DNA of 64,000 bases from positions 8,503-72,502 of the forward strand of contig JAGDWP010000050.1 of NCBI GenBank assembly GCA_023269855.1. Reading direction: 5' to 3'. The notes under the pieces are model-generated. The model made no database searches. It was not told the origin of the DNA and saw nothing but the letters and a program-made list of their open reading frames with translations. Position 1 is the first letter of the stretch, and the number at the start of each line of letters is the position of its first letter. Shown piece by piece: positions 1-64,000 of this stretch. This stretch comes from Nitrososphaerales archaeon (GTDB taxonomy: Archaea; Thermoproteota; Nitrososphaeria_A; Caldarchaeales; Wolframiiraptoraceae). The translations under genes were made by a program, and so were the position numbers.

Positions 1-308
1 AGCCGCTCGATCTGAGCATTAAGTATGCTTAGAGAGCTCTCAAGCCTGTTTCGGAAAGCCATTCTAGAATCTTCATCTATAAAATCTTCATTCACTCTAT
101 TCATCTACAACGCTATCCTACCGACCATGATTTTATCTCTTACTCATAGGTGATCCCTCATAGATTCCAAGAAGAATACTCGGAAAATACCGAATACATA
201 TCATCTTATTGGCCACATTGATTCTAGAGATCGGAACTTAGGATGTTATGATTCTAGAAGAGTAATCTCTAAAATAGACTATTATTAGTAGGTATTCTGG
301 GTAGAGTC

Positions 309-2129
309 ATGTGTGGGATAACTGGATGTGTAACTAAGCAGGGAAATGTGGCCAATATACTCTACAATTCACTTAAAAGGCTAGAATATAGAGGGTATGA
401 TTCAGCGGGAGTATCAACAGTGTATCAAAACAACCTTATAGTAAAGAAGGATGCAGGAAAGATAGATGAAATACATTCTCGATTAAATTTTCTAGATCTT
501 CCCGGGAACATTGGGATAGCTCATACGAGGTGGGCGACGCATGGGGCACCTTCGCAGGTTAACGCTCATCCACATCTTGATTGCACCGGAAAGATAGCCG
601 TCGTACATAATGGAGTATTAGAAAACTTTTTAGAGCTAAAACAAGACCTTGAAGCAAGAAAACACATATTCAAATCTAAGACCGATACTGAAGTAATACC
701 CCACCTTATTGAAGAATCCTTGAAGATGGGTAAGAATTTTACAGAAGCTGTATTGGAAGCAGTTAGGAAGCTTAGAGGAAGCTATGCTATAGCAGTATTG
801 TATGCTGGTGAACCAGACAAGATCATTGTTGCGAGAAATGAATCACCTATAGTGATAGGATTGAGTAAAGAAATGAATCTAGTTGCAAGCGATGTTGCAG
901 CAGTAATAGAGTATACGAATAAAGTAGTATTCTTAGAGAACGGGGATCTAGCCGTCGTTACATCAGATAATTTTCAAATATTTAGAATAGATTCGGGAAT
1001 ACCAGTTCAGAGGAAGACTACTGAGCTAAACTGGACTCTTGAAATGGCTGCAAAAGGAGGATACCCCCACTATATGCTTAAAGAAATTTTTGATCAACCT
1101 AATGTATTGAGGGAAGCATTACGAATACAAGATAAATATCTCGACTTATTAACAGAGTTTCTAGATAGAGGGAGGGAAATATTTCTTCTCGCATCTGGAA
1201 CATCACATAACGCATGTATAGTAGGATCATATATGTTCTCAAAACTAGCCAGGCTGACAACTTACCCTGTAATAGCATCTGAATTCATTGAGAACTATGG
1301 TTCATCGATAGGCATAGATACGGTCATTCTTGCATTAAGCCAGTCAGGTGAAACAGCAGATGTCCTAACATCTCTGGAATATGCTAGATATAGGGCTGCT
1401 ACGATAATTGGTATAACGAATGTTCTAGGGTCGACATTGACGAGGATCGCTAGAGCCTACGTTTTACAGAATGCAGGTCCAGAGATAGGGGTAGCAGCTA
1501 CGAAAACATTTACATCCCAATTGATGGTTTTAGCTCTCTTAGCATTAAGGCTTGCACGTAAGAGAGGAAAAGTTTCTCAGTATGAAATAGATGAATTTCA
1601 AGAAGAATTGAGACTCGTCCCACAACTAGTTGAGAAGACTCTTGAACTATCTGATGAACCCATCAAAAAGCTTTCGAAAGAAACTGCAAGATTCTCCAGC
1701 ATGTTCTTCTTGGGGAGAGGATTAAGCTATGCTACGGCCCTTGAAGCAAGATTAAAGATTATGGAGCTAAGCTATATACCATGTATAGCTTATCCTGCAG
1801 GAGAGAGTAAGCATGGACCGATAAGCGTTATAGAAGAAGGCTACCCAGTCTTCTTCATCGCTCCTAACGATGAAACACGTAAACATATAATAGGAAATAT
1901 AATGGAGATGAAAGCCCGGGGTGCAAGAATATACTGTATTGGAGCTGAAGGAGATGAAGAGATTAAGCAGCTTTCAGATTGGTATCTCGGGCTACCATCT
2001 ACTCATCCTCTACTCTCTCCAATAGTGTATGTTATACCATTTCAGCTCCTTGCATATTACACAGCTGTCGAGAAAGGATATGACCCCGATAAGCCTAGAA
2101 ATCTAGCGAAGAGCGTTACAGTTCTCTAG
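309..2129 (+). CDS. glmS: glutamine--fructose-6-phosphate aminotransferase (isomerizing)
   Basis: N-terminal MCGI(T) Cys nucleophile of class-II amidotransferases; two SIS-type sugar isomerase halves; 606 aa typical length. Confidence 0.9.
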   Translation: MCGITGCVTKQGNVANILYNSLKRLEYRGYDSAGVSTVYQNNLIVKKDAGKIDEIHSRLNFLDLPGNIGIAHTRWATHGAPSQVNAHPHLDCTGKIAVVHNGVLENFLELKQDLEARKHIFKSKTDTEVIPHLIEESLKMGKNFTEAVLEAVRKLRGSYAIAVLYAGEPDKIIVARNESPIVIGLSKEMNLVASDVAAVIEYTNKVVFLENGDLAVVTSDNFQIFRIDSGIPVQRKTTELNWTLEMAAKGGYPHYMLKEIFDQPNVLREALRIQDKYLDLLTEFLDRGREIFLLASGTSHNACIVGSYMFSKLARLTTYPVIASEFIENYGSSIGIDTVILALSQSGETADVLTSLEYARYRAATIIGITNVLGSTLTRIARAYVLQNAGPEIGVAATKTFTSQLMVLALLALRLARKRGKVSQYEIDEFQEELRLVPQLVEKTLELSDEPIKKLSKETARFSSMFFLGRGLSYATALEARLKIMELSYIPCIAYPAGESKHGPISVIEEGYPVFFIAPNDETRKHIIGNIMEMKARGARIYCIGAEGDEEIKQLSDWYLGLPSTHPLLSPIVYVIPFQLLAYYTAVEKGYDPDKPRNLAKSVTVL

Positions 2130-3564
2130 CAGTAAAGAAAAGCTTTGTCTCACCCATAGTCTTTACCGGTAAATCTCTTATCTTCACAACTATTGGGAGA
2201 TCGTTGACGACTTTACCGATTACTAGACATCTCCTAGGTGGCAATGCTTTAACAATTCTCTTAACTGTTTCAGCATCTACTCTAGAAGCTTTTGCTAGGT
2301 AGTCTAGGTCTGAGTCATTAGTGAAGTTGAAGAGAAATATATTATCCGCCTGCCGGTAAACTGAGTCAGGGATCATGTCTGGTTGATTCGTAACAAATAT
2401 TGGAAAGATACCTATATGCCTCATCCTCGTTACTAAGTCGTCCCAGTAAGTCTCCCTCAAGTATAGATGAGCTTCTTCAGCTAAGAGGAACAATGGTGGA
2501 CATAGACCATTCTTCAATATCGTAGTGAGCTTACTTAGAATATATTCTACTACAAGCCTCCTCCCATGTGGTAAACTTTTCGAGAGGTCAACGATCAAAG
2601 CACTTCCATCTTCGAATTCATTGAGTAAGTCTTCTAGGCTCCGTTGATTATCATCGTCAAAGAATTCTAAATCTTCTATCGATGATAACCTACTCAGCAA
2701 GGCTTCTCTAACAGATTCATTCATAGGAGCTTTCATTATTGCTTCAATCAATGTTTTAAAAGTTAATTTTCCATACATTTTCTTAACAATATACCATATT
2801 CTACTGAATTCTCTAAGGCTTGCAGATGGAGTATCATAAACATATCTTAGGATATCTAGCATAGTCTTTAAACCCGTGTCTTCTATTGAGACCTTAAAAT
2901 TCTGACCTGGAACAAGTACTATAATCCTGTCAGATAATTCATAATCAAAGCCATCTATTCTTTTTGATAATCCTGCATATTCACCATTTACATCGAAGAT
3001 TAGGACTCTGGCCCCATACTCGACAAGTCCCAACACTAGTAGTTTCGCAAGATGAGATTTCCCCATTTCCTTCTTTCCAGTAATTATTGTTAATCTACCA
3101 TCGATCGATTCCGCATTAATTGTGAACCAATCACCCATACATTCTCCAAGCGGTATAATACGTCGGGCATTGCTCTTAGAAAGCTCATTTATTAGGGAAG
3201 GTGAAGCTTTCTGAATTTTCGAGCAGAATCTTGACGGAAGCCAGAGGACATCATTCCTAAGTTCACCATTAATTAACACCCCTCTGAATTTACTAATTAT
3301 CAGTCTCACCTCTCTCAACTTCGCAATAAGTGATCCAACAGAGAAGGGATCGATCAATGAAGAACTTTTAGCATCTTCCATTGAAAGTTCTCTCAGAGTA
3401 TCCTCAAGTATTCCTGGAAGATTTGCGTACTCTATGTCAATTACTTGGAGCAACAGTTTCCTATTTTCGTCTTCTATTATCAGATAGTCTCCTCGTTCAA
3501 GTAGTTCTTCATCTGGAGAAGCTAGAAGCTCGACTGTATCATTATTCTTGGAGAGTATCTTCAC
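2116..3564 (-). CDS. HerA-like (DUF87/FtsK-like) ATPase
   Basis: Walker A-like GKKEMGKS, HerA-type 'IFDVNGEY' motif; 482 aa; 4-nt overlap with upstream NurA-like gene. Confidence 0.6.
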   Translation of the reverse strand: MKILSKNNDTVELLASPDEELLERGDYLIIEDENRKLLLQVIDIEYANLPGILEDTLRELSMEDAKSSSLIDPFSVGSLIAKLREVRLIISKFRGVLINGELRNDVLWLPSRFCSKIQKASPSLINELSKSNARRIIPLGECMGDWFTINAESIDGRLTIITGKKEMGKSHLAKLLVLGLVEYGARVLIFDVNGEYAGLSKRIDGFDYELSDRIIVLVPGQNFKVSIEDTGLKTMLDILRYVYDTPSASLREFSRIWYIVKKMYGKLTFKTLIEAIMKAPMNESVREALLSRLSSIEDLEFFDDDNQRSLEDLLNEFEDGSALIVDLSKSLPHGRRLVVEYILSKLTTILKNGLCPPLFLLAEEAHLYLRETYWDDLVTRMRHIGIFPIFVTNQPDMIPDSVYRQADNIFLFNFTNDSDLDYLAKASRVDAETVKRIVKALPPRRCLVIGKVVNDLPIVVKIRDLPVKTMGETKLFFTAREL

Positions 3565-4604
3565 TTGTAATCACCGTCGATAGGATGAAATAGGATATCT
3601 CTAATGTATTCAGGGTAGAGTAACTCGACATTCATTTTCTTCAGTATGGACTGCATAATTATAACATCTAACTTAGTGAAAGTTGAGTAATCATGTGCAA
3701 GTATTAGGGTTTCAGGATATCCATAGATTAAGGCATCGCTTTTTAATAATGTACCAAAGACTGAAGACATATCATAACCAACTGGTACATCCACTCTATA
3801 TCCTAGACTCCCAAAACTTAACCGTGCCAGACAAACCCTTCCAAGTGTTCTAACCTCATAACTACGGTAACATTTTAACGCATTTGTTAAATCTATAATG
3901 TATGGAGGATCTTTCCCTATGTAGATTGATTGGAGATATTCTCCCGAAATCTGTAGGAAGCTAGTCTTTGAAAAAGCTAGAATATTGTTTCTATTTCCAC
4001 TGGCAGTCTCAAGTATTTTCTGTAAAGTATTTGTGTAATGGCTGAAGTTGTTAGCTACAAGACACCCATCAAAAAGTATTATTGAGTCAGTAAAACTTTC
4101 TGCAGCATATTCTTGCATTCGTCTCTCCAGCATCTCTGTTAAAGCTCTTTGAGCATTAAGATAGAAGTCGTATCCTGAAGAATATCGTAGAGGTTCTGAG
4201 TATTCCCTTAAAATCTTTTTGAAATTCATCTTGTTGATATAGAATAAGAAAGGACCTAAAGATTGGATAGAAATTGAATTATCTACGTCTTTAACTACTA
4301 TAGCTCCTTTAACCGATATAACCACTCCTTTACTAGATTCAGCTAATCGGATGGAAGAAACATCTAATCCAACTATCTTCTTTCTACTCACAACTTCTCT
4401 AGGCTCATATATTTCGAGAAGATATTCATCTAGAGTAGAATTGGAACCGACATGATTTTCATCTAGATAATCTTTGGCCAAATCCTCCCTTGAACCAGCA
4501 TAAATCGTTAACCCTTCTAAATCAGTAAGAGTTTCTAATCCAGCATTAGAGAAAGCTTTAAGAAACTCTACTTCGATGTTTATTTGGTGTTCAAGATGCT
4601 CCAT
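3561..4604 (-). CDS. NurA-like 5'-3' nuclease
   Basis: NurA-like acidic motifs 'IVGLDVSS' and 'ILFDGCL' plus C-terminal 'AHDYS'; ~347 aa; translationally coupled to HerA-like ATPase. Confidence 0.55.
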   Translation of the reverse strand: MEHLEHQINIEVEFLKAFSNAGLETLTDLEGLTIYAGSREDLAKDYLDENHVGSNSTLDEYLLEIYEPREVVSRKKIVGLDVSSIRLAESSKGVVISVKGAIVVKDVDNSISIQSLGPFLFYINKMNFKKILREYSEPLRYSSGYDFYLNAQRALTEMLERRMQEYAAESFTDSIILFDGCLVANNFSHYTNTLQKILETASGNRNNILAFSKTSFLQISGEYLQSIYIGKDPPYIIDLTNALKCYRSYEVRTLGRVCLARLSFGSLGYRVDVPVGYDMSSVFGTLLKSDALIYGYPETLILAHDYSTFTKLDVIIMQSILKKMNVELLYPEYIRDILFHPIDGDYK

Positions 4605-4675
4605 GCCTCACTCCTCATTATTAATTATTGGGAGAATGTGTTTATAAATGTTGCTCAATTTGAGCATGATGTATC

Positions 4676-5110
4676 ATGACGGAACAAGAAAAAATTAAAA
4701 TAGAAGTAACAATCGGACCAGCCACGGTTAGAATCGAGGCACCGCCAGACAAGGTTGAAGAAGCTGTTAAACAGGTTATTTCAGCTCTTAAAGCTTCACT
4801 ACCCCAATTGAAGATAGAGGAAAAACCAGAAGCTAAAGAAGTAAGAACGAGGAGTCTGCCAACTTGTTCAATATTGATCAAGAACCTAGTCAACGAAGGA
4901 TGGTTTGATAAACCCAGAACATTATCTGAGACAGTGCAAGAATTAGCTAGGAGGGGCTACAACTATGACTCTACAGCTGTTTCCCATTCACTGCTCGACT
5001 TAGTCAGAGAAAGAATCTTGACTAGAGAAGGCTCTCCTAGAAGATACATCTACTATAGAACTGAGCAGACAACCGGAGCAACCTACGAAGTGAAATCTTC
5101 TGAATTATGA
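4676..5110 (+). CDS. hypothetical protein, possible winged-helix DNA-binding C-terminus
   Basis: 144-aa ORF divergently arranged (72 bp) from nurA-herA pair; C-terminal basic/helical segment; no recognisable catalytic motif. Confidence 0.4.
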   Translation: MTEQEKIKIEVTIGPATVRIEAPPDKVEEAVKQVISALKASLPQLKIEEKPEAKEVRTRSLPTCSILIKNLVNEGWFDKPRTLSETVQELARRGYNYDSTAVSHSLLDLVRERILTREGSPRRYIYYRTEQTTGATYEVKSSEL

Positions 5111-5243
5111 AATATCAGTAACATTGCAAGTTAAGTAATTTTAAACCTTGCCAATTCTGACTCCATTATTAGAATATGTCAGTATAGGAGTCTATTCAAT
5201 TATAAAACTCAAATTGTAGGTGCTTCAGATTTAGTATAGATGG

Positions 5244-5798
5244 TTGAATATGAATAGTAAAGAGGTACTTGACCAGCCTGTCTCTAAGTATATTATAAGA
5301 GATTTCATTGTAGTCGATGCAGATAAGAGTGTTGTTGAAGCTGCAAGATTAATGAGAGAGAAAGGATTAGAGTGTATCATAGTTGTAGAGAATGGGAAAC
5401 CGGTAGGTATGCTTACTCTCAGAGATATTGTTTATAGAGTTGTTGCAGAAAAAAGAGAACCATTAAAAACTAAGTTAGGAGAGATATCTTCAAGACCCTT
5501 AATAACTGTAGACCCGAAGACTAAAGTGAGTGAGGCAATAAAACTAATGTTAGAGAATGATATTAGAAGATTACCTGTCTTAGATTCGGGTAAAATCATA
5601 GGCATATTAGTTCTCAGAGCTGTAGTCGGAAACATATTGGAGAAGAATATTCTACTTGCAGACTTGGAAGTACCTGAAGGTGTAAGCTGCCCATATTGTG
5701 GCTCCATCTTCAAGAACCGTGAAGAATTATCAAAACATATTGATAGAGTACACATAGGTGCTGGAATATTAGAAGGAGCTGCTAAAAGGAGACACTAG
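5244..5798 (+). CDS. CBS-domain pair protein with C-terminal C2H2 zinc finger
   Basis: Two CBS repeats (…ITVDP… / …RRLPV…) followed by CPYCGSIFKNREELSKHIDRVH (C2H2). Confidence 0.75.
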   Translation: MNMNSKEVLDQPVSKYIIRDFIVVDADKSVVEAARLMREKGLECIIVVENGKPVGMLTLRDIVYRVVAEKREPLKTKLGEISSRPLITVDPKTKVSEAIKLMLENDIRRLPVLDSGKIIGILVLRAVVGNILEKNILLADLEVPEGVSCPYCGSIFKNREELSKHIDRVHIGAGILEGAAKRRH

Positions 5799-5891
5799 AA
5801 AAGAGATTATTACATTGAATAACAATCATCTACCATTTCCCTCCATGCTACTTACATAGTCAAATATATTTCTGTCTTAATCAATTAACTA

Positions 5892-6806
5892 GTGGATAAG
5901 ATGAGCCTTAGAATATCTTTTATTGGACACCTAACTATTGATGAGATAGAATATGCAGACAATGTAATAAGAGTTTCACCAGGCGGCACAGCATTCTATT
6001 CATCCCTAACAGCTACTCAATTAGGATGCAATAGTCGAGTATATTCTGTAATAGGGGAAGACTATCCCGAAGAATATCTTGAAACCCTCTCAGCGAATGG
6101 GGTAAACATTGCAAAGATAGTTAGAAGGAATGAGAGCAAGTCCACGAGATATAGAATAATATACAGAGATGGAAAAAGAGAGATGTTTCTTTTAGAGAAA
6201 GCGCCTACTATTGAAGTTGGAGAGATAGAAGACCTTGATGCAGTATATCTTGGACCAGTAGCTCAGGAGGTTACAATAGATGATGTTAAGAAGATTATTA
6301 GAAATTTCAGAACTGCTATAGATCCTCAAGGCATACTCAGAGTATTCGATGAAAAAGGAAGAGTAGCACTAGAAAAAAGTCTTGATCTCAGCATGCTTGG
6401 AAAAGCATGGATTCTTAGGCTTTCCTATGAAGAAGCAGTAACTTTAACAGATATGATTAACCCTGTCCAAGTAATCGAGAAGTTATTAAATGCAGGCATA
6501 GAGAATATTGTCTTAAGCATGGGATCGAAAGGATTGATAACAGCAAATGATAAAGTGAAATACTTTATCCCAGCCTATTCTGAGTCCAATGTTGTAGACC
6601 CGACTGGGGCTGGAGATGTTTTAGGTGGAGCTTTTCTCGTCGAACTTCTTTCCAGCGGAGATCTTCTTTGGGCTTCCTGTATTGGAGCTTCAGCAGCTTC
6701 TATATCAATAGAAGACTATGCCGCGAATTCCATATTATCCAAGGATTTCAAAAAGAAGCTTGTTACGAGAGCATACGAAGTAATGGATAGAATAAGGAGG
6801 ATTTAG
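5892..6806 (+). CDS. PfkB-family carbohydrate kinase (ribokinase-like)
   Basis: C-terminal 'VVDPTGAGDVLGGAF' PfkB signature; 304 aa. Confidence 0.75.
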   Translation: MDKMSLRISFIGHLTIDEIEYADNVIRVSPGGTAFYSSLTATQLGCNSRVYSVIGEDYPEEYLETLSANGVNIAKIVRRNESKSTRYRIIYRDGKREMFLLEKAPTIEVGEIEDLDAVYLGPVAQEVTIDDVKKIIRNFRTAIDPQGILRVFDEKGRVALEKSLDLSMLGKAWILRLSYEEAVTLTDMINPVQVIEKLLNAGIENIVLSMGSKGLITANDKVKYFIPAYSESNVVDPTGAGDVLGGAFLVELLSSGDLLWASCIGASAASISIEDYAANSILSKDFKKKLVTRAYEVMDRIRRI

Positions 6807-6842
6807 ATTTATCTACAAGGATTCTTAGATTATTGTTGGAGA

Positions 6843-7292
6843 ATGAAGTCTGATAGAATTATATATAAGCCAGGTGTCTACAGTAGGGAGGATATTGACT
6901 TTAACGCTCTTTTCAAGCAGTTTCTAGACACAGATTTCGATAATGAAGTAGGTGCACTTGCAATTTTCATAGGCAAAGTGAAGAGCTCAAGTAGAGAAGG
7001 AGTCAGAGTCTCATATCTAGAGATTGAAACCTATAAAGAACATGCTGACAAGACTCTAGAGAAAATCTGTAGAGAAGTAAAGGAGAAGCATGGTTTAGCT
7101 TATGCTGGTATATGGCACTTAATTGGAAGATTCAGTATTGGTGAACCATTAGTAATGGTTATCGCCGCAGGGAGGAGCAGACAGGAAGTTTTTAGAGCAT
7201 TACCTGAATTAGTTGAAAGATATAAGAAGGAGCCCGCTCTCTTCAAAAGAGAAGTTTACGTTAATGGAAGTTATAGATGGTTAGAAGAGTGA
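6843..7292 (+). CDS. moaE: molybdopterin synthase catalytic subunit MoaE
   Basis: MoaE-like pattern 'ALAIFIGKVK…VSYLE…HLIGRFSIGEPLVMV'; convergent with MoaD-like gene. Confidence 0.6.
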   Translation: MKSDRIIYKPGVYSREDIDFNALFKQFLDTDFDNEVGALAIFIGKVKSSSREGVRVSYLEIETYKEHADKTLEKICREVKEKHGLAYAGIWHLIGRFSIGEPLVMVIAAGRSRQEVFRALPELVERYKKEPALFKREVYVNGSYRWLEE

Positions 7293-7586
7293 ACCTCCAG
7301 ATATCGGTGGAATTATTACTAGTTCATCTCCATCTTTAAGAATAGTTTCTCCATACTTAGCTCGAGGGATTACATCACCATTTAAAGCAACATTTATCCC
7401 ATCTCTAAGTTCGCCCGCCGAGTTTAGAAGATACTTCCTTAAACCACCATACCTTTTAAACAATTCATCTAGAAACTCGTAAATAGTTGAGTTCAAGGGA
7501 AGATCAATCTCCTCTTCTACCTTTTTAGTTTCCTCCCTTATGAATGCAAGATACCTAGTCTTAATCTTAGGCATACTACATACCAA
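7281..7586 (-). CDS. MoaD/ThiS-like ubiquitin-fold sulfur carrier (SAMP-like) with 3-residue tail after GG
   Basis: '…LKDGDELVIIPPISGG' MoaD C-terminal signature followed by SLF before stop; likely start at internal Met (MPKIK…). Confidence 0.65.
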   Translation of the reverse strand: MVCSMPKIKTRYLAFIREETKKVEEEIDLPLNSTIYEFLDELFKRYGGLRKYLLNSAGELRDGINVALNGDVIPRAKYGETILKDGDELVIIPPISGGSLF

Positions 7587-7730
7587 TCTTTAACAATAAA
7601 CCCATCAATATTAATGTTCTCCTAACTCACTTTAAGATGTTACACATTTTTCTTAGAATTCAAAGTCTAGAAGCAGTTTGAATGTAACGATAGCGTGTGG
7701 ACAACGGCAAACTTATCCAGGATATAGTCA

Positions 7731-8645
7731 TTAATAGAATATTGATGATTGAAGATAATTAATTATTTCACCTAGGATTATTAAGATTCCGAAATTGAAA
7801 GCTAAATGTGCCGTAAGGGGATCAGCTGCTTCAGGTACTCTTTCATAAAATGTTTTAACTAATCTATATGCTTTAGGAAGAGTCAAGAATGCTATCAATG
7901 TATAAGCTGAATATATTCGGAAGATGACGAGAAAGATTAGTGAAAGATATATGGAGAGTAGAAAATACTTGTAGAATGAGAGAGCCCTCCTCTTACCGAG
8001 TATTACGGCTAATGTTTTAACTCTCGCTGCCTTATCGTATTCTATATCTCTGAGATTGTTAGCGAATAATACTAGTGCAACATACATTCCGATGGGGATA
8101 GATGCATACATTGGAGATAGATGAAGGTTACCTGTTAAGACATAATATGTCCCTGTAGTCATCAATGGTCCCCAAACTATGAATGCAGACAGCTCCCCTA
8201 TTGGTTGATGCTTAAACTTGAAGGGTTCACCACTATAAGCATAGGTGAAGAATAATCCGATAGCTGTGAAGATTGGAACTATCCAACCTCTAATAAAAGT
8301 GAGATAGACTGTAATCGAGACCACAATTACGTAAAAGAATAGGATCTCATTGAGAAATGTGGATACACTTATCTCCTTCGTTAATAGGTAGTGCCTCCTA
8401 TACTTAGCAGTGGGTGAAGAAAAGCTATCAACCCCGTATCTAACATCAAGTAAGTCGTTAACCATATTAGCGGCTGCATGGAAAGCTAATAACCCTACAA
8501 GAACTATAGGAAACAAGATAATATCATAGTTTATTGTTTGGAGAGCGAAGAGTAGGCCAATAGTAGAAGATACTATAGTCATTATGAAGGACCAGGGGCG
8601 AGTTGCGAGAAATAATATTCGTAGATTCATTCTATCGTCACCCAT
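7731..8645 (-). CDS. UbiA-family prenyltransferase (membrane)
   Basis: Multiple TM helices; 'NMVNDLLDVRYGVD' resembles UbiA NDxxDxxxD motif. Confidence 0.6.
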   Translation of the reverse strand: MGDDRMNLRILFLATRPWSFIMTIVSSTIGLLFALQTINYDIILFPIVLVGLLAFHAAANMVNDLLDVRYGVDSFSSPTAKYRRHYLLTKEISVSTFLNEILFFYVIVVSITVYLTFIRGWIVPIFTAIGLFFTYAYSGEPFKFKHQPIGELSAFIVWGPLMTTGTYYVLTGNLHLSPMYASIPIGMYVALVLFANNLRDIEYDKAARVKTLAVILGKRRALSFYKYFLLSIYLSLIFLVIFRIYSAYTLIAFLTLPKAYRLVKTFYERVPEAADPLTAHLAFNFGILIILGEIINYLQSSIFY

Positions 8646-8689
8646 TGCCTTCCACGGTTACATATAAACGTCAACATTGAATATTCTAC

Positions 8690-9793
8690 CTATTGTTTCA
8701 TTCTGTGGGGTACTATTGGTTTTAAGGTTATCTCGATCTCTTTATGTTTTTCTCTAAATCTAATTTTCAGTCTTTCTTCTTCATTAGCATATTCTCGCTT
8801 AACATATCCTAAACCTATACCAATTCCCAATGTAAATGAGAATCCTCCACTAGTAACGGTTCCTATAACTTCATAATTCATGTTAGTGATTGCGTAACCC
8901 CTTCTTGGGATACCTCTTTCAAGACACTTAAAACCTACTAATAGTCTCTCAATCTCACCTGTCTCCAATATTTTCTCTATGGCTTCTTTCCCCACAAAAT
9001 ATTCTTTCGCTAGATCTATTGCAAAATCAAGTCTAGCTTCTATAGGGTTTGTTTCTTCATTGATATCGTATCCGTAAAGGGGATATCCTGCTTCAAGCCT
9101 CAAACTATCTCTAGAAGCTAACCCACATGGAAAGACACCAAGCGTAATTATTTTTTCCCATATTTTTCTAAGCTTTTCTGCATCCCATGTCCAAAACATG
9201 AATTCGTAACCATTTTCACCTGTATAGCCACTCCTCGTTATCAATGTATTTACACCATGAATTTCTGTTTCGAACCCTGCGAACCACTTTAACATGCTCA
9301 AGTCTTTCCCACTAAACTTAGAAGCATATTCAAGAGATCTCGGTCCCTGGATAGCGTATAAGCATGTTTGAAAAGTTAAGTCTTCTATCTCTACATCAAG
9401 TTTTTCAGATTTCTCTTTTAGCTCTGCTAACACTCTATCATGTGTAATAGCGTTTGAAACGATTATGAAATAATTTTGTTTTTCGGAATGCTTGAAAACT
9501 GTTAAATCATCTATTATTCCACCTTTCTCATTACACATTAAACAATACTTCATCTTTCCAGGTTTCAATTTCTCAACGTCTATTGTTAAAACATTTTGTA
9601 ACAAAATAGGAGCTTGATTACCTTTGACCGCTATCCTAGTCATATGAGTTATGTCGAATAATCCTGCGCTTGATCTAACTACAGTATGTTCTTCTCTATT
9701 GCTCGTAAACCATAGAGGTGTTCTCCATCCTGCGAATTCTCCTATTTCAGCATTCATGCCTATGTAATGAGATAGCAGTGGAGGCTCCTTCAT
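8690..9793 (-). CDS. gcvT: glycine cleavage system T protein (aminomethyltransferase)
   Basis: 'GYTGENGYEF' GcvT signature; operon with gcvPB/gcvPA. Confidence 0.85.
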   Translation of the reverse strand: MKEPPLLSHYIGMNAEIGEFAGWRTPLWFTSNREEHTVVRSSAGLFDITHMTRIAVKGNQAPILLQNVLTIDVEKLKPGKMKYCLMCNEKGGIIDDLTVFKHSEKQNYFIIVSNAITHDRVLAELKEKSEKLDVEIEDLTFQTCLYAIQGPRSLEYASKFSGKDLSMLKWFAGFETEIHGVNTLITRSGYTGENGYEFMFWTWDAEKLRKIWEKIITLGVFPCGLASRDSLRLEAGYPLYGYDINEETNPIEARLDFAIDLAKEYFVGKEAIEKILETGEIERLLVGFKCLERGIPRRGYAITNMNYEVIGTVTSGGFSFTLGIGIGLGYVKREYANEEERLKIRFREKHKEIEITLKPIVPHRMKQ

Positions 9794-11319
9794 AGCTTGC
9801 CACTTCGCTTAACATATATCCTCCATGAGGGGGTCATAGTTCTCGGATGAGAAGCCCTGACTTCATCTATTCTACCTACAGCAGTATTGTGGGGGGCGGA
9901 CTTAACTTTTTCAGGCTCATTATATGATTCATTTATTACTTTTGATAAAGATTCGTAAAAGTTATCGAGTTCTCTTTTTGATTCTGACTCTGTAGGCTCT
10001 ATCATAAATGCTTCTTCAACAATTGATGGGAAATATACTGTGGGGGCATGGAAACCATAGTCTAGAAGTCTCTTAGCTACGTCTTTCGCGCTCACACCTG
10101 TCTCTTTGTATAGCCTAGATAAGCTAACGACAAATTCATGTTTTCTAGGCGATTCGGGAGCGAAAGGCAAAGTTACTCCCCTTAGTTTCTTAATTTTATG
10201 AAGTAGATAATTTGAGGCTAGAACGCTTGTCTCAGCAACTCTCCTTAATCCTTCACCACCCATTCTCAACAAATACGCATAAGCCTTAACTAATACGCTG
10301 AAATTTCCATAGAACATCTTTATCTTTCTAACGGCTTTAGGTCTATCATAATCTAGATAGAAGATCCCCTTGGATTCATCGTAATTAATCAATGGTGATG
10401 GAAGATAATCAACAAGCTTCTCAACAACTCCTATTGGACCAGAGCCAGGTCCTCCTCCACCATGAGGAGTGGAGAAAGTTTTATGAAGATTTAAGTGAAC
10501 TATGTCGAACCCCATGTCTCCTGGTCTAACTTTACCGAGTAACGCGTTCAGGTTTGCTCCATCATAATATAGTAAACCATCAACTCCGTGGATTATATCA
10601 ACTATCCTATCTATATTCTTCTCAAAGACGCCTAAAGTATTCGGATTCGTCAACATTATCCCTGCAACTTTTTCATCAACTATTTTCTCTAATTCATCTA
10701 TATCCACACATCCATCTCTATTACTTTTCACGACTTTAACTTCGTAGCCTGCCATAGCTGCACTAGCAGGATTCGTTCCATGAGCTGAGTCTGGAATGAT
10801 CATAACATTCTTACTATGTATTCCTCTATCTTCATGGTATGCTCTAATTATTAAGCAGCCTAAGAATTCACCGTGAGCCCCTGCAGCAGGCTGGAAACTG
10901 AATCTACTCATGCCTGTAACTTCTTTAAGTATCTGCTCAAGCCTCCAATAGATCTCAAGACACCCTTGAATGGTTTCAATAGGTTGGAGTGGATGAGCAT
11001 TAAGTATTTTTTCACTGTATGCTAATTCCTCGTTCATGACAGGATTGTACTTCATTGTACAGCTGCCTAGAGGATACATTCCAGTACTTACAGAGTAATT
11101 CATTTGGCTTAGGCGAGTAAAGTGTCTCACTACTTCAAGCTCGGATAATTCAGGTAGAGATAATTCTTGCCTCTTCAGTTCTCTAGGTATCTCGTTTAAA
11201 GCTTTCTCCAATTCTTTCTGAAGTTCTTCATCCATTTCGGGGAAATCTACTCCTATCGCTCCAGGTCTACTTAGTTCAAATACTGTGGGTTCAGACCATC
11301 TAGCTTGCCTAAAACTCAT
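9790..11319 (-). CDS. gcvPB: glycine dehydrogenase (decarboxylating) subunit 2
   Basis: PLP fold, 509 aa, order T-PB-PA with 4-nt overlaps. Confidence 0.85.
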   Translation of the reverse strand: MSFRQARWSEPTVFELSRPGAIGVDFPEMDEELQKELEKALNEIPRELKRQELSLPELSELEVVRHFTRLSQMNYSVSTGMYPLGSCTMKYNPVMNEELAYSEKILNAHPLQPIETIQGCLEIYWRLEQILKEVTGMSRFSFQPAAGAHGEFLGCLIIRAYHEDRGIHSKNVMIIPDSAHGTNPASAAMAGYEVKVVKSNRDGCVDIDELEKIVDEKVAGIMLTNPNTLGVFEKNIDRIVDIIHGVDGLLYYDGANLNALLGKVRPGDMGFDIVHLNLHKTFSTPHGGGGPGSGPIGVVEKLVDYLPSPLINYDESKGIFYLDYDRPKAVRKIKMFYGNFSVLVKAYAYLLRMGGEGLRRVAETSVLASNYLLHKIKKLRGVTLPFAPESPRKHEFVVSLSRLYKETGVSAKDVAKRLLDYGFHAPTVYFPSIVEEAFMIEPTESESKRELDNFYESLSKVINESYNEPEKVKSAPHNTAVGRIDEVRASHPRTMTPSWRIYVKRSGKL

Positions 11320-12692
11320 TTCTCCACTACCTCCTTTAATGATTCAACATACACGTCTAAATCACTTCTTGAATGAATCTCTGTAACGCATGCTAGGATT
11401 GTTTCAGGTAGATCATTATAGAATCTACCAATGTTTATCCCTGCCAAGATCTTCTTCTTATGCAGTTCTGCTAAGATGTATTCAGCTTTTTTATCCTCTA
11501 CTCTATATGTGAATTCTTTAAAGTGTACAGCTTTAGAGAATGGGATCTGAATATTTTTGATCTTGGATATTCTACTTATTAGATACCATGTTCTAGCCAA
11601 TATCTGTTTTCCCAATTCTACGATGCCATTCTTTCCTAGTAAGCTAAGATATACTGCTACAGCGACTGCACATAATGCTTGGTTAGTACATATGTTACTG
11701 GTAGCTTTTTCTCTCTTAATGTGTTGTTCTCTAGCTTGGAGAATCATGGTGTAGGCTCTCTCACGTCTCAAAGTTTCAGTGAGACCTATCAATCTACCTG
11801 GAAGCTGATGTAATAGTTGACTATCCATCCTGCATCCCATGATACCTAGGAGTGGGCCACCAAAATTCATTGGTAGACCTAGGGGTTGACCTTCACCTAC
11901 CACAATGTCTGCTCCAAGTCTACCTGGAGACTCGAATATTCCTAGAGCTGTAGGATCGACACCGATGATAAATAATGCTCCGTATTCATGGGCTACTTCT
12001 CCGACTTCTCGAATATTTGATGGTATGAAGCCGAGATAAGATGGATATTCAATGTATACTGCTGCAACATCTTTATCCATCTTTTTCTCTAGGTCTTCTA
12101 GATCTACTGATCCATCAATCCTACTCTGAGAATATTCTTGTAGAGTTATATGGGAAGGCTCAGTATAGCTTCTCGCTACTTCCAATCTCTCATATGAAAT
12201 ATAGTGTGGGTAAAGTATTCTATTTCTTCTTGTTACTCTCTTAGCCATTCTAAATGATTCTCCCAGAGCTGTAGCCCAATCATACATAGAGGAGTTGACC
12301 ACCTCAACATCTAATAGTTCAGCCATTAAACTCTGATACTCGAAGAGTGCTTGAAGTATGCCTTGTGAAACTTCAGGTTGATAGGGAGTATATGAAGTTA
12401 ATAATTCACTTCTCTTCAATATTTCTTTAACTACAGATGGAATGAAGTGGGGCCACACTCCACCACCCATAAAGAGCTTAACCTCTCCTAGAACTATATT
12501 CTTTGAGAGTATATTCTTGATAATCTGACTGACTTCGGACTCTGTTAACGGCTTGGAAAACTTAAGCTCTCCACGTATAAATAATTCTTGAGGTATGTCT
12601 TTAAACAGCTCATTTATATCCCTCAAACCCATTTCGGAAAGCATACTTGATATTTCTTCATCTGTTAAGCCTATGAAAGGATGCTTCATCAC
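11316..12692 (-). CDS. gcvPA: glycine dehydrogenase (decarboxylating) subunit 1
   Basis: 458 aa, N-terminal half of split P-protein; adjacent to gcvPB. Confidence 0.85.
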   Translation of the reverse strand: MMKHPFIGLTDEEISSMLSEMGLRDINELFKDIPQELFIRGELKFSKPLTESEVSQIIKNILSKNIVLGEVKLFMGGGVWPHFIPSVVKEILKRSELLTSYTPYQPEVSQGILQALFEYQSLMAELLDVEVVNSSMYDWATALGESFRMAKRVTRRNRILYPHYISYERLEVARSYTEPSHITLQEYSQSRIDGSVDLEDLEKKMDKDVAAVYIEYPSYLGFIPSNIREVGEVAHEYGALFIIGVDPTALGIFESPGRLGADIVVGEGQPLGLPMNFGGPLLGIMGCRMDSQLLHQLPGRLIGLTETLRRERAYTMILQAREQHIKREKATSNICTNQALCAVAVAVYLSLLGKNGIVELGKQILARTWYLISRISKIKNIQIPFSKAVHFKEFTYRVEDKKAEYILAELHKKKILAGINIGRFYNDLPETILACVTEIHSRSDLDVYVESLKEVVEK

Positions 12693-12924
12693 GATGGACC
12701 TCTAATACAATATCAGGACTTCTCAATATAAATAGATAATAATCCTTAAACAAAGTAATACTCTCCCTTCACTGCTTAAATAGTTTAAGCTGTTCTTGGA
12801 GTATTCTGGAAAAATCTTTACAAATAAAACTTCCTATCTATGTAGATGAAATGAATATTACGATGAAAATGAGTATCTTCAGACTTTAAGCTGCCTGCAT
12901 GCTTTCTTCTTTTCACCTTTATGT

Positions 12925-12937
12925 TTTTATTTTATAA
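12925..12937 (+). promoter_or_regulatory. TATA-box-like element (tttttattttataa) for leaderless tpiA transcript
   Basis: A/T TATA-like octamer about 20-25 bp upstream of second in-frame ATG (12955); it overlaps the ORF-track ATG at 12937, which is therefore unlikely to be the start. Confidence 0.35.
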
Positions 12938-13659
12938 TGTTTTATTGTTTAAGTATGCTGAATTTCCCGATAATCGTTTTGAATTTTAAAGCTTATTCTG
13001 AAGCTGTTGGAGAAAAATGTGTTAAGCTGGCTGAGTATGCTGAGGAAGTTTCTAGAGAATATGGGATGAGTATAGTTGTGGCCCCTCCAGTGACCATGTT
13101 AAGCAGGATAGCTAACTCTGTCAGTATCCCAGTCTTTGCACAGCATGTTGACCCACATCTTCCTGGAAGCTGGACAGGTAGCATAACAGTTGAAATGATA
13201 AAAGAAGCTGGAGCAGCAGGCTCACTAATAAATCATTCAGAGAAGAGAATGATACTATCAGATATCTCTATTGTAATTAAGAGACTTAGAGAAGAAAAAT
13301 TAGTTTCTCTACTCTGTACAGATACTGTTGAGACGACTAGAGCTGGAGCAGGCTTGTCTCCAGACATGATAGCTATAGAGCCCCCGGAACTTATAGGTAC
13401 AGGAATACCTGTCTCAAAAGCTAAACCTGAAATCGTTATAGGAGCAGTGGAAGCAGTTAAGAAGATTAATTCTTCAATACATATTCTGTGCGGTGCAGGA
13501 ATTTCCTCCGGTGAAGATGTAGGTAGAGCTATTGAGCTGGGAACAGAAGGGGTACTACTTGCAAGCGGATATGTAAAAGCTAAAGATCCTAGACTAATTC
13601 TTTCATCGATGGCTGAATCCGCTCTAAAAGCATGGGAGAAAACTCAATCTTCTAAGTGA
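12937..13659 (+). CDS. tpiA: triosephosphate isomerase (archaeal type); probable true start at ATG 12955
   Basis: Archaeal TIM pattern '…IVLNFKAY…', 'AIEPPELIGTG', 'GAGISSGEDV'; ~233 aa from second ATG. Confidence 0.85.
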   Translation: MFYCLSMLNFPIIVLNFKAYSEAVGEKCVKLAEYAEEVSREYGMSIVVAPPVTMLSRIANSVSIPVFAQHVDPHLPGSWTGSITVEMIKEAGAAGSLINHSEKRMILSDISIVIKRLREEKLVSLLCTDTVETTRAGAGLSPDMIAIEPPELIGTGIPVSKAKPEIVIGAVEAVKKINSSIHILCGAGISSGEDVGRAIELGTEGVLLASGYVKAKDPRLILSSMAESALKAWEKTQSSK

Positions 13660-14030
13660 ATAGTTATTGATTCTCCTTTTGAATTATATGCATGAATATC
13701 TTTTATGTCATTGTAGGGTGGAGTGAGAATGAGCATTATGCTTCCAATGAAATGATTCAAGTCTTCCAATGAGGGGCGAGGATTTCCAGATGGATGGGAG
13801 TGAGCTAAACCGATTATAGTGAAATCTAATGGGAGAAGGTCGAATCTAAAATATGCTGATGATTCATCGTGTTGTGATAGAGGAGCAAAAAGAATCTCAT
13901 CTATCCTAACAGTGTCCCCCTTCTTTCTACCTCTAAGAAGCATAAGCATCTCTCGAGGATGAGTATTCTGGGCTAACTCAAGCAAGCTATAAGCTACATT
14001 ATTTGGTAAAACAACCTTTCTCAACATCAT
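13644..14030 (-). CDS. JAMM/MPN+ metalloprotease (archaeal JAMM1-like)
   Basis: Exact JAMM motif E…HSHPSGNPRPSLED (HxHx7Sx2D); 128 aa like SAMP-deconjugating JAMM1 proteins. Confidence 0.75.
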   Translation of the reverse strand: MMLRKVVLPNNVAYSLLELAQNTHPREMLMLLRGRKKGDTVRIDEILFAPLSQHDESSAYFRFDLLPLDFTIIGLAHSHPSGNPRPSLEDLNHFIGSIMLILTPPYNDIKDIHAYNSKGESITIHLED

Positions 14031-14244
14031 AAGCTACCTTCATATATTCGAAACTATAAACTATTTCAAATCTATTAAAGATTTAGACTTGTTGATCAAA
14101 AATCTAACCATCTTCCTAGAATCCCAGCATGTAATCTAATCGATGTATACGGTAAAGCCTTCCTGATAGAATATTTCTATAATACTTTGATGAGTGCTTT
14201 TGTCAGGGAAAGATTAATAGCTTGCTATTATCATACAATAGCGA

Positions 14245-15702
14245 TTGAGAAGTATGTCAAGCGAAAGCCAGCAAGCAATAAGTTTGAAGAAGTTTACGAA
14301 TTTTACTGAGTGGTTTGACGAACTACTGCTGAATGCGAGGATCGCTGATAACAGGTTCCCTGTTAAAGGCTTCATAGTCTATCTTGAGAATGGAGCATAC
14401 ATTATAAAGAGGGTTAGGGAAATGCTTGAAGAAAAACTTGAGAAAACAGGGCATAAGCTAATGATGTTCCCCCTTGTAACTACTGAAGAACTCTTCGCAA
14501 AAGAAGTAGAGCATATAAAAGGATTCTCTACCGAAGTCTTTGTTATAGAGCAGAAGAGTGAGAAAGGTGCAGAACGCCGATTAATTATTAGACCGACTTC
14601 TGAAACCATAATGTACCCTATGTTCAAGTTATGGATTAGGAGTCACGCTGACCTCCCCCTCAAAGTCCATCAAAGCGTCAACGTCTACAGATATGAAACG
14701 AAAGCAACTAGAGCATTATATAGAGTCAGAGAGATACCGTGGAATGAAGCTCACACAGCACATGAAACACCAAGCGATGCAGAAAAGCAAGTCAAAGAAG
14801 CTATAGAGATATACAGCCAAGTGCTTAAAGAGCTTGGGATAAGCTTTCTACTCTTGAAGAGACCGGACTTCGACAAGTTTGCAGGAGCAGTCTACTCAAT
14901 AGCTTTCGATAGCTGGAACCCTGATGGAAGAGTTAACCAAGTGGCCACAGTCCACAATCTAGGCAGGAATTTCTCAAAAGCATATGATATAACATTTGAG
15001 AAGAAAGATGGTTCAAGAGGATACGTCTACCAACTATGTTACGGATTTGGATACAGTAGGGTTCTAGCAGCTATAATCGCACAGCATGGAGATGATAGAG
15101 GTCTAGTTCTTCCACCACCTGTAGCACCTACACAGATAGTGATAATCCCAATCCTATTCAAAGGACAAGAGAAAGAAGTAATGGATTATTCAAGAAGCAT
15201 ATTTAATGAGTTAAAAGATAATTGGAGAACAGTACTAGATGATAGAGAGGATATTACTCCTGGAGAAAAATTCTACTATTGGGAGATGATGGGCGTCCCA
15301 GTAAGAGTAGAAATCGGTCCAAAAGAAATACTGGAGGAAAAAGTAACATTAAATCGAAGAGATACTCTTGAGAGAATACAATGTAGCAGATCTAATCTAG
15401 TTGAGGAAGTTAAGAAACTTATGGAGAACTTAATGCAGAACCTACGAGAGAGGAGTGAGAGAATGCTCTACAAACTGATAATCGATGCTACAACATTAGA
15501 AGAAGCAGCGAAGGCCATAGACAATAAGTGTATAGCTAGAGTCGCATGGTGTAGTTCAATAGAATGTGCAGAGAAAATCAAGGAAAAAGCTGGAGGAGAA
15601 ATCAGAGGAGAAAGATACGATATAGCTGAACATCCTGATAGACCTTGCATAGCTTGTGGACAACAAGCAAAGACAATAATATATGTAGCTAGAGCATATT
15701 AA
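14245..15702 (+). CDS. proS: prolyl-tRNA synthetase (archaeal/eukaryotic type)
   Basis: Class II aaRS core, ProRS-like N-terminus, C-terminal Zn-binding 'CIACG'; 485 aa. Confidence 0.8.
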   Translation: MRSMSSESQQAISLKKFTNFTEWFDELLLNARIADNRFPVKGFIVYLENGAYIIKRVREMLEEKLEKTGHKLMMFPLVTTEELFAKEVEHIKGFSTEVFVIEQKSEKGAERRLIIRPTSETIMYPMFKLWIRSHADLPLKVHQSVNVYRYETKATRALYRVREIPWNEAHTAHETPSDAEKQVKEAIEIYSQVLKELGISFLLLKRPDFDKFAGAVYSIAFDSWNPDGRVNQVATVHNLGRNFSKAYDITFEKKDGSRGYVYQLCYGFGYSRVLAAIIAQHGDDRGLVLPPPVAPTQIVIIPILFKGQEKEVMDYSRSIFNELKDNWRTVLDDREDITPGEKFYYWEMMGVPVRVEIGPKEILEEKVTLNRRDTLERIQCSRSNLVEEVKKLMENLMQNLRERSERMLYKLIIDATTLEEAAKAIDNKCIARVAWCSSIECAEKIKEKAGGEIRGERYDIAEHPDRPCIACGQQAKTIIYVARAY

Positions 15703-15855
15703 GCAATCAAATAATATAGATGACGCCATAAAATTTTTGATAATTATTTGAATAATCTTTACTGATTCTCTTGAATCATATCTTCCCGGTTATCATGTTA
15801 CATAGCATCTCTATAGTCATCGATCTTTAAATATTGTTTAATCAATTAGTAAGGC

Positions 15856-16329
15856 ATGAAAGCGTTAAAGATTAAGATAAGCGGGAAGATTCTCAGAACA
15901 GGATATAGATGGTATATTGTAGAGATTGTTAGAGAAACAAACTTAGCAGGATACGTAGAGTTTACACCGGAAGGAGACCTATCGATCCATCTACAAGGTG
16001 AAGAGAACATTATTCAAGAAATCATAGAAAAAATTAGGAACCCTCCTCCACCTACACAAATCAAACAATTCAATGTTGAAGAAGTGAAACCCGACCCTAA
16101 GCTGAAAACATTCACTATTAAATATGGAACGATCGGGGATGAACTGCATGAAGGCTTTGGACCTATCGAATTCGCTTTAGATCACCATCTAGGAGAGATA
16201 GTAAACATTATTGGGGAACTAAAGAAATCAATAGATGAAATAAGTGGAAAAATAGACCAACTATATGATTCCCAAAAGGATTTGATTAAAGCATTGGAGA
16301 AACTATCTGATAAACTGGCTACTCGATAG
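15856..16329 (+). CDS. acylphosphatase-like domain protein with coiled-coil C-terminus
   Basis: N-terminus matches acylphosphatase fold signature (ISGKILRTGYR … LAGYVEFTPEGDLSIHLQGEENIIQEIIEKIRN-PPP); 77 bp upstream of mre11, same strand. Confidence 0.45.
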   Translation: MKALKIKISGKILRTGYRWYIVEIVRETNLAGYVEFTPEGDLSIHLQGEENIIQEIIEKIRNPPPPTQIKQFNVEEVKPDPKLKTFTIKYGTIGDELHEGFGPIEFALDHHLGEIVNIIGELKKSIDEISGKIDQLYDSQKDLIKALEKLSDKLATR

Positions 16330-16405
16330 AATGTAAAATCATGATAATTTAGTGAATATGGTAAGATATCTTTTTAGGTTGAGAATAGGTTATGATTTGT
16401 GAAAG

Positions 16406-17719
16406 ATGCTGAGGTTCGGGGTCTTCAGTGATACTCATATTGGCAGGAATGTTCCTAGGATAGTTGGAGACGCTAGAAGGCAAGCTTTTAGACAAGCATT
16501 TAAGCAGGCCGTAAACATATTCATTGAGGAGAGAGTAGACTACATACTACATGGAGGAGACTTATTTGAAAAGAGAACAATGACACCCGAGGATGTCGCC
16601 TTTGTTAAAGATGAATTTTACAGGCTTGTCCAAGCTTCTAGGGAGAAGTGGGGAAAAGATGTTAAAATATTTATCGTTAGAGGCAATCATGACGGAACGC
16701 CAAGTAGCTGCGTACTAGAATACATAACCCACCCATTAGCGAGCTATCTCCAAATAATCGGTGAAAGCATTAAAGAAGAACTTCAATACTTTATCGATGA
16801 GAAAATCTTAGTTGCCGGGATAGGTTATCACCCATTCATAAAAAGCAGAATAAAAGATCAAGTAGAAAATCTAGCAGAGATATTCAAGTCATCTAATGAT
16901 AAGAAATTAGAAATATTATTGCTACATAATTATGTAGAAAAAATACATGAAATACCCCCATACACTCCAGAACATTCCATAATAGACATTGATGATCTAA
17001 AGAAGATAAATCCTGACATCGTAGTCGTCGGCCACTACCATGAAAGAGGCGATGTCAAATACAAGAATGATATCAAGTTTATTATTCCAGGAGCAACAGA
17101 AGCAGTAGATCTCGGTGAGAAAGGACCATTCGGAGTATATATAATAGAAGTTAAAGAAGGAATAAAGATGAATACTAAATTCATTGAGTTAACACCTTCA
17201 CAGCATATTTCTGTTAGGAAGATAGTTTCTGAGGAAGCTAAGCCGATTCAATGGTTTAAGGAGAGAGTCTTAGATGAAGTCTCCACTTTTATAGACGAGT
17301 TAAATATGAGAAACCTTCCCGGGATTCTAAAGATAAAAGTATCTGGGAAAACCTCAGATACTAAAGCTTTCTTAAGATTGCTGACAGAAGAAGAGATTAG
17401 AAAGATTAGAGAAGAGAATCCTAAACTATTATACTTAGAGGTAGAAGAAGACATCACTCCATTAACTAGAGAAGAATTGAGAGAGGAGACAGTAGTGTCT
17501 AGAGAAGAAATGTTTGAGGAACTGTATAGAGAGATTGGTCGGGAACCAAATGTATTAGAATTAATTGAAGAAACCTCACTAGCATTAGAAGAGAAAGCAA
17601 GTGAGAAAACAGGCCTCCTAAAAGACTCAGATAGATCATCATTCGTTGAAAAATGGTTAAGAATATTATTAGATAAAGCAGGAGAAGAAATGAATGGAAA
17701 TGATCCTTCCCATGCGTGA
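16406..17719 (+). CDS. mre11: DNA double-strand break repair nuclease Mre11
   Basis: Calcineurin-like phosphoesterase motifs DTH, GGDLFE, GNHDG, GHYHERGD; followed by rad50. Confidence 0.8.
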   Translation: MLRFGVFSDTHIGRNVPRIVGDARRQAFRQAFKQAVNIFIEERVDYILHGGDLFEKRTMTPEDVAFVKDEFYRLVQASREKWGKDVKIFIVRGNHDGTPSSCVLEYITHPLASYLQIIGESIKEELQYFIDEKILVAGIGYHPFIKSRIKDQVENLAEIFKSSNDKKLEILLLHNYVEKIHEIPPYTPEHSIIDIDDLKKINPDIVVVGHYHERGDVKYKNDIKFIIPGATEAVDLGEKGPFGVYIIEVKEGIKMNTKFIELTPSQHISVRKIVSEEAKPIQWFKERVLDEVSTFIDELNMRNLPGILKIKVSGKTSDTKAFLRLLTEEEIRKIREENPKLLYLEVEEDITPLTREELREETVVSREEMFEELYREIGREPNVLELIEETSLALEEKASEKTGLLKDSDRSSFVEKWLRILLDKAGEEMNGNDPSHA

Positions 17720-17765
17720 TTTGATTAAACCTTACTTTTTTATTACATGGTATATCTCTTAACAT

Positions 17766-19757
17766 ATGGTAATCAAAATGATTGAAGAAATACGATTGAA
17801 AAATTTTGAAGGATATGAAAACGCAGTAGTTAAATTAACTGAAGGCTTAAATCTGATCACGGGAAGAAACTCGGTCGGTAAGACGGCACTACTAGATAGC
17901 ATAGTGTATGGATTATTCGGAACAACGCCAGGTATCGAGAATAGACTACTCGTATCTTTTAGACCAACAGTTAAAGATGCAGAAATCTACTTAAGATTTA
18001 GAAGTCCAAAAAATAATTCGAGAATCGAAATATATAGAAGACTTGAAATCAGGCAGGGTAGAACATACTCCGCAGGCGTTAGATTTCTAATCGATGGAAA
18101 AGAAACTCAAGTAGAAAACTTAGAAGATTTAAGAAAAAAGATTAGCTCGCTACTTGGCATAGGATATAGATCATTTAATTGGATAGTGTATTCAAGACAG
18201 GGGAAGCTTACAGAGATTCTCGAACCAAGGAAAGAAGAAATTGATACAGTCCTAGGTATAAGTTTACTCCAAGAACTTTCAGAACAACTTGACCAGGCGA
18301 GGAAGAAGCTATCAAGAATAGATGGATTGGACGTTGAGACAGAGTATAGAAATCTAGTGATGTATATTATCCCTTCTGATGAAGAGCGTTTGAGAGAGAT
18401 AGAAGAAGACATAAAGTCGATGTCAACGGAGATCGAGGAGATTAGAAAAGAATTAGAATCAATAGAGTCTCCATCTACTTTAATATTATTCCAAAAGGTT
18501 AAAGAGTTGGAGAAGCAGAAGAGTAGGCTAATCGAAGTCAAGAATACTAAAAGAGACTTCTTATCAAGATACGCAATTGAAAAAATTGATTTAGTTATAC
18601 AAGAAGAAAAAAGATTAAGAGATGAACTAAGAAAGTTAAGTGAAGAGATAGTTGAACTTGAGAAAAGATTAGGTGAGAAGATAAGTGAGAATGCTTCTAT
18701 ATCCGGTAAGATAAGAAATCTCAAGCAACATCTTGAGCAACATCAACAATTAGTAAAAGAAGGCAAAGGTGTCTGCCCTACTTGTGGACAACCAATAAAC
18801 AGCTTAATCCTGTTCGAAGTAATAAGTAAAGAGGAAAACGAGTTAACAGATCTCGAAAAGATCCTTCAGAAGTCAGAAGAAGAAGTTACAGCTTTGAAGA
18901 AGAAGATTGAAGAAAAGAGAAAGTATGAAAGAGATACGAGGGAGAGACGGGAGAGACTTAACGCTCTAATTGAAACTTTTATGAATCTAGAAGAAAGAGA
19001 AAATAGTATTTCAAAATTAATCGGTATACTAGAGGAAGAAATTCAGGCCATGATTAAGTCTCTAGGCATCGATGTAGATGTTAGAGATCCACAACTAATA
19101 GAAAAGATAAGCCGTTTCATCCCATCTCCAGAGATTATTCAATCGAAGAAAAAGAAGCTGGAGGAGCTTACAGAGAAAGCATCTGGTAAGCTTAGAGTCA
19201 AAGAGGAATTGTTGAGAAAGCTTGAAAGAGAAAAATCAAGGCTGAATGAACTACAGAAGAGAGCTAGAGCTATAAGCATTGCTAACAGCTTAAGAGATAA
19301 GATTCTAGATGTTTTAGAAAACCGGAGAGAGAATATCTTGAGAATTTTAGCACATAAAGCACTTGATATATTAAACTCGATAACAGATCAAAAAATCTAT
19401 CATTCAATTATAATAAATCCTCAAACATATTCTGTGAATGTTCATCCATGGGGGTTAGCTGAACCAATTCCTGCGACAAGGATTGGCGGAGGTCATCAAA
19501 CACTGCTCGCCCTAGCTCTTCGACTATCAATACTGCATTTTATCAATTTTAGAGATTTAATAATTCTAGATGAGCCGACATATGGTGTCGACCAAGAAAA
19601 TCTACAATTATTATTGAATTATCTTTCCAGTCTTAGAAGATATGTGAAGCAAGCAATAATAGTTACACATCACGGTTATGGGTTAGAAGATGCGGATAAC
19701 ATAATAACAGTATACAGAGATAGTAATGGGATCTCGAGAATTAAAGAAGAATTCTAG
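17766..19757 (+). CDS. rad50: Rad50 ATPase (short coiled-coil variant, 663 aa)
   Basis: Walker A GRNSVGKT, central zinc hook CPTCGQP, signature-like IGGGHQTLLALA, Walker B LIILDEPT, H-loop VTHH. Confidence 0.8.
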   Translation: MVIKMIEEIRLKNFEGYENAVVKLTEGLNLITGRNSVGKTALLDSIVYGLFGTTPGIENRLLVSFRPTVKDAEIYLRFRSPKNNSRIEIYRRLEIRQGRTYSAGVRFLIDGKETQVENLEDLRKKISSLLGIGYRSFNWIVYSRQGKLTEILEPRKEEIDTVLGISLLQELSEQLDQARKKLSRIDGLDVETEYRNLVMYIIPSDEERLREIEEDIKSMSTEIEEIRKELESIESPSTLILFQKVKELEKQKSRLIEVKNTKRDFLSRYAIEKIDLVIQEEKRLRDELRKLSEEIVELEKRLGEKISENASISGKIRNLKQHLEQHQQLVKEGKGVCPTCGQPINSLILFEVISKEENELTDLEKILQKSEEEVTALKKKIEEKRKYERDTRERRERLNALIETFMNLEERENSISKLIGILEEEIQAMIKSLGIDVDVRDPQLIEKISRFIPSPEIIQSKKKKLEELTEKASGKLRVKEELLRKLEREKSRLNELQKRARAISIANSLRDKILDVLENRRENILRILAHKALDILNSITDQKIYHSIIINPQTYSVNVHPWGLAEPIPATRIGGGHQTLLALALRLSILHFINFRDLIILDEPTYGVDQENLQLLLNYLSSLRRYVKQAIIVTHHGYGLEDADNIITVYRDSNGISRIKEEF

Positions 19758-19760
19758 AAA

Positions 19761-21092
19761 CTATTCAGAGATCTCTTCTAAGACCCTGCCTTTAGTTTCT
19801 TCACCTAAAATCATGGTTGAAACTGCGGCGATAATATGTGCGAGAGCGAACACTGTGAATGCTGGCAGAAGTGCTCCACTGCTAACCTCGAATAGGTATC
19901 CAGTAATAGAGGGTGAGAGGATGCCTGCAAGTCTTCCAATACTTGCTGCAACGCCTGTTCCTGTACCTCTAAGCTTCGTGGGATAGAGTTCAGGTGTATA
20001 AGTGTAAAGTCCAGCCCAAGCACCTAAATTGAAGAAAGAGATTACAGCGCTGTATATTAGTATCAAATCTAACTGTGCCGTGGAAGCCAGCAATAGACAT
20101 CCTAACCCTGCAACTGCTAGATAAGATGCTAGGACCTTTTTTCTACCTACTTTATCCAATATTAATGCAGCACTATAGTATCCTGGAACTTGAACTAATG
20201 TTATTATTAGGACCCATTCCAAGCTTCTTACAACCTCATACTTGAAGAGTGAAGCGTATATTGATGGAAGCCAGATGAAGATTCCATGATAAGTATAGAC
20301 TAGTACAGCCCACAGTATCCAGAGAACTATTGTTCTCTTAAGATATTTTCCATGGAATAAAGTAGTGAGAGGTGTCTTCTCTGCTTCCTCAACATCTATA
20401 CTAAGTTTATCAACGTCTCCCACCAGTCTATATCTTCTAAGGATATTCTTTATATCATCAATTTTTCTTTTCTTCTCTAGAAATCTTAAAGATTCAGGAG
20501 AATACAATACTATTATAGGTATCAATATTAGAGGTATGAGTGAAGTTGCAAAGACGCTCCTCCATCCTACTTGAGGCATGATAATCCTTGCAAGGATTAT
20601 AGATAGTAATACACCGTAGACCCAAGCTGTCTCAACTATCCCGACAAATCTTCCACGATATCTGGCTGGAGGATACTCAGACATATAAACAGCGGGGATA
20701 GGTAAAGTTCCACCTAAACCGAGACCTGCAACTACTCTAAATAAAGCCATACTTGCGTAGTCCCATGCGACTCCGCATAATCCGGTGAATATTGAGCCTA
20801 TAAGCACCATCAAGATCATAGTATACTTTCTTCCAATTCTATCAGATATTATACCGCTTAGTACTGCTCCAAAGAACATTCCAAGATATCCAAAGCTTAA
20901 CAGTATTCCAGCTTCAGTTGGAGAAAGCTTCCACTCAGCTGTTATACTAGGAAGCAAAGCGCCAATAAGCATTACATTCATCGCAGTTAATCCATAGACT
21001 AATGATGAAATCGTTAAAAGAATGTAATGGAATCGAGTAAGCTTTAATCCTTCAAGTAAGTTAACCACACTTATACTCTCCCTCGACATCAT
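19761..21092 (-). CDS. MFS transporter
   Basis: 12 predicted TM segments, MFS loop motif 'GIISDRIGRK'; 443 aa. Confidence 0.8.
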   Translation of the reverse strand: MMSRESISVVNLLEGLKLTRFHYILLTISSLVYGLTAMNVMLIGALLPSITAEWKLSPTEAGILLSFGYLGMFFGAVLSGIISDRIGRKYTMILMVLIGSIFTGLCGVAWDYASMALFRVVAGLGLGGTLPIPAVYMSEYPPARYRGRFVGIVETAWVYGVLLSIILARIIMPQVGWRSVFATSLIPLILIPIIVLYSPESLRFLEKKRKIDDIKNILRRYRLVGDVDKLSIDVEEAEKTPLTTLFHGKYLKRTIVLWILWAVLVYTYHGIFIWLPSIYASLFKYEVVRSLEWVLIITLVQVPGYYSAALILDKVGRKKVLASYLAVAGLGCLLLASTAQLDLILIYSAVISFFNLGAWAGLYTYTPELYPTKLRGTGTGVAASIGRLAGILSPSITGYLFEVSSGALLPAFTVFALAHIIAAVSTMILGEETKGRVLEEISE

Positions 21093-21139
21093 ATATATTC
21101 AGGCTTAGAATATTAAAAAGCTTAACCTAGATGTTCTCT

Positions 21140-21857
21140 GACCTGTTAACTTAAGCTCCATGGAAGCATTACACCTTTAATCCTTTCAATTAGGTTTATT
21201 CCTTCCTCTTGGTTAAATAAATGAAATAGGTTAAGCCATCTCCAAACGTGTTCTAGTCTGCAAACTTTCTTGCTGTAGGGGAAGTAGTCCTCAAAGCTTT
21301 CTGTTCTATCCTTTACAACTTGTACTTCTCTCTCTATTACGTTGAAGAACCAATCTCTAAATTCATATGTTCGATGAACAAGTTTTAGTGTTCTATAGGC
21401 TTCATTGTAGTAGAGAGCTCCATCAGTATAAACAGTATGTCTTCCATAGAGCTTAACTAAGCTTCTTAAGAAAAGCTCAGCCTCATAAGAATTTCTAGTC
21501 CTAGAAAGCCAAAATCCAAGGATTTTCTTTTCATAAGGTTCATAGGCTACCAAACCCATGCTTGCCTTCCAGCAACCTTCACAGCTTTCTCATCCACTAA
21601 GAAAATAGAAACTCTACAATTAACTTTAAAGAGCTTCCTAAAGCCTGGAAAACTCTGAACCCACTTCCAAACTGCTACGTAGCTCCTCTTAACGAAAATT
21701 TTAATAGCCTTCATCTTCTCTCTATAGCTTAAGCCAAGGATTACTATGTAAAGAGCGTAGAGAACTACCGAAAAGTCAGTTCTCTTCCTCTTGAAGTCTA
21801 GTTCAAACATAGGAAAAAGGTAACCCTTGGCCTATAAAACTCTTAAGTTAACAGGTC
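21140..21857. mobile_element. IS6-family insertion sequence (~718 bp) with perfect 16-bp terminal inverted repeats GACCTGTTAACTTAAG
   Basis: 16-mer at 21140-21155 is the exact reverse complement of 21842-21857; interior encodes IS6-like DDE transposase. Confidence 0.7.
21146..21810 (-). pseudogene. IS6-family DDE transposase, split by a frameshift into two ORFs (21547-21810 N-part; 21146-21559 C-part)
   Basis: N-part '…FLVDEKAVKVAGRQAWVW', C-part 'YTDGALYY … FNVIEREVQVVKDR' resemble IS6/IS26 transposase motifs; frames differ with 13-nt overlap. Confidence 0.65.
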
Positions 21858-21875
21858 GACCATAGAGGTGATAGC

Positions 21876-22031
21876 ATGAAGAAGATAAGAGAATATCTCG
21901 AAAAAGTCTACGATATATTGGCTGACCTATTCGCTGAGCTACCACCAGTGATAGACCCACTTGGATCACTAGTAGGATTGATAACAATGCTACTATTGAT
22001 ACCGATACTATTGATGCTTCTAGGGATGTGA
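21876..22031 (+). CDS. small hydrophobic peptide (51 aa), unlisted in ORF track
   Basis: ATG…TGA ORF MKKIREYLEKVYDILADLFAELPPVIDPLGSLVGLITMLLLIPILLMLLGM with single C-terminal TM helix; 4 bp upstream of LAGLIDADG gene. Confidence 0.3.
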   Translation: MKKIREYLEKVYDILADLFAELPPVIDPLGSLVGLITMLLLIPILLMLLGM

Positions 22032-22035
22032 AGGT

Positions 22036-22929
22036 ATGAAGCTTAGACCGCTAGAGCTAAGAATGAAACTATACGATGAGGTGTATAGTCTTAGGAGGCT
22101 TGGACTATCATACAGTCAAATAATAAAGATTATTCAAGAGAAGTATAATGAGAGATTAACATTCTCACATATAAGCTACTGGATAAGAGGCATCTATAAT
22201 CCCTATGGAAGAGTGATAACATTAGATGACATTAAACCGTCCAAGGAGCTAGCATTCATCATTGGTTCAATTATCGGAGACGGAAACATATTTATATATG
22301 CTAAGGAAAAGAAACATTATTATAGAATATGTCTAATATGTAAAGATTTTGATTATGCTTTAGAGTTTGCTAGGTGCCTTGAATACATTGGTGTTAACTC
22401 ACGTATTGGAAAACGACGAAATGGATGCTATATTGTTGAGGAGTACTCGAGAACGTTATGTGAATTATTGAAGAAGCCGTTAGACATTGAGAAGCTAAGA
22501 CAATATATCGAGTATAGTGTAGAGACTATAACATCGTTTCTCAGAGCATTCTGTGATAGTGAAGGATACGTGGATAGGAGAGGAAATATATATGTTTACA
22601 ATACGGACATAAAAATTCTAAACTATATCAAAGAACTACTATTGAGATTAAAAATAGATGTAACAGGACCACATCTGTTAGCAAAGAAGGGGATACCGTT
22701 CTATGATAGAAAAAGGGGAAAAACATATTATGCAAAGAAAGATGAATACTATCTCTATATTCGAGTAAATTCTAGAGGGAGGTTCGCTGAACTCATAGGA
22801 TTCACTATTAGGAGGAAGATGGAGAGACTAATGAAAGCCCTCAACCCCCACCATTCTTCTCCCTTGCTTAGTATTTTGAAGTGTCTTACGCCTCGTTCTG
22901 AAATAGTGTCAAGGTACATTGCAGCATAA
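22036..22929 (+). CDS. free-standing double-motif LAGLIDADG homing-endonuclease-like protein
   Basis: Motif 1 'LAFIIGSIIGDGNIF', motif 2 'FLRAFCDSEGYVD'; 297 aa with ~70-aa N-terminal extension. Confidence 0.65.
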   Translation: MKLRPLELRMKLYDEVYSLRRLGLSYSQIIKIIQEKYNERLTFSHISYWIRGIYNPYGRVITLDDIKPSKELAFIIGSIIGDGNIFIYAKEKKHYYRICLICKDFDYALEFARCLEYIGVNSRIGKRRNGCYIVEEYSRTLCELLKKPLDIEKLRQYIEYSVETITSFLRAFCDSEGYVDRRGNIYVYNTDIKILNYIKELLLRLKIDVTGPHLLAKKGIPFYDRKRGKTYYAKKDEYYLYIRVNSRGRFAELIGFTIRRKMERLMKALNPHHSSPLLSILKCLTPRSEIVSRYIAA

Positions 22930-23158
22930 TCACTAGAAAGATATACAGCTGACTTAAGTTCAAGAATAATTCTATCCACTATATTACTTAGGAAATAATC
23001 AAACCTAGAATTATATCTAACTATTTCTCTTCTCTCTATTTCATATCTATGAGGTCATGGAAGCTTACCATACTCTCCCTTAATTCATTTATTAAGCTGT
23101 TTAAAAATTTAATTCTTCTATCTATAAATGACTTGTACCCTCCAGATGTAGTGTGAAT

Positions 23159-24172
23159 CTAGAGGAATTGGTCGAGGAATCTAAGTCTCTTTGCTGGGTG
23201 AGGATGTGTACTGAATATTTCCTCGAATATGCTTGGTTTCTGGTTCTTCACTTCTTCAATCAGTCTGTCAATGTTTTCTCCATATGCTTTGAATTCAACT
23301 TCAGGGTCTGATATGAAAAACGCTTTGAAATGCTGATATTTTTCTCTAACTCTTCTACTGATCCTCCCGGATGCTGCCATTATCTTTACTAGCGCTCTCT
23401 GAAGGTTTTTAGCTCCATTAAATGCTACTCTGCTCGAATGTGCATCAGCGTAGTATTCTCTCAGCCTACTCATGTAGAAGACAAAGAGATTGAAGATAAA
23501 GCTTAAGACCATTAACCCTAGGCCTAGGAGTAGTGCGAATGCTCCTCCGTTCCCTCTTTCCCGGCTTGACCCACTAAACCATCCCGATATATATAATGTG
23601 TACCCGATATAGTAGATTAATGCAGGTATAATGCTAATCATCATCATTACTATTACATCCCTATGCTTCAAGTGTCCGATCTCGTGACCTACTACAGCTT
23701 CGACTTCTTCTTGATCGAGATTTCTGAGAAGACCTCTAGTGACTGCGACCATGTTTCCAGTAAGAGGGCTACCATATGCGAATGCATTAGGTATATCTAT
23801 CTCCGCGATCATTAGTTTAGGCGGTTTATCCATTCCACTTTCCCTAGATAGTCTACCAATTATTCGATGAAGCCATGGATACTCATCTTCCCTTACCTCC
23901 CTAACCTTGTAGACAGAATTTATAATATATGGTCCGATAAGCCACTGAAACACGTGAAAGACTACGACGAATCCAAGTATTCCATACAATCCGAAGAAAG
24001 ACACACCTAAAATCGATAAGACAGCAACGAGGATAAGTGATGCCAAGGCCGTTACTAGAGCCCATACACCTATCATAGATAGTCTAAGCTTCAGCAAAGA
24101 AACTCTAGCTTCCGGTCTGGAAGTCGTACTGCTTTCTCTGTTAGACATAGTCCCTTCCCCTCTACGATGCAT
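23159..24172 (-). CDS. htpX: HtpX-like M48 zinc metalloprotease
   Basis: 'HEIGHLKHRD' HExxH motif within TM-flanked domain. Confidence 0.8.
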   Translation of the reverse strand: MHRRGEGTMSNRESSTTSRPEARVSLLKLRLSMIGVWALVTALASLILVAVLSILGVSFFGLYGILGFVVVFHVFQWLIGPYIINSVYKVREVREDEYPWLHRIIGRLSRESGMDKPPKLMIAEIDIPNAFAYGSPLTGNMVAVTRGLLRNLDQEEVEAVVGHEIGHLKHRDVIVMMMISIIPALIYYIGYTLYISGWFSGSSRERGNGGAFALLLGLGLMVLSFIFNLFVFYMSRLREYYADAHSSRVAFNGAKNLQRALVKIMAASGRISRRVREKYQHFKAFFISDPEVEFKAYGENIDRLIEEVKNQKPSIFEEIFSTHPHPAKRLRFLDQFL

Positions 24173-24272
24173 ATCTTTGAAGACTTAAATTAAAACTTAT
24201 CGCGAGATCTAATCTCATATATGAGTTGTGAAAATATTTCCATCACTAGTTCGATATAGATATTGAAGAAGC

Positions 24273-25400
24273 ATGGTTAAGACAACTATATCCGTAATAA
24301 AAGCTGATGTGGGATCTATTGCTGGACATACATGCCCTAACGTAAAAATGATTGAGCTAGCAAGAGAGAAACTTTCAGAAGCAAGAGATTCTAGAATGAT
24401 TAAGAGCTTTTACGTCTACTCAATCGGAGATGATATAGGTCTCGTAATTACACATGATAGAGGAGAGGACAATCCAGAAATTCATGGACTCGCATGGAAC
24501 ATCTTCAAAGAGATCACAGAAAAGATAAGTAAACCACTTAAACTCTACGCAGCTGGTCAAGACCTACTCAAAGATGCTTTCAGTGGAAATGTTAAAGGCA
24601 TGGGTCCAGGTGTCGCAGAATTAGAATTTGAAGAAAGAGGCTCTGACCCTGTAATAGTGTTCGCAGCTGATAAGACCAGCCCTGCTGCATGGAATCTTAT
24701 ACTTTACAGAATTTTCGCAGATCCATCTAATACGGCTGGACTTGTCATAGACCCAGTCCTACATGATGGATTCATATTCGAGGTAATGGATCTAAAGGAA
24801 GGCAAGATAGTTAGATTGAAGACTCCTGAAGAAACATATGATCTATTAAGCTTGATAGGTACTATAAACAGATATGTTATCTCGAAAATCTATAGAGCGA
24901 GAGATAATGAGCCTGCTGCTTCAGCGTCTACGACAAGATTATCATACATTGCAGGGAAATATGTTGGTAAAGATGATCCCGTGCTAATTGTTAGAGCTCA
25001 ATCAGGTTTCCCGGCGGTAGGAGAAATTCTCTCAGCATTCGCTATTCCACATCTTGTTCCTGGCTGGATGAGAGGAAGCCACTACGGTCCGCTAATGCCT
25101 GTAAGCTTCAAGAAGAAACACAATATTATTAGTTACTTTGATGGTCCCCCCAGAGTTATAGCTATGGGTTGGCAGGTATCGAATGGAGCATTAGTCGGAG
25201 TAGAAGATAATGAGCCTGTAGACTTGTTCGACGACCCTGTATGGGATTATAGTAGAGAATTGGCCACGAAGATAGCATTCTACATGAGGACTATGGGTGA
25301 GATAATGCCTGCTAGAATAGAGTCGGAAGAATTAGAGTATACATCACTACCTAAGGTGTTAGAAAAACTTAAAGAGAGATTTCTTGCACCAGAGAAGTAG
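24273..25400 (+). CDS. fbp: bifunctional fructose-1,6-bisphosphate aldolase/phosphatase
   Basis: N-terminus 'TISVIKADVGSIAGH' and overall 375-aa length characteristic of archaeal class V FBP aldolase/phosphatase. Confidence 0.85.
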   Translation: MVKTTISVIKADVGSIAGHTCPNVKMIELAREKLSEARDSRMIKSFYVYSIGDDIGLVITHDRGEDNPEIHGLAWNIFKEITEKISKPLKLYAAGQDLLKDAFSGNVKGMGPGVAELEFEERGSDPVIVFAADKTSPAAWNLILYRIFADPSNTAGLVIDPVLHDGFIFEVMDLKEGKIVRLKTPEETYDLLSLIGTINRYVISKIYRARDNEPAASASTTRLSYIAGKYVGKDDPVLIVRAQSGFPAVGEILSAFAIPHLVPGWMRGSHYGPLMPVSFKKKHNIISYFDGPPRVIAMGWQVSNGALVGVEDNEPVDLFDDPVWDYSRELATKIAFYMRTMGEIMPARIESEELEYTSLPKVLEKLKERFLAPEK

Positions 25401-25436
25401 GAAAAAGAAATAAGAAGAGTATTGATGAACGCTGGC

Positions 25437-25613
25437 TTAAAAGTCTTCTTTAATTATTGTTTTTCTACCATTTGCTTGGCATCTTTGAACAGCTTTCTTA
25501 ACTATTTCTTTAACAACAGAGTCTAGACCGTCTAGAGCATCAGAGGCCAGCCTTATACCTTCAGGTAATAATTCCCTAACCTTCGATTCAACAACAATTC
25601 TCTCTCTCGCCAT
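25437..25613 (-). CDS. histone-fold-like small DNA-binding protein (58 aa), unlisted in ORF track
   Basis: Minus-strand ORF MARERIVVESKVRELLPEGIRLASDALDGLDSVVKEIVKKAVQRCQANGRKTIIKEDF; '…R(L)xSDA…GRKTI(I)KEDF' aligns with archaeal histone HMfB alpha2-L2-alpha3 ('RVSDDA…AGRKTIKAEDI'); in-frame TGA immediately upstream of ATG. Confidence 0.35.
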   Translation of the reverse strand: MARERIVVESKVRELLPEGIRLASDALDGLDSVVKEIVKKAVQRCQANGRKTIIKEDF

Positions 25614-25761
25614 TCCTCAATCACTTACTAATATCTCGTAAATCCTACTAATTTAGTTTTTCAGATAAATATTGAACCTCTAATTTGGAGGTAATACATG
25701 TATATGTTTAGGAGCTATGTATATTTATGGCTTTTAATTAAATAGAGCATGGGGAGTCTAC

Positions 25762-27132
25762 ATGAGCAGCGTTGGAAAGTTTTCACCAAACGTCTTCAGA
25801 GCTTATGATGTTAGAGGTGTTTATGGGAAAGACTTAACAGATGATCTTGCTAAAGCTATTGGATTATCCTTTGCTACAATGCTGGGTAACTCTGGTGAAA
25901 TTCTACTTGGCCGTGACGTCAGGTTAAGTGGAGAGACGTTAGCGAAGAATGTTTCAGAAGGATTGAGAGAAGGAGGATGTAATGTAATAAATGTAGGGAT
26001 AGTTCCAACTCCTGTGAACTACTTTGGAGTAATCTGGTGGAAGACTAATGGTGGAGTACAAGTTACTGCAAGTCATAATCCTCCAGAATGGAATGGAATG
26101 AAATTAGTCACTTCAGAAGGTGACACAGTTTCTGAAGGAGCTGGAATGGAAGAATTAAAGAAAATGGTTCTGGAAAATAAGTGGAAGACGTCGGATAGAC
26201 GTGGGGTTGAAGTAAATAGAGAATTAGTCTCTGACTACGTAGAATTTCTCCTTTCAAAGATAAAAATTGAGAAGAGAAAAATCAGGATAGCTGTGGATTA
26301 TTCAAATGGGGCCACGACAATCGTTTTCCCGAAGATTGCAAAACTTCTTGGAATTGAGGTTATCGGATTAAATGATGAACCAAATGGCATGTTTCCAGGC
26401 CATCTCCCTGAACCAACAGAGGAAAACCTACAAGAACTAAGAGAAATTGTAAAAAGAAATCAAGTTGAATTCGGTGTTGGTTTCGATGGTGATGGTGACA
26501 GAGCAGTATTCATAGATGATAGAGGCAGAATTCTACCTGGAGACATAACCCTAGCAGTATATGTTAAACACTTGGATAGAAAAGGAAAAGTAGTCTACGA
26601 CCTAAATAGTAGTTCAGCTCTACGGCATGTAATCCTAGAAAACGGGTGTGAGCCTGTAGAGTCTAGAGTGGGTAGAGCATACATATTAAGAGAGGTTAGG
26701 AGGCTTAGAGCAGTCATAGGCGGTGAAAAAAGCAATCACTTATATTTCTCAGAATTATGGGGATTCGATGACGCGGTCTATGCGGTCCTCAAGATGGTTG
26801 AGATACTATCTAAATCAGATAAGAAACTTTCAGAAATAGTTGATACTATACCATCGTATCCCTCTACACCTATAATGGTATTCGATTGTCCAGATGAAGT
26901 AAAGGAGAAAGTAGTGGATAAGATTGCTGAAAAACTTTCAACTCAAGCATTGAAGATAAGTAGACTAGATGGTGTTAAAGCATACTTCGAAGATGGGTGG
27001 CTCCTCATCAGACCCTCAAACACGATGCCTCAGATAAAGATGTCTGCGGAAGCAGTATCTGAGGAAAGACTCAAGGAGATAGTTGAATATGGGAAAAGAC
27101 TAATCCTAGATACAGTAAAATCTTCAATATAA
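25762..27132 (+). CDS. phosphoglucomutase/phosphomannomutase
   Basis: Active-site 'TASHNP', Mg-binding 'GFDGDGDR'. Confidence 0.85.
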   Translation: MSSVGKFSPNVFRAYDVRGVYGKDLTDDLAKAIGLSFATMLGNSGEILLGRDVRLSGETLAKNVSEGLREGGCNVINVGIVPTPVNYFGVIWWKTNGGVQVTASHNPPEWNGMKLVTSEGDTVSEGAGMEELKKMVLENKWKTSDRRGVEVNRELVSDYVEFLLSKIKIEKRKIRIAVDYSNGATTIVFPKIAKLLGIEVIGLNDEPNGMFPGHLPEPTEENLQELREIVKRNQVEFGVGFDGDGDRAVFIDDRGRILPGDITLAVYVKHLDRKGKVVYDLNSSSALRHVILENGCEPVESRVGRAYILREVRRLRAVIGGEKSNHLYFSELWGFDDAVYAVLKMVEILSKSDKKLSEIVDTIPSYPSTPIMVFDCPDEVKEKVVDKIAEKLSTQALKISRLDGVKAYFEDGWLLIRPSNTMPQIKMSAEAVSEERLKEIVEYGKRLILDTVKSSI

Positions 27133-27198
27133 CTACATAATTACCTGAGAACGTGTAACTTGAAAATCTTAAAAAGTTTAATTTCCTAAATCTACTGT

Positions 27199-28656
27199 AT
27201 GCAACAACAAGTCCCATTTTACGGTAGCTTCGTAAATGGCGAAGTCATACTTACAGAAGAAGAGCATATCTTTAAAAATATTAACCCAGCCACTTCAGAA
27301 GTTATAGGTTACGTAAAAAGAGCCTCCGTAGATACTGTCAAATATGCTTTAGAGTCTGCGGAGAAGGCATTTGAAATATGGAGTAAGAAATCCTATCATG
27401 AACGATCTTCAATACTATTTAAAGCATCACAGATTATGAAGAATAAACGTGAGGAATTAGCTAGACTTCTTACAATTGAGCAGGGTAAGACATTGAGTGA
27501 GTCTAGGAAAGAAGTAGATGTATCTATCAGGATGATGGAATTCTTCGCGGGTGAAGCTGGAAGATTAATTGGAGAATTTGATGAAGCAGATAGAAGTGAT
27601 TTATCCACATTCTATATTAGGGAGCCCTTGGGAGTAGTGCTAGTTCTTACACCTTGGAATTATCCATTAGCGATACCTGCATGGAAGATTGCTCCAGCTA
27701 TTATGGCTGGAAACACTGTTATCTTTAAACCTGCAAGTTATACACCGATAATAGGGTTAAAGCTTGTAGAGATACTGCACGAAGCGGGGCTACCCAGGGG
27801 GGTAGTAAACTGTGTGACTGGAAGCGGGGTGGAAGCAGGAGAAATGCTAATTAGAGATAATAGGATAAAGGCTATTACATTCACTGGTTCAACTGAGGTG
27901 GGGTTAAGGATAGCTTCCATCGCGTCGGAGCATCTTGCTAGAGTACAGTTAGAGATGGGTGGAAAGAATGCATGCGTAGTATTGGATGATGCTAACCTCG
28001 ACGTATTTATGCAAGGGTTTCTCTCAGCAACCTTCGGAGTTGCAGGACAGAAATGCACGGCTACGAGTAGACTAATCATTACAAGGAATATCAAAGAGAA
28101 GGTTCTTGATAGGATTCTAGAACTCACAAAGAAGATTAGAGTTGGCAATGGTCTTAGAGAAGATGTTGACGTCGGACCAGTCGTAAGTGAATCCCAAATG
28201 GAGTCAATTCTGAGATTCATCGAGTCAGGTAAGAGGCAAGGAGCTAAACTGTTGATAGGAGGTGCGAGGCTGAGAGGTGGAGAATATGACAATGGATTCT
28301 TCATACAGCCTACCATATTTGATGAAGTAACTCCAGATATGGAGATTGCTCAAGAAGAAATATTTGGACCAGTACTCTCGATTATGACTGTAGACAGCTT
28401 CGATCAAGCATTAGAGATAGTCAATAATAGCAAGTATGGATTATCAGCTTCGATCTTTACAAATGACCTATCCAAGGCATTTAGATTCATCAAGGAAGCA
28501 AAAGTAGGAGTAACTCTAGTGAATATGCATACAAATTATAATGAACCACATATGCCATTTGGGGGAATAAAGATGTCAGGATTCGGGTTGAAGGAACAGG
28601 GGAGGAAAGCACTAGAATTCTTTACAGAAATTAAGTCTGTTTACATAAAGCCTTGA
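27199..28656 (+). CDS. NAD(P)+-dependent aldehyde dehydrogenase
   Basis: 'LELGGKNA' Glu motif and catalytic Cys 'GQKCTA'. Confidence 0.85.
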   Translation: MQQQVPFYGSFVNGEVILTEEEHIFKNINPATSEVIGYVKRASVDTVKYALESAEKAFEIWSKKSYHERSSILFKASQIMKNKREELARLLTIEQGKTLSESRKEVDVSIRMMEFFAGEAGRLIGEFDEADRSDLSTFYIREPLGVVLVLTPWNYPLAIPAWKIAPAIMAGNTVIFKPASYTPIIGLKLVEILHEAGLPRGVVNCVTGSGVEAGEMLIRDNRIKAITFTGSTEVGLRIASIASEHLARVQLEMGGKNACVVLDDANLDVFMQGFLSATFGVAGQKCTATSRLIITRNIKEKVLDRILELTKKIRVGNGLREDVDVGPVVSESQMESILRFIESGKRQGAKLLIGGARLRGGEYDNGFFIQPTIFDEVTPDMEIAQEEIFGPVLSIMTVDSFDQALEIVNNSKYGLSASIFTNDLSKAFRFIKEAKVGVTLVNMHTNYNEPHMPFGGIKMSGFGLKEQGRKALEFFTEIKSVYIKP

Positions 28657-28725
28657 ATTTCCATCTTCATATCTTTTTGTTATACATGCATCTTAAATAA
28701 GACGCCAGTTTACTATTAATTTGGA

Positions 28726-29757
28726 ATGTTAGCGTTAAGATTATATGGTAAAGAGGATTTAAGGCTTGAAGATGCTCCTGAGCCTACTTTGAAGAATTAT
28801 AATGCGATTCTAAAAGTTAAAGCTACGAGCATCTGTGCGACAGATGTTAAAGCGTACATGACAGGAGTTAGGACAAAGGTTCCCATTACTCTTGGTCATG
28901 AGTTTGCTGGAGAGATTGTTGAGGCAAGTAAATCTCTCAAGGATTATGTGGGTAAAAGAGTTGTTGTCAACCCAAACATTTTCGATGGCACATGTGAATA
29001 TTGCCTTTTAGGAGAGCATGTCCTATGTCCTAATAGGTACGCGATAGGAATAGATGTTGACGGCTCTTTCGCTGAGTATGTTGAGATACCTGGACAAGCT
29101 TTCCAAGTAGGTGGAGTATTGGAAATACCAGAACATCTAAGTTATGAAGAAGCTTCACTAGTCGAACCTCTAGCAGCATGCTTTAGAGGACAATTAAAAC
29201 TCAACATTCGACCTGGAGATACTGTAACCGTTATAGGCGCTGGACCAATAGGCTTAATGCATTTCCTCCTAGCAAAAGCATTCGGAGCCTCCAAGATAAT
29301 TATCAGTGAAGTTGATGACAGAAGGATAGAAACAGCTAGAAACCTAGGCGTACAATATATTGTCAACCCGATCAAGGAAGATATTGAGAAATCAATCAGG
29401 GAACTAACTGACGGCCGTGGAAGCGACGTGGTCATTGTTGCGGTAGGCTCACCTCATGCACAAAAAGATGCTTTAAAGATTGTGCGGAAAGGAGGTAGAA
29501 TAAACTTCTTCGCTGGTCTACCAGCAGGAACCGAAGAAGTACCCATAAACACTAACATCATACATTACAAGCAGATAACCGTTTTAGGAACTTCTATGCA
29601 GACCCCCATAGAATTCAAGAAGACGCTCGAACTTGTATCTTCAGGGCTTGTTAACGTCAAGCCATTAATAACTCACACATATAGTTTAAGAGAAGGCCTG
29701 GAAGCTTTCTCAAAAACTCTTAGAGCAGAAGGATTAAAGATAATATTAATTCCTTAA
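28726..29757 (+). CDS. zinc-dependent alcohol dehydrogenase (MDR family)
   Basis: 'GHEFAGEIVE' zinc motif, Rossmann 'GAGPIGL'. Confidence 0.8.
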   Translation: MLALRLYGKEDLRLEDAPEPTLKNYNAILKVKATSICATDVKAYMTGVRTKVPITLGHEFAGEIVEASKSLKDYVGKRVVVNPNIFDGTCEYCLLGEHVLCPNRYAIGIDVDGSFAEYVEIPGQAFQVGGVLEIPEHLSYEEASLVEPLAACFRGQLKLNIRPGDTVTVIGAGPIGLMHFLLAKAFGASKIIISEVDDRRIETARNLGVQYIVNPIKEDIEKSIRELTDGRGSDVVIVAVGSPHAQKDALKIVRKGGRINFFAGLPAGTEEVPINTNIIHYKQITVLGTSMQTPIEFKKTLELVSSGLVNVKPLITHTYSLREGLEAFSKTLRAEGLKIILIP

Positions 29758-29775
29758 AGAGTAGGCTGTACGTAT

Positions 29776-30357
29776 TCAGGTTTTCTGATATCTAGGATTA
29801 TCAACTATTCTTACTTGCTTGTTTTCTTCTATAACTATTTTGGCGAATCCTTTTTCTTTAACTATTAGGTAATCATGACCAGCGTCTGAAGGATAAGCAA
29901 AGAAGAAGATGAATTTTCCTCTTCCAGTGTTTATTGTGCGGTGACCCCATCCGGGAGGAACGTATCCTAAGGAACCGGGTTCAAGCTCTATCACCGATAC
30001 TTCACCATTTTCATTCTGCATTAGAAGCAAACCTTTCCCCTTTAAGCAGAGATAGAATTCAGCTGCATCTTTCTCATGGAAGTGCCCTTTCGTCATATAG
30101 TATTCTTTTCCAATCTTTCCAGGATATATTATTGTTACTCCAAGGTTCAAATTGCCAGATGTTTCGGAAGCTATATATTCGCTGTACTCATATATGATTG
30201 GGTCTCTTCCTCTTGATAGTATCTTTTCCGCATCCTCAATACTTGAAAAGTATTCTTTTATTTCGCTTAATCGAACTTCCTTCTTTCTCTTGTATGGTTG
30301 TACGGTTCCTTTCTTAAAGTCTATAATTACTTTCTCAGGTTTTAATAGTTCAGACAT
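29776..30357 (-). CDS. pgiA: cupin-type glucose-6-phosphate isomerase (cPGI)
   Basis: 'TKGHFHEKDAAEFY' and 'YVPPGWGHRTIN' match cupin PGI metal-binding motifs; 193 aa. Confidence 0.7.
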   Translation of the reverse strand: MSELLKPEKVIIDFKKGTVQPYKRKKEVRLSEIKEYFSSIEDAEKILSRGRDPIIYEYSEYIASETSGNLNLGVTIIYPGKIGKEYYMTKGHFHEKDAAEFYLCLKGKGLLLMQNENGEVSVIELEPGSLGYVPPGWGHRTINTGRGKFIFFFAYPSDAGHDYLIVKEKGFAKIVIEENKQVRIVDNPRYQKT

Positions 30358-30368
30358 ACTCTATCTAC

Positions 30369-32222
30369 TCAAGGTAGATCTAAGGCAATTTTTATATCTT
30401 TAGATACGATTCCATCCATAGTCCATCTCCTAGCGGTATAGTATTCATCCAACATAGTGTTAAATATTTCAGGTGATAGAACGTGGCCTTTTGCTGGACC
30501 GTCAGGTATCGGTTCTCTCATGATTCGTTCTGGAAGTATGTCGTCTTTACGATTAACTCCTTCTCTGTTTAAGATCATTCTTTCAAGATTGTAGACTCGT
30601 TCACCTATAGAGTTTAAGTTTATGTCAAGCTCTATTCCTGTAACGAATTTGAAGACTTCTGGGCTAGGAGTATCAGTAAAGTTTAGGGATCTTCTCGGTA
30701 TCGTACATATTCCTAGGGAGTCAACGTATCCTCTTACATCCTGTATTGTTTTAACGAGTTGACCTTTGCCCTTCACCGCGTATCTATCAATTTTTGGTTT
30801 AAGTAATTCATCTCTAATAGTCCATCCTCCCACATTATGGCATGCTCCTCTAGATGATGTTGCATATGCAAGACCCATCCCGTAGAAGGCTCTAGGTTCA
30901 TATGCTGTAAACTCCATTCTCTTGACATGCATTGCATAGTACTCAGCGTTATGTCCAATATACTGAGCTGCTCTTACCGCTCCATCCGCTAATTTTTCTC
31001 CGAAACCTCTTCTCTCACCAATCAATCTCGTTAATTCCACTACTGCTTCACTATTTCCAAATCTCAACTCCATCCCATTAGTCTTCTCTTTATCAAGGAT
31101 TCCTTTTTCATACAATTCCATTGCGAACCCGATCACATACCCTGCTGAGATCCCGTCCAAACCATAATCGTCTGAGAGATTGTTAGCAGCTACTATGTAG
31201 TTGTAGTCGAAAACCCCACATTGAGGTCCAAATGACCAAATTGTCTCATATTCAGGTTTACTAGTGAAGTCTTTGTATTCTTCCATGTTGGGTTTAGCAT
31301 ATTTCCCACATGCGATTGGACATCGATAACATGCTACGTCTTTTGCTACAAATTCTTCTCTGAAAATCTTAGAAGACAGTCGAGCTATAAGATCTTCCTC
31401 AACTCTAGTTCTAGTAAAATTCATCAATGGATAAGCTCCAAGCTCATATAGCGAGTCTATATACTGGGCCGTTCCATACTTTGTATGGTAACCCGTTGTT
31501 TCTTTTAACAAACTTAGATTATTCCTCAAATATTCTGAAAGCTTGTCAGGTTGAGCGATTTCAACTTCTTTTGAGCCTGAGACGATTACTCCTTTAAGAT
31601 TCTTTGAACCCATAACTGCTCCAACACCTCCTCTTCCAAAGCTTCCACCCCTACGTGCGCCTGGGAAATCAACTTGGACGCTGGCAATTTTAGAAAGTTT
31701 CTCTCCTGCAGGACCTATACATGCGACCGTTCCCTTATCGCTTCCCACTTTGTCAAGTAGAACCTTCTGAGCCTCGCTACTCTTCAACCCCCAAGCATCT
31801 TCAGCATTTGCTATTTTTACTTCGTTATCGTTTAAAATAATGCATGATGGTTTATTCGCCCTTCCTTCTATTATTAGACCGTCATATCCAGCTTTTTTAA
31901 TGAATGCTCCAAAGTGGCCTCCCGCATTGGATACTGTGTAGATGTTTGTTAACGGAGACTTAGTTACGATGTGTGCTTTCGAAGAACCCCATACAGTAGT
32001 ACCCGTTAGTGGCCCTGTCATTATTATTAATTTATTTTCTGGAGATAGTGGAGGAGTATCTGGACTTATTTCTTCATAATAGTATCTTGCAGCTAATCCA
32101 CGACCTCCCAGATACTTTCTTAACCATTCTATTGGGATCTTTTCAGTAGATATTTTTTCCTTAGATAAGTTTATACGAACTATTCTTCCATTATATCCAT
32201 AGAGTTTTTCTTGACTCATCAC
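30369..32222 (-). CDS. aldehyde:ferredoxin oxidoreductase family (tungstopterin) enzyme
   Basis: AOR N-terminal domain, 'CPIACGKY' 4Fe-4S cysteines; 617 aa. Confidence 0.85.
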   Translation of the reverse strand: MMSQEKLYGYNGRIVRINLSKEKISTEKIPIEWLRKYLGGRGLAARYYYEEISPDTPPLSPENKLIIMTGPLTGTTVWGSSKAHIVTKSPLTNIYTVSNAGGHFGAFIKKAGYDGLIIEGRANKPSCIILNDNEVKIANAEDAWGLKSSEAQKVLLDKVGSDKGTVACIGPAGEKLSKIASVQVDFPGARRGGSFGRGGVGAVMGSKNLKGVIVSGSKEVEIAQPDKLSEYLRNNLSLLKETTGYHTKYGTAQYIDSLYELGAYPLMNFTRTRVEEDLIARLSSKIFREEFVAKDVACYRCPIACGKYAKPNMEEYKDFTSKPEYETIWSFGPQCGVFDYNYIVAANNLSDDYGLDGISAGYVIGFAMELYEKGILDKEKTNGMELRFGNSEAVVELTRLIGERRGFGEKLADGAVRAAQYIGHNAEYYAMHVKRMEFTAYEPRAFYGMGLAYATSSRGACHNVGGWTIRDELLKPKIDRYAVKGKGQLVKTIQDVRGYVDSLGICTIPRRSLNFTDTPSPEVFKFVTGIELDINLNSIGERVYNLERMILNREGVNRKDDILPERIMREPIPDGPAKGHVLSPEIFNTMLDEYYTARRWTMDGIVSKDIKIALDLP

Positions 32223-32366
32223 TATCCACTTCCTAATTCTGGTCTAGATTTCTATTTTAGGATTATGAAAAAGCATCTTAAGACTGTATAGAGTATTTCT
32301 TGATAAAAAATCTATAGTCTGTACTCAAATAGCTTCTTGTCTTCTTTACAATTAAAGCTTTGGATT

Positions 32367-33914
32367 TCACCCGATTAATGATTCGTGTCCTTCAAGTATG
32401 TAATCAAGTTTATCTATCAGCTTCTCATAGAAATTAGAGTATTTCTTGTATGTTTCATGTACTTCAGGGTTTGGCTGGATTCTCTTGATCGGTTTAACCC
32501 ATTCATTGATTGTTTTGTTGTAGTCTTTTATAAGTTTTACACCATATCCGCCTATAACTGCTAATGCTGTAACGGCGTATTCTTCTCTGTTAAGTAATAC
32601 GTAGGGTACTCCGAGGATGTCTGCTTTAATCTGATTCCATACATCACTTTTATTTCCACCTCCGATACCTCTAACTTCTTCTATCCTAATCTCTTTCAAT
32701 AGTTCTTTCAGTATCTTTAGGTAATGGTTGTATTCGTATGCTATTGCCTCGAGTATGGATCTAAACAGATGACCTGTTGTATGTTTCCATGTGAAACCTA
32801 TCCAAACCCCTCTTATTCTAGGATTGTATGGGTATGCTCTACCTCCTAGGTGAGGTATGAAGATTACGCCTTCACTTCCAGGAGGAATTCTTGAGGCTTG
32901 TTCATCTAGGGTCCTGTAGGGATCTTGACCTTTTTCCTGAGCTATTCTTTTCTCTTCTTTAGCTATCTCATCCCTAAACCATCTTAAGCATAAGCCGCCT
33001 CCATTTATGTATGCTCCAACACACCATAGCTCTGGTACTACTGATTTTAGATATAGAAGAGTCTTGTATCTTGTATCAGGTACAAGTTTATCTGTTGATA
33101 CATAAAATGCTGATGCAGTGCCAGCTATATCTAGACATAATCCAGGTTGAGTTAAGCCTGCTCCAAATGTACATGCCATCCCATCTCCTGCTCCAGCGGC
33201 TATCGGTATACCCTTCGGCAGCCCTAGCTTACTAGCTTCTTCTGAGACTAGTTCTCCAATTATCTCCCAAGGCTTAACTATTTTAGGCATTTTATCTAAG
33301 GGTAGCTTGAATATTTCGGCTAATTCTTCAGAATACTTCATTTTATGTACGTCGAATAAACCTGTAAATGTTACATATGTGTAATCATAGAAAGCTTCGT
33401 CGCCTTTTAATCCAGCAAGTTTTCCTGCTACATAGACTGCAGGCACTGTAAATTTACATATATTTTCAAATACTTCTGGTCTTTCATTCTTCCACCACAT
33501 CATTTTTGGTAAGTGATCTATTGTGGGTGGTGCACCTGTTAACTGTATAAGCAGGTCTTCATAATTTTGTTTGATGTAATCTAGGTATTCTTTACATCTT
33601 ATATCCAACCATGAATCATAAGGCATTACCGGTTTCCAATCTTTATCTACTGCTAGTATTCCAGCCATCTGTCCACTGAAAGCAATAGACGCTACGTCTT
33701 TAGGGCTTACTCCAGACTTTTTTATTACTTGTTTAATTGTATTAATGGATGAAGTATAGAAATCTTCTGGTTCTTGTTCAACCCATCCAACTCGCGGATA
33801 GTATAGTTTTGATTCTTCGTAAGCTACTGCTAACTGGTTTCCCTCAACATCAAATATGGAGGCTTTCGTTCCAGCAGTTCCTATATCTACACCTATCAAA
33901 TATTGTGAGCACAT
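32367..33914 (-). CDS. FGGY-family carbohydrate kinase (xylulokinase/glycerol kinase-like)
   Basis: 'GVDIGTAGTKASIF' and 'GWVEQEPEDFY' FGGY N-terminal signatures. Confidence 0.75.
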   Translation of the reverse strand: MCSQYLIGVDIGTAGTKASIFDVEGNQLAVAYEESKLYYPRVGWVEQEPEDFYTSSINTIKQVIKKSGVSPKDVASIAFSGQMAGILAVDKDWKPVMPYDSWLDIRCKEYLDYIKQNYEDLLIQLTGAPPTIDHLPKMMWWKNERPEVFENICKFTVPAVYVAGKLAGLKGDEAFYDYTYVTFTGLFDVHKMKYSEELAEIFKLPLDKMPKIVKPWEIIGELVSEEASKLGLPKGIPIAAGAGDGMACTFGAGLTQPGLCLDIAGTASAFYVSTDKLVPDTRYKTLLYLKSVVPELWCVGAYINGGGLCLRWFRDEIAKEEKRIAQEKGQDPYRTLDEQASRIPPGSEGVIFIPHLGGRAYPYNPRIRGVWIGFTWKHTTGHLFRSILEAIAYEYNHYLKILKELLKEIRIEEVRGIGGGNKSDVWNQIKADILGVPYVLLNREEYAVTALAVIGGYGVKLIKDYNKTINEWVKPIKRIQPNPEVHETYKKYSNFYEKLIDKLDYILEGHESLIG

Positions 33915-34019
33915 AATATCTACCTCTTCAAAGATCTCTAACGATTAGTTAATAATATATCTTGCTTGAATCTTCGATTCCACTACTCTTCATAATGAAT
34001 CTATAAGTAATCTTTCAAT

Positions 34020-35651
34020 TTATTGTCCTCCAAGTTCTCCTTCATGTCTTTTCGCATATCTTCTATCTACAACTTCATCTATCCTCAACAACATTACAGC
34101 TGTCTCAACAGATGTCTTTAGGATTTGTTCTTTAGCTTTGTAAGATTCAATAACATTCTTTTCAAGCATATTGGCTACAGCCCCAGTATATGGGTCAAAT
34201 CCGTAATAATATTCCCCACCTACATGTTTAGACATCAATTCCGGTATAATGTCTACTGGATTGTATCCAGAATTACTGATTAATATTCTCGGTATGTTCT
34301 CTAAGGCATTCGCAAAGGCATGCATTGCAACTTGTTCTTTACCGCTATATTTGGTAGATTCATTCCTAATAGTTATTGCTAAGGCTTCTTCTACAGCTCC
34401 TCCTCCAGGAACGTATAATGGTTCTTGAAGTAGTGAAGCCACATATTTTACCGCATCCTTTATAGCGTGTTCAACTTCATCAAGTAATCTTTCTAATCCA
34501 GCTCTTAACAATATAGTCACTCCTTCAGAATGATCGCATCCCTCAATTATTACTACTCTATCTTCTCCTATCTTCTCTTCTCTAATTAGTGCAGCTTTTC
34601 CAAGGTCTTCTTCTCTGAGGTCATCTAAGTCTGAAACTATGTTCGCGCCTGTAAATCTTGCTACATTATAGAAGTCTTCTTCTTTTAGAAGTCTCCCTAT
34701 GGCCATTACCCCCGCATCTGCAAGCAACTGACTCGCTATCTTGCCTATCCTCTTCCTACAGATTACAGCATTTACTCCAAGAGATAATATCTTGTTAACC
34801 ACGTCTTTGATTAGGTTTCTTTCTTCTTCGAGGAATTGAGTAACATGGAGTGGGTTGCTTATGGTGATTTGATACTTGTAAGGTTGAAAGTGTCTAAATT
34901 CATCTATCTTTAATGCCATGTTTAGGACGGCTATCTTTGCATCTTTCACTATTCTAGGCATTGATGGATGAACAATCTTCTTATCTATCACTATGCCTTT
35001 AATAACAATACTTTCTTCAAGGCTTTTCCCTATCTTCTTAACTATCCTTATATTGTTTGTATCAAGTAACTCTTTGCTCTTAGAATTTTCAATAACGTGG
35101 CGTAAAGCTTTAGTAGTTATGTCTGCCAGTAATCTTGCATCGTGTATGTTTTTGCTATTAAAAAGTGTAAAAATAAAACTTCTTAGAGTATTATCAGCTA
35201 CCTTCTCGATAGGCTTGCTCATCTCTCTTAAACGTTTTAGGGCTATATTATAGGCAATTAAATATCCATCAATGATTTTACTAACCTTAACCTTGTGACT
35301 AACTAGTCTCTCAGCTCTCTTCAGTAATTCTCCAATCAATATAATGGTTGTCTTCGAACCGTCTCCAACCATTGTTTCAACTGTTTTTGCAGCTTCCCGT
35401 AATACTTTAGCTACAGGATGGTGTAAATCCAGTTTATCTAAAATTACTGCACCATCATTTGTAATTCCAGTCTCATCAAACTTGTCTATAACCATTTTGT
35501 GCATTCCTCGTGGTCCTAAGCAAGGTTTTAGGAATTCTGCGATATACTCAGCAACAGAAATATTGTCTTTCCATGCTACTAATTTCCTACTCTTCAGTAC
35601 TCCTTCTCGATGAAGTGAGAGAGGATCACGTATGATGTATCTCTTAGACAT
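34020..35651 (-). CDS. group II chaperonin (thermosome) divergent paralog
   Basis: 'LGPRGMHKMV', 'ITNDGAVILDKL', 'VPGGGAVE' thermosome signatures; nucleotide-loop reads GDGSKTT instead of GDGTTT. Confidence 0.7.
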   Translation of the reverse strand: MSKRYIIRDPLSLHREGVLKSRKLVAWKDNISVAEYIAEFLKPCLGPRGMHKMVIDKFDETGITNDGAVILDKLDLHHPVAKVLREAAKTVETMVGDGSKTTIILIGELLKRAERLVSHKVKVSKIIDGYLIAYNIALKRLREMSKPIEKVADNTLRSFIFTLFNSKNIHDARLLADITTKALRHVIENSKSKELLDTNNIRIVKKIGKSLEESIVIKGIVIDKKIVHPSMPRIVKDAKIAVLNMALKIDEFRHFQPYKYQITISNPLHVTQFLEEERNLIKDVVNKILSLGVNAVICRKRIGKIASQLLADAGVMAIGRLLKEEDFYNVARFTGANIVSDLDDLREEDLGKAALIREEKIGEDRVVIIEGCDHSEGVTILLRAGLERLLDEVEHAIKDAVKYVASLLQEPLYVPGGGAVEEALAITIRNESTKYSGKEQVAMHAFANALENIPRILISNSGYNPVDIIPELMSKHVGGEYYYGFDPYTGAVANMLEKNVIESYKAKEQILKTSVETAVMLLRIDEVVDRRYAKRHEGELGGQ

Positions 35652-35796
35652 CTTATCACCTCACTCTAATCTGTCTATATCCAGTTCCATGGCTAATTCA
35701 TTATCCAAGGTTATTAACATTTGCTTCCTATAGCAGATCTAGACGGATTCAGAACTTCTTGTAATAGTTTATTAGTTGATGTATGTATCTCTGCTT

Positions 35797-35853
35797 AGGC
35801 GATGATGAATCCTGGCTGCCGGATTTGATGATGAAGGCCAAAAGCTCTGAGTC
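35797..35853 (+). ncRNA. candidate C/D box sRNA
   Basis: C box ATGATGA (35802-35808), C' TGATGA (35829-35834), D box CTGA (35847-35850), ~50 nt spacing, intergenic between thermosome paralog and methyltransferase. Confidence 0.4.
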
Positions 35854-35891
35854 AATCAAACAATATGATCTCCATACTAAGCCTCTGATTT

Positions 35892-36929
35892 CTACCACCA
35901 TTTCATACTGTATCTGTAATCTTCTATTTCTTCACCCTTGTTAGGTTTTCTGAAAACAAATAAGTGTTCATGTTCGATCAAGTAAAAGTCTGTCCAGTAG
36001 CGTTTATCGTGAGGTTTTTCTACCCAGCATTCTTCAGCGGTCTTCACTAAGCCTACCCATTTTCTACCAGTTGTCTTGGTATGCCATTGGATTTTGATTA
36101 TGTCTTCTTTCAAGATGAATCCTACATCTAGAAATTGCTGCATGACTCGGAAAGCTATTGGAACATAGTGTCTATGCTTCCTAGTGTCGCCTATTAGTAT
36201 TGCGCAGAATCTACCAGGCTTTAATACTCTGAAGCTTTCTTTAGCTACTTGGCGTATACCTTCTAAATACTCTTCAAGACTGTAGACTTGTGATAAGTCA
36301 CCTTCCACTCTTCTATCTTTAGAGTATGAAACTATGTTTGCATAGGGTGGATGTGTAGCTATCAAGTCTATAGACTCATCCTTGATCAAGTCTAAGTTTC
36401 TAGCATCACCATGATATACCCTTATCTCAGGTTCTAAGTAGTCTTGGTCTAGAGGCTTGTATGTAAAGTTCAGTCTATCTAAGGTCAGTATCACTGCATC
36501 ATAATTTATATCGACGCCTATGGCGTTTCTACCTAAAAGCTTACATTCTACTAAAGTAGTTCCTCCACCACACATCTGGTCTAAGACCAGTTCTCCAGGT
36601 TTACTATATCGTAGTATAATGTTTCTAGGGATTTGAGGAGCCCAATTACCTCTATAATCGCCTCTATGAGTAGACCATTCACCTCTATCTGGGAAAGACC
36701 AGACAGTCGATGTTTCCAAAGTGAAGTTATGGGGTTGATATTTCTCAACCTTGTGAGGTTTCCCAACAGGTATCTCCTCATCTTCTATACGGACAGAATC
36801 ATTCGTCTTAACATACTCTAAATACTCTTCAAGCTTTACAAGTCTCATATTGATATAACCAGATTCTCTAACCATGTTATCTTTAATCTTATAATCCATA
36901 AATATGAATCTATCAAGATTTATTTGCAT
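35892..36929 (-). CDS. SAM-dependent amino-methyltransferase, PF01555-like DNA (N6-A/N4-C) methylase with motif I before motif IV
   Basis: 'W.FPDRGEW…NWAPQIP…VLDQMCGGGTTLVEC' (motif X/I) followed ~70 aa later by 'DLIATHPPYAN' (motif IV). Confidence 0.6.
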   Translation of the reverse strand: MQINLDRFIFMDYKIKDNMVRESGYINMRLVKLEEYLEYVKTNDSVRIEDEEIPVGKPHKVEKYQPHNFTLETSTVWSFPDRGEWSTHRGDYRGNWAPQIPRNIILRYSKPGELVLDQMCGGGTTLVECKLLGRNAIGVDINYDAVILTLDRLNFTYKPLDQDYLEPEIRVYHGDARNLDLIKDESIDLIATHPPYANIVSYSKDRRVEGDLSQVYSLEEYLEGIRQVAKESFRVLKPGRFCAILIGDTRKHRHYVPIAFRVMQQFLDVGFILKEDIIKIQWHTKTTGRKWVGLVKTAEECWVEKPHDKRYWTDFYLIEHEHLFVFRKPNKGEEIEDYRYSMKWW

Positions 36930-36952
36930 CCCGTCAAACCCATCGATATATA

Positions 36953-37141
36953 TTTAGAACACCTCTAATAAAGAACCACACTTTAGGCATCTAACAATTA
37001 TTGAGAGTACACCATAATAACCATCATCAATATCTATAAACTCATAGTTATAATCATCAGGATATATGATGGTGTTACATTATGGACATACAATCTTACC
37101 ATCATCATCTACAATAAACTCTATAAACATACTCTTAGACA
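36953..37141 (-). pseudogene. small zinc-ribbon protein gene interrupted by in-frame TAA inside first CxxC knuckle
   Basis: MSKSMFIEFIVDDDGKIVCP-*-CNTIIYPDDYNYEFIDIDDGYYGVLSIIVRCLKCGSLLEVF; same frame throughout. Confidence 0.35.
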
Positions 37142-37220
37142 TCTATCCTATCTCTAAGATAAAGATTCTATAACCTTAGTTCCCATCAAATTTAAGTTTA
37201 CGTTTTTCTATTTTTAGTGT

Positions 37221-38069
37221 ATGAGTTATGCTGATATGTTGGCTATTGTTAGGAGGGTCATCTCTCCTATTGTGGCTGAGCATTACCCTAGTAAGGCTAA
37301 TCATGAGAAGATGAGCCTACATGACCTTATTGTGTTCGGTGTTATGGCTCATATAGTCTTCGATGGCATCTATAAGAAGGCTTATAAGCTCTTCATAGAA
37401 GAGCTTGGTTTCTTCCCAAGTGTTAGGTATAATAAGGTTGTGGAGAGGCTGAATAGGTATGAGGGGTTGCTGATAGAGTGCTTAAAGCTATTCAAGCTTG
37501 AGGGGCAGGTGGTCGTAGACTCTAAGCCCTTAGAGACGAAGAAACTAGCTAGGTTTAAAAGGCATAGTAGGAGAGGTGAATCTAAGCTCATAAAGAATGA
37601 GGAAGGTATAGGGTTCAACCCTTTAAAAGAGGGTTCTACGTAGGATACAAGCTAACCTGCGCTACAGATGGAATATACTTGAACCTCTTATACGTAGACT
37701 CTGCGAACGAGCATGACCTCACTATAATCAAAAATAGGAGAGAAGATTTCGTAGAAAGATTCAAGGGAAAACGGTCATTCTTGATAAAGCCTACATAGAT
37801 AGAGGGTTCGAGGAGGAGATGAGGAGGAAAAACGTACAATACATAGCTATAAAATAGCTATAAAGAGGAAGAATATGATCAGCTCAGATAATGAGAGAGA
37901 ATATTATAGAGCCTTATCCAAGCTTAGGAAGATGATAGAAACCATATTCTCACAACTCGAGAACCTAGGGCTAAGATTCGTAAGAGCAATATCAAGAAGA
38001 GGCCTAGCAATAAAGATCATCTTATCCACAATAGCATACAACATACTACAAGTGATGAGAGGAATTTGA
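37221..38069 (+). mobile_element. degraded IS5-family transposase (at least four frame-shifted pieces)
   Basis: Pieces 'VVVDSKPLETKKL', 'GYKLTCATDG…ANEHD', 'GKTVILDKAYIDRGF', C-terminal 'REYYRALSKLRKMIETIFSQLEN…' in different frames. Confidence 0.6.
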
Positions 38070-38750
38070 TGGGAACTAAGGTATAACGGAGTATTCTTGC
38101 TATCAACTTCACCGCCGGACGATTGACTTTATGTGTTGAAAAACTAGGTTTTTCTAGAAATACCGATTCTGAAACAGCATATTCCTTAGATTTAGCAGTA
38201 ACTAATGAAAAACGGAGTTTTTCGCTCCAGTAAATAAGGCAATAGCTCTGTTCATATGATTCTTAAGCAATTAAGATTCAAACTTATTAAAACATGATTT
38301 AGAAAAATGCTTCTAAGAAGAAGTAAAAGGGAAGGGGGAAAGAAGAGAAGGTTTCTAGCACATTTATTGCTTTCTCCGTCAGTCTAAATGGCCGCCTGAC
38401 CGGGTTCTGGGCTACATAGTCTTTCATAGACATATACTTGTCCTTTCTATTATTAGAAATGATAACATCCATAACAGTTTCACTTCAGTTTAATCTATCC
38501 CTCAGACGTCTTCCAAGAAAACGATCTGTCACGGTGGCTTAAAAACAGTTCAGTATATCTCAACTGTACATTAATAAATCTGCATCTCACGCAGACATGA
38601 TCAAACCAGAGAGTCAGCCCATTATAGTTAAGAGGTAGAATGATGCTATTCCGTGTTTGCTAAAGTCTTAATACCTGGTTAACCATGGATATTGCAGGAT
38701 GATGTGGAATCAGTCCTCTGATCGATGAAGAATATGGGACAGCCTGACTT

Positions 38751-39578
38751 TTAGACTATTCGTGATAATTCTTCATAATCTTCTCTATTCATCTTCCAAC
38801 CGATTGAGCCTAGTATCTCTTCTAGATGTTGAGGGTTTAATGTTCTAGGTATAGCTACAACATTCTCATGTCTGAGTACCCAGTTGAGAGCTACTTGTAC
38901 TGCTGTCTTACCATATTTCTTACCAATGCTTTCTAGCTTACTCTTGTATGGTTCATGAGCTATTAACCCCTTCGCTAAAGGTCTATAAGCAATAACTGTG
39001 ATATCGTTCTCTTTACAGAATGGTAAAATCTCATCTTCAATTCCTCTATCAATAATATTGTATAGTACTTGGTTTGACACTATATCTGTATGGGAGAGAT
39101 ACGACATTGCTTCCTCCATATCTCTTACACAGAAGTTACTTACCCCGATGAATCTAGTCTTTCCCTCCATGACTAGTTTCTCCATAGCTTTCATTGTTTC
39201 CCTCAATGGTATTCCAGGATTAGGCCAATGAATCTGATATAAGTCAACATACTCTATCTTTAGTCTTTTCAAGCTTCCATCTAAGGCTCTCAAGACATCA
39301 TTGTATCTAAGATTGGAACTCCATACTTTCGTCGCAATGAATGTCTTTTCTCTATCGAATTCTTTGATAGCTTCTCCAACTATTTCTTCTGAGTGACCTG
39401 CTCCATACATCTCTGCAGTATCTATGAATGTTATACCTTTCTCTACTGCAAGCTTGATGATTTTTATTGCTTGTTCATCTGCTGAATAATCGGGGGTGAA
39501 TCTTCCACCAATCTCCCATGTTCCAAACCCTATTACAGGTAAGTAAACATCAGTTTTTCCAAGTCGTCTATACTCCAT
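38751..39578 (-). CDS. aldo/keto reductase
   Basis: AKR fold motifs 'GFGTWEIGG', 'IDTAEMYG', 'IGVSNF'. Confidence 0.85.
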   Translation of the reverse strand: MEYRRLGKTDVYLPVIGFGTWEIGGRFTPDYSADEQAIKIIKLAVEKGITFIDTAEMYGAGHSEEIVGEAIKEFDREKTFIATKVWSSNLRYNDVLRALDGSLKRLKIEYVDLYQIHWPNPGIPLRETMKAMEKLVMEGKTRFIGVSNFCVRDMEEAMSYLSHTDIVSNQVLYNIIDRGIEDEILPFCKENDITVIAYRPLAKGLIAHEPYKSKLESIGKKYGKTAVQVALNWVLRHENVVAIPRTLNPQHLEEILGSIGWKMNREDYEELSRIV

Positions 39579-39617
39579 AGCTGTTGATAAAAAAGGAGAA
39601 ACTAACTAATAAAGAAT

Positions 39618-40310
39618 TTACTTCCTCCTCATAGAATCATATTCCAGCAATAATCTTCTAACCTCATCATTCGATATATCTCTCCATTCCACGTAGGCAT
39701 CTGCCACAGCAAATATTGTACTGGATCTTATGTTTAAGCAGATGGCTTCATCTATCTTTCCAGAGAGGAGTTTTAATGCTTCAGTAGATGCTGTTGGAAC
39801 TGCTACGATTACTCTTCTACATCCTCTCTTCTTCACTACTTCTACTGCGAGAGACATAGTATATCCAGATGCTAACCCATCATCTGTAATTATGACTATC
39901 CTATCTTTAACATTTAGATCATATTCTCCTAGCCTCCATTCTTTTAACCTAAGTTTTATTTCCTCCAATTCATGGGATATACACTCTGCGACAATCTTTG
40001 GAGAAAGCCTAGTCAACTTAATTAGTTCATAATTTAACAAGTATGTTTCATCCCAGCTTACAGCTCCAAATCCTGCTTCTGGATTCCATGGAAAATGTAT
40101 CTTCCTAACCATTATCAGATTGAATTCTAGATTAAGTTTTTTAGATATGGTTAATCCGAGGGGGACGCCTCCGGAAGGTATGGCTAAGACTACTGTATCT
40201 CTTCTATCTCTATACTCCTGTAATTTCTCAGCAAGTCTTTCACCTGCATCTATTCTATCTCTGAAAACTCTTATCTTTTCTCTTAGTAGAGGATCATCTA
40301 TTATCTTCAT
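39618..40310 (-). CDS. type I phosphoribosyltransferase-domain protein
   Basis: PRPP-binding motif 'VIITDDGLASGYTM'. Confidence 0.65.
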   Translation of the reverse strand: MKIIDDPLLREKIRVFRDRIDAGERLAEKLQEYRDRRDTVVLAIPSGGVPLGLTISKKLNLEFNLIMVRKIHFPWNPEAGFGAVSWDETYLLNYELIKLTRLSPKIVAECISHELEEIKLRLKEWRLGEYDLNVKDRIVIITDDGLASGYTMSLAVEVVKKRGCRRVIVAVPTASTEALKLLSGKIDEAICLNIRSSTIFAVADAYVEWRDISNDEVRRLLLEYDSMRRK

Positions 40311-41608
40311 TCTTCTTCTACTGGCTCAATGAGGAGTAAGTCGCTAACTTTACCGACTACCTTTATTCTCTGTCCAGGTTTGACTTCTTTCTTCGATGTG
40401 GCTCTCCAGAGTTCTCCATCCAACTTAACATATCCTTCCGCTCCAGGGCTTATCGGGTCCACTGCTTTACCGTACTCGCTAGGTATCTCTCTCAAGTATG
40501 GTTTACTTCTTACGGCTTGTATTGCTTTATAGATTAAGAAACCGAAGAAGAAAGAGATGAGGATCAATATGATCGATATAGTTTTGAGAAGCTCGTTAAA
40601 CCATAATTGGGAGATAAGTTGTTCCCTCGGAGGAGATCCAGCTATCAACACTATCCCTATACCTAGGGACAATATTCCACCAACAGCTACTGCACCGAAA
40701 GTATGTGTGAAGACTTCGTACACGAGTAATGCTGCACCTATACCTATCAATAACAAGCCTATTAAGTTTACATCGAATCCTTGACCGATCAATCCTAATA
40801 AGATAAGTATGCCGCCCGCAACCTCTGCACCCCATCCTGGCGAGGCGAAACCGAGTATCAATGTCATTATTCCTACTGCGAGGAGGATCGAGGATATAAG
40901 AGGGTTGGAGAGAGCCTCCATAAAGTAGACGTTCAAAGGTTTATCAACTTCTATTATAAGACTGTCTCTAGTTTCTATTTTAACTATTTTATCGCCTATC
41001 GTTACATTCCAGCCATTTATCTTATCTAAGAATTCTCTAGGGTTTCTAGCTACAACCTCTATAACTTTTTTCTTTAATGCTTCTTCAGGTCCTAGAACCA
41101 AGTTCTTCGTTACAAATAGCCTAGCCACTGATTCATTCCTATTATTCATTCGTGCAAGAGACGCGATTTTTTCAGTTAGGAAATTGATGGTTTTCGTATC
41201 GTTTACAGGTGTTCCACCTACAACTGGTTGGCATGCGCCTATCTGTGTATATGGGGCCATGCCTGCGATCTTACAGGCCATTAGTATGTATGTTCCAGCA
41301 GACATTGCGTTTGCACCTTCAGGATAAACGAAGCAGAAGACAGGTTTCTCAGAGTTTTGGATATGCTTAATAATCTCGAGCGTGGCCTCTGCTTCTCCAC
41401 CCAGGGTGTCCAGAGTTATTAAGAATAATTCGTAGTCTTCCCACCTCTCGGTAAGAAATGTTTTAACATATTCTGTAGTAGCTGGAGAGATGTATCCTTC
41501 AATCTTCAACCATGCTACTTTTACTTGTTCACCGTTTATGTTTAGAATAAGTATGAATAAATTCAATAGGATTAGTGTTGTAAAGAGTAGCCAGTAACTC
41601 TTCTTCAT
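40307..41608 (-). CDS. NfeD-like membrane-bound serine protease (stomatin operon partner protein)
   Basis: N-terminal ClpP/S49-like domain, central TM helices, C-terminal OB-fold; overlaps stomatin gene by 4 nt as in PH1510/PH1511. Confidence 0.75.
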   Translation of the reverse strand: MKKSYWLLFTTLILLNLFILILNINGEQVKVAWLKIEGYISPATTEYVKTFLTERWEDYELFLITLDTLGGEAEATLEIIKHIQNSEKPVFCFVYPEGANAMSAGTYILMACKIAGMAPYTQIGACQPVVGGTPVNDTKTINFLTEKIASLARMNNRNESVARLFVTKNLVLGPEEALKKKVIEVVARNPREFLDKINGWNVTIGDKIVKIETRDSLIIEVDKPLNVYFMEALSNPLISSILLAVGIMTLILGFASPGWGAEVAGGILILLGLIGQGFDVNLIGLLLIGIGAALLVYEVFTHTFGAVAVGGILSLGIGIVLIAGSPPREQLISQLWFNELLKTISIILILISFFFGFLIYKAIQAVRSKPYLREIPSEYGKAVDPISPGAEGYVKLDGELWRATSKKEVKPGQRIKVVGKVSDLLLIEPVEEE

Positions 41609-42390
41609 TCTTTCTTCTCACTCTTGATTACACCTAGGAATGTTCCAAGCTGAGATGAGGCGCTCTCGGTTACAACGATCATATTCTTTTCTCTAGCTAT
41701 CTCACTCCAAGTCTGGAGTTCTCTCAACCTTAATGCTATCGGGCTCCTAGCATAGTATTCTGCTGCTTCCGCCATCTTCTTAGCTGCTTCAAGTTCTCCC
41801 TCAGCCATTATTACCCTGCTTCTTCTCTCTCTTTCAGCTTCAGCTTGCTTAGCCATAGCTCTCTGCATAGCTTCAGGTATTATTACGTCTCTAATAGCTA
41901 CAGCCGTTACTTTGACACCCCATGCTTCAGTAGCTTCATCAAGTATTGCTTGCACTCTTTTACTCAATTCTTCCCTCTTGCTAAGTAGCTCATCTAATTC
42001 TACTTGACCTATTACGTCTCTGAGGGTTGTCTGAGCTAGAAGGCTTGAGGCCATGATGTAGTCTTTTACTTTAACTGCTGCAGCGATTGGGTCGCTGACT
42101 CTGAAGTATACTACTGCGTCAACATCCACGGTAACATTATCTCGAGTTATTATCCTCTGCTTAGGGACATCCATCGTAAGCAGTCTTAAGTCAATTATCC
42201 TCCTTTTATCAATTATTGGTAAGATTACTACTAATCCTGGCCCCTTAGCACCCTTCAATCTACCCACTCTAAAGATCACTACTCTTTCATACTCTGTTAC
42301 AATCTTAATTGATGAGGCCAAAATTATTATAATGAATAATAAGATAAAGAATCCTAGAAAAAGTGTCGCAGGCTGGATCTGACTTATCAT
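41605..42390 (-). CDS. stomatin/prohibitin (SPFH, band 7) protein
   Basis: N-terminal TM followed by SPFH domain 'IDLRLLTMDVPKQRIITRDNVTVDVDAVVYFRV'. Confidence 0.8.
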   Translation of the reverse strand: MISQIQPATLFLGFFILLFIIIILASSIKIVTEYERVVIFRVGRLKGAKGPGLVVILPIIDKRRIIDLRLLTMDVPKQRIITRDNVTVDVDAVVYFRVSDPIAAAVKVKDYIMASSLLAQTTLRDVIGQVELDELLSKREELSKRVQAILDEATEAWGVKVTAVAIRDVIIPEAMQRAMAKQAEAERERRSRVIMAEGELEAAKKMAEAAEYYARSPIALRLRELQTWSEIAREKNMIVVTESASSQLGTFLGVIKSEKKE

Positions 42391-42539
42391 TACTTCACCA
42401 CCACCTAATTTTATTTTTGCCCAGATAAATAGTTTAAAGAATTAGACACTCTCGACTGATGTATCCCTAGCTGAAATACGATCAAACGATTTAACAATCC
42501 CATAATCTTTATCTACTGCATCTTAATGTTATTGAAGAT

Positions 42540-42998
42540 ATGGCTGACGAGGAATCAGAAAGAGAGTTTACCGTTAGGATGTTTATGTCTATTGACCCCT
42601 TGACTGTGAAAGAAGATGCAAGTATTGTTGAGATCGCTAGAAGCATGGCGGATAGAGGGGTAGGAGCATGCTTTGTTGAGAGAGATGGAAAAGTCGTTGG
42701 GATAATTACTGAAAGAGACATCGTCAGACGAGTAGTTGCAAAAAACCTCGATGCTTCAAAGACTAGAGCTCTGGAGATTATGTCTAAACCTATCATAGCT
42801 GTAGATCCTGATACGAGTGTAGAAGATGCATTACGGGTTATGTCAGAAAAGAAGATAAGGAGACTAGCAGTTATAGAGAAGAATGTACTAGTAGGGATAG
42901 TAACTATATCCGACCTAGCTAAGGCTCTTCTACAGAAAGTCGAGATCGTAAACATGTTCGTACGTGCAGCTACTCGTGAACTCCCAATGTATGGTTAA
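42540..42998 (+). CDS. CBS-domain pair protein
   Basis: Two CBS repeats; 152 aa. Confidence 0.8.
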   Translation: MADEESEREFTVRMFMSIDPLTVKEDASIVEIARSMADRGVGACFVERDGKVVGIITERDIVRRVVAKNLDASKTRALEIMSKPIIAVDPDTSVEDALRVMSEKKIRRLAVIEKNVLVGIVTISDLAKALLQKVEIVNMFVRAATRELPMYG

Positions 42999-43053
42999 CC
43001 CAGTTAAGCGAAGACATAATTTGTAGATGAACATCTATAATCATTAGAGAAGA

Positions 43054-43758
43054 ATGGCGATAGTTCGCGTAGGTACTTCAGGATACAGTTATTTCTGGAA
43101 TCCTGAAAAACGTAGCCCATTCAAATGGTATGTTATGCAGAATTTCAAGAGTGTTGAGATTAATGCTTCGTTCTATTCTTTCCCTAGAAAGAGTTGGATA
43201 ATTAGTTGGCTGAAGAATTCTCCTGAAGATTTTGACTTCAGTATAAAAGTTCATAGAAGTATAACACATTTATCTAGAATGAGTGAGAAATCACTATCAA
43301 TCTGGGAGAAGTTTTATCAAACATTTAAACCATTAGAGAGCAGAATAGTCTTCTGGCTCTTCCAGTTCCCAGCATATTTTAGAGCAACCTATGAAAATCT
43401 TATGAGAATACGTGTATTCATGAAGGAGACGGGGTTGGGAAGCTCAGCTGTAATGGAATTCCGTGAACCTAGATGGTGGAAATTCAAGACACAGATAGAA
43501 GATGCTGGAGCGGTATTCTGCTCTGTTGACGCACCTAACTTACCAAGGGAAGTTTTATCCTCAAATAACGTTGTCTATTTGAGGATTCATGGTAGAACAT
43601 ATTGGTACTCATATTATTACAATGATAGAGAGCTAGAGGAGATAGCGGAGAAAGTTAAGAAAACTATTTGCGAGAAGAAATACATATACTTTAACAATGA
43701 TCATGGGATGCTAGAGAATGCTCTAAAAATGAAAAAATTATTGGAGGAAGATAGATGA
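43054..43758 (+). CDS. DUF72-family protein
   Basis: N-terminal 'VRVGTSGYSYFW' typical of DUF72 (UPF0759). Confidence 0.55.
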   Translation: MAIVRVGTSGYSYFWNPEKRSPFKWYVMQNFKSVEINASFYSFPRKSWIISWLKNSPEDFDFSIKVHRSITHLSRMSEKSLSIWEKFYQTFKPLESRIVFWLFQFPAYFRATYENLMRIRVFMKETGLGSSAVMEFREPRWWKFKTQIEDAGAVFCSVDAPNLPREVLSSNNVVYLRIHGRTYWYSYYYNDRELEEIAEKVKKTICEKKYIYFNNDHGMLENALKMKKLLEEDR

Positions 43759-44573
43759 GAAGAGATTTTGAACCATATATTCCAGAACAGATCATAGATT
43801 ACTTTGAACCTATATCTGGATTAAAAGCCAAAATAATTGGGAACTATCTATTATACATAAACGGAGAAACAGTGGCGATTATCGGATACCCGATCAATGG
43901 AGAATATGATGAAAAAGAAGTTACTCAGATATTTCAAAGTTATTTTGAGGAAAAGAAGTCAATGAGGATAGTTATCATAGCTCCTAAACTACCATCTACT
44001 CTAGTCTTTGAAGAGGTAAAGACAGATAATTATTACAGGTTAATGCTCCCCGTCAAGCATCTTAGCAAGAAGATAAGGTACATGGTCTCGAGAGCATTTA
44101 GAGAGTTAGCTATAGAGGTTGGCAAGAACTTGACAAACAGTCATAGGGAGATTATGAGAGATTTCTTGAACAGACCTGACGTCGACGAATTCATGGATTA
44201 CGTCTGTAGCCGCTTAGACCTCTATCTCTCTAGATCTAAAACAGTTAAAATCATTAATGCATTTAATAAAACTGGTAGATTAGTAGGCTTCGATATAGTT
44301 GATCTTCCTCCAGGTCGATATTCTTTCTATATGTTTAACTTCATTGATAGGAATGGTGGATATGTTCCAGGGGTTTCAGACCTTATGATGCATCATTTTC
44401 TAAAGATCTCTGAAGAAGAAGGGAAACTCTATGTAAATATGGGGCTCGGCATTAATGAGGGTGTGAAAAGATTTAAGGTCAAATGGGGAGCTGAACCTTT
44501 TCTACCCTATCAATACGGCGTCGTTAAGCGTAGCGATATTTCAAGAATATTCGAAATATTCTCAAAGCTGTGA
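43755..44573 (+). CDS. DUF2156/MprF-C-terminal-like (FemABX/GNAT-fold) protein
   Basis: C-terminus 'GVKRFKVKWGAEPFLPYQY' resembles LPG-synthase C-domain ending '…FKxKFgpxWxPrY'; ATGA overlap with DUF72 gene. Confidence 0.4.
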   Translation: MRRDFEPYIPEQIIDYFEPISGLKAKIIGNYLLYINGETVAIIGYPINGEYDEKEVTQIFQSYFEEKKSMRIVIIAPKLPSTLVFEEVKTDNYYRLMLPVKHLSKKIRYMVSRAFRELAIEVGKNLTNSHREIMRDFLNRPDVDEFMDYVCSRLDLYLSRSKTVKIINAFNKTGRLVGFDIVDLPPGRYSFYMFNFIDRNGGYVPGVSDLMMHHFLKISEEEGKLYVNMGLGINEGVKRFKVKWGAEPFLPYQYGVVKRSDISRIFEIFSKL

Positions 44574-44582
44574 ATAATAGAC

Positions 44583-44768
44583 CTAGCTTTTCTTCTCGAC
44601 AGTCTTGAACTTAGTGAAGTGACAGTTTCCACAATAATACCTATCTTCATGTTCAGCCATTATGTATCCATCTCCACATCTTGAGCAGAAGACTACTGTC
44701 TTGATGAGCTTACCATCCTTTACTGTGTATTTCTTGTATAATTTAGCTTGCTTCCCCACTTTTCTCAC
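44583..44768 (-). CDS. rps27ae: 30S ribosomal protein S27ae (eS31)
   Basis: C4 zinc ribbon 'CSRCGDGYIMAEHEDRYYCGNCHF'; 61 aa. Confidence 0.75.
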   Translation of the reverse strand: MRKVGKQAKLYKKYTVKDGKLIKTVVFCSRCGDGYIMAEHEDRYYCGNCHFTKFKTVEKKS

Positions 44769-45057
44769 CTTCTACAGATAGCAATGCATGCTTTTTCAAT
44801 ATATTTTTCTTCTCAAATTTCCTAGCATATTCTACATTGTCATATATGTGAACATGTATTCTTGCTTTCCGGGAACCGAAGATGCTCTCTATTTTCTCCA
44901 CTATTATGTTTTCAGCAGGTGCATCAAATTGTTTAGAAATGAATTCTCTGACTTCTTCCCGTTTAGGTGTTGAAGATTCATACCCGATTATAAGTTTAAG
45001 CTCTCTCCTATTTAGTAGCTTGTTATACCAGTCTACCTCGATTTTATCTATCTTCAT
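44743..45057 (-). CDS. rps24e: 30S ribosomal protein S24e (eS24)
   Basis: S24e pattern 'NRRELKLIIGYE…TPKREEVRE…'; operon with S27ae and S6e. Confidence 0.75.
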   Translation of the reverse strand: MKIDKIEVDWYNKLLNRRELKLIIGYESSTPKREEVREFISKQFDAPAENIIVEKIESIFGSRKARIHVHIYDNVEYARKFEKKNILKKHALLSVEGEKSGEAS

Positions 45058-45500
45058 GTTGTCTGAGCCTCCTGCGATTCTTTCTTTGATGGAGATTGGA
45101 CAGGTATGAGGACAGCGTTTATCTGTGCTATAGCATCACTGATAACATTTCCCCTGACTGTCTTCCTTTTCCTAAGCCCCTTCTTCTTTCTCTTCAACCT
45201 TTTCTTCTTCTTTTTCGATGAAGGCTTTTCCCTTGGATGAAATCCTACTCCACCCGATAAAAGTATCCTCACTTTCCTAGGTCCACTAACGTCTGGACGC
45301 ATTGGAAAACCATCTCTATCTGTGCCTCCCGTTATCTTTATCTTGTATCCCTTGAATCCGACTATCGAGCCGTCAATTTCATCCCCTATCTTCTTTCCAA
45401 TGAATAATTGGAAGATTCTTGGATCAAGCTGAATACTCTTCGCTGTTCCATCAGCAGGGTTAGACAATACAAGCTTTGGAGCCGCAGTCTTCTCTGACAT
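45054..45500 (-). CDS. rps6e: 30S ribosomal protein S6e (eS6)
   Basis: 'GGTDRDGFPMRPDVSGPRKVRILLSGG' S6e core, basic C-terminal tail. Confidence 0.8.
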   Translation of the reverse strand: MSEKTAAPKLVLSNPADGTAKSIQLDPRIFQLFIGKKIGDEIDGSIVGFKGYKIKITGGTDRDGFPMRPDVSGPRKVRILLSGGVGFHPREKPSSKKKKKRLKRKKKGLRKRKTVRGNVISDAIAQINAVLIPVQSPSKKESQEAQTT

Positions 45501-45578
45501 GTTTTCATCTATCTGAAGGTTTAGCCTACTATATAAACCAGAATAGGAGTGGGATGAATCAAACCACTTTTACATAAT

Positions 45579-47381
45579 TTATCTAGCCCATAAGGGGTTA
45601 ACCGACCTTCTTATCTCAACAATTTCTTCTAAAGCTTTTCTTGAGTCTTCATCTAGCATGTTATAGTATTCTTTCAATAGTAGTCTTGCATCTTGTTCGG
45701 GTATAGCGACATACAGTGTTTCTCCTTCTCTTATATGTCTTCCTACAACAGGCTCCCTCATAGATATGGCGACTTTAGCTCCAGCGCTTGCTTCAGGTAT
45801 ACTTTGACCTTTATCTTGTATCTGTGAGATTGTGCCGACTATTTTCCCCTTAGAATTCATTAATGGATATTTGGGTTTGATTATTCCAGCGAGTATTTCT
45901 ACCCCGACGATTGCGGGTTCGCTTCTTCTAAAAACGTATCCTTCCATTATCTTAATCTTTCCAGGCTTCATTAATGATTCAAAAGTTCTAAGTTTACGGG
46001 ATGTCGTTTCTTTCTCAACCCATTCGAGATAAGCATTTACAAGCCTGAACAATACTGAGTCTTTAAAGATGTGGACCCCTCTATTTCCTGCTTCAATCTC
46101 TAAATCTGAGGGAACTTTTACATTAAAAGCAAGTATTACTCCTTTCAATTCATCCTTCATCCTTACGACTTCAGCTTCTACTATGTCTCTCTTACTGACT
46201 TCGCCTATATCTGCTTTCCTCACAGGGATCCCTTTCTCTTGGAGATACAGAGTAGCGGCCTCAAGGGACCCTAGAGTGTCAGCTTTTACGATAACGCCGA
46301 CCTTATCAGTCGTTATCATGAATTCGCTAACTTCATTCTTTATCTTTTCTAGAACTTCCTGTTCTATGCTAGGTGATGGCACCACATATATTGGTGAGCC
46401 TGCGAGACATTTTTCTAGCTCATCTGCTACAATCTTTACGCCAACTGCTGCTTCAACTTGTTCAACTCGTCTAAACCTATCCCGTGGATCTCTCATCTCA
46501 TCTAACGGTTTAGGCATTAATAGAGCTTTAACCCGTGTAGAGAATGGTCCATCTACACCCATTAAAGCTATTCTATCCCCAGTTCTTAATACTCCATCAC
46601 TTATGATCACGTTTATTGTATGCCCGATCCCTGCCTCTTCCATTACTTCCAAGACGACGCCTTCAGCTGGACCAGTTGAAGTCAGTAATCTATCCTGCAT
46701 AAAGGATTGAGCTAGCCCTAGGAGTATAAGTAGTAAGTCTGGAATCCCCTCACCCGTCTTCGCACTTACTGGAACTATGGCGAGAGTTCTAGTAAAATCT
46801 CTTATCCTAGTATACAGGTCTGCTTTGAACCCGAAGAATGATAGTTCTCCAATTAATTCATATATTCTCTTCTCTAATTCTTCTTGCGTGTACTTACTCT
46901 GTAACTCGAATGTTTTACTGAAGGGTGCTAATTCATTTGGTCTCCATCCTGGAATAAGGTCGATCTTGTTTGCTGCAACTATGAAGGGGGTACGTCTAGA
47001 CTTTAACAATTGTATACATTCTCTCGTCTGCTCTTGAACACCGTTAACAACATCTATAACAAGGATTGCTAAGTCAGCAATGGATCCTCCCCTCTTCCTC
47101 AAATTCGAGAAAGCAGCATGTCCAGGAGTATCGATAAAGAGTAATCCAGGAATCTTAAGTTTCTCTATCTTCACCTCTCCGATAAGAGCTCTACAAGTTT
47201 CTATTACAGCCTCCAGTGGGAATAGGCTTGCTCCAATGTGTTGGGTTATTCCTCCTGCTTCTCTAACTGCGACAACCGTCCCTCTCATTTTATCCAATAA
47301 CGATGTCTTACCATGATCCACGTGACCTAAGACAACAACTATGGGTTGACGAAGCCGCATACTCAATAACGCTACCTCCAC
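45579..47381 (-). CDS. infB: translation initiation factor aIF5B (IF2 homolog), intein-free
   Basis: GTPase 'VLGHVDHGKTSLLD', 'DTPGH', 'ANKIDL'; 600 aa. Confidence 0.85.
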   Translation of the reverse strand: MEVALLSMRLRQPIVVVLGHVDHGKTSLLDKMRGTVVAVREAGGITQHIGASLFPLEAVIETCRALIGEVKIEKLKIPGLLFIDTPGHAAFSNLRKRGGSIADLAILVIDVVNGVQEQTRECIQLLKSRRTPFIVAANKIDLIPGWRPNELAPFSKTFELQSKYTQEELEKRIYELIGELSFFGFKADLYTRIRDFTRTLAIVPVSAKTGEGIPDLLLILLGLAQSFMQDRLLTSTGPAEGVVLEVMEEAGIGHTINVIISDGVLRTGDRIALMGVDGPFSTRVKALLMPKPLDEMRDPRDRFRRVEQVEAAVGVKIVADELEKCLAGSPIYVVPSPSIEQEVLEKIKNEVSEFMITTDKVGVIVKADTLGSLEAATLYLQEKGIPVRKADIGEVSKRDIVEAEVVRMKDELKGVILAFNVKVPSDLEIEAGNRGVHIFKDSVLFRLVNAYLEWVEKETTSRKLRTFESLMKPGKIKIMEGYVFRRSEPAIVGVEILAGIIKPKYPLMNSKGKIVGTISQIQDKGQSIPEASAGAKVAISMREPVVGRHIREGETLYVAIPEQDARLLLKEYYNMLDEDSRKALEEIVEIRRSVNPLWAR

Positions 47382-47469
47382 TAAAGATTTCTTTAAACTA
47401 AATTAAAACTATTATTAGCTTCACTCATCTTCAAATTTTAAGGAAGATATTACCGCGTTTCATTCATAT

Positions 47470-48510
47470 TCATTCTAAGATAGATACGTTTTTAAGTGGT
47501 TTCACAGTTGAGGGTTTGTAGAATGGTTCTCTAAGCATGACCGCTCTGATGAATAGTTTCTCAAGTTCTTCATCTGATGCTCCAGCTCTCATAGGTGTTA
47601 AGAAGTCTACTAAGTTGTCGTTCCGCATTAAGCATGGCTTGAATTTTCCATCATGAGTTATTCTTATCCTATCATCGTTCATGCAGAACTCATAGTTATT
47701 GTTAGGTCTAACAACTTCAACCCATACATCATTAGGTAAGAGATACTGTTTCCTCATGTGAAGACTTCTAGTAACAGTTTTTACAGCTGTTTTCTCAAAC
47801 CTCTCTTCGAGCTCTCTTAAGCTATAATAGTATTTATTGAAGAATTCTGTATTTGCTGCACCTTCTTCTACTAATTCTATCAACTGTAAGATGACTTTGC
47901 TCCCGAACTGTGAGGCAAAATCTATTAGACTATCTATTTCATTATGGTTTACATTTTTCATGATGACAACATTTAGTTTTACAGGTGCTAGACCAGCTTC
48001 AACCGCTGACCTTATCGCGTCAACTGTGTATTCAAATCTAGTGCTTCCCTCACTTCTAGTCGCTGTACCTGTTATCCAGCAATATTTTTCCCTGCTCACT
48101 GTATGGAGACTTATGTTAACTCTTGTCATTCCTGCTCTTCTAAGCTTCTTGGCCATGGATACTAGCCGAGTACCATTAGTAGTCATGCTTAAATCGTCTA
48201 GACCCAGTTTTCCAAGGCGTTCAACTATTTCTAGAATGTCTCTACGGAGCATTGGTTCACCTCCACTCAGTTTAACTTTTCTTATATTGTACTTGAAGAG
48301 GAGTCTAACAATTCTCTCAATTTCTTCAGGGGTCATAAGTGTATCAGATTCAGAAGTGACTACTCCCTCCATGTGGCAGAAGATGCATCTGAAATTACAG
48401 CTATAACTTGGATTAACAGAAACTCTAAGACCCTTTAATGGTCTATTGTATCTATCAATTATCAGCAAGATCCAATTATTCCTCCAATGCTTTAGTAAAA
48501 GATTCCGCAA
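47470..48510 (-). CDS. moaA: GTP 3',8-cyclase MoaA (radical SAM)
   Basis: 'CNFRCIFCH' radical-SAM cluster and C-terminal second-cluster cysteines. Confidence 0.7.
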   Translation of the reverse strand: MRNLLLKHWRNNWILLIIDRYNRPLKGLRVSVNPSYSCNFRCIFCHMEGVVTSESDTLMTPEEIERIVRLLFKYNIRKVKLSGGEPMLRRDILEIVERLGKLGLDDLSMTTNGTRLVSMAKKLRRAGMTRVNISLHTVSREKYCWITGTATRSEGSTRFEYTVDAIRSAVEAGLAPVKLNVVIMKNVNHNEIDSLIDFASQFGSKVILQLIELVEEGAANTEFFNKYYYSLRELEERFEKTAVKTVTRSLHMRKQYLLPNDVWVEVVRPNNNYEFCMNDDRIRITHDGKFKPCLMRNDNLVDFLTPMRAGASDEELEKLFIRAVMLREPFYKPSTVKPLKNVSILE

Positions 48511-48567
48511 TCAAGAATATAAATTATTTCGACATTAACAATTTGTAGAACTAGAGGAGGAGAATAG

Positions 48568-49566
48568 TTGCGTAATGATGAAAAAATCGTGTTAGGCATA
48601 GAGTCTACAGCTCATACTTTCGGAGTTGGAATTGCAACAACGATGGGAAGAGTACTTGCAAATGTTAAAAGCGTCTATACCCCAAAGTCAGGCGGTATCC
48701 ACCCAAGAGAAGCCGCACAACACCATTCACATCTAGCTCCCGAGAAAATTAAGGAAGCATTAAAAGTAAGTGGAATAGCACCTTCTCAGATAAATGCAGT
48801 AGCTTTTTCATCTGGACCAGGTATGGGACCATGCTTAAGGGTTGGAGCAACTATTGCTAGAGCATTGTCCCTTAAATTAAGTGTTCCATTAATATCTGTA
48901 AATCATGGAGTGGCCCATATTGAGATAGGTAGATTGACGACTGGATGTAGAGATCCAGTAGTCTTATACGTTGCGGGTGGAAACACTCTTGTAACCTCTT
49001 ACAAGGATGGGAGATATAGAATATTTGGAGAAACATTGGACATCGCTGCTGGAAACTGTCTCGACGCATTCGGGGTTACCACAGGTTTAGGGTTGATGCC
49101 GAATCCTGAGATAAAATCTTATGAAGGGAAAAAATTCTATTATCTACCATACAAGGTCAAGGGTATGGATGTATCTTTTTCAGGAGTATTAACTGCCGCT
49201 CTAAAATTGTTTAGAGAAGGGGTTAGATTAGAAGATGTCTGCTATAGTTTAGTTGAGACTGTTTACAGCATGTTGACAGAAGTAACTGAACGTGCTCTCG
49301 CATTTACGGGGAAGAAGGAAGTCTTGATAGTTGGAGGATTGTCGAGAAGTAAGAGGTTGAAGGAGATGATGATGGAGATGGTGAAGCTTCATGATGCAAA
49401 ACTCTTAGTTGTCCCCGAAGAATATGCGGGAGATAATGGAGCAATGATAGCTTGGACTGGTGCACTCCAGCTCTTAACAAATCAGACTATATCTATTGAA
49501 GATAGCAAGGTTAGACCTAGATACAGAATCGATGAAGTTGAAATAAAATGGTTTAATTACCTATAG
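48568..49566 (+). CDS. kae1: tRNA N6-adenosine threonylcarbamoyltransferase Kae1
   Basis: 'VLGIESTAHTFGVGI', 'HGVAHIE' metal-binding His; 332 aa, not fused to Bud32. Confidence 0.85.
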   Translation: MRNDEKIVLGIESTAHTFGVGIATTMGRVLANVKSVYTPKSGGIHPREAAQHHSHLAPEKIKEALKVSGIAPSQINAVAFSSGPGMGPCLRVGATIARALSLKLSVPLISVNHGVAHIEIGRLTTGCRDPVVLYVAGGNTLVTSYKDGRYRIFGETLDIAAGNCLDAFGVTTGLGLMPNPEIKSYEGKKFYYLPYKVKGMDVSFSGVLTAALKLFREGVRLEDVCYSLVETVYSMLTEVTERALAFTGKKEVLIVGGLSRSKRLKEMMMEMVKLHDAKLLVVPEEYAGDNGAMIAWTGALQLLTNQTISIEDSKVRPRYRIDEVEIKWFNYL

Positions 49567-49601
49567 AATATACCATAGATAATCATCGAGTGCACTTATT
49601 T

Positions 49602-50747
49602 TCATATATTGCTTAATGCGTTATCGATGTCTTCGATTAAGTCTTCAATGTCTTCTAATCCTACTGATAAACGTAATAAGTCTTCTGTTATACCTAATTT
49701 CTCTCTAACATCTCTAGGCATAGTTAATGCTGCACTGATAATTGGATATGTGAGTATCGATTCAGCACCTCCTAGACTTGGAGCAGGCTTGATTATCTTC
49801 AAGCTGTTCATCAACTTTCTTACTTCTTCTTCACCGCCTCTTATTCTGAAGCTTACTACTCCGCCGAAGCCTTTTTTGAATAGTTTTCGAGCTAGGTTAT
49901 GATATTTATTGTTAGGTAGACCAGGATATAGAACTTCTTTGATCTTTGGGTGGTCTTCAAGATATTCAGCAATGATTTGAGCATTCTTACAATGCTTCTC
50001 CATTCTCAGCTCAAAAGTCTTTAACCCTCTCATTATCAAGAATGCTTCAAAGGGTGGAAGGATTGTTCCAAGCATTCTTCTCCAATCCCATATCTGTAGT
50101 ATTTTTTCTCTTCTCGATATTACAGCTCCACCAACTACGTCATTATGTCCTGCTAGATATTTAGTTAAGCTGTGGATTATTATCTCTACTCCATCTCTGG
50201 ATGGTTTATATAGGTAGGGTGTAGCAAAAGTATTGTCTACAGCAAGTATTGTATTGTTCTCTTTACATACTTTCGATATTTCAGGGACGTCGAATACTCT
50301 TAAAGTTGGATTCGTCATAGTCTCAATCAAGACTAGTCTTGTGTTCTTATCTATAGATTCGATTATATTTTCTGTTTCAGGCCATGAGGTCTTGACTTCA
50401 ACTCCGAAATCTCTAAGCTTCTCTCCTAATTGAAGAGTAGTTCCATAAGATTCAGCTGATAAAACTATTTTATCACTTTTCTTAAGTGTTGAAAAGTATA
50501 TCGTGGAGATAGCTGCCATACCGCTGGAGAAACAGAGAGAGTCTTCACCATCCTCTAATTCTGCTAATATATTTTCTAATGCTTTTACTGTTGGGTTCTC
50601 CTCCCTACTGTACTTTAAATCAACCCCTCTATCGGTTTTCCGAGTCCATCCAGGCTGCTCAAAGATAGCTGTCTGATATATGGGCGGGATAAATACTCCT
50701 AAGACTTCATCTCTATATTTATGTCCATGAATAGATCTTGTCTGCAG
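49602..50747 (-). CDS. Cys/Met-metabolism PLP enzyme (cystathionine gamma-synthase/gamma-lyase family); homology-supported extent, ORF-track Met is internal
   Basis: PLP Lys motif 'SLTKYLAGHNDVVGG'; in-frame upstream translation '…SIHGHKYRDEVLGVFIPPIYQTAIFEQP…' matches family N-terminus, but no ATG/GTG/TTG between stop 50754-56 and 50519. Confidence 0.75.
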   Translation of the reverse strand: MQTRSIHGHKYRDEVLGVFIPPIYQTAIFEQPGWTRKTDRGVDLKYSREENPTVKALENILAELEDGEDSLCFSSGMAAISTIYFSTLKKSDKIVLSAESYGTTLQLGEKLRDFGVEVKTSWPETENIIESIDKNTRLVLIETMTNPTLRVFDVPEISKVCKENNTILAVDNTFATPYLYKPSRDGVEIIIHSLTKYLAGHNDVVGGAVISRREKILQIWDWRRMLGTILPPFEAFLIMRGLKTFELRMEKHCKNAQIIAEYLEDHPKIKEVLYPGLPNNKYHNLARKLFKKGFGGVVSFRIRGGEEEVRKLMNSLKIIKPAPSLGGAESILTYPIISAALTMPRDVREKLGITEDLLRLSVGLEDIEDLIEDIDNALSNI

Positions 50748-50889
50748 GGCTGATTAAGTATCTATCTAGCCAGGATATATATTTTTCCCTGTCATCCTCA
50801 GATTCTCCAAAGAGACATAACGATTATGAGCGAAAAGAAACAGAATTTTCAATTGTAATTGTAAGCGAATAACTCTGCTAGTGGTTATT

Positions 50890-52128
50890 TCATGCTTTTG
50901 TAGCTGTAGCTATTTCATTCAACGCTGTTGTTAAGTAGTCTATTTCTTCTTTATTATTGTATAGGTAAAGGCTTGCTCTAACCGTTCCTTCAATGTTCAA
51001 TCGTTGATGGAGTGGGTGAGCACAATGTTTACCCGTTCTTACAGCTACACCATAACCGTCTAGTAAACTACCAACTATATTCGAGTCCAGCTCTTTAATA
51101 TTGAATGCAATTATTCCACCACGATCCGATATGTTGTTTGGACCGTAAATAGTTATGGCGTCTCCTAATTCAGATAATCTCTTTAGAGTGTAGTCGGTTA
51201 GTTCTTCTTCATATTTTCTTACGTTATCCATTCCTATTCTCTCTAAATAGTCTACTGCTGCACCAAGCCCTAATACTCCAGCTATATGGGGTGTTCCTGC
51301 TTCGAAGCGGTGTGGTGGATCCAGGAGAACAAAATCTCTTAAAGTTACTTCTCTGATGGCTCCTCCACCAAGCCTGAATGGAGATAATTCTCCTAGAAAG
51401 TCTCTTTTAACCCACAGTATTCCTACACCTGTAGGCCCAAGCATCTTGTGTCCACTGAATGCGAGGAAGTCGATTTCCAATTCTCTAACATTTACAGGCA
51501 TGTGTGGTACTGATTGTGCTCCATCCACTATTATGACTCCGCCTACTTCATGTATTCTCCTCGCAATATTCCTAACGTCAACTATTGTTCCGAGAACGTT
51601 AGACATATGAGTGACTGAAACTATCTTAGTTTTCTCACTTATTTTTTCATCTAGCTCATTACGATTAATTAATCCATCGTTTGTGATGTCTATATAGTTT
51701 ATTTTAGCTCCCGTCATAGAGGACATCATCATCCATGGGAGAATATTGCTATGATGCTCCATGACTGTTAAGAGAATTTCATCTCCAGGCTTCAGTATTC
51801 TTAGAGCATAACTGTATGCCAGCATATTGAGGGAATCGGTGGTTCCATATGTGAAGATTATCTCTTCAGGACTATATGCATTTATGAATTTTGCAACCTT
51901 TTCTCTAACATCCTCATATCTTGAGGTAGCTTGTTGACTAAGAAGATGGACTCCACGATGAACATTGCTATACTCGTTTAGATAAAATTCTCTTATCGTT
52001 TCTATAACTTGGATAGGTTTAAGAGATGAAGCAGCACTATCAAGATAGATTAAACGTCCGCCTCTTATCTTCTTCTTCAAGATAGGGAAATCCTCACGTA
52101 TCTCTTCAACTTTAAGGGACGGCATCAT
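50890..52128 (-). CDS. sufS: cysteine desulfurase, SufS/CsdA type
   Basis: PLP Lys 'SGHKMLGPTGVGIL', C-terminal catalytic 'RTGKHCAHPL'. Confidence 0.85.
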   Translation of the reverse strand: MMPSLKVEEIREDFPILKKKIRGGRLIYLDSAASSLKPIQVIETIREFYLNEYSNVHRGVHLLSQQATSRYEDVREKVAKFINAYSPEEIIFTYGTTDSLNMLAYSYALRILKPGDEILLTVMEHHSNILPWMMMSSMTGAKINYIDITNDGLINRNELDEKISEKTKIVSVTHMSNVLGTIVDVRNIARRIHEVGGVIIVDGAQSVPHMPVNVRELEIDFLAFSGHKMLGPTGVGILWVKRDFLGELSPFRLGGGAIREVTLRDFVLLDPPHRFEAGTPHIAGVLGLGAAVDYLERIGMDNVRKYEEELTDYTLKRLSELGDAITIYGPNNISDRGGIIAFNIKELDSNIVGSLLDGYGVAVRTGKHCAHPLHQRLNIEGTVRASLYLYNNKEEIDYLTTALNEIATATKA

Positions 52129-52295
52129 CCTTGAGAAGCATAATCGGAAATATAAGAGCTTCTCAACAACTATCCTTCTTGTATCACTTCTGAAGATTCA
52201 AGCACTAAAACAGGTAACTATGATATTATAGATTCCGCTATGAATAACCTGCAAGTTGCTCCAGATTATTTGAAGAAGTATTCAGGGTTGAGGGG

Positions 52296-52535
52296 CTACT
52301 TAGAGTAGATGACGGTTACTTTTGTCCCGTTTTTCTCAACTATTTCAAACTTTAAGTTCCTCTTGTTTGCAAGCATCTCCAAAACTTTCAAGGGTACTTC
52401 TCTTTCATCCGATGTTACTCTCAACACTGCTTTTCCTTCTTCTACTCTTGCTAGTAACTGTGTTAATCTTATCACAGGATTTTCTGTACATCCAGGCTTT
52501 CTCTCTCTAAGATCTACAGAGTATTCATCCATCAT
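52296..52535 (-). CDS. TusA/SirA-like sulfur carrier (variant CxxxP motif)
   Basis: 'VDLRERKPGCTENPVIRL…AVLRVTSDE' follows TusA architecture with GCTENP in place of CPxP; 4-nt overlap with iscU. Confidence 0.5.
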   Translation of the reverse strand: MMDEYSVDLRERKPGCTENPVIRLTQLLARVEEGKAVLRVTSDEREVPLKVLEMLANKRNLKFEIVEKNGTKVTVIYSK

Positions 52536-53029
52536 GGTACCGTTCCGTATTTCCGATATAATCTCTCAATTAACTCTTCTTCCTCTAATGCTTGCCTTTC
52601 TTCTTTACTCAAATCCCTTGGAAGCCATTCAGGATGTTCTTTCCTGACTTCTTCAAAGTATCTTCTAATCGCTCTTTTCAATCCTCCAACAGCTAGGATA
52701 CTGCAATGATATTTTATAGATGGTAGTCCGCCAAGCTCATTTGTTACATCTTCCCAAGTTATATCCCATGCTTCTTTCAGAGTCTTGTTCTTCACCATCT
52801 CAGTAATGATACTTGCAGCGGCAATATTCGCTGCACATCCATAACTCTCAAACGATGCATCAATTATTTTATCTCCATTGATCTTTAGATATATTGTGAT
52901 TACGTCACCGCATGCAGGGCTTCCAGCTTGAGATGAAACGGATGCATCTTCCATTCTACCTAGATTCTTAGGATTCCTGAAGAGCTCAAGGATTTTAGGA
53001 GTATATATTAAGGGGGTTCTCGTGCTCAT
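52532..53029 (-). CDS. iscU: IscU/NifU-like Fe-S scaffold with C-terminal extension
   Basis: 'GSPACGDVI', 'ESYGCAAN', 'KYHCSILA' three-Cys scaffold motifs. Confidence 0.8.
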   Translation of the reverse strand: MSTRTPLIYTPKILELFRNPKNLGRMEDASVSSQAGSPACGDVITIYLKINGDKIIDASFESYGCAANIAAASIITEMVKNKTLKEAWDITWEDVTNELGGLPSIKYHCSILAVGGLKRAIRRYFEEVRKEHPEWLPRDLSKEERQALEEEELIERLYRKYGTVP

Positions 53030-54318
53030 GCTTCCACCGTCTTCTTCAAAGCTATCCTACTTTCTCTAGCTAATGGGCTCATTATTCTAAGCTTCTCAAT
53101 CGCTGGTGGAATTTGTGATAAAACGTATTCTATGTCTTCTTCAGTTTGATACCTTGACACCTTGAACAGGATACTTCCATGGGCTTCTTCATGTTTTCTT
53201 CCAATAGCTAATATTACATGGCTTGGTTCTAAGACCCTGCTCGTGCAGGCGCTCCCACTTGAAACGTAGATTCCTCTCAAGCTTAACTCTACAGTGATTG
53301 ATTCTCCTTCAACATAGAGAAAGCTAACATTCAAATTATCTGGAGCCCTCTTTTCCCCCATAGGACCATTCAATAATACATCCGGGACATTTTCCAGAAT
53401 TCCATGCATTAATCTATCTCTAAGCTTCTTCATTTTCTCAATGTTATAGTCAAAGTTGCTGAAGGCTAATTCTACAGCTTTTTTAAAGCCTGCTAATGCA
53501 GGAGTATTCTCTACACCTGGCCACATTCTCTGCGTGCTTAAAGCTCCATGCATTACAGGTTTAAGCTTGACATCTTCTCGAGCATACAGTATTCCGATAC
53601 CTTTTGGACCATGAATCTTATGGCTACTCAATGTTAACAAGTCTACTCCAAGTTCTTCAACATCTATCTTCATTCTACCGTAAGCATCTACTGCATCAGT
53701 ATGGAAGATTATTTTATCGTTTTTGTCTTTAACTGTTTCTACAAGAGTTTTTATGTCTTGAATTGTCCCAATTTCATGATTTACCATCTGTATGCTTACC
53801 ATCAACGTCTCATGGTCGATTAGCATGCTTAACAAGTCTGGGTCTACGAATCCTTCCTTATCTACTGGTACTGTTACAACTCTGTAGCCATGTTCTTCCA
53901 GAGATCTTGCTGGGAATAGGACGCTTACATGCTCTATAGCCGAAGTTATAATCTTGTTTCTTTCTTTACCTCTAGCTAGTGCTCCCCCTATGATAGCTAG
54001 ATTATTTGCTTCAGTCCCACTATGGGTTAAGATTAATTCACCACCTCTGGCATTAATAGTCTTTGATACTTCTTCCAGCGTTGATTCCACGACTTCATAT
54101 GCTTCCCATCCAGGCAAGTTTGTTATCGATGGGTGCCCATATCCTTTCTGGTTAAAATATGGAAGCATCGCTTCTACAACTTCTGGAGGAACCCATCCTG
54201 AATTCTCATGATCGAGGTATACTTCTCTAACTGGTTTACCATGATATTTTATGAATTCTGATACTTTAGGCATGTTCTTCAATAACGTAGTTATATTAGC
54301 CTCATATAAACATATCAA
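53026..54318 (-). CDS. iscS: cysteine desulfurase, IscS/NifS type
   Basis: 'SSHKIHGPKGIGILY' PLP Lys, 'SSGSACTS' catalytic Cys loop. Confidence 0.85.
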   Translation of the reverse strand: MICLYEANITTLLKNMPKVSEFIKYHGKPVREVYLDHENSGWVPPEVVEAMLPYFNQKGYGHPSITNLPGWEAYEVVESTLEEVSKTINARGGELILTHSGTEANNLAIIGGALARGKERNKIITSAIEHVSVLFPARSLEEHGYRVVTVPVDKEGFVDPDLLSMLIDHETLMVSIQMVNHEIGTIQDIKTLVETVKDKNDKIIFHTDAVDAYGRMKIDVEELGVDLLTLSSHKIHGPKGIGILYAREDVKLKPVMHGALSTQRMWPGVENTPALAGFKKAVELAFSNFDYNIEKMKKLRDRLMHGILENVPDVLLNGPMGEKRAPDNLNVSFLYVEGESITVELSLRGIYVSSGSACTSRVLEPSHVILAIGRKHEEAHGSILFKVSRYQTEEDIEYVLSQIPPAIEKLRIMSPLARESRIALKKTVEA

Positions 54319-54415
54319 CTTAACTTATTTTTGATGATGTATCGGTGCTGTCAAATAGTTTTGAATTATTAAGCATTTATCGGCGAGCTCAGTTTCTAGA
54401 ATAACTTCCTAGTTA

Positions 54416-55132
54416 TTAATCCTCCATTAATTCTATTTCCTGGATAAAGTCTCCATGCCATGAGTGGTACCAGACATCTCCTGAAAATCCATTAACACTC
54501 AGCATTCCATGAACTACACCATCGAGCTTGTAATCCAGCGTATAGTATCCATAGAAAATTGTTGGTTTTTCAACATCTATTTCTCGACCTGGAAAGACCT
54601 GTGAGAGATATTTGTATGCGATTTTAACTGCTTCTTCACTTGAAACAGGCATCTCATAAGGATAAGCAAAAGTCCATTGACCCATCATACCCTGCATTCT
54701 ATTATGCATCCCATATTTTAGATTCCACATCATATTCGGACCAGGCTCAGGGCTTATCACACCAGTATATGGATCGATGATTAATTCGAAAGCACCCCAC
54801 CCAGTCTCATCTTCAGCTGCGATTGCATAGAAGTTGTTGCTAAACTCCATTATTTCAATTATGGATAATCCTCTCCATCTAGAGATATAAGCCTCTAACT
54901 TTTCTCGTACATCATAAATGCTTAATCTTTCCTGAGTGTTTTGAGAGTATCCCCTAGGTTGATACAGTCCATAATGCATAGGGCATCCCTGCCACCAATT
55001 CATCATACCATATGGAGGGTTAGATGTCTGAGCAGCCACTGTATTTATCCATAAGACAATACTTACTGAAATAATTAGTAGTGAGATCAGAACGATTCCT
55101 ATTATGAGAAATCTTCTATTAGGATTGCTCAT
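54416..55132 (-). CDS. membrane-anchored hypothetical protein (N-terminal TM, extracytoplasmic domain)
   Basis: Single N-terminal TM helix; Met/Trp/Tyr-rich domain; adjacent to YHS genes. Confidence 0.4.
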   Translation of the reverse strand: MSNPNRRFLIIGIVLISLLIISVSIVLWINTVAAQTSNPPYGMMNWWQGCPMHYGLYQPRGYSQNTQERLSIYDVREKLEAYISRWRGLSIIEIMEFSNNFYAIAAEDETGWGAFELIIDPYTGVISPEPGPNMMWNLKYGMHNRMQGMMGQWTFAYPYEMPVSSEEAVKIAYKYLSQVFPGREIDVEKPTIFYGYYTLDYKLDGVVHGMLSVNGFSGDVWYHSWHGDFIQEIELMED

Positions 55133-55141
55133 GCTCTCACC

Positions 55142-55345
55142 TTAGCAACAATGTGAGTGAGATGAATGCCTATGCTTCTCTTCAGCAGCTTCTTTTTCAA
55201 CGTATTTTTCAGGGTTTCTTTCAAACTCTCTTCTACAATCCTCTGAGCAGAAGTAGTATGTAGTTCCCTCATATATAATTGAGAGTGAATTCTTCTCGAC
55301 AGCCATTTTACAAACAGGATCTGTAAATTTCTTCTTCCCAAACAC
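55142..55345 (-). CDS. YHS/TRASH-domain metal-binding protein
   Basis: 'DPVCKMAV…YYFCSEDCRREFERNPEKY' YHS motif; His/Cys-rich tail HRHSSHSHCC. Confidence 0.7.
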   Translation of the reverse strand: MFGKKKFTDPVCKMAVEKNSLSIIYEGTTYYFCSEDCRREFERNPEKYVEKEAAEEKHRHSSHSHCC

Positions 55346-55519
55346 TTCTAATCAAGTAGTATATCGTTAGGCATCTATTTTTGGAGAACGTATTTTTCAT
55401 CACTAAATGTAGCGTTTTGTAATCTCATCAATATTCCTGAAAGAAAAAGTATATTACATATTCGTTAAAGATTAGTTTTTATTTAAGGATCTTACTTTTA
55501 AAGCTATATCATTTAGAGG

Positions 55520-56053
55520 TTATGGACCTTCTTTTATCTCGATTACTACTGCGTGGTCGCTTAGGGAAAAGTATGCATTTATTCCTATTCTTTCGAAGAT
55601 CGGTTGGATGAAGTGGGCGATGAATAGGGAGCCTTTACCGCCCAGAGTATGCATGAGAGTTATTACTTTCTTTTCATCTTTGTCTACTTCATTGTATTCA
55701 AAGAGGTTAGCATAGATGGATAGACTCCGCAAGTATTCAAGTACGGTTTCAAGGTTTAGTGTTCCATGTTTAGCTAATATGAATGGTTCTGAGACTTCTT
55801 TCCCCGCATTATAGCTAGCTCGTATAACCGCTTCATCAGGTATAGCTTCTAGTATATATCGTAATGCGAGACTAGACAATCGGATGAAATTAAACTTCTT
55901 AGCATATTTATCAAAGTTTGTATATGATAAAATTATCTGATTTACAAGAGTATTCACACTAATATTCTGTGTTTGAGCTTCTTCCTGTAATGCTTTTAGA
56001 GATAGCTCGCTTATCCTAAAAGACCGTGTAACAGTTCTGTCAGATCTTATCAA
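55520..56053 (-). CDS. putative transcriptional regulator (RHH/HTH-like N-terminus plus ligand-binding domain)
   Basis: N-terminal 'RSFRISELSLKALQEEAQTQNISVNTLVNQIIL' DNA-binding-like segment; flanked by two YHS genes. Confidence 0.35.
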   Translation of the reverse strand: MIRSDRTVTRSFRISELSLKALQEEAQTQNISVNTLVNQIILSYTNFDKYAKKFNFIRLSSLALRYILEAIPDEAVIRASYNAGKEVSEPFILAKHGTLNLETVLEYLRSLSIYANLFEYNEVDKDEKKVITLMHTLGGKGSLFIAHFIQPIFERIGINAYFSLSDHAVVIEIKEGP

Positions 56054-56148
56054 GACTGTGGATAAATCTTTCGCAGGGATATAAAAATATTAATGTAGGA
56101 GAGAAAAGGTTAAGAAACTCGTCTTATCAATAAACTCTGGTGTAGCAA

Positions 56149-56295
56149 ATGGCTATAGATCCTGTTTGTGGAATGAATGTTGATGAGAAGAAGGCAAAGT
56201 ATGTTTCAGAATACAAAGCTAGGAGATACTATTTCTGTTCATCAACATGCAAAAATTTGTTCGATAAAGATCCTCAGAAATACGTAAAATCATAG
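56149..56295 (+). CDS. small YHS-domain protein (48 aa), unlisted in ORF track
   Basis: MAIDPVCGMNVDEKKAKYVSEYKARRYYFCSSTCKNLFDKDPQKYVKS: canonical DPVCGM…YYFCS…C YHS motif. Confidence 0.6.
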   Translation: MAIDPVCGMNVDEKKAKYVSEYKARRYYFCSSTCKNLFDKDPQKYVKS

Positions 56296-56310
56296 TTGAA
56301 TCAATCTAGT

Positions 56311-56562
56311 CTACTTTCGTATGGTTATTTTCCATAATGCTTCTTCTAAACGCTCAAGGGTGAGTACTTGACATCCTTTTCTGATAGCTGCCTCCTTTAT
56401 CGTTTCACATGATGGTTGATTATCAAATAGTACTTCTAATACTTCTCCTTCCTTAATCTTATCTAATGCTTTAACAGTATATAACACTGGGTATGGACAG
56501 GGAAGCCCTATTATCTTTAGGATATATCTACCTGATTCAAGCTGAACCAATTCTACTACCAT
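56311..56562 (-). CDS. tusA: TusA-like sulfurtransferase
   Basis: 'GLPCPYPVL' CPxP motif; overlaps 3' end of sulfite reductase-like gene by 26 nt. Confidence 0.75.
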   Translation of the reverse strand: MVVELVQLESGRYILKIIGLPCPYPVLYTVKALDKIKEGEVLEVLFDNQPSCETIKEAAIRKGCQVLTLERLEEALWKITIRK

Positions 56563-58027
56563 AATTGTATCCTCTCCTCATCAATTCATCAGCAAATTCA
56601 TTAAAGTTTTCATAACTACTTTCAATAAATAATCTGAGTATATCTTCTACTACCAAGGATACATGCTCAGACGGGATATTCTTCACTAATAATTTCGCAA
56701 GCTTTGAATTACTTCCACGTACGTATAAGTTGTAGCATGTAATAGTCTTTTCATTCTCTCTAATTATAGTCGATTGTAGACCAATGTCGGAGACGATGTG
56801 CTGAGCACAACTGTTCGGGCATCCACTAATAGATATAGTTATGTCCAGTTTACTTATCTGATCTTTTAATTCATCTTCTAAGTTCTTTAGTAGAGTGACC
56901 GCTCTCATCTTACTACTCTCACTAGTTTTACCGCAGAAATCGCTTGGACAAGCTCTCACTCTATATTTAATTAACGGTTGACCAGGGTCTAACCCTATCT
57001 CCTTCAGTTCTTCTTTAACTCTATCAAGTTCTTCTCTTGGAATGTGGGGAATTATTATTTTCTGTGAAGGAGACACCCTAATCTCAGAACTATATCTTTC
57101 AGATATGTTGATTATCTCTTTAAACTGGTGAACATTTAATAGCCCTGTAAAAGTAGGAACGGTCAAGGAGTATAACCCTTGAATATTTTCAGGCACTATT
57201 ATATCATGCTCTCTCCAAACAATGGATAGGTAGCTAGCGTCAAATATTGGAAAAGGTTTACCTATACGTTCCTCTATCATATCTTTTATCTTTTCAACAC
57301 CTAATTCTTTTACAAGCCATTTGAACCTTGACATGCTCTTTCTTTCTCTGAACCCATGTTCGTTATAGATTTCTACAACGGTTTTAATAAATTCGAGAGA
57401 TTCTCGTAGTGGAATAAAGATGTTCAGTGGTTGTGCTATGAATGGTGGGTAACCTATGCTTCCACCTATAAACGGTGTGAAACCTAACCCATGATCTGTC
57501 TTTACAGCGATTAATGCTAGATCGTTTACTTCAGGTTTAATGCAATGGATTGGGCATGCTGAAATCCCTATCTTAAATTTTCTCGGTAGGTTAAGGTATT
57601 CTTTCTTTCCAGTAAAAAATCTGACTACATCTCTAACTATTGTATATGTTTCGAATAATTCACCATTCTGGATCCCTGTAAATGGGCATGTTGTTATATT
57701 TCTGATATCACCGTACCCTGCCTTCGGATAATGTTGACCACACATATCTGTGTATAATCCAGCTTCTTCAAGCTTGCTAAAAACTTCGATAGAGTCTTCA
57801 TCCCTAATCCAATGAAGCTGTATATTATGTCTAGTGGTAACTTCAAGATATCCTCTACCATATTTTTCTGATAATTCAGCAATTGTCCTCGCTTGGTCTA
57901 TTGTTAAGATCCCTCCTACAACCTTTATGCGGAGGAAGTGTTTAGAGCCATTTCCAGATTCAGAGCCTAAAGCGTATCTTCCAAGAAATCTATCTAGTTC
58001 ACTTACCTGGATCTGTAGGTTTGCCAC
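56537..58027 (-). CDS. ferredoxin-type sulfite/nitrite reductase hemoprotein (siroheme-[4Fe-4S])
   Basis: 'TTCPFTG…GISACPIHC' and 'ISGCPNSCAQH' siroheme/4Fe-4S cysteine clusters; two NIR_SIR repeats. Confidence 0.75.
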   Translation of the reverse strand: MANLQIQVSELDRFLGRYALGSESGNGSKHFLRIKVVGGILTIDQARTIAELSEKYGRGYLEVTTRHNIQLHWIRDEDSIEVFSKLEEAGLYTDMCGQHYPKAGYGDIRNITTCPFTGIQNGELFETYTIVRDVVRFFTGKKEYLNLPRKFKIGISACPIHCIKPEVNDLALIAVKTDHGLGFTPFIGGSIGYPPFIAQPLNIFIPLRESLEFIKTVVEIYNEHGFRERKSMSRFKWLVKELGVEKIKDMIEERIGKPFPIFDASYLSIVWREHDIIVPENIQGLYSLTVPTFTGLLNVHQFKEIINISERYSSEIRVSPSQKIIIPHIPREELDRVKEELKEIGLDPGQPLIKYRVRACPSDFCGKTSESSKMRAVTLLKNLEDELKDQISKLDITISISGCPNSCAQHIVSDIGLQSTIIRENEKTITCYNLYVRGSNSKLAKLLVKNIPSEHVSLVVEDILRLFIESSYENFNEFADELMRRGYNYGSRIGSA

Positions 58028-58084
58028 CCCGGTTGTTTGTATTCATAACACCGTTATATAAATATATTCGTCCTACGCAATAAA

Positions 58085-59269
58085 TTGGAAAAAGTGAACA
58101 ATAATTATGGTGAATTGGAAACTAATAACTTGATGATCTCAAGACCGCTCATCGAAGACATTATAGAATGCTTAAGGAGGGACTACCTAAAACCTATGAA
58201 AAATAAGGTTATAAAACTTAATGATGTCTCAATCATCGTTAAACTCGAGTATCCTGAAGACTTCTTGACTGATCCTTTGAGAACTATAAAGCGGAAACCT
58301 GCTAGCCTACTCTTTGAGGATGTATTTAGTAAAGGGTTGCTTAAACAAGGAAGAACAATTATCACTGCTTCTTCAGGTAATTTTTTGAGAGAGCTAGCTC
58401 TAATAGCTCTCAACCGTGGATTTAAGATTATAGGTGTTACACCTCCGAGGATTCCATATGAAAGCTTAAAGATCTTAACATCACTTGGAGTCAACATACT
58501 CCATATTAGTGAAGAATATGATCTGTGTCCAAGAGAGACGACAGTTTTCTATACTAGAAGCTTAGCTGAGAGGTATAGATTCAATCTTGTAAACATAGAC
58601 CAGTATAATAGCTGGCAAAATGTTATGGCCCATTTGTACATGACATGGAATGAAATAAAAGACCTCGGAGAAATAGATTATGCCTGCATACCTCTAGGAA
58701 GTACTGGAACATTCATGGGAATTACTACTGGGTCTAATCTCGAAAAATGGGATATGAAAATTATAGGAGTCCAGCCAACAAAATATCATCATATTCCAGG
58801 CGTCCATCACATAGTTGGAGATTGCGAATGGAGTCCGGAAATATTCACTCCTCTAATCAGTAGAGAAATAGTAACAGTCGACGACGTCGATGCGTATGCT
58901 GGCTTAATAATGTTATGGAAGAACGGTATACCTGCAGGTCCATCAACAGGAATGACCTTCATCCAAGCAGTTAAGCTTGCTGAAAAAGTTAAAGAAGGCA
59001 GGATCCTAACCATATCCGCGGACAGCATCTTTGCTTACAGAGATTATGTACTAGAATACGTAAAGGAGATAAAAGAACAGATAATTGATAGATATCCTGA
59101 ACTAGCTGAAGAATACGTAAGATATGTTGAATGGTTAAAGAAGCTTCCAGGCCTCGATCAAAGAATGGAATTGATTAAGAAATTATATAGGGTGGCGGAT
59201 GAAGCCGGTAGAGTTTACAGATTTGATAATGAAGAAGATTTGCTGAAAGAGATAAAGATATCAACTTAA
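58085..59269 (+). CDS. PLP-dependent Trp-synthase-beta-fold enzyme, CysK/CysM-like, divergent, with ~110-aa C-terminal extension
   Basis: 'IITASSGNFLRELALIALNRGFKIIGVTP' (TSGN loop) and glycine-rich 'GSTGTFMG'; putative PLP Lys in 'TIKRK'. Confidence 0.5.
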   Translation: MEKVNNNYGELETNNLMISRPLIEDIIECLRRDYLKPMKNKVIKLNDVSIIVKLEYPEDFLTDPLRTIKRKPASLLFEDVFSKGLLKQGRTIITASSGNFLRELALIALNRGFKIIGVTPPRIPYESLKILTSLGVNILHISEEYDLCPRETTVFYTRSLAERYRFNLVNIDQYNSWQNVMAHLYMTWNEIKDLGEIDYACIPLGSTGTFMGITTGSNLEKWDMKIIGVQPTKYHHIPGVHHIVGDCEWSPEIFTPLISREIVTVDDVDAYAGLIMLWKNGIPAGPSTGMTFIQAVKLAEKVKEGRILTISADSIFAYRDYVLEYVKEIKEQIIDRYPELAEEYVRYVEWLKKLPGLDQRMELIKKLYRVADEAGRVYRFDNEEDLLKEIKIST

Positions 59270-59348
59270 AAATGTGGAGGAGGGAAAAAGTTATAAGCAA
59301 GAAAAATTTGATGAATGACCTAGGAGGTTAGGAGAACTATCAGAGAAA

Positions 59349-60572
59349 ATATATCTAAAATGTAGAGATTGTGGGAAATCTTATCCTCCTCTTCTCCAAT
59401 ACATATGCCCAAGCTGTTTTGGTGCATTAGATGTTGAATACACAGGTTTAGAAGACCTTAGGATAAATCCCCAAGAGTTATCAACTAGGAGAAAAGATAT
59501 CTGGAGATACATAGAGCTGCTACCTATACTAGATTCTAATAACATCATATCGCTGGGAGCAGGATATACTGGGTTGATTCCTTCCACTAGATTGTCTAAG
59601 AAGCTAGGCTTAAGAAAACTATACTTAAAAGAAGATTTTACAAATCCAACTCATTCATTTAAAGATAGAGCTGCAAGCGTAGCTGTCTCTAAAGCTTTGG
59701 AATTCAGATTAAATGCTGTTGGATGCGCTTCAACAGGAAATCTTGCAGCTGCTGTCTCAGCCCGTGCTTCTAGAGCAGGTTTACCCTGCTACATCTTCGT
59801 TCCTAAAGGTGTAGAAAAAGAGAAACTATCACATGCGTTATCCTATGGTGCTAGACTCATTATAGTAGATGGAACATATGATGAAGCAAACTGGATGGCG
59901 GCACGATTCGCAGAAGAATACAACGTAGGCATAGTAAACGTGAACATTAGACCATACTATGTTGAAGGATCTAAAACGCTTGCATACGAAATATGTGAAC
60001 AACTTGGTTGGAGAACACCTGACCACATAATTATCCCAATGGCTAGCGGTGCCTTATTAAACGCTATAGATAAAGGGCTGAGAGAATTAAAGACCATAGG
60101 CTTAATCGAGGGTGAAGTAAGAGTTTCTGGAGTCCAACCTGAAGGTTGCTGTCCAATAGTATCAGCATATAAAGAGAATACTGAGTATATTAAGCCAGTC
60201 CGTGAAATAAATACAATAGCAGTGAGTCTCGCGATAGGCAACCCAGGAGACGGTGTATACGCTTTAAGGACTATAAGGAGAACTAAAGGTGTCGCAGTAG
60301 CAGTCAGTGATAGAGAGATTCTTGAAGCTGTAAAAGAGCTAGCACAATTGGAAGGATTATTCGTAGAGCCTGGAGCTGCAGTGACAGTTGCAGGTCTTAA
60401 GAAGATGATTGAAGAAGGATCTGTAGATAGAGATGAAGAGGTTGTCTGTCTTCTCACGGGTTCTGGTGTAAAGACGCCATCTATCATCCAAGAATATACT
60501 ATCAACCCTATCACAGTTAAACCTTCCACTATTGAATTATCTAAAATATTGGAGGTGAGAAAGACTGGCTAG
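59349..60572 (+). CDS. threonine-synthase-like PLP enzyme (ThrC/MetM-like) with N-terminal zinc ribbon; homology-supported extent, track start TTG 59574 is internal
   Basis: PLP Lys 'HSFKDRAAS'; upstream in-frame 'YLKCRDCGKSY…YICPSCFG' zinc ribbon open from stop 59316-18 with no ATG/GTG/TTG; ATA at 59349. Confidence 0.7.
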   Translation: MYLKCRDCGKSYPPLLQYICPSCFGALDVEYTGLEDLRINPQELSTRRKDIWRYIELLPILDSNNIISLGAGYTGLIPSTRLSKKLGLRKLYLKEDFTNPTHSFKDRAASVAVSKALEFRLNAVGCASTGNLAAAVSARASRAGLPCYIFVPKGVEKEKLSHALSYGARLIIVDGTYDEANWMAARFAEEYNVGIVNVNIRPYYVEGSKTLAYEICEQLGWRTPDHIIIPMASGALLNAIDKGLRELKTIGLIEGEVRVSGVQPEGCCPIVSAYKENTEYIKPVREINTIAVSLAIGNPGDGVYALRTIRRTKGVAVAVSDREILEAVKELAQLEGLFVEPGAAVTVAGLKKMIEEGSVDRDEEVVCLLTGSGVKTPSIIQEYTINPITVKPSTIELSKILEVRKTG

Positions 60573-60573
60573 G

Positions 60574-60861
60574 ATTAAGCTCATTCTTCCATCGGTTCTA
60601 GCTGAGGGTGGTGATAGAAATAGAGTGCTTGAAGCTTCTACGCTTAGAGACGTTATCGAGTATTTATGTAAGATAAAACCTGAATTGAGAGATCGGATAA
60701 TCTCTCCGAACGGCGAACTAAATAGATTCTTTAATTTCTATGTGAATGGTGTTAATGCGTATTTTATAAACGGAGCTGATACCTTGTTGAAGGATGGAGA
60801 CGAGGTTTCAGTCATACCTGCTCTAGGGGGAGGACAAAGTGGAAACAAGAAACATTACTGA
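60574..60861 (+). CDS. CysO-type ubiquitin-like sulfur carrier protein (ThiS/MoaD fold), Gly-Gly-Gly followed by 8-residue tail
   Basis: 'LNRFFNFYVNGVNAYF…DGDEVSVIPALGGG' closely parallels M. tuberculosis CysO C-terminal half; beta-grasp N-terminus 'IKLILPSVLAEGG' lies upstream of track GTG start (ATT at 60574). Confidence 0.65.
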   Translation: MKLILPSVLAEGGDRNRVLEASTLRDVIEYLCKIKPELRDRIISPNGELNRFFNFYVNGVNAYFINGADTLLKDGDEVSVIPALGGGQSGNKKHY

Positions 60862-61900
60862 TGAAGAATTCGAGCTATATTCTAGGCAGATAGTCCTCAA
60901 TGTCATCGGTTTTGAGGGACAGGAAAAATTAAAGAATTCAAGAGTTGCAATCGTAGGGCTGGGAGGCTTAGGGTCTCCTATTGCTATGACTTTAACAGCT
61001 ATGGGTGTAGGATATATTAGGATCATCGATAGAGATGTAGTCGAGAAATCTAACCTGCATAGACAACACTTATACACATTTAAAGATATAGGAACACCGA
61101 AAGTTGAAGCAGCCTCAAAGAGATTGAAGGAGATGAACCCATACGTTGAGATCGACCCCTACCCTGTATACATTGATGATTCAACTGCTCTGGAAGTTGT
61201 TAGAGATGTAGACTTAGTACTAGATGGACTGGACAATTTTAAGGCTAGAAGAGCTATCAATAAAGCATGCTATAAGCTATCAATACCGTACATATATGCT
61301 TCAGCTATAGAGACATACGGTATGGTTACAACTTTAATCTCTAGAGAGGGGCCCTGCCTTGAATGTATTTTTCCAAATATTTCAGACCAGAACCTGCCCA
61401 CATGCTCTACAGTAGGTGTACATCCATCAATACTCCAAATAATTTCAAGTATTGAAGTCTACGAAGGCGTCAACATATTAATGGGGAGGAAGTCAAGACT
61501 TTCTGGAAAACTTTTAGTATATGATTTAGAAGATTTATCAACTACATTCTTAGACATAAAAAAATCTCCCAATTGCTCTGTATGTGGAGGGAGAGAAGTA
61601 GTCAAGGAGACAGTCACATATCCACAAATCGAGGAAACATGCTCTAGAGAAGGCAGAATCACGTTTATCATTAATCCAGGAAGGATAGACCCAATTGAGA
61701 TCCAGAAATTAGCTAAGATTATTTCTGAGCATGGATACGTGATATCTAATATTAGTGAGCTAGGGTTAACATTTAGATTAGATGGTAACATTATCTTTAG
61801 CATATTGAAGACAGGGGTTGGGATAATAGAAGGTGCACACTCTAGAGAATATGCTCTCAAAGTTTATGAAGACATATTGAAAAAAGTTATAAACTTTTAG
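60839..61900 (+). CDS. E1-like activating enzyme (MoeB/ThiF/MoeZ family) with unassigned C-terminal domain
   Basis: 'LYSRQIVL', 'VAIVGLGGLGSP' nucleotide loop, two CxxC pairs (CLECIFP…PTCS; CSVCGG); GTG start overlaps CysO-like tail. Confidence 0.8.
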   Translation: METRNITDEEFELYSRQIVLNVIGFEGQEKLKNSRVAIVGLGGLGSPIAMTLTAMGVGYIRIIDRDVVEKSNLHRQHLYTFKDIGTPKVEAASKRLKEMNPYVEIDPYPVYIDDSTALEVVRDVDLVLDGLDNFKARRAINKACYKLSIPYIYASAIETYGMVTTLISREGPCLECIFPNISDQNLPTCSTVGVHPSILQIISSIEVYEGVNILMGRKSRLSGKLLVYDLEDLSTTFLDIKKSPNCSVCGGREVVKETVTYPQIEETCSREGRITFIINPGRIDPIEIQKLAKIISEHGYVISNISELGLTFRLDGNIIFSILKTGVGIIEGAHSREYALKVYEDILKKVINF

Positions 61901-61916
61901 AACTTTAACATACGTA

Positions 61917-63731
61917 ATGAGTGAAAAACTTTATTGTTACACAGGTAAAGTTCTCAGAGTTAATTTAACAAACAGAAGCTTTAAGATTGAACCGACTAGA
62001 AGAGACTTTGTTGAGAAGTATATTGGTGGAAGAGGTTTAGGCATCAGATACTTACTTGAGGAGATAGCTCCTAAGATTGATCCATTAAGTCCTGAGAATA
62101 AGCTGATTATTTCAACGGGTCCGCTTACTGGGACAGTTGCTCCCCTCTCAGGTAGGTACCCGATCGTGACTAAGTCTCCTTTAACAGGCACTGTCTGTGA
62201 TAGTTATAGTGGATCATATTTTGGTGTAAGGATGAAGTATGCTGGATACGATTTAATGATAGTTGAGGGTAGATCAAGCAAGCCTGTATACGTTGAGGTT
62301 TCCGAGAAGGGTGCAGAATTCCATCCTGCTGAGCATCTGTGGGGGTTAGGCACGCTAGAAACATCAAAAAAGATTAAGGAGGAGTTGAGAGATGAGAATG
62401 CAAGCGTGTTAGCTATAGGACCTGCTGGAGAGAACCTCGTAAGATTTGCATGCGTAGTTGATAGTGGTTTATGGGTTCATGGGAGAGGAGGGACTGGAGC
62501 AGTATTCGGCTCTAAGAATCTAAAAGCTTTAACGATAAGAAACATTAAGGGTGAAGTCAATCTATATGATCCTGATGGTTTTAGAAAGACTGTAGTAGAC
62601 TTGACTAGGAATAGAGTGAAGACTTCTGAGAATCTATGGGCTCAGACTGATGGCACACCATTAATAGTTGACTTATCTCATAATGCAGGAGTCCTCCCAA
62701 CCTACGGCTTCACCTCAGGAGCATATGAATACCATGACAGAATAAATACTGATAGAGTAAAAGAAGCTACAGCCAAGAAGTATGCATGCCCCTACTGTCC
62801 ACTAGCTTGTAAGAGGATACTTAGATTTGATTCTAGATTAATCAAGTCTCCAGAATATGAAACCTTAGGAATGATTGGCTCAAACACAGGTCTTAGAAGT
62901 CTTAGAGATGTTGCAGAAGCAGCTGAACTCGCTACAGACCTAGGCATGGATACCATATCGCTTGGGGCCACGATAGGGTTTACAGTTAAACTATACGAGA
63001 AGAAATTAATCACAGAAAAAGATTTTAATGGATTGAAACCTTCCTGGAGCAGTAATGAGTTCATAATCGAGATATGCAAGATGATAGCGTATAGGAGGGG
63101 GCTTGGAGACCTACTAGCTGAAGGCACTAGGAGAGCTGCTGAAAGACTTGGTGGAGAAGCTCTGAGAGAACGTATAGACGTGAAGGGCTCTGAGATACCT
63201 GCATACGATCCTAGAGGAACTTATGGTATGGCCTTAGCGTACGCGACAGCAGATAGAGGTGCATGCCATCTAAGAGCGTGGGCAGTAGCATTTGATGCAT
63301 TTGGAGAAATGGATCCATATAGCTTTGTTGGGAAAGCCCAGCTTGTCAAAGACTTACAAGACTTGAATAGTATTAAATGGTCTCTAATAATATGTGATTT
63401 CTGGCTCTCAAGCTATGAAGACTTGGCAAAACTACTAAAAGATGCGTTAGGGAGAGAATACAAAGTAGAAGAGTTAAGATTAATCGGGGAAGGAATCTGG
63501 AATATTTCTAGAATCTTCAATATTAGAGAAGGCTTCAAGAGAGAAGATGATACTCTTCCTCCAAAGATGTTTTACGAACCTCTAAGAGGCGGAAAGACTG
63601 ATGGAAAAACAGTCGACCTAAACCAGTTCAAAGAATCACTTACAGAATACTATAAGCTGAGAGGATGGGATGAAGAAACTGGGAAACCTAAAGAAGAAAC
63701 ATTGAAGAAGCTGGAAATAGAAATACACTAA
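61917..63731 (+). CDS. aldehyde:ferredoxin oxidoreductase family enzyme (second paralog)
   Basis: AOR-family N-terminal and 'CPYCPLACKR' cluster cysteines; 604 aa. Confidence 0.85.
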   Translation: MSEKLYCYTGKVLRVNLTNRSFKIEPTRRDFVEKYIGGRGLGIRYLLEEIAPKIDPLSPENKLIISTGPLTGTVAPLSGRYPIVTKSPLTGTVCDSYSGSYFGVRMKYAGYDLMIVEGRSSKPVYVEVSEKGAEFHPAEHLWGLGTLETSKKIKEELRDENASVLAIGPAGENLVRFACVVDSGLWVHGRGGTGAVFGSKNLKALTIRNIKGEVNLYDPDGFRKTVVDLTRNRVKTSENLWAQTDGTPLIVDLSHNAGVLPTYGFTSGAYEYHDRINTDRVKEATAKKYACPYCPLACKRILRFDSRLIKSPEYETLGMIGSNTGLRSLRDVAEAAELATDLGMDTISLGATIGFTVKLYEKKLITEKDFNGLKPSWSSNEFIIEICKMIAYRRGLGDLLAEGTRRAAERLGGEALRERIDVKGSEIPAYDPRGTYGMALAYATADRGACHLRAWAVAFDAFGEMDPYSFVGKAQLVKDLQDLNSIKWSLIICDFWLSSYEDLAKLLKDALGREYKVEELRLIGEGIWNISRIFNIREGFKREDDTLPPKMFYEPLRGGKTDGKTVDLNQFKESLTEYYKLRGWDEETGKPKEETLKKLEIEIH

Positions 63732-63811
63732 ACCATTACTTTGTCTCTTTTATTACTGAGGAAAAACCAAGTAACTATTGACCATAGCTGTCTAAAATCC
63801 CTGAATGATTG

Positions 63812-64000
63812 TTAGATCTCCGTTTCTGTCAAATCCATTTTTGCAACATTAATGCTCCCACTTGGAGCTGGTGAAATATAGATCCTCTCAGGGAATCTTA
63901 TAGCTAAGCTATTGAACACATCGTGAATCATTGATATATTTGCATAAGTTTTCTTTTCAAGTAGAAGTATTGATGTAACTTTTTCTAAGTAGTCAAGCCT
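63812..64000 (-). CDS. partial CDS (C-terminal 62 aa), unknown function, runs off window end
   Basis: Open minus-strand frame …RLDYLEKVTSILLLEKKTYANISMIHDVFNSLAIRFPERIYISPAPSGSINVAKMDLTETEI* ending at TAA 63812-63814. Confidence 0.3.
   Translation of the reverse strand, partial: RLDYLEKVTSILLLEKKTYANISMIHDVFNSLAIRFPERIYISPAPSGSINVAKMDLTETEI

Follow-up and report, generated by a model that had tools for sequence, protein, structure and literature searches.

The gene run of ∼12 kb studied here is probably an assimilatory sulfur island of Caldarchaeales (Wolframiiraptoraceae-like), built of separable modules that have been joined repeatedly in TACK archaea. In one module, a threonine-synthase-like (ThrC-like) enzyme most likely converts O-phosphohomoserine to homocysteine with the thiocarboxylate of a ubiquitin-fold carrier. 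A second PLP enzyme of the run, PALP-394, is a candidate cysteine synthase, a role that we favor slightly, taking its substrates from the genomic context.

Gene content and conservation of the cluster

The window, i.e. the whole stretch of DNA analyzed, covers 64,000 nt of contig JAGDWP010000050.1 (assembly GCA_023269855.1; Wolframiiraptoraceae, Caldarchaeales); the host is a hot-spring archaeon. The original prediction, made from sequence alone, had described a ∼12-kb run of sulfur genes; profile searches found every listed gene at its predicted position with a strong family match. Around orthologues with 40-77% identity this set of genes is seen again in several TACK lineages, thus the clustering is not a matter of chance; it is well above chance in Caldarchaeales, Bathyarchaeia, Brockarchaeota and Nitrososphaerales. 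Gene identities and family placement, as well as conservation of synteny and of catalytic residues, were observed directly. Conserved N-terminal coding sequence extends 5′ of the first ATG, GTG or TTG in three genes, those of the cystathionine gamma-synthase (CGS)-family enzyme, the ThrC-like enzyme and the carrier; therefore, mechanical ORF calls truncate all three.

The ThrC-like enzyme

The gene at 59319-60572 (forward strand) codes for a threonine-synthase-like PLP enzyme, predicted to be of MetM type, with an N-terminal zinc ribbon (PALP, 3.4e-73). The zinc ribbon is encoded upstream of the first ATG, GTG or TTG, with no canonical start codon 5′ of it; translation may start from ATA at 59349. 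As the MetM reference we took a gene of the actinobacterium Nonomuraea, an inferred orthologue of the MetM from S. albulus that was characterised biochemically. Identity between the two proteins is 45% over residues 1-403, a stretch that includes the zinc ribbon. A SAM riboswitch (RF00162, 68.7 bits; cut-off 44.4) lies in front of the Nonomuraea gene, and a 91-aa CysO/metO-like gene ending in GG comes after it. This layout is the one reported for metM/metO: a SAM riboswitch lies upstream of metM in S. albulus, and a metO-like carrier gene adjoins the metM homologue of Microcystis (PMC12172450).

The original prediction had likened the ThrC-like enzyme to MetM; clade, derived motifs and gene neighborhood all agree with this. 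When aligned and placed in an NJ tree, the carrier-linked proteins of archaea grouped with the Nonomuraea protein, with ThrCs of hom-thrC-thrB operons and the ThrC structures of Aquifex and M. tuberculosis left outside the clade. The archaeal and Nonomuraea proteins have in common the motifs STGNL (not STGNT) and N-x-N-x-RPYY-x-EGSKT (not NSVNPxRxEGQKT), together with an insert of eight residues and a changed PLP-phosphate loop. Canonical ThrC differs systematically in the phosphate-binding and Asn-loop motifs; among the 120 best homologues STGN[LMIV] was present in 120 and STGNT in none. The carrier gene was located directly 3′ of the ThrC-like gene in every examined archaeal locus that reached past its 3′-end, usually together with the E1 gene. 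The same order, ThrC-like gene then carrier gene, was seen in all three loci sampled independently with the ThrC-like protein as anchor; in one of them a homoserine dehydrogenase gene lies inside the operon.

One could suppose that the protein is an ordinary threonine synthase, the ThiS/E1 pair being a general SAMP/MoaD-type system (for W/Mo cofactor or tRNA thiolation) that simply lies between MoaA and AOR. Indeed, the protein scores above the NCBI threonine-synthase equivalog cut-offs (TIGR00260, 289 versus 167; PRK08197, 313.5 versus 303), and among solved structures its closest homologues are genuine ThrCs (2zsj, 4e-70). The cluster is flanked by MoaA (47470-48510) and a tungstopterin AOR (aldehyde:ferredoxin oxidoreductase; 61917-63731); also, an E1 with a TBP domain is the standard type in archaea (PMC2948915), and the carrier has weak SAMP1 and MoaD_arch matches. 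However, the riboswitch-controlled Nonomuraea protein exceeds the TIGR00260 cut-off as well, so the threonine-synthase models do not discriminate, and it is this protein, not canonical ThrC, that the phosphate-binding and Asn-loop motifs match. Adjacency of the ThrC-like and carrier genes is kept at 40-55% identity across phylum-level lineages, while adjacency to AOR or MoaA was not conserved in the same comparison of loci. Besides, the window has a dedicated MoaD/MoaE pair elsewhere, and the carrier resembles CysO and MetO more than it does this MoaD. We consider the ordinary threonine synthase highly improbable.

A point against homocysteine synthesis is that in-vitro activity both as threonine synthase and as deaminase has been reported for a cyanobacterial homologue of MetM (PMC12172450). 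GapMind 2026, which lists MetM, MetO, Mec and MoeZ, notes frequent misannotation of MetM as a threonine synthase (10.1101/2024.10.14.618325). Judging by clade, motifs and neighborhood, the ThrC-like protein is very likely a MetM-type homocysteine synthase.

Carrier, E1 and carrier maturation

The carrier, a CysO/MetO-type ubiquitin-fold protein of the ThiS family (60559-60861, forward strand; PF02597, 4.3e-12), likely starts from CTG at 60565, after a GGAGGTGA Shine-Dalgarno sequence. Its best solved relatives, M. tuberculosis CysO (3dwg_C, 4.7e-9) and the ThiS/MoaD-family chain 4n6e_B, matched at full length, bear out its earlier description as CysO-type. The carrier is not ThiS proper, and no thiG or thi4 gene is present in the 64-kb window; a ThiS carrier accompanied by these genes had been named beforehand as refuting the prediction. 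The second ThiS-family gene of the window, MoaD-like (7281-7574, reverse strand; PF02597, 2.6e-19), is tail-to-tail with MoaE (6843-7292, forward strand; PF02391). In BLASTP comparisons the cluster carrier came out nearer than this product to CysO and MetO; the MoaD-like protein is the carrier dedicated to molybdopterin/tungstopterin.

The carrier had been expected to end at Gly-Gly; instead, eight further residues are present (GGGQSGNKKHY), and this tail, overlapping the E1 start, masks the Gly-Gly. In most carrier orthologues GGG is the C-terminal end. A stand-alone JAMM/Prok-JAB metalloprotease with intact HxH...S..D motif (13644-14030, reverse strand; PF14464, 7.5e-11) is a candidate for trimming the post-Gly-Gly tails of both carriers and for freeing carrier-amino-acid adducts. 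Its gene, the only JAMM gene in the window, is 46 kb away from the cluster; no JAMM copy was found in the related loci fetched.

The ThiF-type E1 (60839-61900, forward strand; 1.6e-74) is expected to adenylate the carrier on its C-terminal glycine. As the original prediction had it, the GxGxxG loop and two CxxC pairs are present (and invariant), and a domain search found no rhodanese domain. The C-terminal domain, thought earlier to be unassigned, has weak Pfam TBP matches; it is the TBP-like domain known from most E1-like enzymes of archaea (PMC2948915, PMC3597702), and the domain layout is that of the standard archaeal E1 (PMC2948915). The E1 may be a shared general-purpose enzyme rather than one dedicated to the sulfur amino-acid pathway. 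Carrier-E1 fusions also exist.

Sulfite reductase, TusA, desulfurases and other cluster genes

Divergent from the PLP-enzyme operon is the gene of a siroheme/[4Fe-4S] assimilatory sulfite reductase of NirA/SirA type (56537-58027, reverse strand; NIR_SIR, 2.8e-47), with two copies each of PF01077 and PF03460. Among solved structures it is closest to the sulfite reductase NirA of M. tuberculosis (1zj8, 2.8e-52). A TusA-family gene with the CPxP motif (‘GLPCPYPV’; 56311-56562, reverse strand; PF01206, 7.4e-20) shares 26 nt with the reductase gene at the 3′-end of the latter; the two are probably translationally coupled. The pairing proposed earlier is a conserved one: 12 related loci have TusA and the sulfite reductase side by side.

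The IscS/NifS-type cysteine desulfurase (53026-54318, reverse strand; PF00266, 3.9e-65; TIGR03402, 407 bits), a cysteine consumer and possible persulfide source, adjoins PALP-394 orthologues in seven loci, including distant Bathyarchaeia and Nitrososphaerales; the Fe-S scaffold IscU (52532-53029, reverse strand; PF01592, 9.8e-39) co-occurs with IscS in related loci. Of the TusA-like proteins predicted originally, the CPxP protein was confirmed; the second, of 79 aa (52296-52535, reverse strand), was not: its similarity to TusA is sub-threshold both in Pfam (E 0.011) and in BLASTP against the TusA of the window (E 0.044), and it has GCTENP where TusA has CPxP. Conserved in Caldarchaeales loci, it possibly has a divergent TusA-like fold. 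The SufS-family desulfurase (50890-52128, reverse strand; TIGR01979, 556 bits versus cut-off 475) is kept only in close Caldarchaeales loci. The CGS-family PLP enzyme (49602-50753, reverse strand; PF01053, 4.7e-97; NF006347, 583 bits versus cut-off 477), with a likely CTG start at 50747, is missing from every related locus fetched; at this position the gene is specific to the source lineage.

Inserted between IscS and TusA is a module (54416-56295; PF04945, 2.7e-16) of a PepSY-like 238-aa protein (54416-55132), a YHS protein (55142-55345) and a 177-aa putative regulator (55520-56053), all on the reverse strand, and a second small YHS protein (∼56149-56295, forward strand). The module was present only in Caldarchaeales loci, in varying orientation; it is probably metal-related and not obviously a part of sulfur transfer.

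PALP-394

PALP-394 (58085-59269, forward strand; PALP, 1.3e-28; likely true start ATG at 58130) is, to judge from its sequence and an AF2 model (pLDDT 87.6), an intact fold-type-II PLP beta-replacement enzyme. Its PLP-binding residues are invariant among homologues, including the PLP lysine that the original prediction called for; there is no or almost no variation at K69, N99, S287 and the loop G205-T209. The nearest folds all belong to beta-replacement enzymes, with Foldseek placing PALP-394 at equal distance from DcsD, CBS, CysM and SbnA. Of the earlier description as CysM-like, the CysK/M fold stands and the orthology does not: scores below every CysK/CysM/CBS/SbnA family cut-off (TIGR01138, 110 bits versus 394) and identity of ∼27% to M. 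tuberculosis CysM rule out a CysM or CysK orthologue. The ∼81 homologues, separated by a sharp score gap from cysteine synthases, form a small uncharacterised family restricted to TACK archaea; only 5-6 full-length cluster representatives were present among 1.84 billion.

We considered 21 well-flanked PALP-394 loci. Within 10 kb of PALP-394 the sulfite reductase/TusA pair was present in 12 of them and the ThrC-like module also in 12, distant lineages included; 16 had the sulfite reductase or the ThrC-like gene nearby, and 6-7 had IscS/IscU. Either association is also seen where the other is missing.

The original prediction had one carrier thiocarboxylate feeding both PLP enzymes, PALP-394 acting like CysM (O-phosphoserine and carrier-COSH to cysteine) and the ThrC-like enzyme like MetM. 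The 12 loci with both units would agree with this, as would the single co-directional run that PALP-394 forms with the ThrC-like/carrier/E1 genes here and in all Caldarchaeales loci (gaps of 56-130 bp); of the structures nearest to PALP-394, M. tuberculosis CysM is the one with the highest identity (27-28%), and E1/Ubl/cysteine-synthase neighborhoods were noted earlier in archaea (PMC2948915). On the other hand, PALP-394 is not a CysM orthologue; four loci (L004, L011, L012 and L014) have PALP-394 with sulfite reductase/TusA and neither carrier nor E1 in the available 4-10 kb of flank; and PALP-394 is absent from all three independently sampled ThrC-like/carrier/E1 operons. Linkage to IscS/IscU and sulfite reductase is explained equally well by a sulfide-using cysteine synthase. 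We regard use of the carrier thiocarboxylate by PALP-394 as doubtful, and the complete scheme with one thiocarboxylate for two enzymes as unlikely.

PALP-394 could also be CBS-like, joining homocysteine made by MetM to serine, with the CGS/CGL-family enzyme (gene at 49602-50753) then releasing cysteine by reverse transsulfuration. Its best PDB sequence match is a CBS (5ohx, 4.2e-21), and CBS structures are among the top Foldseek matches; however, CBS, CysM, DcsD and SbnA score essentially equal there, and no related locus fetched has the CGS-family gene. Moreover, PALP-394 accompanies sulfite reductase/TusA without the MetM module in several genomes, to which direct sulfhydrylation is a better fit. 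The CBS-like role is therefore improbable, and we retain the cysteine synthase as the somewhat favored candidate.

Proposed pathway

From the gene set we infer, as follows, which substrates and sulfur donors are used and in what direction sulfur flows. The siroheme sulfite reductase, with the overlapping TusA, would turn sulfite into sulfide or sulfane sulfur. The carrier would first lose its tail of eight residues, plausibly to the JAMM protease; adenylation of its terminal glycine by E1 would give an acyl-adenylate to be converted into the thiocarboxylate, with sulfur coming from sulfide or from a persulfide on TusA, IscS, SufS or the conserved cysteines of E1. The MetM-type enzyme would use this thiocarboxylate and O-phosphohomoserine to make homocysteine. 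PALP-394 would most likely convert an activated serine to cysteine; as donor, reduced sulfur, either free or delivered by TusA, is more likely than the thiocarboxylate, which is a possible alternative. IscS, IscU and SufS would consume the resulting cysteine for Fe-S clusters and sulfur relay.

The homocysteine step is modelled on MetM/MetO of Streptomyces; the cluster would thus be a conserved archaeal version of the sulfur amino-acid pathway described for bacteria in 2024.

Gene content and setting of the cluster

The genes predicted between 49.6 and 61.9 kb exist as a compact set with strong family matches. On the reverse strand, family matches identified a cystathionine-gamma-synthase-family (CGS) enzyme (49602–50753), SufS (50890–52128), IscU (52532–53029) and an IscS/NifS-type desulfurase (53026–54318); a 79-aa protein (52296–52535, reverse strand) had been called TusA-like, and here the gene is present while its resemblance to TusA stays below threshold. 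Three more genes of this strand, between IscS and TusA, code for a PepSY-like protein (238 aa), a protein with a YHS domain and a putative regulator (177 aa); another small YHS gene (∼56149–56295) is on the forward strand. The gene for TusA with the CPxP motif (56311–56562, reverse) shares a 26-nt overlap with the siroheme sulfite reductase gene (56537–58027, reverse). The latter is divergent from a forward-strand run coding for PALP-394, a CysK/CysM-fold PLP enzyme (58085–59269), a threonine-synthase-like (ThrC-like) enzyme (59319–60572), a ThiS-family carrier (60559–60861), a ThiF/MoeB-type E1 (60839–61900) and an aldehyde:ferredoxin oxidoreductase, AOR (61917–63731). MoaA (47470–48510) is encoded upstream of the cluster, as is Kae1. 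No riboswitches or other RNAs were detected at 47–64 kb of the window.

The nearest relatives of the cluster were found in Caldarchaeales MAGs, including Candidatus Geocrenenecus (Wolframiiraptoraceae). The module of YHS, PepSY-like, putative regulator and small YHS genes (54416–56295) was observed in Caldarchaeales loci only; in two of the related loci, L002 and L006, it is inverted with respect to the window and to loci L007, L008 and L013, and in L002 (5762–8107) a methyltransferase gene is inserted into it. The central part of the window contains a LAGLIDADG-type homing-endonuclease-like ORF (22036–22929) and a short fragment of a DDE transposase (∼37.9–38.1 kb, a position taken from the coordinates of locus L038). 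A tungsten-dependent lifestyle has been proposed for Wolframiiraptoraceae; the presence in the 64-kb window of a second AOR gene (30369–32222), along with MoaA and MoaD/MoaE, agrees with this proposal.

Genes that travel together

Related loci were collected by a scan for the PALP-394 family with one genome per species. The scan produced 31 loci, all from MAGs, nearly all labelled as TACK archaea (three had bacterial labels). Neighbours were counted by tblastn of the window proteins in the 21 loci with at least 8 kb of total flank. The ThrC-like gene was near PALP-394 in 12 of these 21 loci, the carrier gene was within 10 kb in 11 and E1 was nearby in 10; sulfite reductase and TusA were each found in 12, IscS/IscU in 6–7, and four distinct loci had only sulfite reductase/TusA nearby. 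As these loci had been picked through PALP-394, three more were sampled through the ThrC-like protein (from Ca. Hecatella, a Thaumarchaeota MAG and a Bathyarchaeia MAG). All three had a ThiS gene directly 3′ of the ThrC-like gene, two had E1, and none had PALP-394. Moreover, the carrier directly follows the ThrC-like gene in every related locus that extends past its 3′-end, and in one of the three operons sampled through the ThrC-like protein (locus L046) a homoserine dehydrogenase gene is situated between carrier and E1; this gene is the one piece of context that favours the predicted conversion of O-phosphohomoserine and carrier thiocarboxylate to homocysteine. Thus, the tight, universal unit consists of the ThrC-like enzyme and the carrier, usually with E1; PALP-394, sulfite reductase/TusA and IscS/IscU often accompany this unit but can be separated from it.

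Five PALP-394 loci without either of the two partner modules (L015, L017, L019, L034 and L036) had flanking genes for a disulfide oxidoreductase, a ZIP transporter, an aminotransferase, NadA and TFB; these flanks were uninformative. In the Geothermarchaeota-type loci L015 (1509–2912) and L017 (3331–4749), the gene divergent from PALP-394 codes for a pyridine-nucleotide-disulfide oxidoreductase, not for a sulfite reductase; conceivably, it is another source of reduced sulfur. The neighbourhood of PALP-394, TusA and sulfite reductase in Bathyarchaeia/Brockarchaeota (L004 11152–14685; L014 2919–3677; L027 7466–8908) includes a conserved ∼182-aa protein as well as a membrane protein of PF03601 (YeiH-type) that may transport sulfur oxyanions.

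The ThrC-like enzyme and the MetM family

The ThrC-like protein matches PALP with E-value 3.4e-73, conserves the SFKDR lysine motif in the alignment and passes the NCBI threonine-synthase models; among solved structures it is closest to true threonine synthases, with alignments that begin at residue 61. The gene is annotated as threonine synthase in the sampled genomes of Caldarchaeales, Bathyarchaeia, Brockarchaeota and Nitrososphaerota. NCBIfam cut-offs were tried as a discriminator between ThrC and MetM, the ThrC homologue that makes homocysteine with a carrier thiocarboxylate; a riboswitch-controlled Nonomuraea gene and a true ThrC of a hom-thrC-thrB operon both pass TIGR00260, therefore the cut-offs carry no weight.

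This Nonomuraea homologue, found by tblastn of plasmid records, is 45% identical to the archaeal protein over residues 1–403, zinc ribbon included. A SAM riboswitch (68.7 bits) is located 5′ of the gene, and directly 3′ of it there is a 91-residue CysO-like gene with a Gly-Gly end. The record itself (NZ_LT559118.1, locus L039) appears in PLSDB as ‘plasmid I’ of Nonomuraea gerenzanensis; with a length of 11.85 Mb and next to no annotation, it is evidently the chromosome, and it has three ThrC-homologous places. The MetM/MetO pathway of Streptomyces albulus (Hasebe et al. 2024) was summarised in GapMind 2026 (10.1101/2024.10.14.618325), where MetM is said to be frequently misannotated as threonine synthase, and in PMC12172450, which describes a SAM riboswitch upstream of S. 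albulus metM and a Microcystis metM homologue adjoining a gene for a metO-like carrier.

We aligned 19 sequences: the Nonomuraea protein and 12 carrier-linked proteins from archaea, two ThrCs encoded in hom-thrC-thrB operons, the solved ThrCs of Aquifex and M. tuberculosis, and two further homologues of ThrC with a zinc ribbon. In a simple distance (NJ) tree, with the Nonomuraea gene rather than the characterised S. albulus sequence as the MetM reference, the archaeal proteins formed one clade with the Nonomuraea protein and not with canonical ThrC. Members of this clade share several derived features: (i) STGNL in place of the STGNT of canonical ThrC; (ii) N-x-N-x-RPYY-x-EGSKT in place of NSVNPxRxEGQKT; (iii) an altered PLP-phosphate loop; (iv) an eight-residue insert. 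Among the 120 best database homologues of the ThrC-like protein all had STGN[LMIV] and none had STGNT. Judged by the Thermus ThrC structures, the changed positions are in the loops that grip the substrate phosphate, which fits an altered reaction specificity. The zinc ribbon does not serve as a marker of MetM: zinc-ribbon ThrC homologues of Priestia and Natrinema lack a neighbouring carrier gene, and their motifs are canonical or of another kind.

No second ThrC homologue was detected elsewhere in the 64-kb window. We regard the predicted homocysteine module as a new member of the known MetM family. The abstract of the original MetM paper reportedly states already that the family occurs in archaea; our literature search found no description of an archaeal MetM/MetO member. 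If the ThrC-like protein is a thiocarboxylate-dependent homocysteine synthase, metabolic reconstructions mis-assign both threonine and methionine synthesis in these mostly uncultured archaea.

Start codons and missed N-termini

In three genes, those of the carrier, the ThrC-like enzyme and the CGS-family enzyme, conserved coding sequence extends 5′ of the first ATG/GTG/TTG. For the ThrC-like enzyme this stretch includes the zinc ribbon; gene callers shorten the protein to 332–365 aa and the ribbon is lost. In all six Caldarchaeales orthologues (window 59319–59361, L002, L006, L007, L008 and L013) the ribbon has no preceding ATG/GTG/TTG, an ATA/ATT codon is kept three to four codons ahead of the first Cys, and an AGGAGG motif is present farther upstream; more distant lineages have ATG at the start position. 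This pattern suggests that the Caldarchaeales ThrC-like genes share a conserved non-canonical start.

No canonical start precedes the conserved N-terminal sequence of the carrier (60559–60570) or of the CGS-family enzyme. The carrier frame opens 14 nt ahead of the ThrC-like stop, and translation probably starts at CTG 60565, inside the 3′-end of the ThrC-like gene and six bases 3′ of GGAGGTGA. For the CGS-family gene, CTG 50747 (50745–50753) is the probable start codon.

The carrier, its tail and a second ubiquitin-fold protein

The carrier belongs to the ThiS/MoaD beta-grasp family (PF02597, 4.3e-12). That it is of CysO type, as claimed in the original prediction, was borne out by full-length alignments with M. 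tuberculosis CysO (3dwg_C, 4.7e-9) and a ThiS/MoaD-family chain (4n6e_B, 3.6e-8), its best solved relatives; SAMP1 and MoaD scored far lower. It scored 57.8 bits against the MetO-like protein of Nonomuraea, 52.4 against CysO and 40.8 against the MoaD-like paralogue encoded in the window.

The location of the carrier and E1 genes next to AOR could be read as that of a MoaD/MoeB pair serving this enzyme. The paralogue, a second ThiS-family gene (MoaD-like, ending in GGSLF) arranged tail-to-tail with MoaE and overlapping it (6843–7574), is the obvious pterin-cofactor carrier; with this separate MoaD/MoaE pair, most of the force is gone from the pterin reading, which we largely rejected for the cluster carrier. 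The cluster E1 may be shared with the pterin-cofactor route.

With the paralogue, the genome encodes no fewer than two ubiquitin-fold carriers, and in each of them Gly-Gly is followed by further residues. The cluster carrier ends in GGGQSGNKKHY, thus proteolytic maturation would be needed. Comparison of 14 orthologues showed that 11 end in GGG, whereas short tails are seen in two others and one is a fusion with E1; in the window (60835–60861) and in L006 (7420–7443) CAA replaces the stop codon after GGG, and the resulting 8-residue tails extend into the start of E1. Locus L010 has carrier and E1 in a single reading frame, apparently as a fusion, and carrier–E1 fusions also occur in several database proteins. 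At 13644–14030, adjoining the genes for triose-phosphate isomerase and prolyl-tRNA synthetase, the window encodes a stand-alone Prok-JAB/JAMM protease whose HSHPSGNPRPSLED motif is intact; given the residues after Gly-Gly in both carriers, it is a plausible candidate maturase. No JAMM genes were found in the related loci; in none of the lineages compared is JAMM part of the cluster.

E1 and its TBP-like domain

The adenylation domain of E1 has the GxGxxG loop and the zinc-binding pair of CxxC motifs. We saw no rhodanese match, in agreement with the predicted absence of this domain. The C-terminal domain, which had been called unassigned, is most probably the TBP-like domain described earlier (PMC2948915, PMC3597702) and so would not be new. 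Its 90–100 residues gave a confident model with beta-beta-alpha-beta4-alpha topology, with weak, sub-threshold Pfam TBP matches in three of four homologues. Ubl–E1–TBP fusions in Thaumarchaeota were reported along with links of E1 to Ubl genes and to cysteine synthase (PMC2948915), and nothing was known of the domain experimentally (Brindefalk et al., PMC3597702).

Within the TBP-like domain (residues 260–353) Cys268-x-Arg270, in the context ‘EE[VI]C[GS]R’, is invariant in 20 archaeal E1 homologues. This motif, which we did not find in PMC2948915 or PMC3597702, is a candidate sulfur-relay site. The cluster offers a handle on a long-uncharacterised domain, one that may explain how a rhodanese-less E1 is loaded with sulfur.

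PALP-394, sulfite reductase and a possible route of sulfur

The CysK/CysM-fold enzyme had been read as CysM-like. Orthology to CysM did not hold: the protein scored 109.9 against TIGR01138 (cut-off 394.2) and 92 against PRK11761 (cut-off 413), with identity of 27–28%. PALP-394 is a distinct family with its own C-terminal extension; it has ∼81 members at 90% clustering, and every member with a stated organism name comes from a TACK-archaeal MAG. Scores fall from 151 to 69 bits between the family and ordinary cysteine synthases, and only five or six of 1.84 billion cluster representatives match the full profile, the ∼80-residue extension included.

The PLP lysine, K69, is intact and invariant in 27 family sequences, as are S97-G98-N99 (Asn loop), Q173, G205/G208/G212 (glycine-rich phosphate loop) and the pyridine-nitrogen serine S287; R70 and C247 (invariant) and C148-P-R-E (near-invariant) are specific to the family. 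The structural model is confident (pLDDT 87.6), and Foldseek gave near-equal scores, at 22–28% identity, to O-ureidoserine synthase, CBS, the M. tuberculosis and E. coli CysM structures and SbnA. Therefore, model and alignment indicate an intact beta-replacement enzyme with a nucleophile that is not readable from sequence. The recurrent position of the gene beside a reductase supplying reduced sulfur and desulfurases consuming cysteine points to a predicted cysteine synthase. The cluster provides concrete, testable candidates for sulfite assimilation into both sulfur amino acids, among them this small family, which has no characterised member.

The reductase has two NIR_SIR_ferr + NIR_SIR repeats and aligns over residues 29–469 to 1zj8, M. 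tuberculosis NirA, its closest solved homologue, which we take to act as a sulfite reductase. The best NCBIfam names are those of nitrite-reductase models, all below cut-offs; the predicted specificity for sulfite was inferred from the conserved TusA and PLP-enzyme neighbours.

Candidate sulfur donors of PALP-394 are free sulfide, a TusA persulfide and the carrier thiocarboxylate. In a 2026 study (PMC13188885) the case is made that the sulfur leaving assimilatory sulfite reductases is zero-valent, and that persulfides are the donors preferred by cysteine synthases; this argument makes a TusA-mediated route to PALP-394 conceivable, without being proof. One could speculate further, with a proposal that we regard as rather improbable, that PALP-394 is a new class of cysteine synthase using protein-bound sulfur. 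Its donor would be either the carrier thiocarboxylate or a TusA persulfide formed at the sulfite reductase, whose gene overlaps that of TusA and is probably coupled to it in translation; the invariant Cys-x-Arg of the E1 TBP-like domain would stand in for the rhodanese domain of MoeZ/Uba4 as a sulfur relay, and both sulfur amino acids would receive their reduced sulfur from sulfite with no release of free sulfide on the way.

Comparison with known systems

The archaeal unit resembles S. albulus MetM/MetO in having a ThrC-homologous PLP enzyme followed by the gene of a CysO-like carrier, and in the predicted requirement of an E1 for carrier thiocarboxylation; it resembles the metM-type actinobacterial gene under the SAM riboswitch in the zinc ribbon and derived active-site motifs. 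Unlike in MetM/MetO, the archaeal E1 is in the same operon and, unlike MoeZ, is apparently of the E1-plus-TBP-domain type, rhodanese being absent; the archaeal cluster has neither a SAM riboswitch nor a Mec/JAMM gene, and is coupled to sulfite reductase/TusA and a second PLP enzyme.

With the CysO/CysM/Mec/MoeZ pathway of M. tuberculosis the cluster shares a carrier whose closest solved relative is CysO, a CysK/CysM-fold enzyme encoded beside carrier and E1, and a reductase whose closest solved homologue is the NirA structure. However, PALP-394 is a separate family (∼27% identity to CysM, below cut-offs, with a conserved ∼80-residue C-terminal extension), its link to the carrier is not universal, the E1 is rhodanese-less and the JAMM gene is non-adjacent.

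The HcyS/HcyF/HcyD/MetY/Sir methionine cluster of Wolinella succinogenes, which Tran et al. are said to have described in 2011, reportedly groups sulfite reductase, carrier, E1 and a PLP enzyme; residues after Gly-Gly of its carrier are said to be removed by a metalloprotease, and its PLP enzyme is reportedly MetY, of fold type I, using O-acetylhomoserine. The archaeal cluster likewise has sulfite reductase, a ubiquitin-fold carrier with residues after Gly-Gly, E1 and a PLP enzyme predicted to form homocysteine. Here, though, this enzyme is a fold-type-II homologue of ThrC whose substrate is presumably O-phosphohomoserine; the reductase is coupled to TusA, and the protease is outside the cluster.

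Finally, the archaeal E1-like enzymes of arCOG01676 (Makarova & Koonin 2010, PMC2948915; Brindefalk et al. 2013, PMC3597702) appear to have the same domain architecture as the cluster E1; in contrast to what was described there, the E1 gene is embedded in a MetM-type operon and invariant C268/R270 are noted in the TBP-like domain. By analogy, the cluster appears to combine themes of Streptomyces MetM/MetO, M. tuberculosis CysO/CysM and the sulfite-reductase-linked HcyS system of Wolinella; its variant features are the in-operon rhodanese-less E1, the coupling to sulfite reductase/TusA and the uncharacterised PALP-394 family.

Follow-up and report, generated by a model that had tools for sequence, protein, structure and literature searches.

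The window, a 64,000-nucleotide stretch of the genome of a hot-spring Caldarchaeales archaeon, contains three genes of the homocysteine/methionine pathway that are intact and lack the ancestral ATG, GTG or TTG start codon, a state also found in several related species. These are a CGS-like gene (49602-50753, minus strand), a ThrC/MetM-like gene (59319-60572) and a CysO/MetO-like gene (60559-60861), each with a conserved N-terminus and no in-frame ATG, GTG or TTG to start it (Table 1). Start-site coordinates were taken straight from the sequence and match the ORF tables. An earlier note on this DNA had reported that no canonical start precedes these conserved N-termini, and this is borne out by the coordinates, the Pfam alignments and the dN/dS values; the first canonical starts are, as it listed them, ATG 50519 (78 codons into the CGS-like frame), TTG 59574 (85 codons into the ThrC-like frame, beyond the zinc ribbon, already within the PALP domain) and GTG 60625 in the CysO-like gene, each lying inside the conserved region. 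Its argument against chance also holds, because the affected genes are three of approximately 54 in the window and 16 control ORFs (10 from the window and 6 from related loci), all with a long open stretch before the first canonical start, showed no domain homology in that stretch. Among the genes tested in the window and related loci, the defect is restricted to Met/Cys biosynthesis genes, and the canonical starts of the CGS-like and ThrC-like genes are missing in related species too.

Table 1. Genes, candidate start codons and promoter elements, with window coordinates.
Feature	Coordinates	Strand	Remarks
CGS-like gene, Cys/Met-metabolism PLP enzyme	49602..50753 (stop-to-stop ORF)	-	probable CDS 49602-50747 from CTG
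ATT, CGS-like start proposed in the earlier note	50730..50732	-	Ile of conserved S-I-H-G
CTG, probable CGS-like start	50745..50747	-	same codon in 7 lineages; codon-level constraint starts here
BRE/TATA-like promoter element AGGGAAAAATATATAT of CGS-like gene	50775..50790	-	kept among relatives
GTTATAAG, TATA box of ThrC-like gene	59290..59297	+	clade-conserved, fixed distance to AGGAGG
ThrC/MetM-like gene, N-terminal zinc ribbon and PALP domain	59322..60572 (maximal CDS)	+	Pfam PALP E=4e-75
AGG AGG	59322..59327	+	aligns with family's ATG GAG(G) start; at predicted transcription start; Shine-Dalgarno-like
CTA TCA GAG AAA	59337..59348	+	first ThrC-like codons with coding-type constraint, upstream of ATA 59349
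ATA, ThrC-like start proposed in the earlier note	59349..59351	+	family's conserved Ile/Val position; possible, unlikely as sole start
CysO/MetO-like sulfur-carrier gene (ThiS family)	60565..60861	+	Pfam ThiS; probably starts at CTG
CTG, probable CysO-like start	60565..60567	+	TTG in orthologues; overlaps ThrC-like gene end (CTGGCTAG)
ATT, CysO-like start proposed in the earlier note	60574..60576	+	conserved Ile/Val residue
ThiF/MoeZ-like E1 gene	60839..61900	+	canonical GTG start (ATG in L001); Pfam ThiF E=1.6e-74

On the minus strand, the stop codon TAA (50756-54) that opens the CGS-like frame is followed by TCA GCC CTG (50747-45) CAG ACA AGA TCT ATT (50732-30) CAT GGA CAT. Pfam PF01053 (Cys_Met_Meta_PP) matches with E=3.9e-117; positions 1-380 of the 381 in the model align with ORF residues 4-380, and the alignment thus opens at the residue directly after the CTG. 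The 76 N-terminal codons have dN/dS of 0.02-0.05 against five relatives. CTG accounts for just 6.6% of Leu codons, yet it is invariant at this position in seven lineages, while a nearby ACN codon occurs among relatives in all four synonymous forms (ACA, ACG, ACT and ACC). Because the position is a conserved Leu/Phe in distant homologues too, part of this conservation is at the amino-acid level. Every relative has the motif GAAAAATATAAAT, always 26-28 nt from the CTG, with an unconserved spacer in between. The CTG lies 34-36 nt past the T of TATAA, which puts it approximately 4-6 nt from the 5' end, transcription starts being predicted from TATA geometry alone (~50751 for the CGS-like and 59322 for the ThrC-like gene); many genes of the window have their TATA box 25-35 nt ahead of the start codon. 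Relatives L172 and L173 have a TTG two codons upstream of the CTG, where the window has TCA, and within the window's clade this TTG has decayed to TCA, TCG or ACA. We suggest that the ancestral start of a leaderless mRNA, a TTG at its very 5' end, was lost in this way, and that initiation has probably moved to the invariant CUG, which lies two codons further on and a few nucleotides inside the transcript. The ATT at 50730, proposed previously as the start, is disfavoured relative to this CTG: it encodes the Ile of S-I-H-G, interchanges synonymously with ATA and ATC, and follows codons for Q-T-(R/K)-S that show a coding signature.

The CysO-like frame opens after TGA (60556-58) with GAA AGA CTG (60565-67) GCT AGG ATT (60574-76) AAG CTC. 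At 60565 the codon is TTG in five of six related lineages (L174, L001, L176, L002 and L177), orthologues opening with TTG CCT AG[GA] at the position of the window's CTG; L179 has CTG like the window but acquired it independently. A Shine-Dalgarno sequence, GGAGGTGA (60551-60558), ends 6 nt before the CTG, and the spacing of 6-9 nt falls inside the range of 4-12 nt measured among window genes. The dN/dS is 0.12-0.14 against the closest relative, which is 93% identical. The TTG start presumably changed to CUG, and the 6-nt spacer from GGAGGTGA together with the overlap with the ThrC-like stop (translational coupling) would keep this CUG usable. The earlier proposal of a start at ATT 60574 does not survive comparison with the orthologues, which start with the TTG three codons upstream; this codon varies across lineages (ATT/ATT/GTT/GTT/ATA/GTG/GTA) and lies 15-18 nt past the Shine-Dalgarno sequence. 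The window's CysO-like gene has also lost the stop after GGG and carries a C-terminal extension.

The ThrC-like gene is the most difficult of the three. Its frame runs from TGA (59316-18) through CCT AGG AGG TTA GGA GAA CTA TCA GAG AAA ATA (59349-51) TAT CTA AAA TGT; position 1 of the Pfam PALP model corresponds to residue 77, the 79 N-terminal codons have dN/dS of 0.07-0.14, and the product is ~44% identical to Streptomyces homologues, its best bacterial matches. The AGG AGG is invariant in the window, L174, L001, L176 and L179, and lies 28-30 nt past the T of the GTTATAA TATA box; the spacer between them is unconserved, and leaderless ATG/TTG genes of the window show the same arrangement. 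The N-terminus of the wider family is M-E-G/V-x-x-L, and the family's leaderless AUG(GAGG) would here have become AGG(AGG). Within CTA TCA GAG AAA, all four sites that vary among five lineages are third positions (1 of 495 arrangements), and L002 and L177 differ by a Ser AGC/TCA swap and a Lys/Arg exchange; these codon-phased substitutions indicate that the stretch is translated, and ATA 59349 is therefore unlikely to be the sole start. This ATA is conserved (ATA in six lineages, ATT in L177), but four translated codons precede it, its counterpart in the bacterial M-P-A-K-Y-[VI]-K-G-L-K-C is the internal [VI], and it lies 21 nt past GGAGG, beyond the 4-12 nt spacer range of the window. An AlphaFold model of the product (pLDDT 88.9) has residues 1-7 disordered, so a protein begun at ATA would probably fold. 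Translation probably begins at CTA 59337 or upstream, and the best candidate would be the 5'-terminal AGG 59322, the sole near-cognate there (AAG in the L002/L177 branch); alternatively, a codon 6-9 nt past the new 5'-terminal GGAGG may be used. AGG and AAG are among the worst near-cognate start codons. The frame of the distant L003, L095 and L100 extends just 0-1 codon upstream of the conserved Leu, which suits neither an AGG nor an ATA start well, and none of the candidates upstream of ATA makes a good start.

The public gene calls invite the view that these are decaying pseudogenes, or genes producing only N-terminally truncated proteins from the downstream canonical starts. Prodigal-type calls give products of 305, 332 and 78 aa in all public assemblies, and relatives at 77-95% identity are likewise called truncated (95, 85, 84, 79, 78 and 77% for the CGS-like gene; 93, 88, 83, 78 and 77% for the ThrC-like gene); the lost CysO-like stop and the ThiF-like GTG, ATG in L001, could also be read as decay. 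However, dN/dS upstream of the canonical starts is no higher than in the remainder of the respective gene, no stop interrupts the frames in species whose synonymous divergence is saturated, and loss of these N-termini would cost the CGS-like enzyme 75 of the 381 Pfam positions and the ThrC-like protein both its zinc ribbon and the start of its PALP domain. We consider this reading very unlikely. Sequencing or assembly errors at three sites, conceivable in a metagenome-derived genome, have a negligible probability: the JGI, ENA and Logan assemblies have identical DNA at the CGS-like start site (L161, L162 and L163, of which L162 and L163 possibly derive from the same reads), the truncated ThrC-like product of the window (P0241) is recorded by NCBI, Logan and ENA, related species show the state too, and the differences are substitutions rather than homopolymer indels. 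The low N-terminal dN/dS and the independent assemblies thus exclude the pseudogenes and artefacts that the earlier note had offered as options. Purifying selection on the N-terminal parts (dN/dS 0.02-0.14) shows that they are translated, and since no canonical codon is available, initiation must be non-canonical, as that note also held.

Initiation at AUU in the CGS-like and CysO-like genes and at AUA in the ThrC-like gene, as first proposed, is unlikely. ATT and ATA outrank AGG as near-cognates, and PGAP calls such starts in relatives (ATA in the L170 CGS-like orthologue P0012, 'MHGHK'; ATT in the L177 ThrC-like P0122, 'MYLKC'). Comparison of orthologous loci, which the note had recommended, shows ATA/ATT kept in all seven ThrC-like lineages; moreover, the modelled ThrC-like fold is ordered from approximately K9/I10, and some family members start directly with M-L-K-C (P0144). 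Against this, codons upstream of every ATT/ATA carry coding signatures, the positions are ordinary conserved Ile/Val with GTT, GTA or GTG in relatives, and it is the CysO-like TTG position, not the ATT or ATA, that fits Shine-Dalgarno spacing. Quite unlikely, too, is a ThrC-like start at a non-cognate codon set by GGAGG, either the conserved Leu CTA/CTC or the preceding codon, conceivably even with an elongator tRNA. In ~20 diverged archaeal sequences GGAGG or GGGGG is followed after 7-10 nt by a near-invariant CT[CA], replaced by TTC in three lineages; in L003, L090, L093, L094, L095 and L100 the ATGGAGG motif lacks its ATG or has it out of frame, yet the CTC, only 11% of Leu codons, is always in frame, and codon-level constraint in the window's clade opens exactly at CTA 59337. 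However, CUC and CUA are two positions off AUG, no system is known to initiate efficiently at either, and in most members of the family an ATG lies in frame five codons before this Leu; the Leu/Phe alternation resembles amino-acid selection, suggesting that the codon is decoded as Leu, not Met. That a short upstream ORF supplies the ThrC-like start through programmed frameshifting or readthrough is highly improbable. Short ATG-initiated ORFs in another frame do occur in the window (59272, 59311), L001 and L002, and an ATG displaced by one frame is present in L090, L093 and L100, but these ORFs are unconserved in sequence, position and frame relationship, most precede the predicted transcription start, a slippery motif is absent, and L003 lacks any ATG.

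The CGS-like enzyme, the MetM-like homocysteine-synthase homologue and the MetO-like sulfur carrier have lost their ancestral canonical starts and retain translated N-termini. We favour, at somewhat better than even odds, non-canonical initiation with the ribosome pre-positioned, at CUG in the CGS-like and CysO-like genes and at AGG or a Shine-Dalgarno-placed codon in the ThrC-like gene, such that weak codons would initiate where the ribosome already sits. CTG is the likely start of the first two, and the third probably uses some unusual candidate codon, and the ATT/ATA starts are thus probably wrong. Ribo-seq in Haloferax volcanii found ~30% of putative alternative initiation sites to be near-cognate (PMC7261190), and Shine-Dalgarno pairing has been suggested to aid near-cognate initiation (PMC8459731); counting against the favoured reading, leaderless mRNAs in the organisms tested show a strong AUG preference and near-cognates are very poor (PMC8459731). 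The three losses differ in phylogenetic age and do not reflect a single coordinated event, contrary to the coordinated initiation envisaged previously, although confinement to Met/Cys biosynthesis does stand; what the three genes and the neighbouring sulfur genes have in common is a transcriptional operator, and the start losses are independent. Low-level expression would be the likely consequence; selection would tolerate or favour this for a biosynthetic pathway in thermophiles that scavenge peptides.

Bacterial infC, encoding IF3, has an autoregulated AUU start codon, and here too a conserved non-canonical start ties expression to start-codon fidelity, but the genes encode biosynthetic enzymes rather than an initiation factor, the codons are CTG and AGG instead of a conserved AUU, and no feedback loop is evident. 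As in archaeal leaderless initiation, CGS-like and ThrC-like orthologues have TTG, ATG or GTG exactly at the predicted 5' end; here, however, the 5'-terminal start codon is lost, and tested systems strongly require AUG (PMC8459731). The Streptomyces MetM/MetO thiocarboxylate pathway converts O-phosphohomoserine to homocysteine (Hasebe et al. 2024, as cited in the GapMind 2026 preprint). The window has the same order of a zinc-ribbon threonine-synthase homologue, a ThiS-family carrier and a ThiF/MoeZ-like E1, although this predicted version is archaeal and has a carrier extended C-terminally after GGG. Translation table 11 allows the rare near-cognate starts CUG, AUU, AUA and AUC. The genes described here resemble such cases in being intact and conserved with a sole plausible start one base off AUG, GUG or UUG, and in the strong Shine-Dalgarno sequence before the CysO-like CTG, as expected of a weak start. 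They differ in that the ThrC-like gene is without any good near-cognate, and in the two independent TTG-to-CTG switches of the CysO-like gene; among 2,468 ancestral UUG starts that have been reconstructed, only 1 shows a UUG-to-CUG switch (PMC5622118). Unlike near-cognate starts elsewhere, there are three cases within 10 kb and one pathway, recurring across species.

Three genes of the sulfur cluster lack any canonical in-frame start (ATG, GTG, or TTG) upstream of conserved, translated N-termini, as judged from the sequence, Pfam, and dN/dS, and the positions that an earlier note gave for their stops, candidate codons, and first canonical starts are all correct on direct reading of the sequence. 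In the CGS-like gene, positions 1-380 of the Pfam model Cys_Met_Meta_PP align from ORF residue 4 and the first ATG is residue 79; in the ThrC-like gene PALP begins at residue 77 with a zinc ribbon ahead of it and the first TTG is residue 86; and in the CysO-like gene the ThiS alignment puts the start near residue 3-6, with the first GTG at residue 23. None of 16 control ORFs with a long open stretch ahead of the first canonical start (ten in the window and six in related loci) has a domain starting ahead of that codon. Other suspect starts are canonical: MoaA has a conserved TTG 12 nt past GGAGG, a PALP gene starts at TTG/ATG 58130/58133, and an ATG 17 codons into the ORF is the probable start of IscS. 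Because of the upstream Pfam homology, the clean controls, and the canonical starts of these other candidates, we conclude that the defect is real and is confined to the three genes, about three of 54 in the window; the neighbouring Fe-S and sulfite-reduction genes retain canonical starts. Public assemblies mis-call MoaA as a 300 aa product, beginning it at an ATG that lies past the radical-SAM cysteine motif; the 12 nt spacer between GGAGG and its TTG (M-L-I-I-D-R-Y) is unusually long and is kept in all relatives.

Coordinates of the three genes and of other features discussed (window positions)
Feature	Position	Strand	Detail
CGS-like gene	49602-50753	minus	first canonical start ATG 50519
ThrC/MetM-like gene	59319-60572	plus	first canonical start TTG 59574
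CysO/MetO-like gene	60559-60861	plus	first canonical start GTG 60625
MoaA	47470-48510	minus	conserved TTG start
Small YHS-domain-like CxxC protein	55142-55345	minus	flanks 177-aa gene
177-aa gene between YHS-like genes	55520-56053	minus	no Pfam match
Small YHS-domain-like CxxC protein	56149-56295	plus	flanks 177-aa gene
ATAAC-N3-GTTAT	54282-54294		promoter of IscS operon
ATAAC-N3-GTTAT	58045-58057		divergent SiR/PALP promoter
AGGAGG of ThrC-like gene	59322-59327	plus
CCTCCT of ThrC-like gene	59385-59390	plus	Pro-Pro of YPP
Carrier C-terminus	60835-60861	plus	extension beyond GGG

The DNA derives from an archaeon that has not been cultivated and belongs to the order Caldarchaeales (= Aigarchaeota). 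Its ThrC-like protein shares 87% identity with the one from Candidatus Geocrenenecus arthurdayi (L001) and 76% with the one from a Caldarchaeales MAG (L002). Between 50 and 62 kb the genes encode SufS, TusA-like proteins, IscU, IscS, a sulfite-reductase-like protein, two PALP-family enzymes, a ThiS-family carrier, and a ThiF-family E1, with the PALP, ThiS, and ThiF domains in consecutive genes whose order is kept in relatives. The ThrC-like, ThiS-like, and ThiF-like trio resembles the MetM/MetO/MoeZ route by which Streptomyces makes homocysteine from O-phosphohomoserine (cited in the GapMind 2026 preprint), a likeness in gene content from which the pathway role here is predicted; Streptomyces homologues are the best bacterial matches to the ThrC-like protein, at ~44% identity. 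A tRNA search found no tRNA genes in the window, and no known RNA element matched Rfam at the gathering score; the sole match in E-value mode, STAXI at 54560, was judged to be due to chance.

Sequencing artefacts and N-terminally disrupted pseudogenes were alternatives raised in the earlier note, and neither accounts for the data. Three assemblies (L161, L162, and L163) agree base for base around the CGS-like start, which argues against an artefact, and the truncated CGS-like and ThrC-like calls of the window have identical products in NCBI, JGI, ENA, and Logan assemblies (P0016, P0241). Comparison of orthologous loci, which the note had proposed, shows that starts are also missing in relatives and that gene calls are truncated in several lineages; the CGS-like orthologue is called as 305-326 aa in relatives with 95, 85, 84, 79, 78, and 77% identity, and the ThrC-like orthologue as 332-374 aa in those with 93, 88, 83, 78, and 77%. 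Nei-Gojobori dN/dS ahead of the first canonical start is 0.02-0.05 for the CGS-like gene (0.05-0.10 in the remaining gene), 0.07-0.14 for the ThrC-like gene (0.06-0.08 in the remaining gene), and 0.12 for the CysO-like gene relative to the 93% relative. Such low values argue against pseudogenes and indicate, at the level of sequence, that the N-terminal segments of all three genes are translated and constrained. The CGS-like gene is absent from the syntenic L001 and L002 loci, but its status as an insertion or pseudogene was rejected since eight other relatives have IscS-IscU-TusA-SufS-CGS-Kae1 synteny. Predicted mRNA structure at the three starts is not more stable than that of shuffled sequences (z = -0.18, -0.72, and +1.14).

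The start region of the CysO-like gene, aligned in seven lineages, reads CTG GCT AGG ATT in the window, CTG CCT AAG ATA in L179, and TTG CCT AG[GA] [ATT/GTT/GTG/GTA] in the 93%-identical relative (L174), L001, L176, L002, and L177. With TTG in most of these lineages, the alignment identifies TTG as the family start and CTG 60565 as its counterpart in the window, a single-mismatch codon at the orthologous site, 6 nt past the Shine-Dalgarno sequence GGAGGTGA and within the final codons of the ThrC-like gene (CTGGCTAG). The ATT at 60574, previously proposed as the start, corresponds to an Ile/Val residue and lies 15-18 nt from the Shine-Dalgarno, as against the 4-12 nt spacers of this genome. By parsimony, the TTG to CTG change would represent two independent events, one in the window and one in L179; a large survey found a switch of this type in only one of 2,468 ancestral UUG starts (PMC5622118). 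At its other end the carrier of the window and L174 runs 8-9 residues beyond GGG (QSGNKKHY), whereas those of L001, L176, L179, and L002 end directly after GGG; the diglycine end would need JAMM/Mec-type proteolytic trimming before activation, and the GTG start of the ThiF-like gene (60839) falls within this extension.

At the CGS-like gene all relatives share GAAAAATATAAAT, followed by 26-28 unconserved bases and then CTG CAG ACN. The CTG is invariant even though CTG constitutes only 6.6% of Leu codons, and the adjacent Thr codon occurs in all four synonymous forms. Two codons ahead of it there is a TTG in L172/L173 (protein MTLQTK), a CTG in L170, itself preceded by ATC, and TCA (window, L164), TCG (L166), or ACA (L165, L168) in the clade of the window; a near-identical sister of the L170 protein (P0009) begins ML-TLQTK, implying a canonical codon at the ATC position of L170. 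The distance from the T of TATAA to TTG/TCA is 28 nt, within the 25-35 nt of the leaderless genes of the window, and the invariant CTG is ~4-6 nt from the predicted 5' end, which falls at ~50751-50753 on the minus strand. The likely history is that a leaderless mRNA lost its terminal TTG and would now initiate at the CUG 4-6 nt from the 5' end. The ATT at 50730 that had been suggested is the Ile of S-I-H-G and not the start, because the Q-T-(R/K)-S between it and the CTG is clearly coding. In one Nitrososphaerota lineage near-identical MAGs differ at the CGS-like start (L170 ~2979-2981; P0009, P0012): L170 and three other MAGs have ATC before CTG ACC CTG CAG, and sister proteins have M at that codon. 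The species group thus seems to be polymorphic between a canonical and a near-cognate codon.

In the ThrC-like gene the start region is AGG AGG xxx xxx xxx CT[AC] TC[AG] GA[GC] AA[AG] ATA in the window, L174, L001, L176, and L179, and AAG GGG GGT xxx xxx GA[AG] CTC [AGC/TCA] [AAA/CGA] GAG AT[AT] in L002 and L177. The N-terminus of the wider family is M-E-(G/V)-x-x-L-x-(Y/H)-(V/I)-K-x-L-K-C, coded ATG GAG G.., and the first AGG of the window is opposite that ATG. Counted from the T of a GTTATAA box, AGGAGG lies 28-30 nt downstream, beyond a fully unconserved spacer, a geometry that predicts a transcription start at AGG, with the 5' end at ~59321-59323; in L082 and L087 the codon at this predicted 5' end is GTG. 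In the five-lineage clade the four codons before ATA vary at third positions only (one of 495 possible arrangements), L002 and L177 keep Ser through AGC and TCA and exchange Lys and Arg, and the three codons preceding the constrained four vary freely. This codon-phased constraint indicates that translation begins at or upstream of CTA 59337, and that ATA 59349, the start in the earlier note, is probably not the sole one. Farther upstream a single near-cognate codon is available, AGG, replaced by AAG in the L002 branch, and it would be an unusually poor start; the alternatives are a non-cognate codon 6-9 nt past GGAGG or additional use of ATA. PGAP calls ATT as the start in L177. An AlphaFold model (pLDDT 88.9), examined for whether the conserved Leu ahead of ATA belongs to the fold, has residues 1-7 disordered at low confidence and does not separate these alternatives. 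Frameshifting from an upstream ORF and readthrough of TGA 59316 were rejected, with nothing conserved and no start farther upstream; the ThrC-like loci compared show neither a slippery site nor a conserved upstream ORF whose frame relation is fixed, as would be expected for a programmed ribosomal frameshift.

An in-frame canonical start is also absent from the distant relatives L003, L090, L094, L095, and L100. Across ~20 diverged archaeal metM homologues there is a near-invariant CTC (CTA or TTC in some) 7-10 nt past GGAGG/GGGGG, at 59337-59339 in the window, which stays in frame even in sequences that lack the ATG of ATGGAGG or have it in another frame (L003, L090, L093, L094, L095, and L100); the Leu codon of the nearby L-K-C motif, unlike this CTC, varies freely, which points to conservation at the nucleotide level. 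The CCTCCT of the conserved YPP motif can pair with the 5' AGGAGG in the minimum-free-energy fold, the stability of which is not above that of shuffled sequences (z = -0.18).

The exact palindrome ATAAC-N3-GTTAT occurs twice in the window (0.11 copies expected; no shuffle of 100 with at least two), both times in sulfur-gene promoters. Related archaeal loci have 1-6 copies per ~20 kb (for example L086 9948-9960, L082 9925-9937, L003 2682-2694, and L168 6449-6461), and these often overlap either the TATA box of metM and IscS homologues or the region close to their transcription start; the element is probably an operator for a repressor of a sulfur/methionine regulon. The 177-aa gene keeps a TTG start in three species, ~30 nt past a TATA box, and the YHS-like genes flanking it exchange GTG and ATG starts between species.

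Non-canonical starts as a kind, and NCBI annotations of orthologues from ATA or ATT, are already known; what is new is that the cases cluster in one pathway and recur across species, that the likely starts are corrected to CTG, and that the ThrC-like gene has no good start codon, which makes it the most interesting case. Automatic gene callers truncate the proteins in every public assembly (305 versus ~381 aa, 332 versus ~411-416 aa, and 78 versus 98 aa for the CGS-like, ThrC-like, and CysO-like products), the NCBI pipeline taking an internal Ile codon as start, and reconstructions of methionine synthesis in Caldarchaeales and related Thermoproteota therefore contain wrong protein models. Repeated, gene-specific start loss in the face of strong purifying selection amounts to a natural experiment in how far archaeal initiation can do with non-AUG codons, spanning leaderless and Shine-Dalgarno-led or coupled initiation, and a cultivated relative, Wolframiiraptor gerlachensis (PMC9246946), makes the question experimentally testable if it shares these features.

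The start losses are confined to homocysteine/methionine-synthesis genes. Loss in the ThrC-like gene is common to the whole clade, that in the CGS-like gene to five lineages, and that in the CysO-like gene is limited to the lineage of the window, plus the parallel event in L179; the losses differ in age and thus were not one coordinated event. On the most economical view, initiation is near-cognate and weak, and this is tolerated or mildly favoured in low-demand biosynthetic genes; it would be aided by positional cues, namely a short distance to the 5' end, a strong Shine-Dalgarno, and coupling to the upstream stop codon. We regard as very unlikely a functional role, as opposed to tolerated decay, in which Met/SAM-pathway genes of this lineage would be expressed through initiation that depends on start-codon fidelity, one of them from a codon recognised as a start nowhere else, either a 5'-terminal AGG/AAG or a Shine-Dalgarno-positioned CUA/CUC. 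Fidelity would then act as a Met/SAM sensor: scarcity of either would relax it, perhaps because P-site rRNA is hypomethylated or aIF1 activity is altered, and yield more of exactly these enzymes, so that an archaeal metabolic regulon would follow the logic known from infC AUU/IF3.

Two features differ from infC-type starts and feedback. The start codon is not conserved across orthologues, being mostly TTG in CysO-like genes, TTG, CTG, TCA, ACA, or TCG in CGS-like genes, and AGG, AAG, ATG, or GTG in ThrC-like genes; and Pfam identifies the products as PLP enzymes and a sulfur carrier, none of which controls start-codon fidelity. By TATA geometry the CGS-like and ThrC-like genes are candidates for leaderless archaeal mRNAs, in which the TATA box stands ~25-30 nt ahead of the first codon and a Shine-Dalgarno is lacking, but neither has AUG, GUG, or UUG at its predicted 5' end, the CGS-like gene having TCA...CTG and the ThrC-like gene AGG, in a predicted mRNA whose first six bases are Shine-Dalgarno-like. 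Leaderless mRNAs normally need AUG (PMC8459731), and the mechanisms for these two genes are therefore uncertain. Near-cognate codons constitute ~30% of putative alternative initiation sites in archaeal Ribo-seq (PMC7261190), and the CysO-like and CGS-like genes resemble those with near-cognate (CUG) starts in having a single-mismatch codon at the orthologous or predicted ribosome-positioned site, whereas the ThrC-like gene has only AGG/AAG, a weak near-cognate.

Follow-up and report, generated by a model that had tools for sequence, protein, structure and literature searches.

A CysO-like sulfur carrier of Caldarchaeales extended beyond its Gly-Gly by a recent loss of the stop codon

The CysO-like sulfur carrier encoded in the stretch of 64,000 nucleotides analysed here (the window, from a hot-spring Nitrososphaerales archaeon) continues beyond its Gly-Gly with a short tail, and this tail goes back to a recent T-to-C change that turned the TAA stop codon after the GGG into CAA. 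Stop-loss tails of this kind are recurrent in the clade, and in another lineage TAA and CAA are still polymorphic. By comparison of the orthologous sequences, the tail is thus the result of a stop-loss and not a conserved or built-in pro-peptide. On balance, we consider it likely that the tail is real and recent and that it is trimmed, meaning that the carrier is made with the tail, cut to ...GGG, and then used. As a single case a tailed carrier would matter little, because tails after the Gly-Gly are common and trimming by JAMM proteases is established, including in a related archaeon. The present case is a well-defined natural instance of a stop codon that switches between TAA and CAA at the end of a ubiquitin-fold carrier, with a hydrolase of the pathway as the likely buffer, and it suggests that ubiquitin-like proteins can acquire pro-forms even where no pro-peptide is selected for.

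The carrier gene and its start codon

The carrier gene, the parts of it discussed here, and its neighbours are located as follows.

60565..60861, forward strand: CysO-like sulfur-carrier gene of the ThiS/MoaD type, 98 codons plus stop (Pfam ThiS, match to 3DWG_C, AF2 model)
60826..60834, forward strand: the GGG codons (ggg gga gga), of which the last two Gly are the reactive Gly-Gly, as read from the sequence
60835..60861, forward strand: the eight-codon tail QSGNKKHY with its TGA stop, beginning with CAA in place of the TAA found in the sister lineage
60839..61900, forward strand: E1 adenylyltransferase of the ThiF/MoeB family, 353 aa, GTG start (Pfam ThiF, E 1.6e-74)
59319..60572, forward strand: threonine-synthase-like PLP enzyme (ThrC-like) with N-terminal zinc ribbon (Pfam PALP, TIGR00260 thrC), a candidate MetM-type homocysteine synthase
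58085..59269, forward strand: CysM/SbnA-like PLP enzyme (Pfam PALP, weak NCBIfam cysKM/cysM), a candidate carrier-dependent cysteine synthase
56537..58027, reverse strand: NirA-type sulfite or nitrite reductase (Pfam NIR_SIR, NIR_SIR_ferr)
about 56311-56562, reverse strand: TusA-like gene after the NirA-type gene, taken from the gene list of locus L015, whose sequence matches the window at 100% identity

The carrier frame opens at 60559 and translates directly into ERLARIKLILPSVLAEGG...DGDEVSVIPALGGGQSGNKKHY*. Its C-terminus reads ...PALGGG-QSGNKKHY, with eight codons beyond the GGG that begin with CAA (Gln) at 60835-60837 and end before the TGA stop at 60859-60861. Thus, the window allele has no Gly-Gly at its translated C-terminus, the GG being followed by eight residues. 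The E1 starts with GTG at 60839 in another frame than the carrier, and the two genes overlap by 23 nt. An earlier interpretation of this DNA (the sequence-only reading) had already described the frame as running eight codons past the diglycine and overlapping the E1 start out of frame, and this can be read directly in the sequence. The bases of the GGG codons, GGGGGAGG (60826-60833), at the same time form the Shine-Dalgarno sequence for the E1, whose GTG follows 5 nt downstream. The GGG residues are invariant across all carrier orthologues, and the alignment to CysO ends on the last two Gly.

In the sequence-only reading the carrier began at 60574, which is an ATT codon. Judged from the orthologous sequences, translation probably starts at CTG 60565 instead, the position at which the orthologues have their TTG start, and ATT 60574 is the less likely choice. 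A Shine-Dalgarno-like sequence, GGAGGTGA at 60552-60559, lies 5 nt upstream of this CTG, the 5' end of the carrier overlaps the stop codon of the ThrC-like gene, and the sister lineage L012 has CTG at the carrier start position, too. Between the in-frame stop TGA 60556-60558 and GTG 60625 the carrier frame contains no ATG, GTG, or TTG. The stretch from CTG 60565 to the annotated start is conserved at the protein level with several synonymous differences between lineages, and in the AF2 model the first ten residues have a pLDDT of 94 and include strand beta1 (residues 2-7). The mechanical ORF start at GTG 60625 was rejected because it would drop strand beta1, which is conserved and confidently modelled.

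Carrier identity and operon

Sequence and predicted structure identify the protein as a CysO-type sulfur carrier of the ThiS/MoaD family, in agreement with the CysO-like assignment of the sequence-only reading. The carrier matches Pfam ThiS (PF02597) with 47.4 bits (cut-off 22.5), and its best sequence match in the PDB is Mycobacterium tuberculosis CysO in the CysM-CysO complex (3DWG_C, E 4.7e-9). The AF2 model (pLDDT 86.7, pTM 0.78) shows a beta-grasp fold, for which Foldseek returns CysO on top, followed by SAMP1, MoaD, and Urm1. Residues 89-98, comprising the last two Gly and the tail, are modelled with a pLDDT below 50.

The partner E1 of the carrier overlaps the 3' end of its gene, the ThrC-like and CysM-like PLP enzymes are encoded upstream, and this order is kept in all loci. 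The operon is found in every orthologous locus with TusA and the NirA-type reductase on one strand and the CysM-like enzyme, the ThrC-like enzyme, the carrier, and the E1 on the other, often followed by an aldehyde:ferredoxin oxidoreductase gene downstream of the E1. The E1 matches NCBIfam PRK12475 over its full length, its N-terminus aligns with those of the orthologues, and it carries an extra C-terminal domain of about 90 residues. The ThrC-like gene adjoins the carrier in all orthologous loci and overlaps the carrier start in all lineages. It has an open frame from 59319 with a conserved upstream region; its listed TTG start at 59574 would remove the conserved ribbon. The enzyme matches the threonine synthase 2ZSJ with an E-value of 4e-70; a search for a solved MetM structure by which to class it turned up true threonine synthases only. 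The PDB matches of the CysM-like enzyme include M. tuberculosis CysM.

We infer the roles of the ThrC-like and the CysM-like enzymes from homology and position only. By analogy, the operon layout fits protein-thiocarboxylate routes to cysteine and homocysteine. In such a pathway, the E1 would adenylate the terminal Gly-Gly of the carrier, sulfide from sulfite reduction would convert the adenylated carrier to the thiocarboxylate, and the two PLP enzymes would use this thiocarboxylate for the synthesis of cysteine and homocysteine. Accepting this assignment, the Wolframiiraptoraceae-type Caldarchaeales contain a conserved and so far undescribed operon that probably produces cysteine and homocysteine from sulfite via a protein thiocarboxylate.

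Origin of the tail

An orthologue search over 5.8 billion proteins resulted in seven clusters, all from Caldarchaeales (Aigarchaeota). Five of the seven end with ...PALGGG without any tail, one ends with GGGC, and one with GGGQLWRERL. At the DNA level, the window reads gga CAA aGTG, and the sister lineage L012 has gga TAA aGTG at the same site. In a tree based on the E1, the window pairs with L012 (80% identity), and the tailed L001 pairs with L009, which has a stop after the GGG. Therefore, tails arose at least twice. Separate from these two origins, an extra Cys codon follows the GGG in L006-L008. The populations L001/L002 and L100/L101 of this second lineage share 96.9% DNA identity over 6.3 kb. 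Across 93 nt at the site (45 nt on each side) the sole difference between them is CAA versus TAA. In addition, the 90%-identity cluster that includes Ca. Geocrenenecus arthurdayi has members with GGG ends as well as members with GGGQLWRERL ends. Where a tail is present its length and sequence vary between lineages, and its sequence is an out-of-frame reading of the 5' end of the E1.

The sequence-only reading had regarded the carrier as a pro-protein in need of proteolytic activation. When the orthologues are consulted for a conserved tail, it is missing in five of the seven clusters and in the sister L012; the orthologues stop at the GGG and the tail derives from a point change in the stop codon, the very origin which that reading had named as speaking against itself. 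What stands of the claim is that the carrier, if active, must be trimmed. What falls is the tail as a pro-peptide, given its recent origin by stop-loss that is documented by the five clusters, by L012, and by the CAA/TAA pair.

Extensions after the Gly-Gly in the family and in a second carrier

A family profile search against 1.84 billion cluster representatives gave 129 matches at E<=1e-10, and the best 150 representatives were classified by their C-termini. Among these best 150, 74 end at the GG, 40 have one to three further residues, 11 have four to 15, 21 have more than 15, and four are unclear. The extensions of more than 15 residues are fusions to E1-like and other domains. An extension after the Gly-Gly is an ordinary feature of CysO-like carriers, present in about half of the 150 representatives.

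The window contains a second tailed carrier of the ThiS family, which is missing from the sequence-only reading.

7281..7574, reverse strand: MoaD/SAMP1-like second carrier, 97 aa, ending PPISGG-SLF (NCBIfam moaD_arch and SAMP1 above cut-off)

This MoaD gene converges on the MoaE gene (6843-7292, forward strand) with an overlap of 12 nt. All 11 MoaD orthologues (72-100% identity) keep an extension after the Gly-Gly with the pattern [S/L][L/F/N]..., in nine of them as SLF, LLF, or SFF and in the other two as a longer tail. Read on the opposite strand, the tail codons tca ctc ttc taa are exactly the last MoaE codons tta gaa gag tga, and part of the conservation of the MoaD tail may therefore be imposed by MoaE. 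This weakens the conserved tail as an independent proof of obligatory processing; the tail is still found in every orthologue. The tungsten and molybdenum cofactor cannot be made unless MoaD is active. Since every MoaD of the lineage is tailed, the lineage would have to possess an activity that cuts after the Gly-Gly.

The JAMM protease in the window

13644..14030, reverse strand: JAMM/MPN+ metalloprotease of the AfJAMM type, 128 aa, motif E27...HSHPSGNPRPSLED (Pfam Prok-JAB), a candidate trimming enzyme

This is the sole JAMM in the window, 46.5 kb from the carrier cluster. Both the uniqueness and the distance of about 46 kb given in the sequence-only reading are confirmed; the gene is encoded on the minus strand. 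Its motif E...HSHPx7SxxD is intact (JAMM pattern E...HxHx7Sx2D), and E27 and HSHPSGNPRPSLED are invariant in 22 homologues. The protein matches AfJAMM (PDB 1OI0) with an E-value of 1.2e-15 when searched alone and 9e-25 with a profile. The profile search of the PDB, which reached AfJAMM, did not reach PfJAMM1 at E<=1. Against the NCBIfam desampylase model the protein scores 21.8 bits (cut-off 130), and CsJAMM, the carrier-precursor protease of Caldiarchaeum subterraneum, shares 25% identity over 44 residues with it (phmmer E 2.8e-4). By these comparisons, the window JAMM belongs to the AfJAMM clade and not to the subfamily shown to cut carrier precursors. To our knowledge, no substrate has been found for AfJAMM since its structure was determined in 2003, so that it counts as an orphan.

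The AfJAMM-type genes were compared on genome representatives, among which the species of the window is absent and the best match to its JAMM has 77% identity. Their context, with the JAMM between ProRS and TIM genes, is conserved throughout the Caldarchaeales and is also found in genomes whose carrier ends with GGG or GGGC. A C. subterraneum bin (L077) has an AfJAMM-type gene in this ProRS-JAMM-TIM context alongside CsJAMM. Linkage of AfJAMM-type genes to a carrier or an E1 within 10 kb is nearly absent, with a ThiS-family ORF in two and an E1 in five of 80 loci. Conversely, the called genes of 15 orthologous carrier loci (up to 10 kb flank where the contig allows) include no JAMM or other peptidase gene near the carrier cluster. 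A scan of metagenomes with CsJAMM gave six loci only, all of the Caldarchaeum lineage. The proposal that the JAMM at 13644-14030 is the partner of the carrier thus finds no backing, because the protease is of the AfJAMM type, lacks a neighbourhood link to the carrier in 80 genomes, and is present with or without the tail. By family and presence the window JAMM would be a legitimate candidate for the trimming, and nothing links it specifically to the carrier.

How the tail might be tolerated

With the stop lost by the T-to-C change, translation continues into the overlapping E1 gene and reads its first 23 nt in the wrong frame up to the next stop. Eight additional residues would prevent the E1 from adenylating the carboxylate of the Gly-Gly, and the carrier, if active, would therefore have to be trimmed. 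A CysO-type pathway should in any case depend on a hydrolase acting after the Gly-Gly, and such an enzyme may serve as the buffer. The same hydrolase would strip any C-terminal extension from the carrier, would release cysteine or homocysteine from it, and would mature the always-tailed MoaD. If it removes any extension, loss of the stop codon would be nearly neutral, and this requirement of the pathway may be the reason why tails come and go in the carrier family.

Whether the tailed allele exists and functions has to be judged from its distribution and its surroundings. It is hardly credible that the CAA arose through faulty sequencing or assembly and that the true gene has its stop behind the GGG. 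The window appears to be metagenome-derived, given the metagenome contig in the ENA (locus L015) that is 100% identical over 12.4 kb, and a single base decides the reading. However, the same tail sequence is found in this ENA assembly at 11x coverage and again in a separate JGI contig (P0242), which makes an assembly error unlikely, and the same kind of change was found independently in another lineage in two samples. It is more difficult to dismiss, if still rather unlikely, that the CAA allele works poorly or not at all. The tail would then block adenylation by the E1 with nothing removing it, carrier-dependent sulfur assimilation would be switched off in this strain, and the cell would obtain its cysteine and methionine by scavenging or by another route while the gene starts to decay. 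A TAA/CAA polymorphism within a species is what a segregating loss-of-function allele would produce and fits a mildly deleterious or a null allele equally well, and no protease was found linked to the carrier in the orthologous loci, the 80 JAMM loci showing next to no association with it. The CTG of the window carrier in place of TTG could also point to decay, being a non-canonical start. However, this CTG is common to L012 and is followed by the conserved but synonymously diverged N-terminus, so that it predates the tail and looks functional. The rest of the carrier gene and all neighbouring genes are intact, and the core of the carrier is under purifying selection (dN/dS of 0.04-0.15 in all pairs, with dS being saturated). 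Moreover, tail alleles arose independently at least twice and each is found in several datasets, and tails are seen in half of the family. Since its origin, the L001-type tailed allele, present in several datasets, has acquired a conservative I/V change, and the GGG-Cys form persists among assemblies with different stop codons. Together, these sequence data argue for the tailed carrier being a tolerated, functional allele; a young null allele is also possible.

Assuming a functional allele, the question is how the Gly-Gly becomes free. Following the sequence-only reading, the tail would be there on purpose, as a pro-peptide under which the carrier stays inactive until the JAMM at 13644-14030 removes it in trans, the two forming a dedicated pair of precursor and protease. 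We give very little credence to this, although the tail exists, the catalytic motif of the JAMM is intact, and pairs of precursors and JAMM proteases are known elsewhere. A tail that is absent in most orthologue clusters and the sister lineage, that varies in length and sequence, and whose sequence is dictated by the overlapping frame of the E1 does not look like a selected pro-peptide, and genomes whose carrier ends at GGG have the JAMM just as well, with an unchanged context. From the orthologous sequences, the pro-peptide is already largely refuted. The trimming might also be done by a carboxypeptidase or another peptidase that is not a JAMM and nibbles the disordered tail down to the folded core. 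The predicted disorder of the tail, the lack of a JAMM linked to the carrier cluster, and the lack of a demonstrated AfJAMM substrate would be consistent with this. We still regard it as improbable, because in all characterised cases a JAMM cuts precisely after the Gly-Gly and an exopeptidase would have no obvious reason to stop there. We prefer a recent tail that is removed by the hydrolase of the pathway.

What remains mildly interesting is which hydrolase acts after the Gly-Gly. It is possible, and we put it forward only tentatively, that the AfJAMM-type protease is the trans-acting enzyme that matures both MoaD and the CysO-like carrier, and a further role in freeing cysteine or homocysteine from the carrier is conceivable. 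If so, the fact that the protease is always there would account for the repeated origin and the persistence of stop-loss tails. In any case, the tailed MoaD and the CysO-like carrier are concrete candidate substrates for the orphan AfJAMM family. Another enzyme of the Mec+ or CsJAMM type encoded elsewhere in the genome may do the trimming instead.

Comparison with known systems

In mycobacteria, cysteine is made by a route comprising CysO, CysM, Mec+, and MoeZR, in which Mec+ hydrolyses the CysO-cysteine adduct (PMC3227635). CysO of M. tuberculosis is the best match of the window carrier by sequence and by fold, and CysM and the mycobacterial E1 have their counterparts in the CysM-like PLP enzyme and the ThiF-family E1 of the window operon. 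As in the mycobacterial pathway, a hydrolase acting after the Gly-Gly would be expected for the chemistry of the window. M. tuberculosis CysO ends at a free GG, whereas the window carrier has its tail of eight residues. In further contrast to the mycobacterial pathway, there is no adjacent JAMM in the window, the E1 has no rhodanese domain, and the operon adds the ThrC-like enzyme and the sulfite reductase.

The ThrC-like enzyme recalls the homocysteine pathway of Streptomyces, which consists of the ThrC homologue MetM, the carrier MetO, Mec, and MoeZ (Hasebe et al. 2024, as summarised in the preprint 10.1101/2024.10.14.618325). As far as that summary goes, both systems couple a threonine-synthase homologue to a ThiS-family carrier and an E1, with a need for a Mec-type hydrolase in the maturation of the carrier. 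Compared to MetM as portrayed there, the ThrC-like enzyme of the window strongly resembles true threonine synthases and has an N-terminal zinc ribbon, and its cluster contains no Mec.

Trimming of carrier precursors by JAMM proteases has been documented for QbsE/QbsD and proposed for CxnE/CxnF (PMC5925218). The tails that follow the GG in QbsE and CxnE are CF and SEAARAEESR, respectively, and are removed, or proposed to be removed, by the JAMM before adenylation. They belong to dedicated biosynthetic clusters with an adjacent JAMM, whereas in the window a lineage-specific tail is encoded at a distance of 46 kb from the JAMM. AfJAMM itself (AF2198, PDB 1OI0 / 1R5X), of whose clade the window JAMM is a clear member with an intact zinc-site motif, showed no activity on any substrate tested, and its biology was unknown at that time (PMC300881).

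The closest precedent comes from Caldiarchaeum subterraneum, which belongs to the same archaeal order as the window and in which carriers with extensions after the Gly-Gly are cut by a stand-alone JAMM in vitro. CsJAMM (Csub_C0703) cleaves the SAMP precursors Csub_C0702 and CsMoaD (Csub_C1603) in vitro, and CsRpn11 did not cleave the C. subterraneum SAMP precursors (Fuchs et al. 2018, PMC6043591). In CsMoaD, the GG is followed by YLKLGSLTPRWP (PMC6043591). The window MoaD shares 45% identity with CsMoaD, and the CysO-like carrier is 44% identical to the carrier domain of Csub_C0702 over the C-terminal part of that domain. The sequence-only reading had set the distant JAMM against the adjacent arrangement in bacteria. 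This contrast does not hold for the whole order, because the Caldarchaeum lineage has an operon of a CysM-like gene, CsJAMM, and the carrier; in the window, the JAMM is unlinked and of a different subfamily. The extensions in C. subterraneum comprise 12 and about 90 residues, compared to the eight residues in the window that result from a recent stop-loss. The precedent of JAMM-trimmed carriers invoked in the sequence-only reading is nevertheless sound, resting on QbsE/QbsD, on the proposal for CxnE/CxnF, and on the C. subterraneum proteins in vitro. By analogy to the latter, it is reasonable to assume that the carrier precursor of the window is trimmed as well.

Translation starts of the carrier and the ThrC-like enzyme

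At window position 60565, where its orthologues have their TTG start codon, the CysO-like carrier gene has a CTG, which is common to the window and its sister lineage (L012). A strong Shine-Dalgarno sequence (GGAGGTGA) is located 5 nt 5' of this CTG, and the codons following it are conserved at the protein level. The automatic carrier calls, which begin at GTG 60625, are therefore 20 codons late and drop strand beta1.

The threonine-synthase-like (ThrC-like) gene has an upstream extension:

59319-59573 (+), extension before the listed TTG start

The N-terminal zinc ribbon of the enzyme (CRDCG...CPSCFG) is conserved. Counted from the upstream stop or from the first of the 25 compared codons, no ATG, GTG, or TTG precedes the zinc ribbon in the window or in four of five further lineages, L012 being the exception. 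Upstream of the zinc ribbon, AGGAGGT or GGGGGGT is located 8-9 nt 5' of a conserved CTA/CTC, which is followed four codons later by ATA/ATT, and the NCBI assembly calls for this gene in two orthologous loci (L003 and L006) begin at this ATA/ATT.

Gene neighbourhoods

The carrier is followed by the E1 gene, to which two further features belong or adjoin:

61630-61900 (+), extra C-terminal domain of the E1 (residues about 265-353, about 90 residues, past the second CxxC pair)
61917-63731 (+), aldehyde:ferredoxin oxidoreductase, directly 3' of the E1

The extra domain is not a rhodanese, and a match to NCBIfam PRK12475 spans the E1 end to end. The oxidoreductase, which belongs to a tungsten-enzyme family, is also found directly 3' of the E1 in L003 and L006-L008. 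The Geocrenenecus-type loci L001, L009, and L011 lack it there.

The AfJAMM-type gene is flanked by triosephosphate isomerase (TIM) and prolyl-tRNA synthetase (ProRS):

13644-14030 (-), AfJAMM-type gene
12937-13659 (+) and 14245-15702 (+), flanking genes

The order ProRS-JAMM-TIM is conserved across the Caldarchaeales (17-21 of 80 loci), and in the same comparison was not found around the Bathyarchaeia or Nitrososphaerales homologues.

Residues beyond the diglycine in other carriers

The window encodes a second tailed carrier of the ThiS family, convergent with MoaE:

7281-7574 (-), MoaD/SAMP1-like carrier, C-terminus PPISGG-SLF
6843-7292 (+), MoaE

Its post-GG extension is kept in all 11 orthologues. 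The two genes overlap by 12 nt, the MoaD tail codons being the exact antisense of the four final codons of MoaE.

In the Caldarchaeum lineage, CsJAMM is part of an operon of CysM-like, JAMM, and carrier genes (L102, L104-L106). The carrier was detected in two loci of this lineage (L102 and L104), and in both it is fused, after the GG, to a conserved C-terminal domain about 90 residues long. The carrier of one Aigarchaeota lineage (L006-L008) ends in GGG-Cys, and the extra Cys codon is retained across assemblies with differing stop codons (TAG versus TAA). This end resembles the substrate of Mec+-type hydrolases, the carrier-cysteine adduct.
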